39,439 bases of DNA from a virus. Lineage: Duplodnaviria > Caudoviricetes. The translations under genes were made by a program, and so were the position numbers. The stretch lies in the IMG/VR virus record IMGVR_UViG_3300025127_000087, positions 1-39,439 of that record; one strand, given 5' to 3'. Each line of letters begins with the position of its first letter. Positions within the stretch are counted from its first letter, which is position 1. Below are positions 1-39,439 of this stretch, piece after piece. The notes under the pieces are model-generated. The model was not told the DNA's origin. It saw nothing but the letters and a program-made list of their open reading frames with translations, and ran no database searches.

Positions 1-2
1 GA

Positions 3-944
3 CTGAAGCGCGTCAAGGAACAGCGCATGACCACGTCGCTGGTCAACGGCATGGAGAAGTCTCTCTTCGCCGACTGCGTTGCGAACAAGGCTGAGATCGC
101 TGATGCCACTGGCAGCCAGCCCTTCCCTCTGTCTGCGTTTGTCAATGAGATCATTGTCAACACGGCAGAAACTCAGCTTGGTGAAATCCGTGGTGGTGGT
201 CTTCCGCAGGGATGGACTGACATCCAGGGAATCAACCCACATGCTGAACCCCGTTGGACGAACCAGGTTTCGTTCTACGCTGCTTCAGCAGGTGCTCCAG
301 TCACCACTGGTGTTGGCTTGGCTCCTGTTTCGACTGTGTCCTGCAACAACGTTGCAGCGCAGACTGGAACAAGCACCGTCGCCGTGTCTGATGCTGACAA
401 CCTTCCCGTTGGTGGCTTCCTTCAGGCGTTCGATGACATGTTCCTCAAGTGCCAGTACACCGCGCCCTCGCAGTTCTCTGAGTACTTCAGCAACGCCACG
501 ATGGCACAGCAGATGATTCTCTGCTCACGCGCTGGTCTGAACACATACACGGATGCCCTCCGTGATGCCAACGACCGTCTCGTGTCACCCCAGGATCCCG
601 CTTACGCCCAGCCCACTTATGCTGGCATTCCCCTCCGATACATCTCAGCACTCGATGCAGCGAAGCTGTACCCGGCTGACTCGGATGGAAGTGAAAGCAA
701 TGAGTACGACGCAAGCGATTCAGAGTTGGCGACCAACACCAACAACAAGGGTGCTCGCTACTACTTCGTGAACAGCGAGTATCTCAACGTTGTTCTGCAC
801 GGCAACCACTTCTTCAAGAAGTCAGATGTCATGCGTCACCCCAACCAGCCTTACACCTCGATCGTCCTGTGTGACACCTGGTGGAACCTGATGGCTCGTT
901 CGCGTCAGCGTCACGGCATCATTGCCCCCGCAACCACGGCCTGA
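3..944 (+). CDS. Major capsid protein, allele A (5'-truncated by the window edge)
   Basis: Frame is open from base 3. Protein matches the C-terminal part of 37521-38831 except two loops and the extreme C-terminus. Confidence 0.85.
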   Translation: MKRVKEQRMTTSLVNGMEKSLFADCVANKAEIADATGSQPFPLSAFVNEIIVNTAETQLGEIRGGGLPQGWTDIQGINPHAEPRWTNQVSFYAASAGAPVTTGVGLAPVSTVSCNNVAAQTGTSTVAVSDADNLPVGGFLQAFDDMFLKCQYTAPSQFSEYFSNATMAQQMILCSRAGLNTYTDALRDANDRLVSPQDPAYAQPTYAGIPLRYISALDAAKLYPADSDGSESNEYDASDSELATNTNNKGARYYFVNSEYLNVVLHGNHFFKKSDVMRHPNQPYTSIVLCDTWWNLMARSRQRHGIIAPATTA

Positions 945-965
945 TCCTGAAAGGAAGGACCAATC

Positions 966-1415
966 ATGTCTCTCAGCTTTACTCAGGGGCCATCGGGCCT
1001 CGAATTTGAAACCCAGAGCGTCACGGTCACATGCAATGACGCAGTGCTCAAGGGGAACGTTGTCACCTTCGTTCTCGCAAGCGGTGGGTACGCAGCATGT
1101 GCAAAGTCAGCAACTGCTGACAGCACTCCTGATCACATCCTTGGTATCGCACTCGAAGACATCAGTGCTGGTGCTCAAGGTCGTGTCGGAATGCGCGGCG
1201 TGTTCCAGGTGCTCTGTCATGCAGACCTCGATGATGGCGAAGTCGCCATTAACGGCGGAACTGCTGGGCAGCTTACGGCTATGGGTACTGACCCGACCGA
1301 TGGCGGTTCCGCCTACGTCAAGCCGGTTGGCGTTGCCCTTGAAACCATCGGTGCAGGCGGAATTGGATCCGTTCTGTTCGATGGTGTCACTGGTTTCGCT
1401 GCCGCGAACAACTGA
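966..1415 (+). CDS. Capsid decoration/cement protein (DUF2190-like), allele A
   Basis: 149 aa, Gly/Ala-rich, directly after MCP; motifs ILGIALEDISAGAQGRV and VGVALE; SD-like AAGGA upstream. Confidence 0.75.
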   Translation: MSLSFTQGPSGLEFETQSVTVTCNDAVLKGNVVTFVLASGGYAACAKSATADSTPDHILGIALEDISAGAQGRVGMRGVFQVLCHADLDDGEVAINGGTAGQLTAMGTDPTDGGSAYVKPVGVALETIGAGGIGSVLFDGVTGFAAANN

Positions 1416-1430
1416 TCCATTCAAACCACA

Positions 1431-1462
1431 CACTTGGGGGGGTAGCCATTCCCCCTCAAGTG
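1431..1462 (+). terminator. Stem-loop after decoration gene (weak terminator or processing/stability hairpin)
   Basis: CACTTGGGGGG...CCCCCTCAAGTG with only a short U run. The second copy (39321-39352) has A>G, which keeps pairing as G-U. Confidence 0.5.
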
Positions 1463-1481
1463 ATTTCAACTAGGAGATCGC

Positions 1482-2354
1482 ATGTACGCACCGACACAAG
1501 GCCCAGTCAATACTGGATTCGCGCAGACCGAGATCGAAGCAAAGGCATCTGGTAGTGACATCCTCAAGGGTCAACTGGTCAGGGTGCTACACAATGCAGA
1601 CGACGTCCCGACCGTTCGACTGACGAACAACGCAGACAGAGTCGCGTCGGTTCCTCTTGGTGTTGCCAAGCATGACTTCAAGCAAGGCTACAACGGCACG
1701 GTTGTTGTGGCTGGTGTTGGCATGGTCCTGGTCACAGACGCATCGTTGAAGACCGCAACACGGTCAGATGCTGATATCGAAATTGTGTGCAGTGATTCTG
1801 GAGTAGCAATCCAACGAACTGCTACAAATGCCAAAGGCAGCATACCGTTTGGAATGACAATCGAGGCCAAAGGTACTGCTCGGGATTATGTGCCAGTTGC
1901 TTTCTCTGGGTACGCCAGGATCAACTCACCATCAAACGTGGCACTCACAAGCATCAGTGTCAGTGGTGACATTTCTAGGACAGCGGCGAACACGTACATT
2001 CCACAGCAAGGAGTTGCGAACAGAATCTTGCTACCGGAAAAAGCATGGAATCCTAAACTAGGATCTCCTGCACATGTTGATGTGTACCGTGAATCCTTCT
2101 ACCAGGCTTTGGATTCATCTGGTCCTGCTGGTGACGTTGAACTGAAAAGTTCAGGCGTGTCATTCATCATCAACTGTGGTGGATACCTTCATAACAATGG
2201 AAGCAACAACATCCACTCAATGCCATTTGACAGCGATGTGAATTCTGCTGGTATATCTGTGAACGGATCATCAGGAGCAATGACCTTGATGAGAGGTTCG
2301 TTCGTTGATGATACCGATGATGGGTACTTTGTTTGGGTCGATTACGTCGAGTAA
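1482..2354 (+). CDS. Second decoration-like virion protein with C-terminal extension
   Basis: N-terminus (QGPVNTGF..., LGVAKHD, FGMTIE) resembles 966-1415; AGGAG SD; extra ~140-aa domain. Confidence 0.6.
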   Translation: MYAPTQGPVNTGFAQTEIEAKASGSDILKGQLVRVLHNADDVPTVRLTNNADRVASVPLGVAKHDFKQGYNGTVVVAGVGMVLVTDASLKTATRSDADIEIVCSDSGVAIQRTATNAKGSIPFGMTIEAKGTARDYVPVAFSGYARINSPSNVALTSISVSGDISRTAANTYIPQQGVANRILLPEKAWNPKLGSPAHVDVYRESFYQALDSSGPAGDVELKSSGVSFIINCGGYLHNNGSNNIHSMPFDSDVNSAGISVNGSSGAMTLMRGSFVDDTDDGYFVWVDYVE

Positions 2355-2379
2355 ATAAGACAATCCTTTCTCTTTCTCA

Positions 2380-2407
2380 GGGTTGGTCGCTTCATCTCGG
2401 CCAACCC
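2380..2407 (+). promoter_or_regulatory. Intergenic 10-bp hairpin
   Basis: GGGTTGGTCG-cttcatct-CGGCCAACCC (one G-U pair), preceded by a CT-rich tract, no U tail. Confidence 0.45.
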
Positions 2408-2420
2408 GTTCAAGGCCGCC

Positions 2421-3365
2421 ATGACAATCACACTTGCTCAACTTGCTGGTCACGCTCGCCTCGCCGTTGGTGGATCCCCATCGACTGCACCGGGTGTCAC
2501 AGAAAACGACAGGATCGCAGAGATTGTCAACGGGGCCGGGGAGCATCTGTTCTCCCGGCCTTGGCGGTGGCGTGAGCGGACTGCTGGAGGTTTCGACCTC
2601 ACCGCAGACCAGGCGTTCATCAACCTTGCAACCGACGGATCAGGAGCCGCGATGGTGATCGACGAGATCATCAGTGTGAAGCCTGCTGATGTCCTCAAGT
2701 TCTCGTTCGAGATGGTCACACCTGCCGTGTTCGAGGAATACAAGCGAACGACCGTCACTACAAACCTGTTCTACGTTGCGACTCTTACTCGTGCGAAGCA
2801 GACAACATCTGGCTTGCAGGATGCTCGACTCGACATCTACCCAACCCCGACCACGACAACAGACGATGCTGTGTTCATCCGCTACCGGGAAGGTTGGCCT
2901 GGATACACCTCGACGCAGGTTGGAAGCACTGGGGCCGAAGTCATACCTGTCCCAGCCAACGCAGAGCAACTGCTCATCGAGTATGTCCGAGCGTTCGCAG
3001 AAGGCAGTGAAGATGGCACGACCCAGATGCGGGTTGTTGCCGTAGACGGCGGGACATTGCTCGACCAGGCTCTCCGCAAGGACGGCTTGTCAACGAACGA
3101 CCAGGGCGCGTTGCCCATGAGTAGAAGTTTTTTTTTCGGATACGGTGACAGCACCCACCCCGGTGTCAATCAGCCCGGTGTCAATGGAGGCTTGAATCTC
3201 GTGTGGCGCGGAACATACTCAACATCTAACTCATACAACAAAGATGATCTTGTTCACTTGAGCGGCAGTGTGTACATCGCGCTCCAACCAAGCACGAACC
3301 AGTCTCCGACTGTGAGCGACAGCGTCTACTGGGATCTATTCCTCAGAGGCGATGCTGCGAGCTAA
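2421..3365 (+). CDS. Head-tail adaptor (tail tubular protein A-like) fused to a C-terminal CBM5/12-like carbohydrate-binding module
   Basis: Adaptor-like motifs (IVN...RPWRW, LDIYPTP...IRY, LLIEY); C-terminal WRGTYSTSNSYNKDDLV..GSVYIAL...P....YW. Confidence 0.65.
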   Translation: MTITLAQLAGHARLAVGGSPSTAPGVTENDRIAEIVNGAGEHLFSRPWRWRERTAGGFDLTADQAFINLATDGSGAAMVIDEIISVKPADVLKFSFEMVTPAVFEEYKRTTVTTNLFYVATLTRAKQTTSGLQDARLDIYPTPTTTTDDAVFIRYREGWPGYTSTQVGSTGAEVIPVPANAEQLLIEYVRAFAEGSEDGTTQMRVVAVDGGTLLDQALRKDGLSTNDQGALPMSRSFFFGYGDSTHPGVNQPGVNGGLNLVWRGTYSTSNSYNKDDLVHLSGSVYIALQPSTNQSPTVSDSVYWDLFLRGDAAS

Positions 3366-3403
3366 TCGGACCACGCTGGCCGTGCTATCGCAAGGAAGCA
3401 TGC

Positions 3404-4176
3404 ATGGCGATTCGGAAAGCAAAGATCGCAGCAATAAGCTGCACACATGCCCCGTACACTCCAGAGGCTACGAAACGATGGGTTCTCGACCAACTCGCAA
3501 ACCTAAAGGACTGCACCCACTTTGTGCATCTGGGGGATCTCCACGATGGGACTGCGGCGAGTGTGCATCCAGGGATAGCGGACCACACGCTGGAAGACGA
3601 GTACCGTTGTGCTTCACAGTTCCTTGCCGATATCCGAAGTGTTCTCCCGAAGAGTGTCAAATTCATTGCTTGCATGGGGAATCACGACGACAACATTCTG
3701 ATACCGGATCCGAGGAGGATCGATGCTCAACTGCACAGTCTGGTGGACTGGAGGGCGCACAAGGAGTTTGGTCCCGAGTACGCCAACTGGCAGTGGATCC
3801 CATACGAAAAATCTGCGCGAGGCTGCTATCGAGTGGGCCGGGTGATCCTGTTCCACGGGTTCGACTGTGGGTCAAATTCCGACCAGATCGAGGGCATTCA
3901 GATGGTTGGGATGTCTGGGTGGCATCCGCACTCATTGACAGTGCGAGGACACACGCACAGACCAGAGCGTGTGACCCAGGCGAGGAGGAGTGCGAAATGC
4001 ATGCTTCCGTACTGGAGTATGAATGTGGGAACGTGCGGTCCATTGCAGCCGAACTACATGAAACGAAAAGACTGTTCGATGTGGAATGCCGGGATGGCGA
4101 TTATCGAGACCGTTTGGAAGAAGCCCTCGAAAATTACTGGGAAAGCCTGGAATGCGGAATTGAAGGAAATGCCACG

Positions 4177-4180
<4 letters not shown>
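3404..4180 (+). CDS. Calcineurin-like metallophosphoesterase
   Basis: Motifs CTH (in place of DxH), GDLHD, GNHD, FHG, GHTH in the canonical order. Confidence 0.85.
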
Positions 4181-4400
<220 letters not shown>

Positions 4401-4404
<4 letters not shown>

Positions 4405-4553
4405 AGAAGAAGAAGCCAGGACTGTACGCCAACATCAATGCCAAGAAGAAGGCTGGGAAGAAGATGCGCAAGAAGGGCGACAAGGGCGCACCGACTGACA
4501 AGGCATTCAGAGACTCAGCCAAGACCGCGAAGAAGAAAGGCAAGAAGAAATGA
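4401..4553 (+). CDS. Small Lys-rich basic protein (50 aa)
   Basis: Manual translation MKKKKPGLYANINAKKKAGKKMRKKGDKGAPTDKAFRDSAKTAKKKGKKK; ATGA overlaps at both ends. Confidence 0.75.
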
Positions 4554-4720
4554 ACTGCATGTGTGGAGCAGAACTCATCCACGGAGGAGACCATGACGCT
4601 GAAGATTGTGGGTACTCCCCTGAAGACTGGTTGACTGTTTCCAATTTGAGTTGCCCGGAATGCGGTAGGTTCGTGCTTGTATTGGAACCGACTTACGAAG
4701 ATGAAAAGGCTTTGGTCTGA
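4550..4720 (+). CDS. Small putative zinc-binding protein (56 aa)
   Basis: Manual translation MNCMCGAELIHGGDHD...SNLSCPECG; two Cys pairs; fills the gap exactly. Confidence 0.65.
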   Translation: MNCMCGAELIHGGDHDAEDCGYSPEDWLTVSNLSCPECGRFVLVLEPTYEDEKALV

Positions 4721-5272
4721 ATGCAAACATTGACCCACGAGCTTGTGAAGCAGGAGATCCACAACTGGATCACGAACTACCTGGACGTGCCATCGGAGCA
4801 CTTCAACGGGCATCAGCCATGTCCATTTGCGCTGCCTGCATGGAATGCAGACAGAGTCGAGATCAAGGTAGGGGCGTGGGCATCCGTTCTCTGGTCGATT
4901 GACGCATTTGATGACAAGAAGGATCTTGTGATCATCGCAGTTCCAGAAGGTTCATACGATGGCCTAGAGCCATTCTGTGAAGCCAAGAACCAGAGGCTTG
5001 CTGATCAAGGCATTGACCTCATCTGCATTCCGTTCATCCCAAGCAGTGAGGGTGAAGAAGACCCCGACATCGACCCTGAAGCGTGGGGTGCGATCACCGA
5101 TCATGTGTATGGAATGGTGTTCATTCAACGCCTTTCAACACTCAACAAGGTTTCTCGAATGCTCGAACGTGAGGGCTACTACGAGAACGTCAGCGAAGAG
5201 TTCTGGAAGTACATCACATCCAGGCGCGAATTGGAGGCTCAACATGGCAGGCAAGAAGAAGTCAATGGGTAA
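4721..5272 (+). CDS. Hypothetical protein (PCPFA motif, DUF1415-like)
   Basis: 183 aa; abuts upstream stop; PCPFA motif. Confidence 0.6.
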   Translation: MQTLTHELVKQEIHNWITNYLDVPSEHFNGHQPCPFALPAWNADRVEIKVGAWASVLWSIDAFDDKKDLVIIAVPEGSYDGLEPFCEAKNQRLADQGIDLICIPFIPSSEGEEDPDIDPEAWGAITDHVYGMVFIQRLSTLNKVSRMLEREGYYENVSEEFWKYITSRRELEAQHGRQEEVNG

Positions 5273-5360
5273 GAAGATGGGTGCTCGCGGCGGTGTTCGT
5301 CGCAACGCCAAGAAGGTTGCACCTAAGCCCATGGTCCGCAAGAAGACCAAGCGACGGTGA
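5244..5360 (+). CDS. Very small Lys/Arg-rich protein (38 aa)
   Basis: GGAGG SD upstream; MAGKKKSMGKKMGARGGVRRNAKKVAPKPMVRKKTKRR. Confidence 0.6.
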   Translation: MAGKKKSMGKKMGARGGVRRNAKKVAPKPMVRKKTKRR

Positions 5361-5364
5361 TCAC

Positions 5365-5640
5365 ATGAGCATCGAGTACCGAGGCGAAAAGTTTAGCGGC
5401 TACAACAAGCCCAAGAAGACACCCGGCCACGCGAAGAAGTCACACGCCGTGCTCGCCAAAAAGGGCGACCAGGTCAAGCTGATTCGCTTCGGCCAGCAGG
5501 GCGTGACAGGTGCTGGCAAGAACCCGAAGACGGCGAAGGACAAGGCTCGCAAGAAGAGCTACTACGCTCGACACAATGCTCAAGACTCAAAGCCAGACAA
5601 GCTCTCTGCTCGTTACTGGTCACACAAGACAAAGTGGTGA
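5365..5640 (+). CDS. Small basic phage protein
   Basis: MSIEYRGEKFSGYNKPKKTP...LIRFGQQG...SYYARH...SARYWS..KW, a motif pattern I recall from aquatic phages. Confidence 0.7.
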   Translation: MSIEYRGEKFSGYNKPKKTPGHAKKSHAVLAKKGDQVKLIRFGQQGVTGAGKNPKTAKDKARKKSYYARHNAQDSKPDKLSARYWSHKTKW

Positions 5641-5647
5641 ATGACAC

Positions 5648-6838
5648 ATGCCGACATACAAGATCCAATTCAGGCAAGACACAGTCCAGGCGTTCAATGA
5701 TGGCAACGTGACGCTGCTCAAAGGTGAGCCAGCGATCATCACGGATACTTCGACGCACCAGAAAGCTGATGGCACTGGAGCGTTCTTCTTCATTGGTGAT
5801 GGCTCGACGGCAATCGGTTCTGCTGGTGGCGACCTGAAGCCAGCAGGAGCGTCGTATGTCAACCCGGCTGGTGGCGCAAACAACTACGCAGCGATCGATG
5901 CTGCTGTACTCACAGGGACCACAACAGTTGCAGACTTGACTGTTCAAGACACTGACAGCAATGATCCAACAGTCACAGTGAAGGCTACGGATGCCGCAGA
6001 ACAAACCGTGATCAAGCATGACTCGATCAACTGCGGTGGATCCATTACTAGCCTGGGCCACTCGATCACCGCAGGGGAGCTAGACATCGCGAGTGGAGCA
6101 ACGCTTGATGTCAATGGCACTTCGGACTTCAGTGCAAACATTGCATTGAGCGGCGGGGCAGATCTTTCTCTTGGAGACGGTTCCACGATCACCACGACTG
6201 ATGGAAACATTACGACTGGTTCAGGAAACATCACAACCGGCAGTGGAAATATCACTTCAGCGAGCGGGCATGTCTATGTCCCTGGTTGTGTGGTTCAAGT
6301 GCAACACTATCAAGTTGAAACAGCTTATTTGATGACTGGTGCCACAACCGGCGTGAGTGGTATTACTGACACGAGTAGCGCATCTAACTTGCTGCGAACA
6401 GCAGATGGCACATCTGCATACGTTGAGGTGACGATCACACCAAAATCAACGAACAGTATTTTGTTGGTTGAGGCTTCAGTGTTCCTTGAGTCTGACAACA
6501 ACAATACATTTTTAGCCTTGCGAAGAAAAGTTGGCACCGGATCAGAAACACACCCAGGTCTTCCAGCAGTCGGCGGCAGTAGCAGGATGCCATGTCTCAC
6601 ATCTTCTTATCCGCAAGGCGCGAATATAGTCAATAGTGAACATCCGAGCACAGTCACCCTGCGGTACTTTGATAACAACTGGGCTGGAAGTCTTGCTGCT
6701 GTTCGATATCGAATCGTTGTAGGGACTCGAAGCAACAGCAACATCGCGGTGAACAGATCCTTGTTTGACACGGACAACAATGAGAATACTCGCGGCCAGA
6801 CACTGCTCACCGTCACAGAAATTGCAGGGTCAAGCTGA
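5648..6838 (+). CDS. Tail/head fibre-like protein, paralog 1
   Basis: N-terminal RQDT...GEP...IGDG anchor motif; NITTGSG repeats; C-terminal beta domain (VVQV...ITPKSTNS...VTEIAG). Confidence 0.7.
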   Translation: MPTYKIQFRQDTVQAFNDGNVTLLKGEPAIITDTSTHQKADGTGAFFFIGDGSTAIGSAGGDLKPAGASYVNPAGGANNYAAIDAAVLTGTTTVADLTVQDTDSNDPTVTVKATDAAEQTVIKHDSINCGGSITSLGHSITAGELDIASGATLDVNGTSDFSANIALSGGADLSLGDGSTITTTDGNITTGSGNITTGSGNITSASGHVYVPGCVVQVQHYQVETAYLMTGATTGVSGITDTSSASNLLRTADGTSAYVEVTITPKSTNSILLVEASVFLESDNNNTFLALRRKVGTGSETHPGLPAVGGSSRMPCLTSSYPQGANIVNSEHPSTVTLRYFDNNWAGSLAAVRYRIVVGTRSNSNIAVNRSLFDTDNNENTRGQTLLTVTEIAGSS

Positions 6839-8184
6839 TGCCGAGGTATCAACTTAAAGTCAGGCAGGACACACTCAGCAACTTCGACACTTCCAATGTC
6901 GTTCTTGCCAAGGGTGAGCCTGCCATCATCACAGATGAGCAATCTGCGTCTGGTGACACGACTGCATTTTTCTACATCGGTGATGGTACTTCGCAGATCG
7001 TTGCAGGCAGTAGTGGATTGAAGCCTGCCCTGGCTGCATACGCGAACGTCGCTGGCGGCGCGAACAACTATGCCCCTATCGACGCAACGACGTTGACCGG
7101 GTTGACAACCGCGCAAGACATTGAGGTCAAGTCTGCTGCAAGCGCGACACCAGAGTTGAAAGTGATTTCTACCAACGCTGACTCTACTGATGACACGACG
7201 ATTGGACACAACTCAATCAACTGCGGCGGCATCATCTCGTCAGCAGGTGGCAACATCACAAGCGGTGAGCTTGATGTGACCGGGGCCACAGTTGATGTAA
7301 ATGGAACGTCCGACTTTGAAGCGAACGTCAGTATCAGTGGTGGTGCAGACCTGGCCCTTGGCGATGGTTCATCAATCACGACCACTGATGGAAACATCTC
7401 AACCACAAGCGGACAACTACAAAGCACGAGTGGCAACTTCACGTCGAGCACAGGGAAGCTGCATGTACCCGGTGCAGTCATCCAACATCAGTTTTTTCAA
7501 ACAACTGAACTAGGTGACCGAAACTGCGAAGGTGCTTCAGACCTTTCAATACTTGAGCCTGTGACAACAAAGCTCGGGTCCGATGGTGAATATGAGTACG
7601 TTAGAGTCAGCATTCAGCCATTTGACGTGAACAGCAAGTTGCTCGTTCAATGCCAGTTCATGGGCATCGACCCTTCAAATTCCTACATGACCGCAGGGCT
7701 AAATAGGTACGGTACGTTAAGCGGTTGGAATCTTGCACGGGAGACATTATTCTCGGCCACTAGCGATAGACTTGATGAGAGTGATCACTCTGTTCTCACC
7801 ATTGCAAGGAAAAAAGCGGACTCAGATTTGTACCTTGACGTGAACCCGCCAAGCTCAGGTTCACGAAACCAAGGGTTTGCCCGCACCATGACTGCCCACA
7901 ACGAAGGCACTGGGGTGTTCAGATCAATGTGGTCATCAATGCCTGCTGTTACCCAACATTTCAGTTTCTTAGATACTAGTTGGGCTTCAGGTGGACTCGG
8001 GACTGTGAGCTATCAACAAGCTATTAGATCATCTGTAGATTTTAGACTTTTCACCAACCAATCTTTGTGGCAAAACGCGCAGCAACATGCGTGGTCAGTT
8101 TCCACCCCAGCTTATCTAGCCACTGATCACTGTAGCTTTATCAATGGTATGTGCAGCATCAGCGTCAAGGAGATCGCAGGGTAG
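6838..8184 (+). CDS. Tail/head fibre-like protein, paralog 2
   Basis: First ~210 aa clearly homologous to 5648-6838; C-terminal domain diverged but also ends EIAG. Confidence 0.7.
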   Translation: MPRYQLKVRQDTLSNFDTSNVVLAKGEPAIITDEQSASGDTTAFFYIGDGTSQIVAGSSGLKPALAAYANVAGGANNYAPIDATTLTGLTTAQDIEVKSAASATPELKVISTNADSTDDTTIGHNSINCGGIISSAGGNITSGELDVTGATVDVNGTSDFEANVSISGGADLALGDGSSITTTDGNISTTSGQLQSTSGNFTSSTGKLHVPGAVIQHQFFQTTELGDRNCEGASDLSILEPVTTKLGSDGEYEYVRVSIQPFDVNSKLLVQCQFMGIDPSNSYMTAGLNRYGTLSGWNLARETLFSATSDRLDESDHSVLTIARKKADSDLYLDVNPPSSGSRNQGFARTMTAHNEGTGVFRSMWSSMPAVTQHFSFLDTSWASGGLGTVSYQQAIRSSVDFRLFTNQSLWQNAQQHAWSVSTPAYLATDHCSFINGMCSISVKEIAG

Positions 8185-8187
8185 GTC

Positions 8188-10473
8188 ATGCCATACATCA
8201 GACTCCAACAACCTCTTCGTGGATTCACAGACCAGGTGAGCTATCGCTCTCAGGCTGGTGACTACACGAAGAAGTGTTTGAACGTGATGCCGTTTGATGT
8301 GTTCGAGCGTCGTCTGCGCATTGGTACGAGGCAGGGATTCTGTGCTCTTGCAGACTTTGCTGACGGATCAGCAGGTACAAAGATCCAGGGCATGCTTCCG
8401 TACAAGGTTTACAGGAACTCAGTACTGACGCAGAGAATTCTGATTGTCCAGAACGGCAAGGTGTTTGATTGCAACGAGACTGGTAGTTCCAGGCTAGAAA
8501 TTGCACAGACAACTACAGCTACTACATTCGGAAATGGTAGCACCCAAATTGCTGCGGCATACGTTCCAGCTACTGCTCTTTCAACTAGCAACGATGTTCA
8601 GTTGGTTCAGTTTAGAAACTACGCATACTTGATTGACGGCAAGGACTACTACCAGATCGACTTGTCGAAACAACATGGTGCCTCCTCACACCGAATAGGT
8701 ATTGAGCATTGGAGTGAGTTGAACTCTGCTGGTGACACTCAGCTTGATCACGATGATGCAGGCGGTGCAAGAACACAAGATGCAACCATCATCGCGGTAT
8801 GGGGTGCGCGTGTTGTCCTTGGTGGTTTCCCAACCACGCCGAATGTATGGCAAGCATCGCACGTTGGTGACCCGAGCAACTGGCAAGCAGGGACTGGTGA
8901 CACGGCAGCGTCTGGTGGTATCGCAGGTGGAAACAGTCCGCAGTACGCAACGCTCGGTGATCAGATCACCGCTATTGTTCCGTTTGGTTCTAGTGGCTTG
9001 CTCCTGGCTTGCCGCGACTCGATGAGCTACATGACCACTGATCCAGTCTTCGGAACCAATGCAACCTTGGAAGCCATGAGCCGTGAAGTCGGGTGTCTTG
9101 GGGTGAAAGCAGTCACACCGGGGCCAGAGAAGAGCGCATTCGTCATCGGTTCTGATGGGGTGTATCAGGTTCGTCCTAATGACTTTGATATCAACCGGGG
9201 CGATAGAATCTCATCTGGCGCACTCGACGCTTTGTTCTCACGAACAGATCCCTCTGATCTTGGAACGCCGATGGTGGTCTACGACGAAGGCAAGCAGGTC
9301 TTGAATGTCTTCCTATCCAGGCCGCTCGAAACAGAGCTTTCTCTGCATGCGACATACGACATCGCAACCCAGTCGTGGTGGCCGTTTGTCATTGCTGACA
9401 GCAAGAACAACAACCCGACAAGCAACGCTGTATTTAAGCCATTGAACAAAGCAAGGCAGACGATCTGGTACGGCGGACCCCAGGGACGTATCTCAGTGCA
9501 ACCTGCTCTGGGCGTATTCGAGAAAGACGGCCAGAAAGTTACTGCGGCATCAGGAGGCTGGGCAGTCACCGAGAACCCGACCAGTTTCGATTGCAGGGTT
9601 CTCATTGGTCCGTTGAACGACGATGCAAGCCAGCGTCTATTGCTTCGTGATGTGCGAGTGATATTGCAAGACAACTCTGTCGTAGAGAACGCAGGCGACA
9701 ACACTTCGTTCTCTAGCTTGTCCTTGCCTACAACAGCACAAGTTCTTTCAGGTAGCCCGTATCCCTCTAGTGTGACTTCTTCGTTCACGACTACCCAGAC
9801 TAGTTACGCTCGAACTATCACTGAGGACATAGCTCAGTTAGACATCTTCGACATTGACAGTGTGCAGCAGACAGATGTCACCAATGAATCTCTGACCATG
9901 GTGTCGGGTATTCTTAGTATGAACGACGATGCAACTGGGGCATCTACGTCATACGACCAAGTCCCAGATCCCCTGGACACTGGCGAGACACTGATTGATG
10001 GTGGTGTTCACAACACTACATACGGTGCGACTGCTCGTCTTCTTGGCGGTTTCGGTCATACGCCTGATGGACTGTACTTGAAGCAAAGCGGAGAAGGCAC
10101 AGAAGTTTACTACGGCCCGCAAGAGTGGGTGTTTTACAAAGATCAATCAACAAACAAGTACAAGGTTTCGTACGGCGGAAACGTCTTGTTTGAAAGTGAC
10201 GAAGCCAACTCCATACCGAACAAGATCTACGATGTTGATTTGAGTGACAACGCTCTGACATCAAGTGTTCTCCCTACAAATTTCGTTGTCAACGAGCCAG
10301 CGACTGCTCTTGCAACTAAGTCTCTTGACAACTCACGCAACAACGCAATCCGTGTACGTCTGCGTTCTGCTGACTTCTTCTTCCAAATTTCATCAGAAGG
10401 GCGATCGTGGGCCATCGAGGACATCTCGGTTGATATTGCTCCAGGCGGTCCATATAGAAAGGTGCTTTCCTAA
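8188..10473 (+). CDS. Tail nozzle / tail tubular protein B-like (P22 gp10-like)
   Basis: 761 aa, beta-rich; NV.P...R.G start, G..ITAI..F, VGC.G motifs; lies before the ejection proteins. Confidence 0.65.
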   Translation: MPYIRLQQPLRGFTDQVSYRSQAGDYTKKCLNVMPFDVFERRLRIGTRQGFCALADFADGSAGTKIQGMLPYKVYRNSVLTQRILIVQNGKVFDCNETGSSRLEIAQTTTATTFGNGSTQIAAAYVPATALSTSNDVQLVQFRNYAYLIDGKDYYQIDLSKQHGASSHRIGIEHWSELNSAGDTQLDHDDAGGARTQDATIIAVWGARVVLGGFPTTPNVWQASHVGDPSNWQAGTGDTAASGGIAGGNSPQYATLGDQITAIVPFGSSGLLLACRDSMSYMTTDPVFGTNATLEAMSREVGCLGVKAVTPGPEKSAFVIGSDGVYQVRPNDFDINRGDRISSGALDALFSRTDPSDLGTPMVVYDEGKQVLNVFLSRPLETELSLHATYDIATQSWWPFVIADSKNNNPTSNAVFKPLNKARQTIWYGGPQGRISVQPALGVFEKDGQKVTAASGGWAVTENPTSFDCRVLIGPLNDDASQRLLLRDVRVILQDNSVVENAGDNTSFSSLSLPTTAQVLSGSPYPSSVTSSFTTTQTSYARTITEDIAQLDIFDIDSVQQTDVTNESLTMVSGILSMNDDATGASTSYDQVPDPLDTGETLIDGGVHNTTYGATARLLGGFGHTPDGLYLKQSGEGTEVYYGPQEWVFYKDQSTNKYKVSYGGNVLFESDEANSIPNKIYDVDLSDNALTSSVLPTNFVVNEPATALATKSLDNSRNNAIRVRLRSADFFFQISSEGRSWAIEDISVDIAPGGPYRKVLS

Positions 10474-11306
10474 TGGGTTTCCTCGACGATCTATTCGGTG
10501 ACGAGGCTGAACGTGAAGCGTTGATGCAGCAAGCAATCAGCGGATACCAGTCTGATATGAATCAGTACATTGGTCAGTTTGACTCGATGATGAGCAATGC
10601 TCTGTACTTTTTGCAAGAGCAAAGAACCAACGACATCTCGGTGTACCAGGATCTATATCAGAGCACGATTGGTGATTACCAAGCAGCGTTTGAAATGAGC
10701 AGGCAAGGCTTGCTTGAATCATTCGCAGAGCAGAGGCAGTTCATGGAGACTGGCTTTGATGCAAGTCGAGAGCAGCTTCGGCTCGGCACACAAGCACAGC
10801 TTGCGAGCACGACTGCGGCCAATGCATTCACTGGGCTGGGCAACACGTCGTTCGGGCAGTCTTCATTGAACGCAGTACAGGCTTCTGGTGCGTTGCAGCA
10901 GGGGCTGCTGAGTGAACGTGAGAGCCAGATGATGTCTGACCTGGTCGGATCTCAGGGCGCAGCCTTGTTCAACGCTGACCAGAACGCAGCGCAGATGTTG
11001 CTGGGTGCCGGGCAGAACTACGCTCAAGGTCTTGCTAATCTCCAGAGCGCATACACTGGGATGCAATTCAGTGGCATGACCACACAAGCCTCGAACGTGT
11101 TTAACGCACAGTCCTCGATGGCATCGAACATATTCCAAGGCAACATGGGAATGGCTAACAATGTCGGATCAGGGTTCAACCTGGGCGGCGCAATCATTGG
11201 CGCAGGCATCGGCCTAGGTGCGTCGTGGCTAACAGGTGGGCTTAGTAATCTGGCTGGACCAGCAGCAGGCGCAGCAGGCGCAGCAGCAGGAGATACAACA
11301 CAATGA
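10473..11306 (+). CDS. Internal virion (ejection/pilot) protein
   Basis: Gln/Ala/Gly-rich helical protein, MGFLDDLFG start, glycine-zipper-like C-terminus. Confidence 0.6.
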   Translation: MGFLDDLFGDEAEREALMQQAISGYQSDMNQYIGQFDSMMSNALYFLQEQRTNDISVYQDLYQSTIGDYQAAFEMSRQGLLESFAEQRQFMETGFDASREQLRLGTQAQLASTTAANAFTGLGNTSFGQSSLNAVQASGALQQGLLSERESQMMSDLVGSQGAALFNADQNAAQMLLGAGQNYAQGLANLQSAYTGMQFSGMTTQASNVFNAQSSMASNIFQGNMGMANNVGSGFNLGGAIIGAGIGLGASWLTGGLSNLAGPAAGAAGAAAGDTTQ

Positions 11307-11758
11307 TTCCTTCACAAGCACGAGCAGAGGCAAACAAGAACCGCGAAGAAGAAACCAGTCCTGACATTGGGGGTTTCCTCACCGGATCTATGCGCAACTT
11401 CGCCATTGGTGTGGCTGAAGGCGCAAAGGCTACAACTCATCCAGTCGGCAGAATGTTTGGTGCAGCAATGTCAGGTGCTATGAGTCCTGTCTATCAAGAT
11501 CAGCAGACTGCACTTGAACGTCGCCAAGCAGCAATCGATGCTGCCGACTTCGAGGCTATGAGTGAGGCAGGCTTTACCATTGAAGAACCAGAGATCGACG
11601 CGATCGTCGAGCGCATGATGAAAACGATTGAAGGCCAACGGTCGGCGGCGGCAACCCCGCCTCCAACACAGAACGCCCCGGTTGAATCCTTTAAGTCACA
11701 ACCAGAACCTAAACCAGAACCCAAGCCAGGCGGCGTGGCATTTGACCCAGGAATGTGA
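11303..11758 (+). CDS. Putative internal virion protein
   Basis: ATGA overlap, AGGAG SD, Pro-rich tail; position in ejection cluster. Confidence 0.55.
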   Translation: MIPSQARAEANKNREEETSPDIGGFLTGSMRNFAIGVAEGAKATTHPVGRMFGAAMSGAMSPVYQDQQTALERRQAAIDAADFEAMSEAGFTIEEPEIDAIVERMMKTIEGQRSAAATPPPTQNAPVESFKSQPEPKPEPKPGGVAFDPGM

Positions 11759-11760
11759 AC

Positions 11761-13053
11761 ATGGAAAAGAACCAGACACAAATCGATACTTCCGAGGCAT
11801 TGGAAGGCATCACCAAGGGCATGCGTACACAAGAGCAGAAGTCTCAGAAACTTCTCAAAGGCATGTTGAACCGCGATGAACGAGCGATCAACTACAACCG
11901 GGCGATCACTGCGCTCGACACTGGTGATCCGATGGGACTCGAAGCCCTGGACTTTGGTTCAGTCCGTGGCAAGCCTGCTGTCTCGTTCGTCAACGACAAG
12001 GGTGAGCGTCGCGTTCTTTCTACGACGATGCCGACCTACCTGGCTGCATTGAAGTCCAGAACACAGATGCGCCAGGTCATGCGCGAAAAGGTCAAAGGGG
12101 ACATTGAACGCGGCATTGCGACTGAGCAGCTTGCCCCCCGGTTCAACTCTGCACTTGACAACATTCGTGCCGAGACTGGTGACCTGTTTGTCGGGGTGGC
12201 TATCGAGTCATTCAAAGTCAATCCGACTGAAACCGCAGCGATGGTCAGTGACTTGCAGAGGAAGCTCAGAACGAACCGAGAGCAGGGTCTGAAAGATGCT
12301 GCCGCGTTTGTAGCTGGTGAGAACATCAAGAAGGCTGATGGCCTCTCATCGATGTGGGGTTCACACTTTCGCAACAAAGCAACCGACATGAAGAACAAGA
12401 CACGGCCTGGGACTCCTGCTGAGTTCGCACAAGTACAGTCAGAAAGCGAACGTATTCAAAGGATTCAGATGTTGGTGAAGGACACTCCAGAAAACCAGAC
12501 GATGAGTTTTTCACAACGCTTGGAAGCCAACTCTTCTTTCGCGAACACAGTTCTGACAGACGTGTTTTCTCTACTTGAAGAGGGAGTCTCAATGCCAGGT
12601 GGCGGCAACATCAGGCTCAATCGTCTAGATCTGTCGGACCCTATGTCAATCTCAACATACCTTTCGACGTTCGAGCGTTTCTTGTTTAGCAACGGAATGG
12701 TTTCAGCCCCATTGAATGAGATGGACAAGGCGTTGATTCTGCGACAAGCGATGCATCGACAAGGCACGATGAACCCGGAAGCTGTTGCTGCTGCTGTTGA
12801 GCTTATGTCGCAGCAAGCGGCAAACCCTGTTGGTATTCAGGTTCCAGAACGAACTGCACCGGGGGCAGACAGGTCACTACCCCCAACGTCAGCTAGTGCT
12901 CCGACAGAAACACCAGAGCAACGCCTTGCTCGACTGAGGGAGCTTGCAGAACAAGCAGCGAAAGAAGCTGGGGGCGGACAACAAGAGATATTTGAGAAGG
13001 CCAGGACTGATCCAGAATTCGCTGAGAAGTACGCTGAAATCCTGAAGGGATAA
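11761..13053 (+). CDS. Putative internal virion protein
   Basis: ~430 aa, helical; between the pilot protein and the giant protein; start may be GTG 11755. Confidence 0.55.
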   Translation: MEKNQTQIDTSEALEGITKGMRTQEQKSQKLLKGMLNRDERAINYNRAITALDTGDPMGLEALDFGSVRGKPAVSFVNDKGERRVLSTTMPTYLAALKSRTQMRQVMREKVKGDIERGIATEQLAPRFNSALDNIRAETGDLFVGVAIESFKVNPTETAAMVSDLQRKLRTNREQGLKDAAAFVAGENIKKADGLSSMWGSHFRNKATDMKNKTRPGTPAEFAQVQSESERIQRIQMLVKDTPENQTMSFSQRLEANSSFANTVLTDVFSLLEEGVSMPGGGNIRLNRLDLSDPMSISTYLSTFERFLFSNGMVSAPLNEMDKALILRQAMHRQGTMNPEAVAAAVELMSQQAANPVGIQVPERTAPGADRSLPPTSASAPTETPEQRLARLRELAEQAAKEAGGGQQEIFEKARTDPEFAEKYAEILKG

Positions 13054-13057
13054 CTCA

Positions 13058-16000
13058 TTGACTCTATTCCAAAAAAGCGGCGAAGGACACCAGGATTTTA
13101 CCCTTGGTGAGTTGCTTGGAAAAACTGCGAAGAAAACACCTGAGCAGTTTCTCGGTGAACTTCTTACAGACAAAGCTGATCCTCTTGTCAACTACAGAGC
13201 ACAACGCGGTGCTCGTGAGCTTGGTGATCAAATGGGCGGCGAAACATCCAAGCAATTCTCGCGGGCCTTTCAACGTGCTCTTCGTGAATCCCCGCTCGGG
13301 TTCTTGGGTTCCGCACTCCCTGTTGAAACCATTGACAGATTCGCACAAGCTGCGATCAGAGGTGGTTCAGCGTTCAGCGGTACGGTTGCAGATGTGATCG
13401 GGGAGCTTCCAGGTGCCGAAAGTATGAATGGTTTGGCAGCGTTCATGCGCGGTTGGACAGAGTCATTCCGACCTGAAGACACACCACACTGGCTCATCGG
13501 CGACATCGAGCAAGCAGTTGAGAGCGCACCTGGAACTGCACTCGGTGTCGGTGGTGCCTTGCTTGGCGGTGGCCCAGTTGGAGCAGCCATCGGTGGAGCA
13601 GTCGGCGGCATGGGTGTCAGCTACTCGCGGAGCAAGTACCAAGCTGAAACCCAGGTTGATGAGATGATTGCGTTCTACGAACGTGAAGGATTTGAGATCC
13701 CGAAGCACCTCACTGATGATGCCATTGAAAACATGGCAATGTACATGGCACTCATTGAAGGCGGAATCGAAGGTGTCGGGGCTGGCGTGTCCTTCGGTAT
13801 TGGTGCAGGTCTTGCGAAGCTGGCGACGAAGAGAGCGTCGAGGAAATTGGCGCGGTCTGCTGCTGAGAAGTTTCTTGGAGCATCGGTTGTTAAGGGAGCC
13901 AAGGGTGCAGGCTTGTTCGCTGGCGAAGCTGTGCTCGAAGGATTAGAAGAGGTAGTGACAGAACGTGCGCAAGCACCACTTCAGATTGACCCAGTGCAGC
14001 GTGATGTGACCTGGACTGAACTTGGTCTTGCATTCAGAGGTGGCATGGTTGGCGGTGCCACCATGTCCACGCCGATGCTTGCAGTAGGAGCAATTGCGGA
14101 AAAGAAAAGACAAGAAGCTCAGGAGAAAGCTCTTAGGGAGTTGAACCAAGTTCTCGTCGAGGCAGCAGGACCAGCATCACGCCAGGTTGCCCGATACGAG
14201 AATGAGTTCGACGGCAAGACAGAGGGAGAGCAGCAGAACAGAATTGAACGCGCAACTGAAGCGCGTATGAACTTGATTGGTCAGCGAGAAGGTTTCAAGT
14301 CGATGACTGAATCTGAGCTTCTCGAAACCGATGCTGACGGTGTCACAAACGCAGACAAGCAGCACAACCTCACAAGACAGATCACTGAGCTTCAGGATGC
14401 AATCGAAGCGATGCAGGTGGCGAAAGCCAACTTGAAAGACGGAATTCGCACTGAAGTCATCGAGGCCCAAGACCCAACTGAATACATAAAGCAGAACGGG
14501 TTCAAGTTTGTTGCGGAACCTTCCGAGAAAGTAGGCGACGCTGCCAACAGACTTCGAGAACTCGGAGTTGATGTGCGCGTTGTGGACACCGGGAAAGAGG
14601 GAGCAGCCTTCTACGATCCGCAAACACCCACCACGATCTATCTGAACGACAATGCATCAGTGACGGCGGACTCGTTCGCGGAGGGACTCCATGAGTTGGA
14701 TCACCTGCTGGATCACCTGGCCCCCGAACAGGCGGCTGAGATCCGAGACATCCTCACCCTGACCCGCAGGATGGAGTACGCGAAAGAGTACACCACAGGA
14801 CAAGGTGCGGATACGAAGCAGGACAGAGCAGCCAGAGCACGTCAGCAGGCCCAGTCACAGCTTGAGCGAGGCAGAGGCATCAAAACCGACGATGAGGGCA
14901 TCGCGAACCTCAGAGGCGGAGAGACCTTCAGCGAGGTCGAGGGTACGGCATCAGCGGTTGGCAGAGGTGCGGAGATCCTCAGTCCCGCTGACAAGTCCAG
15001 GTTCGCCCGTGCGATCGACGCAGTCGCAGCCAGGGTTGGTTTCCTCGGACAGGAAGCAAAGGCCGCACAGAGGATCCTAGACACCATCAAGAGCACCCTG
15101 GAGTCTCTGCCGACGATCAAGCCGGGGGATCAGGTCGAGATCCGGGGCAAGGGCGCGGAACTCATCCAGAGAACTCGGATGCTCCCCGAGGCTACCCCGC
15201 TCCGATCTCGCCGCACGGCAGAGACAGTGAGTGAGGCATCGCAGGCCCGCATGGATCAACCGGGCGGAATCGGTGATGTACAAGCACTGAGTTCCAGGGC
15301 GGCAGCGGACACCAGCAGCCCGGAATTCAAGCAGTTCTTTGGCAAGAGCCAGGTGGTCGATGAAGGCGGCGAACCGCTCGTGGTCTACCACGGCTCGACC
15401 GAATACTTCGATACCTTCAACTACGACAAGCTGGGCCAGCAAGGCACTTCAGAGGGTCGAGGTCTGTACTTCACAAGCAGCGAAGAAGTTGGCGTTGCAT
15501 ACCAGACTAGGGGAGAGGATGGCCCCGGCGTACTGTTCGAGGGATATCTCAACATCGAGAAGCCCTTGTCAGAGGATTCAAAGACAATCACCAAGGATGA
15601 GCTTGAGCAGTTCATTCGAGCGATCGATCCAGACGGCTCAGAGTATCTGACAAACTATGGAGATGTCTCGTTCGATGGGTACGACTCGGTCGTTGCTAAG
15701 GCCGTCGAAGCGGAGTATGACTTCAGTGAAAACGATGTTGACCTGATCAACGCGATCATGTCCGCAGGTGTGCCGGATGAGATGGAGTTCTTCCGCACGT
15801 TGAAGAGCACCCTGGGGTACGACGGCATCATCACAGCGTGGGGTGACAAAGAAGATGGCGGTGTCCCGATCTACATCGCGTTCTTGCCTGAGCAAGCCAA
15901 GTCTGTCGAGAGCAAAGCGTTTGACACCACGAAGCCTTCGTTCCTTGAGTCAAGGCGTAAAAACAACAAGGCCGAAGTCGAACAAGTTCTTGAAGCTGTA

Positions 16001-19000
16001 CCAGCTAAGACAGCACAAACCGTCCTTGCCAAGAGTGACATGGTCAACTGGATGACACCAGAAGACGCGCTTGGTTTCACACGGTCGGATGTTGCAAACG
16101 AGGCGATTGCAAAGTACGACGAGTTTGTGTCAGATCGTCGGTTGCTTGCAGATGCGTTGCAGATACTTCCTGCTGCCTCAGAGTGGTACATGCTCAGTGA
16201 GCAAGTGTTCTCCTCTTTGGGAGAGGGCAGGATCCCACTGTGGAAATTGGTTGCCGTCATCGCGACAACGTCTGCACAGAAGAGCGTGAAGAGTAATGTG
16301 GATGTCGGTCTGCGGACTGCCCTTGCGTACACTGAGTTCATCGAGAAGGGTGGAGACCCAAGCAATACTGAGTCTTTGCTCCGTGCAATCGCAGGAAAAA
16401 ACGCAAGCAGAGGGCCGAAGGGGAGAATGAAAAAGATTCTTTCGACAGGCACCGGCCCACTGTACTTGTATGCAGATGTGCTCGGAACCGCCGATGTGCT
16501 TCAATCGCAAACCATGGATGAAGTGGTGCAGCGACTGATCACGCCAGGTTCAATGATCAAGCAGCAACTCGACCTGGACAAGGGAACAGGCGCAGCGCGT
16601 AAGTTGGCGGCATTCCTGCGCAACTTGATGGGTGACGATCGCCTCGTGACAAACGATGTGTGGATGGCTTTCTGGTGGGGAGTTGACCAGCAGAACTTCT
16701 CGTCAGGAAGTGGGTACGCAGCGGCAACCGCAGCAATGAGAAACATCGCCTCCGCCGTCGGCATGTCTCCGGCCCAGGGCCAGGCTGCTGCGTGGGCTAT
16801 CGCAAGAGTCTATCTTGGTCGTGTACGAAACGAAAAGAAACGAGCACCTGCGAACAGAAGAAAGTTCACTGATGTGATCGCAGAGCCTGTTACAATTGAA
16901 GACCTGTTGGGAACTGACATCGGTTCCCTGTTGGTGTTGCCGACTCTACCGAGCGGCGGAAAGGAAGTAGCAAATGAAGCCCCAGACCTTCTTCGATCGC
17001 TTGGATTCAACCCAGATGCAGCAAGAGACATCGTCGGAGACTTCGAGCAAAGGTATCGGGAAGCGTATTCAGGAGTTGACTTCAGCCTCCCAGGTAGCCT
17101 TGGACCTCGCCGTTCGTCGCGTCTCGTCAGAAGATTTGAACAAGCCGACATCGACCGAAACATCAAGAAGAATGTAAAACGTGCAGAGGAGGGCAAGCCT
17201 CCTCTTCCGACTACGAGGCTTGCGTCTCGCCAAGGCGTGTTCGACAGCAAGATGTACCGCAGTCTGAATGATGCTCGTGATCAACCCAACATCAAGACAT
17301 CAGAGCAGCTTCGAGCATTCCTCGGCAAGCAAGGTGTCGAGCGCGAAGAGATCTACTGGACTGGACTCGACGAGTTCCTGAAGAGCCAGGATCCGAAGGC
17401 GACCGTAGACATTGACGAAGCTATCGCGCACGGAACTACCCCGGTTGAGGTGTTCACGAATGTGCAGACAGATTCTGAAATTCTGGACCGAGACCCAGAC
17501 GACTTGTACGGCAAACCAGACGCATACACTCGCGTCGGTGAATTTGTTGAGTACACCTCATACTTGCCGCCTGGTCATGGCCCAGCTACCAACTTGGTAT
17601 TGTCGTTGAACCCTTCTGATGAAAGACTCACAAGAGACGAGGGGGGACTTCCTGTCTACGACTTTGAAAACAAGAAAATGGTAGAAGTCGAAGACCAGGA
17701 GGCCGACAATCGAAAGAAAGGCTTCAGTGGTTCACAGCATAGTTTCAGTGGGGTTCCACGCGGCTCGATAATTACCCACGTTCGTGCCACGGACCAGCGG
17801 TACAAAATCGACAATACTGAAGAGCCAAACACCTTCAACCTTGCCGAGGTCCAGAGTGATTGGGCATCAGGCTTGATGCAACTACCCTCGCATTTTTCGG
17901 GGACAAAGGAAGTGGTTACGCCATTCGTTTTCAGTAAGCGCAAGGGCAAAGTTGTTCCACTGTGGCAGAAGCTGGCACTCAAACGCTCTCTCGCATATGC
18001 GGTCGAGAACGGCTACGAATACATCAGCCTACCGAACACTGACTTGGTGAATAGCTCACCAGGTATCGAAGTTGAAGGCAAGGGCTACGACGCTCTTGTC
18101 AAGATGTTTGAAACCTTGCTGGACCCATACATTCGCAAGGGAGATATTTCAGGCTGGTATGAAGGTGTCGTGGAACCTGACGAACTTGGCATGGCCCCAG
18201 CAGGATCCATGAATGTAGAAGAGTTGCGCGAACAGTACGTTCGAGACAACCTGAGTGATTTCATGGAATCTGCGATAGAAAGTGAAACTTACAACTGGGA
18301 AAATGAAATCTACGAATTAGATGTGGATGATAAATTTCAGTTCCCGAAAGATTGGGCAAATCAAGTTGCAAAGGCTCACGCCAGTCCAGGGTACAACCAA
18401 ACCAGAGCCGTGATCGAGCAGATCGATTACAGCGCGGCTCAAGTTTGGAGTTACCTGACGCAATGGCAAAGTTCAGATAACCTGCCGGATAATGACACGG
18501 GTCGTTACCAAGACAGACCAGTTCCGTTCATTGAAGAACAAGAAGGGCTTCCTGGTATCCCGAAGATGAACCACGGTGTCTACCGTGAAGAACAGGGTCA
18601 GTTGGGTCTTTCTGGTGAGGAAATCGAAGTCTATGTCATACGCACAAGTGAAGGCGAAAAGATAGGCGAGGCTCCTTCATTCCAAGCAGCACACAAGCTA
18701 CTAGCTCAAATTCAAATTGACACGATCAGAGAGTACTCCAACGACATGCTCAATTCGTTCGAGATCCTGCAAGTAGCACCTGACAACGCTATTGATAGCC
18801 GTATGCCTGTGTTCATAGGATCGCTCAGTTCAGATGCGCTTGAGGCTTCTGGTCTCCTCGAAAGTGACATGATTGAGGAAAGAGCTAGAGAAGACCTAGA
18901 TCATGTCATGGATTCCATGGATGAGTTTGATGAATCAAACGAAACAGGTATGCGCGAAGACGCACGCGCAACGGTGTACAAGCTCGGTGACAAGAATGAA

Positions 19001-22000
19001 CCAGGCACTCTTGCCAACGTGATCCAAGAAGAACTCGACACCGTCGGCATGCCACTCTTCAGTAGGCGTGGAGGTCTCGGAGGTGAGGAGGTCGTAGCTT
19101 CCCCAGATCCACGAACTAGCACTCCAGAGTTCCAAAGGTTCTACGAAGGTACGCACCCATACCTCTACGACGAACAGGGTGAACCACTTGTCCTCTATCA
19201 CGGAACCATGGCTGATCCGAAAGACCCGGATACAGGCGCGGACATGGAAGGTGAGTTCGATAGATTTGTGATCAATCGAGGGATAATTGGCAACAAGTAT
19301 GGCCCTGGGGTGTACGCGACTGCTAGTCCTGACATGGCTAGTAATTACGCAGGTGCTTCACAACCGTCGTGGGCCAGACACCAGGGCGACCTTAATGATG
19401 TGTCCGAACAAGCGCGAATACTCCCGCTGTACTTCGCGTTGAAGCGACCCTACGTCATTGAGACATTTTCTGGGGAATCAGAGATCGATCCAGACCGTGA
19501 CTTGCGGTCTGAGGGTTATGACGGCGTGATCAGAATGGGTCGATGGTCCGGCCAGGATTACGTCAAAGAAGCAGTCGCGTTCGAGCCAGGTCAAGTCAAG
19601 TCTGCCTTGGGCAACCGTGGCACGTTCGACCGATCGCAAGACAGCATGTTGGAATCACGCTCGTACCGCCGAGATGCAGAAGACGAGTTCTTCTCTGATC
19701 GCAAGGGGCAGCGTGGCAACCGAGAAATGAGGAAGTCCTTCCGAGCAGGCTACGCATACTCGAATGAAGAAGCCAAGATGATTCGCGAGGAAGAGCGCGA
19801 AGCCCAGAACGACAGGCTTCGAGAGAAGGTGGCGAACGAGCGCGTCCTGGCCGCCGACAAGCTCATCCGGTTGAAGAACAGATTCGATCGATTCAAGGAG
19901 CGCGAAACCAACAGGAGGTTGGTGGAGCGAATGAAGGGTCGCACGAGAGAGCAGCGTCTCAAGCTGGTGCAGGAAGCGAACAAGGAACGACAGAAGGAGA
20001 AGGACAACTTGGCGAAGTCAATTCGCAAGTCCGCCCTTGAAGTCGTTCGCCTGTTGCCCGAGAAGTACAAGGGCAAGATCGCGGCACAGCTTGCGAAGAC
20101 TGACAACCCGAAGAAGCTGGCGGCTCTTTCTCGACGTGCCATCCGACTGTCTGCGCATGCTACCTATGGAAATACGCGCACCCGGTTCGGTAAGGCGAAG
20201 AAGATGCTTCGCAAGCGCAAGATGTCGAACCAAACCAAGAAGAACGTCATGGCCGCGCTTGACCAAGCCGAGAACGCGCTGCGTCCTGACGGCTCTCTGC
20301 TCACCACCACCGCGAAGACTGAACAGTCCCTGGCCGCATCGGAAGCAGCAAACAAGCTGATCGACCAGGCTCTCGATGCATACCGCATGGAGCGCGATGA
20401 CTTCAGATCGCAGAAGGATGCGAGGTCCGAAAGACTTCTTGATGCAGCGATCGCCATTGAGGAAGGGTTTACCGGCAGGCGATTTGCGAAAAGGAAGCAG
20501 AAGGGTGTCACTTCGTCACCATTCCGAGAGGGTGTGGTCAGGGCGATCATCCGAATGGGCGGCGACATGGAGTCTCTCATCGAAACAATCGACGAGAGCG
20601 GAGTCTTCTCTGAGTATCTCGTTGCTCGAATGAGAAGAGCAGAGTCTGACTACTACACCGTTCGTCGAGAAATCATGGAAGAGCTTGACCTGGCCGCGCA
20701 ACGTGCCGGGTTCGCTTCTGGCGATGCATTGCTTGCCGCGACATCAGACTCGCACCTTGGCATCGAATCCACTCAGAAGCGTGACATCATCGTCAACGGC
20801 AAGAAGGTCACTGTTAGATTGGGCGAGTTGATGAAACTCGCTGCTCTGGATGACGAGTCCTTGAACATGATTCTCGACACCACCGACGATGACGGCAATG
20901 AAGTGCGTGGAGTTGGCATTGCATTCAGAGACGCAGGCGACGATGTTGCGTACCAGATGACTGCGGATGAATACGCCGCGATCCTCGCGACACTGACTCC
21001 CGAAGAAGCCGCCCTGGTACAGGAACTGAAGGATGCCCGCGAGAAGCTCCGAGATCCAGCGTTCGATGTGTTCTACCAGTTGCATGGGTATCAACCACGA
21101 TTCGTTCCAGGGTACGAGCCACGTTCTCGAAGAGCGACGGCATCGATGGAACCGCCGGACGTGCAGACCTCTGGCGTTGGTGCTTCGTTCCTGGACACTG
21201 GTGGATTCACAAAGGAGCGCGTGGAGGGCGGCGGATCCCCGGTTCTCATCGGTGACTTTCTCAGCGACTGGATGAATTCAACAGATGCGCTTGCACGTTT
21301 GTCAACGATGGCGATGCCAGTTCGCGATGCATACGCACTACTCATGGATGAGCGTTTGTCCAAAGAGATCGTCACCCGATATGGCCAGGGTGCGCTTGAC
21401 AGACTTCGTGAAATGTTTATCACTGGTTCTGGATTGCAACCAAGGGCGAAGCGAGAGGGAATTGCGAAGCTGTTCTCGGATCTTGCTGGTGCTCTTTCGG
21501 TCGCGTATTTGAGTTTGAACCCTGGCACCTTTACCCGTGTGGCTGCTGGTGGTGTGGCTAGGATGATTTCAGATCCTGACATGCCAATTGGCGGATTGTC
21601 GAAAGCATTAGTTACCCCTACAAGTTGGCCGAAGTTTGATGACATCGCAGAGATCAGTGGTTACTTCTACGCAAGAAACCGAGAAGCAGCGATTGACAGA
21701 CGAACTAATCAACAGATGCAGACTCTCGAAGGAGAGCGTCGGCGCATGGCGATTGAACACTTAAAAGCTGCTATGCGAGAAACAGCCGCAGGTCGCATTG
21801 GAATTGCACGTAAACAACTCATCAATGCATTCGGTCAGATAGGTATTCTTGACTTGATCGACCGAACCTTGGTGCGAGTTGCAGTCGCTGCGCACATGGG
21901 TGATGGAGTTTCACTTGAGCAAGCAGTTGATCGTGCTGAAACGACAATTCGACGAACACAGAACACTACTAGTGCGCTTGATGATCCTGCGATTCTTGGA

Positions 22001-22702
22001 GCAGGTGGCACTGGGTCGGTGGCCAGGATGTTTCTTCCGTTCGCTTCAGACCCAATGAAGGCTGGTGCAAGGTTGCATCAAGCGGCGGGTAGCGGTGACA
22101 TGTCTGGTGTCGGTCGATGGGTGGGAAGCACCCTGGCGAACGCAACGGTCAACGTCACCACACGACCGATCACGTACATAATTGGGTATGCAATCTCTGA
22201 AATGTTCGGAGACGAAGAAGAGTCTCTTGTCAATCAAGCCAGAATCTACGAGCAGTGGAGCGCAGACACCATGGGGATCGACGCGATTTCCGAAACGATT
22301 GGAAGCGCAGGTGGAGTTGGTGGGTACATCATCGCTGGACCAATCGCAGACATGGTCATGAGATACGCTTCTGGGAAGACTATCTACGCTGATTCCGCTA
22401 CTCCACAACCTCTCGGTATCGACGCGATTGCCCAGTTCGCACAGACCGCGACCTACGCATTGCAGTCAACCAAACCAGAAACAAGGAACCGGCACCTCAA
22501 GGCATTGGCGAACCAAGCTCTCAAGGTCGGCATTGGAGACCCTACCCAGGCCATCCGAAAATCACTTGGAGCGTTGGACCCGATCGACACAGGCGAGGTT
22601 GACCGAGCGATTAGGCTGCTGAAGAAGCTCAAGAAATCAGGAGATGAATCCGATCGGTTGGATGAGCTTATTCGCAGACTTGAAGCTGTGAAGGGTGACT
22701 AA
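13058..22702 (+). CDS. Giant polyvalent virion/ejection protein (zincin-like HExxH, two ART-PolyVal-like domains, HhH-like domain, EVQSDW domain, helical C-terminus)
   Basis: 3214 aa ORF (TTG start, uncertain); HELDH at 14690-14704; two GEPLV.YHG...G.Y...GYDG.I...AF...Q.KS units at ~15300-15945 and ~19100-19650. Confidence 0.85.
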   Translation: MTLFQKSGEGHQDFTLGELLGKTAKKTPEQFLGELLTDKADPLVNYRAQRGARELGDQMGGETSKQFSRAFQRALRESPLGFLGSALPVETIDRFAQAAIRGGSAFSGTVADVIGELPGAESMNGLAAFMRGWTESFRPEDTPHWLIGDIEQAVESAPGTALGVGGALLGGGPVGAAIGGAVGGMGVSYSRSKYQAETQVDEMIAFYEREGFEIPKHLTDDAIENMAMYMALIEGGIEGVGAGVSFGIGAGLAKLATKRASRKLARSAAEKFLGASVVKGAKGAGLFAGEAVLEGLEEVVTERAQAPLQIDPVQRDVTWTELGLAFRGGMVGGATMSTPMLAVGAIAEKKRQEAQEKALRELNQVLVEAAGPASRQVARYENEFDGKTEGEQQNRIERATEARMNLIGQREGFKSMTESELLETDADGVTNADKQHNLTRQITELQDAIEAMQVAKANLKDGIRTEVIEAQDPTEYIKQNGFKFVAEPSEKVGDAANRLRELGVDVRVVDTGKEGAAFYDPQTPTTIYLNDNASVTADSFAEGLHELDHLLDHLAPEQAAEIRDILTLTRRMEYAKEYTTGQGADTKQDRAARARQQAQSQLERGRGIKTDDEGIANLRGGETFSEVEGTASAVGRGAEILSPADKSRFARAIDAVAARVGFLGQEAKAAQRILDTIKSTLESLPTIKPGDQVEIRGKGAELIQRTRMLPEATPLRSRRTAETVSEASQARMDQPGGIGDVQALSSRAAADTSSPEFKQFFGKSQVVDEGGEPLVVYHGSTEYFDTFNYDKLGQQGTSEGRGLYFTSSEEVGVAYQTRGEDGPGVLFEGYLNIEKPLSEDSKTITKDELEQFIRAIDPDGSEYLTNYGDVSFDGYDSVVAKAVEAEYDFSENDVDLINAIMSAGVPDEMEFFRTLKSTLGYDGIITAWGDKEDGGVPIYIAFLPEQAKSVESKAFDTTKPSFLESRRKNNKAEVEQVLEAVPAKTAQTVLAKSDMVNWMTPEDALGFTRSDVANEAIAKYDEFVSDRRLLADALQILPAASEWYMLSEQVFSSLGEGRIPLWKLVAVIATTSAQKSVKSNVDVGLRTALAYTEFIEKGGDPSNTESLLRAIAGKNASRGPKGRMKKILSTGTGPLYLYADVLGTADVLQSQTMDEVVQRLITPGSMIKQQLDLDKGTGAARKLAAFLRNLMGDDRLVTNDVWMAFWWGVDQQNFSSGSGYAAATAAMRNIASAVGMSPAQGQAAAWAIARVYLGRVRNEKKRAPANRRKFTDVIAEPVTIEDLLGTDIGSLLVLPTLPSGGKEVANEAPDLLRSLGFNPDAARDIVGDFEQRYREAYSGVDFSLPGSLGPRRSSRLVRRFEQADIDRNIKKNVKRAEEGKPPLPTTRLASRQGVFDSKMYRSLNDARDQPNIKTSEQLRAFLGKQGVEREEIYWTGLDEFLKSQDPKATVDIDEAIAHGTTPVEVFTNVQTDSEILDRDPDDLYGKPDAYTRVGEFVEYTSYLPPGHGPATNLVLSLNPSDERLTRDEGGLPVYDFENKKMVEVEDQEADNRKKGFSGSQHSFSGVPRGSIITHVRATDQRYKIDNTEEPNTFNLAEVQSDWASGLMQLPSHFSGTKEVVTPFVFSKRKGKVVPLWQKLALKRSLAYAVENGYEYISLPNTDLVNSSPGIEVEGKGYDALVKMFETLLDPYIRKGDISGWYEGVVEPDELGMAPAGSMNVEELREQYVRDNLSDFMESAIESETYNWENEIYELDVDDKFQFPKDWANQVAKAHASPGYNQTRAVIEQIDYSAAQVWSYLTQWQSSDNLPDNDTGRYQDRPVPFIEEQEGLPGIPKMNHGVYREEQGQLGLSGEEIEVYVIRTSEGEKIGEAPSFQAAHKLLAQIQIDTIREYSNDMLNSFEILQVAPDNAIDSRMPVFIGSLSSDALEASGLLESDMIEERAREDLDHVMDSMDEFDESNETGMREDARATVYKLGDKNEPGTLANVIQEELDTVGMPLFSRRGGLGGEEVVASPDPRTSTPEFQRFYEGTHPYLYDEQGEPLVLYHGTMADPKDPDTGADMEGEFDRFVINRGIIGNKYGPGVYATASPDMASNYAGASQPSWARHQGDLNDVSEQARILPLYFALKRPYVIETFSGESEIDPDRDLRSEGYDGVIRMGRWSGQDYVKEAVAFEPGQVKSALGNRGTFDRSQDSMLESRSYRRDAEDEFFSDRKGQRGNREMRKSFRAGYAYSNEEAKMIREEEREAQNDRLREKVANERVLAADKLIRLKNRFDRFKERETNRRLVERMKGRTREQRLKLVQEANKERQKEKDNLAKSIRKSALEVVRLLPEKYKGKIAAQLAKTDNPKKLAALSRRAIRLSAHATYGNTRTRFGKAKKMLRKRKMSNQTKKNVMAALDQAENALRPDGSLLTTTAKTEQSLAASEAANKLIDQALDAYRMERDDFRSQKDARSERLLDAAIAIEEGFTGRRFAKRKQKGVTSSPFREGVVRAIIRMGGDMESLIETIDESGVFSEYLVARMRRAESDYYTVRREIMEELDLAAQRAGFASGDALLAATSDSHLGIESTQKRDIIVNGKKVTVRLGELMKLAALDDESLNMILDTTDDDGNEVRGVGIAFRDAGDDVAYQMTADEYAAILATLTPEEAALVQELKDAREKLRDPAFDVFYQLHGYQPRFVPGYEPRSRRATASMEPPDVQTSGVGASFLDTGGFTKERVEGGGSPVLIGDFLSDWMNSTDALARLSTMAMPVRDAYALLMDERLSKEIVTRYGQGALDRLREMFITGSGLQPRAKREGIAKLFSDLAGALSVAYLSLNPGTFTRVAAGGVARMISDPDMPIGGLSKALVTPTSWPKFDDIAEISGYFYARNREAAIDRRTNQQMQTLEGERRRMAIEHLKAAMRETAAGRIGIARKQLINAFGQIGILDLIDRTLVRVAVAAHMGDGVSLEQAVDRAETTIRRTQNTTSALDDPAILGAGGTGSVARMFLPFASDPMKAGARLHQAAGSGDMSGVGRWVGSTLANATVNVTTRPITYIIGYAISEMFGDEEESLVNQARIYEQWSADTMGIDAISETIGSAGGVGGYIIAGPIADMVMRYASGKTIYADSATPQPLGIDAIAQFAQTATYALQSTKPETRNRHLKALANQALKVGIGDPTQAIRKSLGALDPIDTGEVDRAIRLLKKLKKSGDESDRLDELIRRLEAVKGD

Positions 22703-22931
22703 CAAACTGGGGAAAGAAGTGCTTGAAGAACACCTCACATCAATCGCTGTCGGTATCGCTGGTCCTGCTATTCTTGGAGTCTTCGCGTTCCTTTGGAAAG
22801 TGAATTCCAGGCTTGCGGGAATCGAACGTAAATTGGAAGCTCACGATCACCGGATCAAAGACAACAGAGCGACTCTGTCGAAGCATTTCGACAAAGCGTT
22901 CACCATACGAAAAAGCATAAACGAAATATGA
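22695..22931 (+). CDS. Small membrane protein (holin-like)
   Basis: One hydrophobic helix followed by a coiled-coil; start may be GTG 22719. Confidence 0.5.
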   Translation: MTNKLGKEVLEEHLTSIAVGIAGPAILGVFAFLWKVNSRLAGIERKLEAHDHRIKDNRATLSKHFDKAFTIRKSINEI

Positions 22932-23299
22932 TCAAACCAGCCACAAGTATCCTGGCTCTCCTCGCTGTTTCCGGGTGTCGCTCAATCAAAGTGATACCGA
23001 CTGGTAGCGACACTGCGGTGTCTGCGATCAAAGACATCTCATCATCGGAACCTCTGAGTGTGTTGAGTGTTGTTGGTGGCTTGTGTCTTCTCGCAGGCAT
23101 GGTGCTCCTCGTGGTCACTCGTGGTGCGCGTGGTTGGTATCCAGTCATTGGTGGTTTGATTCTCACAGTTCTCAACTACGTCGTTGCGAAGTACGACGAC
23201 TACTTGTTCTACCCTCTGGTGGTGTTCACCGGATGCATCTCAGCAGCTTGGACGTACAAGATCGTCAAGCAAATTCTATTGGAGAAAAAGAAGTCATGA
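22928..23299 (+). CDS. Putative lipoprotein with three further hydrophobic segments
   Basis: Signal peptide with lipobox-like LAVSG-C; three hydrophobic helices. Confidence 0.6.
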   Translation: MIKPATSILALLAVSGCRSIKVIPTGSDTAVSAIKDISSSEPLSVLSVVGGLCLLAGMVLLVVTRGARGWYPVIGGLILTVLNYVVAKYDDYLFYPLVVFTGCISAAWTYKIVKQILLEKKKS

Positions 23300-23436
23300 G
23301 TACTCTTGCAAGTTTCAGTGGGTTCCTCGGAACCGTTTGGTTCATGGTCATCATCTGCGCAGCTTCATTCGGTGCAGGTGTGATGTTCAAGACACCTTTC
23401 CTCAAGATGATCACGCGAGGCAAGTACAATGGTTGA
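23296..23436 (+). CDS. Small single-pass membrane protein (46 aa)
   Basis: ATGA overlap; MSTLASFSGFLGTVWFMVIICAASFGAGVMFK... Confidence 0.6.
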   Translation: MSTLASFSGFLGTVWFMVIICAASFGAGVMFKTPFLKMITRGKYNG

Positions 23437-23626
23437 AGCAATCAGAAAGTTCATCAGCGACGATCGTGGAATGCAGACTGGTGAATACATGATCCTTGGC
23501 ACCATCATGGGCGCGGGATCAGTCGGTGCAATCAAGACAGTTCGCGATGGCCAGGTTGAAAAGTTTCAGCAGTTGACTGAAGCATTGGACACGAACTCTG
23601 ATGGAACAATCGGTGGTGGTGGGTAA
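23429..23626 (+). CDS. flp: Flp-family type IVb pilin
   Basis: 65 aa; leader MVEAIRKFISDDRG, then MQTGEY (Glu+5, Tyr+6), hydrophobic helix and F..L...L tail. Confidence 0.75.
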   Translation: MVEAIRKFISDDRGMQTGEYMILGTIMGAGSVGAIKTVRDGQVEKFQQLTEALDTNSDGTIGGGG

Positions 23627-23647
23627 TTGAACCTGCAAGCCAAAGAG

Positions 23648-23676
23648 AAACGCCCTCCTCACCGGGGGCGTTTTTT
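23648..23676 (+). terminator. Rho-independent terminator ending the late operon (possibly bidirectional)
   Basis: AAACGCCCTC-ctcacc-GGGGGCGTTTTTT at the convergence of the two strands. Confidence 0.8.
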
Positions 23677-24006
23677 CGTGATCTTGATCACTCGGAAATC
23701 GTGGTCTCTTTTCCATTCATAACTTCTGAATTCTGGTGGGCAATCACTGAAATCCTTGCGACACTCTTCGGCTTCCTCGAATGTTCCGAACTTTCGGATC
23801 TGTCCGATTTTCCGATTTCCTTTGCTTGCGTTGTTGAATGCCCTGGGTTTGCCTTGGTCTTGTCTGCATTGAATTTCACACTGCCGCAGTACCCCATACA
23901 GAACATCTCGGTCTTCCACTGGCGAGCGTGATCGTATTACGAACAGAGTTTCCTCTGGTTGATCAGGAAGTGTTGCAATGTATGTGTTCATCTTGACGTT
24001 GCTCAT
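23659..24006 (-). CDS. Early hypothetical protein (115 aa)
   Basis: Shared leader GAGAACACAATG. Confidence 0.7.
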   Translation of the reverse strand: MSNVKMNTYIATLPDQPEETLFVIRSRSPVEDRDVLYGVLRQCEIQCRQDQGKPRAFNNASKGNRKIGQIRKFGTFEEAEECRKDFSDCPPEFRSYEWKRDHDFRVIKITKKRPR

Positions 24007-24027
24007 TGTGTTCTCTTTCCAGGTTGA

Positions 24028-24144
24028 TCAGCGGATCTTCAGGTTGGCAGGCCAACCCAGAGGCTTGCCATCTTGCATCGGGTTGTTGAGGTGCTTTTCG
24101 TGTTCGATGTCGTAGGTCGTCATGATCATGTTGTCGCGGTCCAT
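24028..24144 (-). CDS. Early small protein (38 aa)
   Basis: Manual translation MDRDNMIMTTYDIEHEKHLNNPMQDGKPLGWPANLKIR; leader GAGAACACAATG. Confidence 0.6.
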   Translation of the reverse strand: MDRDNMIMTTYDIEHEKHLNNPMQDGKPLGWPANLKIR

Positions 24145-24145
24145 T

Positions 24146-24187
24146 GTGTTCTCTTTTCTGCGCGTTCTGGGAGTCGCGCCCCTCCGT
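24146..24187 (-). repeat. 42-bp intergenic repeat, copy 1 (pseudoknot-like element plus leader)
   Basis: Identical to 25094-25135. Confidence 0.95.
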
Positions 24188-24192
24188 TGTAA

Positions 24193-24684
24193 TTACCGAC
24201 GAGTATCTACTGCTTCTCGGGCTTCACCCATGAGATCAAAGGCGCACTCCTGTCCATCGTTCTCAGCGGATTCGACAGCCGACCAGTCCGGTTCGCAGTT
24301 CACGAAGTGCAGACGATTGCCCCATCCTCTGTTGATCGCATGACATCGGTCATAGCAGAAAGCCCAGACCCATTCGGATGCGTCAGTCGCATAGAAGTCA
24401 CTGACGATCTCGGAAGCCTTGAAGCTGAACGGTGACACGATCCAGTCGCTTCCGACTGCTGCGATCTTGATCTCGGGCTGTCGATCGCGGTGCATGAGGA
24501 AAACGACGAAGGCGTTGTCCCATACCTTTCTCACTCCCATCACATGTCTGCCGTCTGCGTCAACCGCGAGACCTGTCTCTGAGTCGTACATGAAGGAGGA
24601 GGTCTTGCTGTCAAGGCGCATCATGCCGCTGATATGGTGGATGGCTTGCTTCTTGGTCTCGAAAAGTTTCGGTGAGTTGTTCAC
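24193..24684 (-). CDS. Early hypothetical protein (163 aa)
   Basis: GTG start after leader GGAGAACACC. Confidence 0.7.
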   Translation of the reverse strand: MNNSPKLFETKKQAIHHISGMMRLDSKTSSFMYDSETGLAVDADGRHVMGVRKVWDNAFVVFLMHRDRQPEIKIAAVGSDWIVSPFSFKASEIVSDFYATDASEWVWAFCYDRCHAINRGWGNRLHFVNCEPDWSAVESAENDGQECAFDLMGEAREAVDTRR

Positions 24685-24685
24685 G

Positions 24686-24735
24686 GTGTTCTCCAGTTCT
24701 GCGCGTTGGATGAGCCGCGCCCCTCATGTTGTTGG
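24686..24735 (-). repeat. Diverged copy of the intergenic repeat
   Basis: Minus strand CCAACAAC-ATGAGGGGCGCGGCTCATCCAACGCGC-AGAACTGGAGAACAC. Confidence 0.85.
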
Positions 24736-25092
24736 TTAGCCTTGTGCGATTGCGCAAGCGATCTCGATCTTGCTCTTCTTGAAGTTGGCCTCTTGGATCA
24801 TGGTCTTGATCTTCCTGAGCTTTCGCTTGTCGGTGGTTCCCCACTGCTTCGCGACGTGCGCGGAGTATTGAGGAGTCCATGCTTTATTGAGGTGCTCGGG
24901 TCCGCCTCTTCTCGCCTCGGACTCTGCGGCCTTGAGCGCGAGAGGGAAGGAAGAGGACCATCCGGTGATGACGTTGCCCGATTCCGTCGTCACCCTCCAC
25001 GCGCATCCGAGGTCGCGCTTCGACTTGATGGTCATGACAGTCCCATCGGTGAAGGTGGCGGTGAAGGGCTTGGCTTTGGTCGTGTTCGTCAT
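24736..25092 (-). CDS. Early hypothetical protein (118 aa)
   Basis: Leader GAGAACACCATG. Confidence 0.75.
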   Translation of the reverse strand: MTNTTKAKPFTATFTDGTVMTIKSKRDLGCAWRVTTESGNVITGWSSSFPLALKAAESEARRGGPEHLNKAWTPQYSAHVAKQWGTTDKRKLRKIKTMIQEANFKKSKIEIACAIAQG

Positions 25093-25093
25093 G

Positions 25094-25135
25094 GTGTTCT
25101 CTTTTCTGCGCGTTCTGGGAGTCGCGCCCCTCCGT
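25094..25135 (-). repeat. 42-bp intergenic repeat, copy 3
   Basis: Identical to 24146-24187. Confidence 0.95.
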
Positions 25136-25140
25136 GTTGG

Positions 25141-25374
25141 TTACTTGGCGCGGGGGTGTGACTGCGCAACAAAGAAGCCAGTGTCGCCCCATGCGACTCG
25201 GGCAGGTGTCGAAGGATCGAGCTGATGCTCGAACTCGACCGGCCAGTCCAGTCGATCCATCACAGTCACAGCGACCATCGTGTCGTTGTCGATCGACGCT
25301 GCGATCTGCTTGGCTTCGGCAAGGCTCCAGATCCCTGCGTTCTCTTTGGTCTCGAAGTTAGTCGGGGCTTTCAT
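25141..25374 (-). CDS. Early hypothetical protein (77 aa), first gene of the leftward operon
   Basis: Start MKAPTNF after leader GGAGAACACATG, just downstream of the leftward promoter. Confidence 0.7.
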   Translation of the reverse strand: MKAPTNFETKENAGIWSLAEAKQIAASIDNDTMVAVTVMDRLDWPVEFEHQLDPSTPARVAWGDTGFFVAQSHPRAK

Positions 25375-25408
25375 GTGTTCTCCAGTTAGGTGGTTGACTT
25401 GAACCCCA

Positions 25409-25436
25409 AAGATAGCGAGTAAACTTGAGTATGCAA
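25409..25436 (-). promoter_or_regulatory. Leftward sigma70-like promoter
   Basis: Minus strand TTGCAT-N16-TATCTT with an AT-rich upstream region. Confidence 0.6.
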
Positions 25437-25482
25437 GGGGCAACTGAGAAAAACTGAAATTTAGATTTATTTCTGTATCTTG

Positions 25483-25510
25483 TTGACAACTCCAGTCAAC
25501 TCCTTATAGT
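25483..25510 (+). promoter_or_regulatory. Rightward sigma70-like promoter overlapped by a palindrome
   Basis: TTGACA-N16-TATAGT; GTTGAC-N7-GTCAAC at 25482-25500. Confidence 0.75.
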
Positions 25511-25574
25511 TGGCACATGACCTGGCTTTTCAAGGGCAGCAACCCTGAGCCAGACGAACAAGCCAAGGAGCACC

Positions 25575-25835
25575 ATGAAACACCGATACACGCTTTACAC
25601 CGAACAGGATGGGAAGCTCATTCCCCGCCTGAGTGCAAACCCTGACCTCCCGTGGGAGGAAACCGCGTACGTGATCGTTGACACCCGTGACAACAATCGC
25701 ATCGTCGCCCGATTCGATGAAGGCACCGCGTTCCCGAACAATCCGCTGACGCAGGCATGGAAAGAGCTTGACCGGCTGAACTATGACAACGTCAAGGTGT
25801 TCGCCGACAAGGTGAGGAAGGAGTACGAGAAATGA
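25575..25835 (+). CDS. Hypothetical protein
   Basis: AAGGAG SD; first gene after the rightward promoter. Confidence 0.75.
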   Translation: MKHRYTLYTEQDGKLIPRLSANPDLPWEETAYVIVDTRDNNRIVARFDEGTAFPNNPLTQAWKELDRLNYDNVKVFADKVRKEYEK

Positions 25836-26116
25836 ACAAGCCACCACGAGAGATCTACCCACAGTTCAGAAACCTTCAAGTGGATTGGGCGGTCATGCTT
25901 TGTCCCACGAGTGGAACATTCGAGGGACATCACCCCGACGCTGCAATCTTCGATAGCCCCACTGCTCATTTCGTAGCAGAAGCGGCGCAAGATTCTCACG
26001 GACTTCCTGGTGGCCCATGGATTGCGGGAAGTCAACGACACGAAAACGGGTATGTGGTTTGGATCAACAACGATCTCGGCAGGCAGTACGTCCGCGATAT
26101 CTACGCCGAAGACTGA
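25832..26116 (+). CDS. Hypothetical protein
   Basis: ATGA overlap; 94 aa. Confidence 0.7.
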   Translation: MNKPPREIYPQFRNLQVDWAVMLCPTSGTFEGHHPDAAIFDSPTAHFVAEAAQDSHGLPGGPWIAGSQRHENGYVVWINNDLGRQYVRDIYAED

Positions 26117-26136
26117 ACAATACAAGGAGCAAGACA

Positions 26137-26463
26137 ATGAGCAGATACCAGGAACTTTCAAGAAAGTACAACGTCGATTGGGCATTCACGCACGATGGTG
26201 AAGAGATCACCGAGAGCGGAACCATTGCACGGTTTGTAGTTCAATTTCGTGGTGACTACGTCTGCCACGATGTAGACACCGACCGAGGCAACAAGGAAGA
26301 GTACGAAGTAGAGATCTCTGCGGAGTGGGTCACCCAGGTGTCTGGCCCGAAGAGATACAGGCAAAAAGAAAACGGAACCATCGAACAAGAGAACATGAAC
26401 TTCTTGCTTGATCATTTCAGAGAACAGGCAATCGAATCAATGGAAGAGGAGGCGAACTCATGA
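26137..26463 (+). CDS. Acidic hypothetical protein
   Basis: AAGGAG SD before MSRYQELS. Confidence 0.7.
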   Translation: MSRYQELSRKYNVDWAFTHDGEEITESGTIARFVVQFRGDYVCHDVDTDRGNKEEYEVEISAEWVTQVSGPKRYRQKENGTIEQENMNFLLDHFREQAIESMEEEANS

Positions 26464-26597
26464 AGCCTCCGAACACTGAATACCGACGGGTCATCAATAT
26501 CCCGTATCATCGAAACGCTTTCTTGAGAGAACAGCAGATTCTCAAGAACAGCTTGCTTGCAAGATTCATCACTTTCATCAGAGGAGCATTCAAATGA
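26460..26597 (+). CDS. Small hypothetical protein (45 aa)
   Basis: Manual translation MKPPNTEYRR...IRGAFK; ATGA overlaps at both ends; GAGGAGG SD. Confidence 0.55.
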   Translation: MKPPNTEYRRVINIPYHRNAFLREQQILKNSLLARFITFIRGAFK

Positions 26598-27370
26598 ATA
26601 TCGTCCCACACCACCACGCTATGGACCCGATGCAAGTCGCGCAGGTCTTCGTTCAATCAGGAATGTTTCCTGATGCGAAGAGCGTCGCGACAGCAGCATC
26701 AAAGTTGATCGTCGGGCGCGGCCTCGGCCTTACCGACTACGACTCGATGGCTGGCTTGCACATCATCAAGGGCAAGGTTGTCCTGGCAAGCAACACGATG
26801 GCAGCAGCCATCAAGGCCAGCGGGAAGTACGACTACAGTTCGACCACAACCGAATCGGAATGCACGATCACGTTCTACTCGGTCAACAACGGAAAGCGCG
26901 AGGAGATCGGAGCCACCACGTTCAGCATGCAGGATGCACAGAACGCTGGCTTGCGCGGAGACAACTGGAAGAAGTGGCCGAAGGCTATGCTCTTCGCCCG
27001 TGCGATCTCAGCCGGGTATCGAGAGCATTGTCCTGATGCCCTCGGAGCGGCCCCGGTCTACGTCCAGGAGCACGGTGAGTCTGAGATCACCGAGGATCCC
27101 AAGCAGCTTCCTGCTCCAGTTCCTGTGATCCAAGCCGCACCCAGGGAGTGGGTCACGAGAGTCATCGGCACCGTGGAAGCTGAGATGGAATCCGATGGTT
27201 CCAACTGGGTGAAGTTCTGGGGCTTGGATGGCGAGGATGAATTCATTCTGTACGCATGCGATGAAGTCGCAGAGCAGGTGAAGGAAACGATCGGCACCAA
27301 GGTCGAGATGTGTATCGAAAACAAGAACGGAAAGAACATGATCATTGAGATCAAGAAGGAGAACAAGTAA
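26594..27370 (+). CDS. RecT/Bet-like single-strand annealing protein
   Basis: G..LGL...SM..LHIIKGK, A..AGL...W.K.P..ML.ARA.....R...PD.LG pattern. Confidence 0.7.
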   Translation: MNIVPHHHAMDPMQVAQVFVQSGMFPDAKSVATAASKLIVGRGLGLTDYDSMAGLHIIKGKVVLASNTMAAAIKASGKYDYSSTTTESECTITFYSVNNGKREEIGATTFSMQDAQNAGLRGDNWKKWPKAMLFARAISAGYREHCPDALGAAPVYVQEHGESEITEDPKQLPAPVPVIQAAPREWVTRVIGTVEAEMESDGSNWVKFWGLDGEDEFILYACDEVAEQVKETIGTKVEMCIENKNGKNMIIEIKKENK

Positions 27371-27603
27371 TGGTAGTTCCGAAAAGCAAGTTCCTCGAAC
27401 TCACGAAGAGCAGAAGGTCTGCTCGCAAGTCACAAGGCACCGAGGTGGTGCGAGTCAACAAGGTGATCTGGGATAAGTTCCGCGAGGTTGCCGAGAGCGA
27501 GTCAAAGGTTCCGGGCTACGTCCTTGATGGTGTCCTTGAAGACTTCGTTTCAGAGAAGACTGGTGTCTCGAAGGAAGATCTGTACAAGGAGGAATCCAAA
27601 TGA
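27370..27603 (+). CDS. Small DNA-binding protein (ribbon-helix-helix-like)
   Basis: Strand VVRV followed by two helices; basic N-terminus. Confidence 0.45.
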   Translation: MVVPKSKFLELTKSRRSARKSQGTEVVRVNKVIWDKFREVAESESKVPGYVLDGVLEDFVSEKTGVSKEDLYKEESK

Positions 27604-27797
27604 AGACCGGAGACACGATCAAGTTTGTTTTCACTGTAGTTCCATTCACCGGACAAACCAATCGAGAAGCTCTTTGCAGTGGGCTTGACGTTGCACTTTG
27701 TTTCAGCGACACCAGCATTGAGAAGGGTGAATACGAAATCACTTTGACAAAGATGCAACCTTTGAGAAAGACAAGCAACCTGGAGGTATCCAAATGA
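27600..27797 (+). CDS. Hypothetical protein
   Basis: AGGAGG SD; ATGA overlap. Confidence 0.6.
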   Translation: MKTGDTIKFVFTVVPFTGQTNREALCSGLDVALCFSDTSIEKGEYEITLTKMQPLRKTSNLEVSK

Positions 27798-27949
27798 CCA
27801 AAATGCACGGAAGCAACAGAGGAAGTGACAAAGGTAAAAGAGCGAAGCTTACCCGTAAGGCCACGACAATAAAACACGAACCCAAGGACCGGGCCAAGTC
27901 ACGCACACCTAAGCAGAAACCGGGGTTCAAGAAGAGGAGAAACAAATGA
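27794..27949 (+). CDS. Small basic protein (51 aa)
   Basis: GGAGG SD; MTKMHGSNRG...FKKRRNK; ATGA overlaps at both ends. Confidence 0.55.
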   Translation: MTKMHGSNRGSDKGKRAKLTRKATTIKHEPKDRAKSRTPKQKPGFKKRRNK

Positions 27950-28776
27950 ACAGCACTAAGACGAAAGCGTACTACCCAAGCTCGTACCCAAGCGTGGTGA
28001 GCGATCTCAGCGACGACGAGTACCACGGCAACCATACCGTGTTCACTAGTTCACGAGCTAGGACACTCATCACTCACACGCCTGCGCACATCAAGCATAG
28101 GCTCGACAACCCGATCGACACGTCGGCGATGGCATTCGGCAGGTACGTCCACGCCATGGCTCTCACGCCTGGAGTGTTGAACAGGTCTTTCGCAGTCTGG
28201 TCTGGTGCAGACAAGCGCACCAAAGCAGGCAAGGCTGAGTGGGAATCGTTCCAGTCGATCAACGTGAAGAAGACAATCATCACTGCTGATCAGCATGAGG
28301 TTGCTTGCGTTGCTGCTGCTTCAGTTGCGAAGTGCTTCCCGGCGTTGGGTGTGAACGACGCTGCGCACTTCGAGGCAAGCGCGTATGCCTTGATCGATGG
28401 AGTGGCATCGGCAGCGCGTCCTGACATTCTCGTTCCGCTTCCGAACGGTGGATTCCACATGGTGGATCTCAAGACATCGAGGGATCTCAACACTTGGAAG
28501 TTCCTCAGTTCGTGCAACCAGTATGGGTACTTCACCCAGCTTCAGCACTACCGTGAGGTGCTCGCCGCATGCGGGTACGCCGTTGACCAGGTCAGCATCC
28601 TGGCCGTCGAGAACACTGCGCCCTTCACTGCACGAGTCTTCGATATCCCGGTTGAGCGGTGCGAGCAGGAATCCTCGACGATCAAGCGTGTGCGCGACAT
28701 CTGGAAGGAATGCAACGACACAAACACTTGGCCAGGCTGGGGCGACACGGTCACTAAGTTGGGAGACTTCCTGTGA
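27946..28776 (+). CDS. RecE/exonuclease VIII-like PD-(D/E)XK nuclease (DUF3799-like)
   Basis: EYH, SS, FG..VH, ARPD, DLKT, Y.Y..Q..HY, AVE..APF motifs. Confidence 0.85.
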   Translation: MNSTKTKAYYPSSYPSVVSDLSDDEYHGNHTVFTSSRARTLITHTPAHIKHRLDNPIDTSAMAFGRYVHAMALTPGVLNRSFAVWSGADKRTKAGKAEWESFQSINVKKTIITADQHEVACVAAASVAKCFPALGVNDAAHFEASAYALIDGVASAARPDILVPLPNGGFHMVDLKTSRDLNTWKFLSSCNQYGYFTQLQHYREVLAACGYAVDQVSILAVENTAPFTARVFDIPVERCEQESSTIKRVRDIWKECNDTNTWPGWGDTVTKLGDFL

Positions 28777-29018
28777 ACAAAGCAACAGATCAGGTCACAG
28801 CGGATGACTTGAAAGCAATCCGCATAGCATTGAAGCCAAAGTTCAACGCAGAAGAACTGCGACTGATCAACGAGGCACTCGAAGAGTATGCGTGGGACAT
28901 GAAGCACCCACACAAATCGAGTGAGCGATACAAGCCATTGATTGAGAAAGTTCAACGACTCGCAGGCAAGGTTGCCTCGATGATCCTTGAACAAGAAAAG
29001 AAAGAGGAAACCAAATGA
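28773..29018 (+). CDS. Hypothetical protein
   Basis: GTGA overlap; helical, 81 aa. Confidence 0.6.
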   Translation: MNKATDQVTADDLKAIRIALKPKFNAEELRLINEALEEYAWDMKHPHKSSERYKPLIEKVQRLAGKVASMILEQEKKEETK

Positions 29019-29299
29019 ATGAGAAGCAGACATACTTCTTCGAGATGAATTTCATCAGAGTCGAGAAATGCACTGGTGCATTCGCAGTAGAAGCATCAAG
29101 CAAGGAGGAAGCAGAGCAGATCCTTCGAGAGTCAGGAGAGAAGAAGCACGGTGAGGGGTTGACCCCGATCAATCGCTTGTGCATCGGTCAGCGCGAGTAC
29201 CCGGTTGTGCTCGATGACTTCCAGTTCGACACCGAGAACATCCAGAACATCACTGAAGAGGATGCCCTGGCCATCGACATGGAAGAAGGTGCGTCATGA
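29015..29299 (+). CDS. Hypothetical protein
   Basis: ATGA overlap; VEASSKEEA motif common in small phage proteins. Confidence 0.65.
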   Translation: MNEKQTYFFEMNFIRVEKCTGAFAVEASSKEEAEQILRESGEKKHGEGLTPINRLCIGQREYPVVLDDFQFDTENIQNITEEDALAIDMEEGAS

Positions 29300-29535
29300 G
29301 TAAGCGAAAGAGAATGCCCCGCAAGCGATACGCAGCTCTGGTTCGCCAATACAACAAGGGTTGTCGTGCATTCTTAAAAGCGCGAAGCATACTGGAAGAA
29401 CAACTCAGTGAACAAGGTAATGCCAACGTAGAAAACGACAACTGTTTCATGGTCACGTACGAGATTTGGCCCGAGGATCTTGATGAGGCGATTGAACTCT
29501 ATGAGGCCGATGAATTCTCGGAGGTATGCGGATGA
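29296..29535 (+). CDS. Hypothetical protein
   Basis: ATGA overlap; 79 aa. Confidence 0.6.
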   Translation: MSKRKRMPRKRYAALVRQYNKGCRAFLKARSILEEQLSEQGNANVENDNCFMVTYEIWPEDLDEAIELYEADEFSEVCG

Positions 29536-29861
29536 ACCTATTCACACAAGCAGAAGGTGAGCGAGAACGAGACGCTGCAATTAAGCGCGTGGCCCAAGCT
29601 AACCCGGAAGCCAAGACAATCCTTCGAGGCGTGGTCTTGGAGGTCGCGAACAATCCAGCGAGCGGTGATCTGTTCACGACCGACCAGGTGTGGGAGATCG
29701 CGGAGGCTCGCGGGGTGGAGTGCTCGGAGCGTCGAGTGCTTGGAGCAGTGATGAGATCCCTGGCCATGACTGGTGAGATCGAGAGGACTGGTGTCTGGGT
29801 CAAGAGCAAGCGACCCGAATGCCACGCACGAGAGATCGCATGTTGGAGGAAGGCACCATGA
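29532..29861 (+). CDS. Putative winged-helix DNA-binding protein
   Basis: FTTDQVW...R.LGAVM..LA..G.I..TG pattern; start 29526 or 29532. Confidence 0.55.
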   Translation: MNLFTQAEGERERDAAIKRVAQANPEAKTILRGVVLEVANNPASGDLFTTDQVWEIAEARGVECSERRVLGAVMRSLAMTGEIERTGVWVKSKRPECHAREIACWRKAP

Positions 29862-30646
29862 AACGGACATTGAATCGACCGTGGCTCAGGATCCAGAAGA
29901 AACTGGTGGAGAGCAAGAAGGTCGCCAAGATCGCCGAGTTGACTGGAGTACACCGGACCCATGTAGTGGGGGGTCTGGTGGTGATCTGGGGGGTCGCTGA
30001 CGACAACGATGGAGTCCTGCCCTACTGGACCCCAGAGATCGCTTCTAAGGCCACGGGCATCGAAGGCATAGGCAGAGCCATGCTCAAGGTCGGCTGGCTC
30101 TCAGAGGGCGAGCACGGGCTTCTCGTGAAGGATTTCGAGGAATGGATGGGGGGCGTGATCCACAAGAAGGATGACCAGGCCATGAGGACGGCGAAGTCCA
30201 GGTCGAAAGCGTCACATGATGTAACACCGAAAGCAAACATTGTGTCACCAGACCCCGTGTTACATTCCTCTCTTTCTCCTTCTCCTTCTCCTTCTCCTAA
30301 GCAGCAATCAAGAGAAGAGAAGAAAAAGAACCCGATCAGTCAGTTGAAATCCATGAAGCCTGCGGACATCGATCCCGAGTTGGTTTCTTGGATTGAAGCA
30401 GGCGGCTTGGAGAGGAGGATCCAGGCCATCTTCAAGGACTCGAAGGTCTTCAGGTTGAAATCAGATCGGAACCTTCCGAGCCTGAAGCAGACGCTGGCAC
30501 TCGCAGCGAACCGGGGAACGACGTTGCCCCAGGTTCTGGGCGTTCTGGACAAGGTGGATCTCAGGGTGGAGGACGTGGAGAAACCCTACGCCTACATCAA
30601 CAAGATCATGAGTGAGGAATTCGTGGGAGGGACGATTGGTGCTTGA
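29858..30646 (+). CDS. Putative replication initiator
   Basis: N-terminal W.RI...L...KV..IA..., SPSPSP linker, C-terminal VEKPYAYI; lies before RusA. Confidence 0.6.
   Translation: MKRTLNRPWLRIQKKLVESKKVAKIAELTGVHRTHVVGGLVVIWGVADDNDGVLPYWTPEIASKATGIEGIGRAMLKVGWLSEGEHGLLVKDFEEWMGGVIHKKDDQAMRTAKSRSKASHDVTPKANIVSPDPVLHSSLSPSPSPSPKQQSREEKKKNPISQLKSMKPADIDPELVSWIEAGGLERRIQAIFKDSKVFRLKSDRNLPSLKQTLALAANRGTTLPQVLGVLDKVDLRVEDVEKPYAYINKIMSEEFVGGTIGA
30211..30330. other. Candidate replication origin inside the initiator gene
   Basis: GT(C/A/T)AC repeats; ATGTAACAC/GTGTTACAT inverted pair; (TCTCCT)n tract followed by an A-rich tract. Confidence 0.4.
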
Positions 30647-31103
30647 CGATTACTACAAGAACGTGATGGAATTCAAGATCCAAAGGGCGAAGGAGCGGTA
30701 TCGACGGCAACGCCAGTTCGGGAGGAAAACACTCTTGGCCCGTGATGCGAAGATCAAATCCAGAGAGTGTTTGGAGGAGATGTGCAGGCAGACTGGAGTC
30801 ACAATTGAAGAAGTATTGAACGGAACCCGATACACTCCAGTAGTGGATGTTCGCACACGCTGGTGCGTGATCACCCGAGAACTCCTCATCAACCACATGA
30901 GCGAAGTGGAAATTGCACGATGGATGAAAATCCCACGAGTAACGATGAAGGTTGCATGCGATCGTTGGGCAGCGGAGCAGATGATCGAGAGGGAAAACTG
31001 GCGACAGGCACAATGCCCTGGCCCCCAACTGTCAACGCAATCTATCGAGCAGTCGGTGGAAGAGTCATCAAGTCTAAGACCTACAGGCTCTGGAAGACAT
31101 TAG
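30639..31103 (+). CDS. DnaA C-terminal-like HTH protein
   Basis: C...GVT.EE.L..TR...VV..R...MSEVEIAR pattern; GGAGG upstream of GTG. Confidence 0.55.
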   Translation: MLDDYYKNVMEFKIQRAKERYRRQRQFGRKTLLARDAKIKSRECLEEMCRQTGVTIEEVLNGTRYTPVVDVRTRWCVITRELLINHMSEVEIARWMKIPRVTMKVACDRWAAEQMIERENWRQAQCPGPQLSTQSIEQSVEESSSLRPTGSGRH

Positions 31104-31357
31104 CCAGGAACCACCTCGAACAACAGAAGATCAATCAAGTCAAGCCTCCGTATCAGGTAGAGATCGTTCTCTCTCCTCCTGATCGGAGGCGATTTGATAT
31201 CGACAACCGAGCGAAAGTGGTGCTCGACATTCTTGAAGACGTTGGATACATCGAGAACGACTGCTTTGTGAATGACATTAGGATTACCCGGACAGAACCA
31301 AACAAAGAAAACCCATGCGCAACGTTCATGGTCAAGCATATTGAAGAACAAGAATGA
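31013..31357 (+). CDS. rusA: RusA-family Holliday junction resolvase (start uncertain)
   Basis: PWPPTVN.IY, PPDRRRFDIDN..K..LD.L......ND..V. Confidence 0.85.
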   Translation: MPWPPTVNAIYRAVGGRVIKSKTYRLWKTLARNHLEQQKINQVKPPYQVEIVLSPPDRRRFDIDNRAKVVLDILEDVGYIENDCFVNDIRITRTEPNKENPCATFMVKHIEEQE

Positions 31358-31629
31358 AAATGAAGCGAACATCAATCAACACGACTCTTCAATTCGCACA
31401 ACTCTTGGTCATGGGTATCGGGGTATTCACCATTGCGATTCAAATCGGGAGGAAAGACCAAGTCATTGAGCAGGCATCACAAGACATCGAAAGCCTGGAA
31501 GCCATTTCGAGTGACCTCGTGAGAGCGTCGATCGAGTCTGCTAGTACGGATCAGTACCACCGGGAAAGGATCGACGCACTGCGTGAACGGATCCTGTTCC
31601 TTGAACAAAGTATGCGGGGAACAACGTGA
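31354..31629 (+). CDS. Membrane-anchored coiled-coil protein
   Basis: One hydrophobic helix then a coiled coil; ATGA overlap. Confidence 0.6.
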   Translation: MKMKRTSINTTLQFAQLLVMGIGVFTIAIQIGRKDQVIEQASQDIESLEAISSDLVRASIESASTDQYHRERIDALRERILFLEQSMRGTT

Positions 31630-31799
31630 GTGAATCCACCCTTTGGATTATGATCATGTCATGTCTGTTTAGTTACGCGCTCGGGCTTTGGACGCGAAGA
31701 CCAGGTGATGCAAAGAGAGAGTTTAAGCGTATGTTGCGTGTGACAAGAAGAACCATGGATATTGGAGCACGTCGTGCAAGAAGAAATACCAGTCAATGA
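31626..31799 (+). CDS. Small membrane protein (57 aa)
   Basis: GTGA overlap; hydrophobic N-terminus, Arg-rich tail. Confidence 0.4.
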   Translation: MSESTLWIMIMSCLFSYALGLWTRRPGDAKREFKRMLRVTRRTMDIGARRARRNTSQ

Positions 31800-32247
31800 T
31801 CTGCCGATTCAAGTCTCTGAAGTCGAAGGCGGCAAGCCACTGAACGACGGAGAGCATGGGGTTGTGTGCGCACTGATTGCAGGATGCACCTTGAAGGAAG
31901 CATTCTTCTCTGTCGGTGTCGCGCCTCGAAGCCATTACCGCTCCATGAGCAGCAACCCGTACTACAAGGCACTGGTCGATCACGCTTGGGAGGTCGTGCA
32001 TGACACCCTCTTTTCGCTCGTGATCGAACGCGCCAAGGAGGGGGATAACCGTCTGCTCCTCGAAGCCTTGAAGTATGTTGGCAACCACCTCGGGAAATCC
32101 ACGAGCCGCCTGGAGTTGACAGGTGCAGACGGTGGGCCTCTCATGGTGCAGGCTGACTACAACGAACAACGTGTGATCAGCATGACTCAAGAACTGCGTC
32201 ACACCTTCGAGAAAAACAATGACGAAGAAGCAGCAGGTTGGTCGTGA
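31762..32247 (+). CDS. terS: Terminase small subunit
   Basis: HTH-like N-terminus, LELTGADGGPL motif, immediately upstream of terL; start uncertain. Confidence 0.7.
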   Translation: MEHVVQEEIPVNDLPIQVSEVEGGKPLNDGEHGVVCALIAGCTLKEAFFSVGVAPRSHYRSMSSNPYYKALVDHAWEVVHDTLFSLVIERAKEGDNRLLLEALKYVGNHLGKSTSRLELTGADGGPLMVQADYNEQRVISMTQELRHTFEKNNDEEAAGWS

Positions 32248-33955
32248 ACCACTAGAAAGAGCAATGAGATTGCGTTCCATGCTTTGGGATGGAACACCTG
32301 AAGAGCGCGAAGCAGTGCTGCGACTCTGTCAGGAAGATCCAGTTGCTTTCTTCGAGGCTGCTGTCTGGACGAAACGAGTCAAAGTCGTTGACGAGCAAGG
32401 TCGAGAGAGACCTGCCAAGTATCCTGCTACGCCGATGATCCCCTGGCCCCGGCAAGCGGATGCTATTCATTCAATCGTAAACTCAGTAGAGAACGGACAA
32501 GACGTACTGTTCGTGAAGTCAAGGGAGATGGGTGCGTCATGGATCACACTTGGATTGTCGGTTTGGGGCTGGTTGTTCAAGTCCTGGTCTTCACTACTTT
32601 GTTCTCGAACCGAAACACTGGTGGATAGAAGCGGCGATGAAGATGCATTGTTCCAGAGGATTGACTTCATCATCTCTCACCTCCCGCAGAAATGGTTGCC
32701 TGCGAACAGAGAAGACTTCCTGGCTGGCGGGAACCGACGCAGGCACATGATCGTCGAGCACCCGGATGGTCACTCGATCGCTGGGCAAGCGACCACTCAA
32801 CACATCGGTCGTGGTGGCAGAAGAACCATGGTTGTCTTCGACGAAGCCGCAGCCCAGGACCGACTCGAAGCAGCCTGGAGGTCGAGCGCGGATACCACCT
32901 CATGCAGGATCGCGGTCTCAACCCATCTCTCAGGCAGCTACTTCACACGCAAGCTGGTGCCTGATGCAGATCACAACGATACGACGGTGGTGAAGCTGAC
33001 CTATGCGGATCATCCCCGCAAGGGCGCGAACGCTGAAGAGCGAATCGACGAGGATGGACTGGTCACCGGGGATGTCGGAAGGCCATTCATCTGGACCCCA
33101 TGGCTTGAAGACCAGTTGAAACGAAGAGACTTGATTGACGTTCGAGAGAATGTCCTGGCCCTACCGACCACATCAGCCAGCGCGTTCTTCCCGATCTCAG
33201 GCATTGTCAGGCAGCGATCCAGGGAGACTCCACCTCGAAGGTGCGAAGTGATCAGGGGGGAACTGGTCGATCAACCTAGTGGAAGGTGGCGGATCTTCAA
33301 CGAACCGACCGAAGAATCTATCCTGGTTGCGGGTGTTGACCCAAGCTACGGGACCGGGGCAGCAAACGGCGTTGCCGTGATCATGGACACCTCGAACGCC
33401 ACAGTGACTGCGTTGTATGTGGATCCACACACCGCACCGTACGACATGGCTCGCGAACTGGTGCAGTCTGCTCGGACATGGGCGCGGGGCGCGGCAGATA
33501 TGTTCATCGCATTCGAGGTCAATGGGCCTGGAGCCTCCCTTGTTCATGACTTCGAGAGGTTGAACTACAAATCCCTGTATCGACAGCAGACCCTGAACAC
33601 CACGAACGAGAAAAGATCGAAGAGGGTGGGTTGGCTCTCAACGAGGCAAAGCAAGCGCATCCTGTTCGGAGACCTGGCTCGTGCTCTACATGACGATGTC
33701 ATCGACATCCAATGCGCCGAAACCATCACGGAAATTGAAGACACGGTCATATATTCCGATGGTGGTATAGGCCCGGCCAGGTTGGAAATCGATGAAACAA
33801 GCAGTGCGAGAGAGGCTCACGGTGACCGAGTTGTCGCTGTCGCGCTTGCGCTTCTTGCGATGAACAACGCGCCGAGGCAGGGTAGACCAGCGGAAGAGGG
33901 GCTTCCTGACTGGTCAGTTGGCACGTTGATTGGAATTCCAGAGGATCTCAGATGA
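32219..33955 (+). CDS. terL: Terminase large subunit
   Basis: Walker A KSREMGAS, GRGGR, Walker B VVFDEAA, nuclease motifs GVDPS, FEVN, HGDRVVA. Confidence 0.92.
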   Translation: MTKKQQVGREPLERAMRLRSMLWDGTPEEREAVLRLCQEDPVAFFEAAVWTKRVKVVDEQGRERPAKYPATPMIPWPRQADAIHSIVNSVENGQDVLFVKSREMGASWITLGLSVWGWLFKSWSSLLCSRTETLVDRSGDEDALFQRIDFIISHLPQKWLPANREDFLAGGNRRRHMIVEHPDGHSIAGQATTQHIGRGGRRTMVVFDEAAAQDRLEAAWRSSADTTSCRIAVSTHLSGSYFTRKLVPDADHNDTTVVKLTYADHPRKGANAEERIDEDGLVTGDVGRPFIWTPWLEDQLKRRDLIDVRENVLALPTTSASAFFPISGIVRQRSRETPPRRCEVIRGELVDQPSGRWRIFNEPTEESILVAGVDPSYGTGAANGVAVIMDTSNATVTALYVDPHTAPYDMARELVQSARTWARGAADMFIAFEVNGPGASLVHDFERLNYKSLYRQQTLNTTNEKRSKRVGWLSTRQSKRILFGDLARALHDDVIDIQCAETITEIEDTVIYSDGGIGPARLEIDETSSAREAHGDRVVAVALALLAMNNAPRQGRPAEEGLPDWSVGTLIGIPEDLR

Positions 33956-34584
33956 CACTGATGAAGGACAACGAAGAGGAAATCCTCAGAGTTGTACACA
34001 CCTGGGTGTCAAGAAAACACAAGTCATTCCCGAACTGGTCGCAAGATGAACTGCTCTCAGAAGCATGGCTCGCGGTTCATTCAATCATGCATCGGTACGA
34101 TCCCAAGCGTGGTGACTTGGCCGGGTTCATCTACACGTCGATCTATTGCCCTACGTTCCGAAGCTACGCGAAGGCGAAAGAGATCAAGATCAGCAGGATC
34201 GCAGATGACAACTACAAGAAGCGACACTATTCAGCGATGTTCCCAAGAGAAAACAAATTGGGAGACCCGGGATACACCGATCAAGAAACGACTGAAACGA
34301 TCGAACTGAAAGACATCGTTGAAACCTACAAACTGAAGCCAAGACAGATCAACATCTGCAATCTCCTGGCTCGTGGTTTGAACAAGAAACACGTTGCACA
34401 TGCTCACAACCGAACACAAGGCTGGGTGTCGCAACAACTTCACGGTATTGCAACAGCCATCAAGCCATCAGTGCTGGTTCACTTCGGTTACAGAATGGCA
34501 CAACGGCGTACATGTGTGATGCCACCGAAGACAAGGAAGAAAGCTAAGGTGACACCGTCACCGGAAGGAGTCAGTGATGTTTGA
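33952..34584 (+). CDS. Sigma-70-family-like transcription factor
   Basis: Region 2-like DELLSEAWLAV.....YDPKRG.L..F.Y; region 4-like LKPRQ...L..G....VA....TQGWVSQ. Confidence 0.65.
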   Translation: MTLMKDNEEEILRVVHTWVSRKHKSFPNWSQDELLSEAWLAVHSIMHRYDPKRGDLAGFIYTSIYCPTFRSYAKAKEIKISRIADDNYKKRHYSAMFPRENKLGDPGYTDQETTETIELKDIVETYKLKPRQINICNLLARGLNKKHVAHAHNRTQGWVSQQLHGIATAIKPSVLVHFGYRMAQRRTCVMPPKTRKKAKVTPSPEGVSDV

Positions 34585-36322
34585 TATCTCAGAATCGAAC
34601 CTGACAGAAGAGATCATCTCTGCGATTTCGTGGAGGAAACGTCACCTTGCGGAGCTTGAGGATCAGGTCAAGAAGTACCACGGCGGTGCGTACATTGACG
34701 ATGCCGGGATGGGCGCAGGCCAAGGCACAGATCCAGAGAACTACGCTTTCTCTTACATCTCGCTGGTTCTTCCCCGGCTTGCGCACGACGTGCCTCGCGT
34801 CCAGGTTGAAGCCCAAGGCGAAGCCGCACTCGATGACACTGCGAAGATGATCGAGATGGCGATGAACACCTGGGCCACGCGCTCGAACCTGCGCAGGACC
34901 ATTGAGCGCATCGCGGTTGACATGCTCTTCAGCTACGGCGTGGCGATGGTGACCCCTGTCCCGAACACCTCGATGCGACGAATTGAACCAGCCCACGGCG
35001 GAAAGCTGCCTCGTGTGTATCGCATCTCCCCGGATAAGTTCGTGATCGATCCGTCGGCAACAGACCTGAGCGACGCTCGGTACGTCGGCCACCAGTATGT
35101 CATCGACCATGATGACCTCATCGAGCAAGGCAAGGCCAGCAGCTACTTCGACGATCAGAAGGTTGCAGATCTTGTGACTGGTGATGACGAGACAGGAACC
35201 TACGACAGCCAGGCCGGTAGGAATACTCCGAACCGCAAGCAGGTGATCGTCACTGAACTGTGGATTCCAGACGGCGAACTCCCCGAGGAGTTCCAGGATG
35301 GATTGCATCACGGGGTGATCATCAGGATCGCATCGAGCGGCAACGACTACTACACCGTGATCAGCGAACCCGAGCCGTTCTACGGCCCTCCAAGCGGCCC
35401 GTACGCCCTTGTGGGAGCCTACACGGTTCCAGGCGACTGCTACCCCCTCGGTGTGATGACTGCGTCTCAGGGGCTTACAGACGAACTCAACAGCCACCTC
35501 AAGTCAATGAACTCTTCAGCAGGTGCGTACCGTCGATTGGTCCTGGTGGATTCCCGAGGCACGAAGCTGGCTCAGGACATCGCGTCCACACCAGACCTGC
35601 ACGTCGTACCAGTTGAGAACATCGATCGAGACCGGGTTGTACCCATCGAGATCGGTGGAGTAACGCAGCAACAGTTGCAATACACAAGCATGACCCAGGA
35701 TCGGCTCGACCGATTGACTGGGTTGAACGAGGTCATTCGTGGTCTCGTCACAGGGGATGCGACGGCAACGGAAGTCCAGACCGCTGCCTCCTCCTCTGGC
35801 TTGCGTATCTCATGGTTGCAACGGTGCTTCGCAGAGTCGATCGACAACCTCATGTACGTCGCTGGTTGGTACATGTACCACGGTGGCGAGGTCGAGATCG
35901 GTCTCGGTGCAGAGTCCGCAGTCGCATTCGGTTCACGCCTCACGTTCGTCGGAGGATCGTTCGGTGAAGACTACGACTCGTACAGCATCAAGGTCAGCAC
36001 GTACAGCCTGGAGCGTTCGAGTGAAGCACTCCAGCAGAAGCGAGCATTGGAGTTGCTCCAGTTGGTGATGCAAGTGGGTGAAGCAGTCCCCGCCATGCCG
36101 CACGTTCGTTGGGACAGACTGCTAGAGATGGTTGGAGATCAGATGAATATGCCTGCTCTCCGCGACATCATCTCCGCTCCCAAAGCATCGCAGCAACCCG
36201 CTCCTCCCAATGCTGCTGGTGCTGGGGGTGTCCCAATCGGTAGCGCGGATCTCGGTGGATTAACCGGGCAAGCGATGAGTGGAATGAGTCCAGGGAATGG
36301 TCGAGCGTCAGTCGGAAGGTGA
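34577..36322 (+). CDS. Portal protein
   Basis: ~581 aa; RISP..F.IDP.A, G...TATEV motifs; between terL and scaffold. Confidence 0.85.
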   Translation: MFDISESNLTEEIISAISWRKRHLAELEDQVKKYHGGAYIDDAGMGAGQGTDPENYAFSYISLVLPRLAHDVPRVQVEAQGEAALDDTAKMIEMAMNTWATRSNLRRTIERIAVDMLFSYGVAMVTPVPNTSMRRIEPAHGGKLPRVYRISPDKFVIDPSATDLSDARYVGHQYVIDHDDLIEQGKASSYFDDQKVADLVTGDDETGTYDSQAGRNTPNRKQVIVTELWIPDGELPEEFQDGLHHGVIIRIASSGNDYYTVISEPEPFYGPPSGPYALVGAYTVPGDCYPLGVMTASQGLTDELNSHLKSMNSSAGAYRRLVLVDSRGTKLAQDIASTPDLHVVPVENIDRDRVVPIEIGGVTQQQLQYTSMTQDRLDRLTGLNEVIRGLVTGDATATEVQTAASSSGLRISWLQRCFAESIDNLMYVAGWYMYHGGEVEIGLGAESAVAFGSRLTFVGGSFGEDYDSYSIKVSTYSLERSSEALQQKRALELLQLVMQVGEAVPAMPHVRWDRLLEMVGDQMNMPALRDIISAPKASQQPAPPNAAGAGGVPIGSADLGGLTGQAMSGMSPGNGRASVGR

Positions 36323-36325
36323 TCG

Positions 36326-36625
36326 ATGCCTGAATACAGCTTCGTCGATGCAGACGGGAACCATGAGTTGTTCTGCTACTCCATGAAGGAAGTTCCGCCA
36401 ACCGGGACCACGGTAGATATCGGTGGCAAGACCTGGACGAGGGTCATCGACATCCCCCAGTTGTCGGCAGACATTGCCTCGAAGACCCATGGATACCCAT
36501 ACGTCTCGAAGGCACTGCCTCGGAACATGAAGGGCGCGGACACAAACAAGCAGGGCCAGCCTGTGATCAGATCCAGGTGGCACGAACGAGAAATGCAAGC
36601 AAGGCACGATCTTGGGAGAGACTGA
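36326..36625 (+). CDS. FmdB-like small protein lacking the zinc-ribbon cysteines
   Basis: MPEYSF...E....M start and IRSR.HERE tail; located after portal. Confidence 0.5.
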   Translation: MPEYSFVDADGNHELFCYSMKEVPPTGTTVDIGGKTWTRVIDIPQLSADIASKTHGYPYVSKALPRNMKGADTNKQGQPVIRSRWHEREMQARHDLGRD

Positions 36626-36626
36626 C

Positions 36627-37481
36627 ATGGAAGACAAGAAGACCCGCGATGAAATGAACGATGATGCGATCCTCGACAGGATCCTGGGCGACGACCTCGA
36701 CACACAAGAAATGATCGAGCCGACTGACATTCCGAAGGTGGAAGAGGAGCCAGAACAAGAAGATGCGAAGGTCACCGAGGATTCATCGTCAGCATCAGAG
36801 CACGCAGATGTGTTCAAGAGAGACAACGTTCCGCAGGAGTTCATCGACACGCTACGGGAGAAGCATGGCGACGAGGCCGTTGACGCTTGGGCGCAGAAGG
36901 CTTCGGCTCGTCAAGCCAACGTCGATACCTTTTCAAAGGAAATGCGTGAACTGAAAGACAAAGTTTCCGATATGGAAAAAGGAGGCAAACCCTCCTCTGA
37001 TGCGCAGGACGACGGCAACACCGCGACTGCGAACACCGAGGCAACCCAACAGGATGACCTTGGTCCGCTCGCCGAGATGTACGGTGAGGAAATTGCTGAT
37101 CCCATTCGAGCGACCCGAGACCAGCTCAACAAGCTGACCGGAGAGATCGACAGGTTGAAGCAAGAGGCGGAGATCCGCGAGTCCATTGCGTACGCGATTG
37201 GCGACGAAGCACAGAGGCGAGGTGGCATGACCACCGAGCAGCGCAAGCAAGTCATCGACCGTGCGAATCAGATGGGCAACGAGTCTCCGGGTTCGTTCAA
37301 CAGTGTCGCCGACATGATCCAGGCAGCATCAAAGGAACTACTGGGTGAGCCAGTGAAGTCCAAGCCAACGACGCAAGTCAAAGCACAGATGACTCCACCA
37401 AGCCAAACTCCAGTGCCAGAGAAACCATTGACCGCCGAAGAGGTGGAAGATCAGATCCTGGACCGAATCCTTTCAAGCTAA
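36627..37481 (+). CDS. Capsid scaffolding protein
   Basis: Acidic coiled-coil protein just before MCP; D.ILDRIL motif at both ends. Confidence 0.75.
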   Translation: MEDKKTRDEMNDDAILDRILGDDLDTQEMIEPTDIPKVEEEPEQEDAKVTEDSSSASEHADVFKRDNVPQEFIDTLREKHGDEAVDAWAQKASARQANVDTFSKEMRELKDKVSDMEKGGKPSSDAQDDGNTATANTEATQQDDLGPLAEMYGEEIADPIRATRDQLNKLTGEIDRLKQEAEIRESIAYAIGDEAQRRGGMTTEQRKQVIDRANQMGNESPGSFNSVADMIQAASKELLGEPVKSKPTTQVKAQMTPPSQTPVPEKPLTAEEVEDQILDRILSS

Positions 37482-37520
37482 TAGCGTCATGCGGCTCAAT
37501 CAATCAAAGGAGCCATACCA

Positions 37521-38831
37521 ATGGCTGGAACCGCACTTTCCAAGTTTGCAGACTTTGTAGCTGCAACTGGCCCCGCGTACCTGACCGGGCCTGACGTTCT
37601 CGTCAACGAAGCTGTCGAGAGAAACTATCTTTGGGGCGCACTCGCAAGTGGACCCCAGGGTGTCAACATTCAAACTGGTGCTGAGATCAAGGACTCCTTG
37701 ATGCTTGATGCCTCGAACACGTTCGAGTTCTACAAGCCCAACGCAACCTTCAGCTACCGCAACCCCAACGTGCTCGACACGACCTCGGCCCCCTGGCGTT
37801 TCGCTGTCGATCACATGGCGTTCACTGATCACGAGATCGAACTGAACGCTGGTGACGGCCTCTCCGTTGACGGCATCAAGAACGTCTACAAGAGACTGAA
37901 GCGCGTCAAGGAACAGCGCATGACCACGTCGCTGGTCAACGGCATGGAGAAGTCTCTCTTCGCCGACTGCGTTGCGAACAAGGCTGAGATCGCTGATGCC
38001 ACTGGCAGCCAGCCCTTCCCCCTGTCTGCGTTCATCAACGAGATCATCGTTGACAGCGCAGAAACTCAGCTTGGCGAGATCCGTGGTGGTGGTGTGCCGA
38101 AGGGATGGACCGACATCCAGGGCATCGACCCATTTGCTGAACCTCGTTGGTCGAACCAGGTTTCGTTCTACGACGAAGCTGGCTTGGCAAGCAAAGCAGT
38201 TGCGACTGTTGCAAGAAGCCGGACTGGGCAAAGCGCAGCCGGAAACAACCACACCGTTGCAAGCCGGAACATTCCGGCTGGTGGCTTCCTCAATGCCTTC
38301 GACGACATGTTCCTGAAGTGTCAGTACACTGCGCCCGCGCAGTTCTCTGAGTACTTCAGCAACGCCACGATGGCACAGCAGATGATCCTCACTTCCCGCG
38401 CTGGTCTCAACCAATACACCGATGCGCTTCGCGATGCTAACGATCGACTGGTTTCACCCCAGGATCCGGCCTACGCACAGCCCACCTATGCGGGTATTCC
38501 TCTGCGATACATCTCCTCCCTCGACACTGCGAAGCTCTACCCTGGCGACTCTGATGCAAGCCAGAACAACAGCTACGACCTCAGTGTTGCTGAAGGTGAT
38601 TCCGCTGAAACCAGTGCTCATAATGTTGCATCTGGAACTGCACGGTACTACTTCGTCAATGGCGAGTACCTCAACGTGGTTCTCCATGGCAACCACTTCT
38701 TCAAGAAGTCAGATGTCATGCGTCACCCCAACCAGCCCTACACCTCGATCGTCCTGTGTGACACTTGGTGGAACCTGATGGCTCGTTCGCGTCAGCGTCA
38801 CGGCATCATTGCACCTTGTCACAGTTCGTGA
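37521..38831 (+). CDS. Major capsid protein, allele B (full length)
   Basis: 436 aa; AAGGAG SD; after scaffold; YAGIP, YF.N..YL and R.RHG motifs. Confidence 0.85.
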   Translation: MAGTALSKFADFVAATGPAYLTGPDVLVNEAVERNYLWGALASGPQGVNIQTGAEIKDSLMLDASNTFEFYKPNATFSYRNPNVLDTTSAPWRFAVDHMAFTDHEIELNAGDGLSVDGIKNVYKRLKRVKEQRMTTSLVNGMEKSLFADCVANKAEIADATGSQPFPLSAFINEIIVDSAETQLGEIRGGGVPKGWTDIQGIDPFAEPRWSNQVSFYDEAGLASKAVATVARSRTGQSAAGNNHTVASRNIPAGGFLNAFDDMFLKCQYTAPAQFSEYFSNATMAQQMILTSRAGLNQYTDALRDANDRLVSPQDPAYAQPTYAGIPLRYISSLDTAKLYPGDSDASQNNSYDLSVAEGDSAETSAHNVASGTARYYFVNGEYLNVVLHGNHFFKKSDVMRHPNQPYTSIVLCDTWWNLMARSRQRHGIIAPCHSS

Positions 38832-38852
38832 TCTCGGAAGGAAGGACTAATC

Positions 38853-39305
38853 ATGTCTCTCAGCTTTACTCAGGGGCCATCGGGCCTCGAATTTGAAACC
38901 CAGAGCGTCACGATCACATGCACTGACGCACTCAGCAAGGGCAACCTTGTCGAGTTCACCCTGGCATCGGAAGGCTACGCTGCATGCACGAAGTCAACCG
39001 ATGCTCTCAATGGTGCTGCTGTTCTCATGGGAATTGCCCTTGAGGATGTCACCGCAGGCTCACAAGGTCGCATCGGTGTTCGTGGTACTTTCCAGTGTAC
39101 TTGCGACTCTGAAGTTTCTGCCGGTGACGCACTGAATGCAAGTGCTGCCCACGCCGGGAACCTTGACACTATCGATGCACCAGGGGCAAATGACACCGCT
39201 CTTACGAAGGTGGTCGGAGTCGCACTTGGTGCGTCTGCCACCGACACAGATCTCACGCTGTGTCTCTTCGATGGCATCAATGGGTTCTCCTCGCAGAACA
39301 CTTGA
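38853..39305 (+). CDS. Capsid decoration/cement protein, allele B
   Basis: First 20 codons identical to 966-1025, then strongly diverged. Confidence 0.75.
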   Translation: MSLSFTQGPSGLEFETQSVTITCTDALSKGNLVEFTLASEGYAACTKSTDALNGAAVLMGIALEDVTAGSQGRIGVRGTFQCTCDSEVSAGDALNASAAHAGNLDTIDAPGANDTALTKVVGVALGASATDTDLTLCLFDGINGFSSQNT

Positions 39306-39371
39306 TCCATTCAAACCACACGCTTGGGGGGGTAGCCATTCCCCCTCAAGTGATTTCAACTAGGAGATCGC

Positions 39372-39439
39372 ATGTACGCACCGACACAAGGCCCAGTCAA
39401 TACTGGATTCGCGCAGACCGAGATCGAAGCAAAGGCATC
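39372..39439 (+). CDS. Start of the second decoration-like gene (truncated by the window edge)
   Basis: Identical to 1482-1549. Confidence 0.8.
   Translation, partial: MYAPTQGPVNTGFAQTEIEAKA

What the first reader, a model, noticed from the sequence alone, without database searches (positions are those of the whole stretch)
24160..25133. Repeated H-type pseudoknot-like RNA element between early genes, with a compensatory change
Seen on the minus strand: GGAG-GG-GCGCG-A-CTCC-CAGAA-CGCGC (24160-24185 and 25108-25133) and ATGAG-GG-GCGCG-G-CTCAT-CCAA-CGCGC (24701-24727). Stem 1 covaries (G-C vs U-A); stem 2 is invariant. Each copy begins 7-8 nt after a TAA and ends 15-16 nt before the next start codon. 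I do not recognise it as a named riboswitch or ribozyme. Inference: an undescribed cis-element for translational coupling/recoding, exonuclease blocking or mRNA processing. Only two distinct sequences support the covariation.
Basis: partly seen in the sequence, partly recalled or inferred. Interest (0 to 1): 0.8.

Follow-up and report, generated by a model that had tools for sequence, protein, structure and literature searches.

The report
Widespread stop-anchored phage RNA pseudoknot
The three repeats are copies of a tiny (about 26-base) predicted RNA knot, absent from the Rfam catalogue, that phages of many bacterial groups place just behind a gene's stop codon, where it likely acts as a passive barrier that keeps ribosomes and RNA decay from running on from one gene into the next.

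Summary
Observation confirmed: three copies on the minus strand, 7-8 nt after a TAA, 15-16 nt before a start; 0 hits in 300 simulated genomes. They belong to a large family (estimated 1,300-1,400 stretches in IMG/VR; also in cultured Mycobacterium, Corynebacterium, Microbacterium and E. coli phages). Both stems covary: with stem-2 pair 2 forced off consensus and its partner free, 107 of 107 distinct hits stay paired; stem-1 pair -3 is Watson-Crick in 101 of 102. The core G-GG..GCG/C..AACGC looks invariant. No Rfam match. Neighbouring genes are unrelated, reading frames random, stops mostly UAA, slippery sites rare, so recoding and gene-specific control are not supported. The element is anchored to the upstream stop (128 of 201 independent contexts at 9-14 nt from stop to loop 1, almost none closer), matching the mRNA entry of a terminating ribosome; it also precedes tRNAs, promoters and terminators. 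Best reading (0.45): a 5'-to-3' mechanical roadblock between cistrons, resembling the Watson-Crick coremin xrRNA but lacking its second hairpin. Main rival: 3' cap against exonucleases (0.25). Function is untested. Earlier notes of this scan seem to describe the same or a sister family.

The parts
25107..25133 (-). Pseudoknot copy 1 (stem 1 GGAG/CUCC, loop 1 GG, stem 2 GCGCG/CGCGC, loop 2 A, loop 3 CAGAA) plus the conserved 3' A at 25107
   Evidence: family covariation
24700..24727 (-). Pseudoknot copy 2 (stem 1 AUGAG/CUCAU, loop 2 G, loop 3 CCAA) plus 3' A at 24700
24159..24185 (-). Pseudoknot copy 3, core identical to copy 1, plus 3' A at 24159
25141..25374 (-). ORF, 77 aa, first gene of the leftward operon; its TAA lies 7 nt before copy 1; no family match
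24736..25092 (-). ORF, 118 aa, between copies 1 and 2; no family match
24193..24684 (-). ORF, 163 aa (GTG start), between copies 2 and 3; no family match
24028..24144 (-). ORF, 38 aa, starts 15 nt after copy 3; the 21-nt gap behind it has no pseudoknot
   Evidence: read by hand; the family scans used a wrong frame for this ORF, so it is unscanned
23659..24006 (-). ORF, 115 aa, last gene of the operon; no family match
25409..25436 (-). Possible sigma-70-type promoter of the operon (TTGCAT-N16-TATCTT, 8 of 12), back to back with a rightward TTGACA-N16-TATAGT site at 25483-25510
   Evidence: leftward site read by eye (below the scan threshold, inference); rightward site
23642..23676 (.). Inverted repeat flanked by A and T runs, likely a bidirectional terminator closing the operon
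   Evidence: one search lists the + strand hairpin 23654-23668; use on the minus strand is inferred

Best explanation
The element is a conserved, about 26-nt sequence predicted to fold as a compact H-type RNA pseudoknot, placed just behind stop codons in phage polycistronic transcripts, where it likely works as a passive, protein-free roadblock to machines that move 5' to 3'. Shown here: conservation, compensatory changes in both stems, sense orientation, anchoring to the upstream stop, independence from gene function. Inferred: (1) 9-10 coaxial base pairs are locked by the loop-1 guanines in the deep groove of stem 2 and the loop-3 adenines in the shallow groove of stem 1, which would explain the fixed letters; (2) a spacer of at least about 5 nt keeps stem 1 just outside the mRNA channel of a ribosome sitting on the stop codon, so the knot stays folded and would stop post-termination ribosomes from sliding on; (3) the same obstacle would slow 5'-end-dependent decay (RNase J digestion, RNase E scanning) from spreading into the next cistron; (4) the G-poor unstructured linker behind it lets the next gene initiate on its own. 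Net effect: each small gene or tRNA becomes an insulated module.
For: Pairing: stem-1 pair -3 Watson-Crick in 101 of 102 distinct viral hits with both sides free; stem-2 pair 2 paired in 107 of 107 when forced off C (U-A 102, U-G 3, A-U 2); the C-mismatch class has only 4 stretches in the whole collection against about 660 for C-G; stem-2 pair 1 Watson-Crick in 42 of 50 when forced off G; stem-1 pair -2 occurs as A-U, G-C and U-A. Position: 128 of 201 flank-independent contexts at 9-14 nt from stop to loop 1, 4 of 201 closer, 34 at exactly 9 and 0 at 8; shifted controls 2 of 195 and 6 of 201; ordinary strong hairpins in the same loci have no such edge (30 of 103 start less than 4 nt behind the stop or overlap it). 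Flanking genes unrelated. Precedents: structure right behind stop codons limits re-initiation in E. coli (PMC7518266, passages); H-type pseudoknots but not stem-loops impede RNase E scanning (PMC9943677, passages); the Watson-Crick coremin variant with loop GGCG and partner CGCU stalls Xrn1 and stimulates frameshifting, needs its loop G and junction G-C pair, and was selected in E. coli (PMC10321173, parts 2-4 of 6); a flaviviral xrRNA blocks RNase J1 (PMC5760640, passages).
Against: No functional or expression data. The second hairpin that coremin-type xrRNAs need against Xrn1 is absent (19 of 323 copies have any hairpin there, no better than shuffles), and known frameshift pseudoknots of similar size do not stop Xrn1 (PMC10321173). 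Pseudoknots of 8-11 coaxial pairs are only modest obstacles to RNase E (PMC9943677). Re-initiation may be a minor process in E. coli (PMC7538156, abstract only). Copies that sit 3-11 nt before a tRNA (6 of 159 contexts), before promoter-like sites (L300, L583) or before a terminator (L192; phAPEC8) have no downstream message to shield; 2 contexts lie between two tRNAs and 3 lie inside the end of an ORF, where no ribosome terminates upstream. The tight upstream spacing could be only a steric minimum in compact genomes. E. coli has no processive 5'-3' exonuclease (own knowledge), so RNase J cannot be the universal target.
Confidence: 0.45

Rival explanations
1. 3' end-cap: after an endonuclease or RNase P cuts in the linker behind it, the knot stops 3'-to-5' exonucleases and so stabilises the upstream gene's message, like REP or terminator hairpins.
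For: Tied more tightly to the upstream stop than to any downstream feature; found directly before tRNAs, where RNase P cutting would leave it at the 3' end of the upstream message (Pumpernickel, L694, L742, L774), and before promoter-like sites (L300, L583); 3'-5' exonucleases are universal in bacteria (own knowledge). Neighbouring gaps in mycobacteriophage operons carry plain GC-rich hairpins at the same place.
Against: A plain hairpin would do this job, so the near-invariant core is unexplained; redundant where a terminator follows (L192, phAPEC8); does not explain tRNA-knot-tRNA cases.
Confidence: 0.25
2. Binding site for a conserved host factor (RNA polymerase or Nus factors for antitermination or pausing, ribosomal protein S1, Rho) or a small ligand.
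For: Letter-level conservation across hosts of several phyla; occurrence in early operons and tRNA clusters, where readthrough of termination matters; C-rich G-poor linker behind it.
Against: No expression platform; unrelated neighbouring genes; terminators lie 8-55 nt downstream of some copies; the fixed letters are those that compact pseudoknots use for their own tertiary contacts (PMC10321173).
Confidence: 0.12
3. Very small self-cleaving ribozyme or fixed processing signal that cuts polycistronic RNA into gene- and tRNA-sized pieces.
For: Contexts (gene-gene, gene-tRNA, tRNA-tRNA) resemble those of phage self-cleaving ribozymes (own knowledge); RtcB-like ligase genes lie near the copies in PSonyx and Pumpernickel.
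Against: No Rfam ribozyme match; about half the size of known nucleolytic ribozymes, with no conserved stems or letters outside the knot.
Confidence: 0.08
4. Recoding signal or enhancer of translational coupling to the next gene (part of the first reader's proposal).
For: Spacing equals that of frameshift and readthrough stimulators; a look-alike knot stimulates frameshifting when put behind a slippery site (PMC10321173); 139 of 159 contexts have a start codon within 59 nt.
Against: UAA in 129 of 161 stops, downstream frame 52/44/53, readthrough extensions from 0 to 377 codons with no common length, slippery heptamer in 10 of 201; copies without any downstream gene.
Confidence: 0.06
5. DNA-level element: palindromic operator, single-stranded DNA signal or recombination linker for shuffling gene cassettes.
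For: GCGCG...CGCGC is an inverted repeat; copies 1 and 3 share 55 nt; BFK20 holds an internally deleted copy.
Against: Two independently covarying crossed stems, sense orientation to genes and tRNAs (antisense control), ribosome-scale spacing; most genomes carry one copy (41 of 45 with a match).
Confidence: 0.04

Closest known systems
Watson-Crick coremin variant xrRNA-WCC and coremin xrRNA-C of eukaryotic RNA viruses (PMC10321173, parts 2-4 of 6 read; PMC10520033, parts 1-2 of 6 read)
   Same: 4-bp stem 1, G in loop 1, GCG/CGC pairing at the junction (as in their screen Hit2), adenines just before the 3' strand of stem 2, location shortly after a stop codon or between genes.
   Different: Stem 2 is 5 bp not 3, loop 1 is GG, one extra base between the stems, no second hairpin, DNA phages instead of eukaryotic RNA viruses; nuclease resistance untested; common descent not shown.
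Ribosome termination structure, RTS (PMC7518266, passages read)
   Same: Stable structure directly behind a stop codon, outside the entry tunnel, in gaps longer than 25 nt (48, 51, 48 nt here) and independent of a downstream start.
   Different: RTS is a statistical class of any stable fold without a sequence signature; this is one fixed pseudoknot family in phages.
Pseudoknot obstacles to RNase E scanning (PMC9943677, passages read)
   Same: H-type knot with coaxial stems in an mRNA spacer.
   Different: Those tests used viral and telomerase knots in reporters; 9-10 pairs would give only modest protection.
T4/T2 gene 32 leader pseudoknot (PMC3014915, passages read)
   Same: Phage mRNA H-type knot followed by an unstructured A/U-rich stretch and a start codon.
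   Different: That one is the operator of one gene for its own protein; this one flanks unrelated genes and tRNAs.
STAXI motif, Rfam RF01728 (PMC2864571, passages read)
   Same: Repeated pseudoknot near DNA-handling genes of mobile elements.
   Different: STAXI is tandem (2-3 units), carries UUCG loops, is enterobacterial, and its Rfam model does not hit here.

Membership tests
coremin / xrRNA-WCC | 4-bp first hairpin stem | tested here: met
   pairs -1 to -4 Watson-Crick in 142 of 169 contexts at -4, pair -5 mostly unpaired
coremin / xrRNA-WCC | 4-nt loop with one G bridging a 3-bp stem 2 | tested here: not met
   8-nt loop: GG, 5-bp stem 2, one further base
coremin / xrRNA-WCC | Fixed G in loop 1, fixed junction G-C pair, adenines before stem 2' | tested here: inconclusive
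   present in all copies, but the collection scans fixed these letters; a 2-mismatch search of 56 genomes found no variant copy above control level; stem-2 pairs 3 and 4 are near-invariant
coremin / xrRNA-WCC | Second hairpin directly behind the knot | tested here: not met
   19 of 323 copies; mean energy of the next 30 nt -0.91 against -0.89 kcal/mol for shuffles
coremin / xrRNA-WCC | Stalls a 5'-3' exoribonuclease | not testable with these tools
   needs an enzyme assay
Ribosome termination structure (RTS) | Stable structure starting just outside the entry tunnel behind a stop codon | tested here: met
   128 of 201 contexts at 9-14 nt from stop to loop 1, 4 closer
Ribosome termination structure (RTS) | Lowers re-initiation at the next cistron | not testable with these tools
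   needs a bicistronic reporter
-1 frameshift / readthrough pseudoknots | Slippery heptamer 5-9 nt upstream | tested here: not met
   10 of 201 contexts
-1 frameshift / readthrough pseudoknots | Leaky stop with a conserved in-frame extension | tested here: not met
   UAA 129 of 161; frames 52/44/53; extension 0-377 codons
STAXI (RF01728) | Tandem repeats with UUCG loops, match to the Rfam model | tested here: not met
   no Rfam hit; copies are single and separated by genes
Gene 32-type autogenous operator | Lies upstream of the gene whose product binds it | tested here: not met
   downstream proteins unrelated: 15 of 80 have any PHROG match, spread over recombinases, helicase, HNH nucleases and others
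Known self-cleaving ribozymes and riboswitches in Rfam 15 (pistol, twister, HDV-like, preQ1, SAM-II, guanidine-III) | Match to the family covariance model | tested here: not met
   no hit on the element in the window or in 8 other loci
Known self-cleaving ribozymes and riboswitches in Rfam 15 (pistol, twister, HDV-like, preQ1, SAM-II, guanidine-III) | Self-cleavage or ligand binding | not testable with these tools
   needs in vitro assays

The most novel reading that the evidence does not exclude
The first natural phage family of exonuclease- and ribosome-resistant RNA: a 26-nt knot, smaller than any described xrRNA and needing no second hairpin, used by phages of Actinobacteria, Proteobacteria and several other phyla to partition polycistronic RNA, possibly sharing a fold or ancestry with the coremin elements of eukaryotic RNA viruses. 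The still bolder variant not excluded is a minimal self-cleaving ribozyme.
Probability: 0.3. Interest if true: 0.88.

Novelty: new variant of a known kind. Interest (0 to 1): 0.66.

Why it matters
A 26-nt motif with one fixed core in phages of very different hosts must act on something universal or be an unusually stable fold. It is too short for standard motif pipelines and is missing from Rfam. It sits in lab-tractable phages (mycobacteriophages Orion, Rosebush, Fishburne; coliphage phAPEC8), so the open questions of whether bacterial viruses use xrRNA-like barriers, and whether structure behind a stop codon controls post-termination ribosomes in a natural setting, become directly testable. 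If it works, it is also a very small portable insulator for synthetic operons.

Tried and rejected
Rfam 15: no gathering-level hit in the window; only chance-level hits in 23600-25600 and none on the element in 8 other loci. Nested folding is uninformative for a pseudoknot. A relaxed scan of 600,788 bases of flanks found no diverged extra copies. Forcing changes at stem-2 pairs 3 and 4 gave mostly chance hits: 8 stretches, 1 plausible; 13 distinct, 3 plausible. GTDB genomes: about 120 stretches for the C-G pattern, 66 of 120 unpaired at stem-1 pair -3, so largely chance; 25 genomes searched whole hold 1-2 plausible copies each, so it is not a REP-like chromosomal repeat. Plasmids: one query, top hits inside genes, not followed. 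Blast hits in Gordonia protease and Mycobacterium tail-sheath genes and in LIMEzero lie in coding sequence and were set aside. Sequencing runs: no RNA holder was listed for window 23600-25600, so no read evidence. The window's own assembly is not held. Literature: 10 searches showed no description of this motif; the alignments of the viral candidate-RNA survey PMC10690425 and the supplement of PMC5737381 could not be read, so an unnamed listing there is not excluded. Strand test by wobble pairs is weak: U-G 3 of 107 sampled hits against 4 C-A stretches in the whole collection.

Full report
Setting. The window is a near-complete, circularly permuted phage genome of about 37.9 kb (bases 1-1549 recur at 37894-39439 at 74-93% identity) with a terminase, an SU10/P22-like portal, RecT- and RusA-like genes and a 3214-aa protein with an ART-PolyVal domain. 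No cultured phage is close (best terminase match 33% over 42% of the length). The finding lies in a short leftward operon of five small genes, four of which were scanned and have no family match.

Observation. Each reads: stem 1 (4-5 bp), GG, GCGCG, one purine, stem 1', 4-5 nt ending in AA, CGCGC, A. They fill three of the four gaps between the five genes, 7, 8 and 7 nt after a TAA and 15, 16 and 15 nt before a start. The family consensus occurs 3 times here and 0 times in 300 simulated genomes. Rfam 15 has no match.

A large family. An exact pattern from the window found 25 stretches in IMG/VR in loci of 32-66% G+C. Wider patterns gave estimates of about 660 stretches with C at stem-2 position 2, about 640 with another base there, and a full count of 75 with a non-G at position 1; each capped scan returned about 120 loci. 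The C-G pattern hits only about 120 stretches in 596 Gb of GTDB genomes, and 66 of 120 distinct ones fail to pair at stem-1 position -3, so the element is mainly viral. I checked copies in the cultured phages Rosebush (2), LilMcDreamy (2), Baee (2), Orion, Fishburne (Mycobacterium), BFK20 and PSonyx (Corynebacterium), Pumpernickel (Microbacterium), phAPEC8 (E. coli) and one Microviridae record. The blast searches matched 127, 185, 71 and 295 phage records; only those named were checked. Plausible copies also lie on genome contigs labelled Microcystis, Chloroflexota, Acidobacteriota, Verrucomicrobiota, Bdellovibrio, Myxococcales and Streptomyces (some may be binned phage contigs), and one is a spacer of a CRISPR array in an Opitutaceae genome. 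Of 45 viral records with a match, 41 hold one copy and 4 hold two.

Both stems are kept by compensation. With both sides free, stem-1 pair -3 is Watson-Crick in 101 of 102 distinct viral hits (C-G 56, G-C 38, A-U 7). Pair -2 occurs as A-U, G-C and U-A (25 of 112 distinct metagenome hits forced off U had a stem of 3 or more pairs, the rest look like chance). For stem 2, forcing position 2 off C with the partner free gave 107 of 107 paired (U-A 102, U-G 3, A-U 2), while keeping C and forcing the partner off G gave 4 stretches in the whole collection. Forcing position 1 off G gave 42 Watson-Crick of 50 hits with an intact stem 1 (A-U 36, U-A 3, C-G 3; 5 further hits lacked stem 1). Positions 3 and 4 hardly vary. 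Over 169 flank-independent contexts, 6 to 12 of the 30 multi-member clusters contain two different Watson-Crick pairs at a given position, so the changes recurred. Caveat: loop-1 GG, stem-2 pair 5 and the AA were fixed in every collection scan; a 2-mismatch search of 56 genomes found only loop-2 U and 3' U variants above control level. No tree-aware test was run.

Context. Neighbouring proteins are unrelated and mostly unknown: 15 of 80 downstream and 24 of 62 upstream proteins have any PHROG match (recombinases, helicase, SSB, resolvase, ATPase, HNH). The element lies in the sense of the flanking genes (antisense control flat). Among 201 contexts with unrelated upstream flanks the distance from the stop codon to loop 1 is 9-14 nt in 128, 15-25 in 36, below 9 in 4, above 25 in 28, and not found in 5; 34 sit at exactly 9 and none at 8; shifted controls give 2 of 195 and 6 of 201. 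With a 4-bp stem this is a 5-nt spacer, about what a ribosome on the stop codon covers (PMC7518266 starts its folding window 9 nt from the first base of the stop for this reason). Strong hairpins behind other ORFs in the same loci show no such edge (30 of 103 closer than 4 nt or overlapping; crude ORF calls). The distance to the next start is broad (2-59 nt), and the linker is G-poor (4% G) and unstructured. In 159 contexts: stop-knot-start 117, stop-knot-tRNA 4, tRNA-knot-tRNA 2, stop-knot-other 9, before a terminator 1, inside an ORF end 3, no near stop called 23 (some are miscalls or have a second hairpin in between; a few are probably chance hits from genomes). Recoding is not supported: UAA in 129 of 161 stops, frames 52/44/53, slippery sites 10 of 201.

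Mechanism. Shown: a conserved two-stem pairing pattern, tied to the end of the upstream gene and indifferent to gene function. Inferred: a passive mechanical barrier. A pseudoknot rather than a hairpin points to 5'-to-3' movers: H-type knots but not stem-loops impede RNase E scanning, modestly at this size (PMC9943677); structure behind stops limits re-initiation (PMC7518266); and the closest look-alike, the Watson-Crick coremin variant, has the same loop G, GCG/CGC junction and adenine linker, needs them to stall Xrn1, and impedes ribosomes without its second hairpin (PMC10321173). I put this at 0.45. Against it: the second hairpin needed for Xrn1 resistance is missing (19 of 323; the longer stem 2 may or may not replace it), re-initiation may be minor in E. 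coli (PMC7538156, abstract), and copies before tRNAs, promoters and terminators fit a 3' cap for the upstream message better (0.25). The two roles are not exclusive. Factor binding (0.12), self-cleavage (0.08), recoding or coupling (0.06) and a DNA role (0.04) follow.

Known or new. It works like an RTS or a coremin-type xrRNA by inference, but fails membership of coremin/xrRNA-WCC (loop and stem-2 size, no second hairpin), STAXI, the gene 32 operator, frameshift signals and all Rfam ribozyme and riboswitch models. Ten literature searches showed no description; the alignments of PMC10690425 and the supplement of PMC5737381 could not be read and may list it unnamed. What I saw of each paper: passages only for PMC2864571, PMC5737381, PMC10690425, PMC7518266, PMC9943677, PMC3014915, PMC5760640, PMC12191101 and two 2026 preprints; parts 1-2 of 6 of PMC10520033; parts 2-4 of 6 of PMC10321173; abstract of PMC7538156. 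Earlier notes of this scan describe what reads like the same or a sister family in at least eight other genomes; they give no sequences, a look-up by sequence found nothing, and they are not independent support. The coremin lead came from them and was then checked against the papers and my alignment.

Verdict. Real, widespread, structurally well supported, uncatalogued as far as I could check, function untested. New variant of a known kind; interest 0.66.

Noticed in passing
window 1-1549 and 37894-39439: Terminal overlap of a circularly permuted genome whose two copies are only 74-93% identical, suggesting a mixed assembly of related strains.
   Followed up: no
window 13058-22702 (+): 3214-aa protein with an ART-PolyVal ADP-ribosyltransferase domain and DUF7178, a polyvalent protein likely delivered from the virion.
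   Followed up: no
L154, L162, L148, L339 (about 10-35 nt upstream of the knot); similar in PSonyx L553:3975-4000: A second hairpin with a recurring purine-rich loop (GGCCAATA, GGCGAATA, GAGGAATA type) sits between the stop and the knot in one phage family; 26 of 318 copies match the loop pattern.
   Followed up: partly
L449, L482, L622 and coliphage phAPEC8, between the last tRNA and the knot: A conserved stretch that can form two hairpins with TTGCC loops, followed by the knot and, in some, a terminator: a possible uncatalogued small RNA at the end of tRNA clusters.
   Followed up: no
L550:3391-3432 (BFK20): Internally deleted copy of the knot with the same downstream 20 nt as the intact copy, as if collapsed between its two GC-rich strands.
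   Followed up: no
L548:4591-4658, L549:3279-3343, L552:2381-2456: Neighbouring intergenic gaps of mycobacteriophage operons carry long GC-rich hairpins without U-tracts (one with a UUCG loop) before the same A/C-rich linker, in the place the knot takes elsewhere.
   Followed up: partly
L344, around position 3000 of the minus strand: The motif is part of a spacer in a CRISPR array (51 repeat copies in the locus) of an Opitutaceae genome, pointing to a Verrucomicrobiota host for a carrier phage.
   Followed up: yes
L553:1687-3956 (PSonyx), L566:919-4025 (Pumpernickel): In two unrelated actinobacterial phages the knot follows an AAA-ATPase gene of one family (phrog_2376) with an RtcB-like ligase gene nearby.
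   Followed up: no
L565:3000-3030: A short-loop copy between VP1 and the next gene of a single-stranded DNA Microviridae record.
   Followed up: partly
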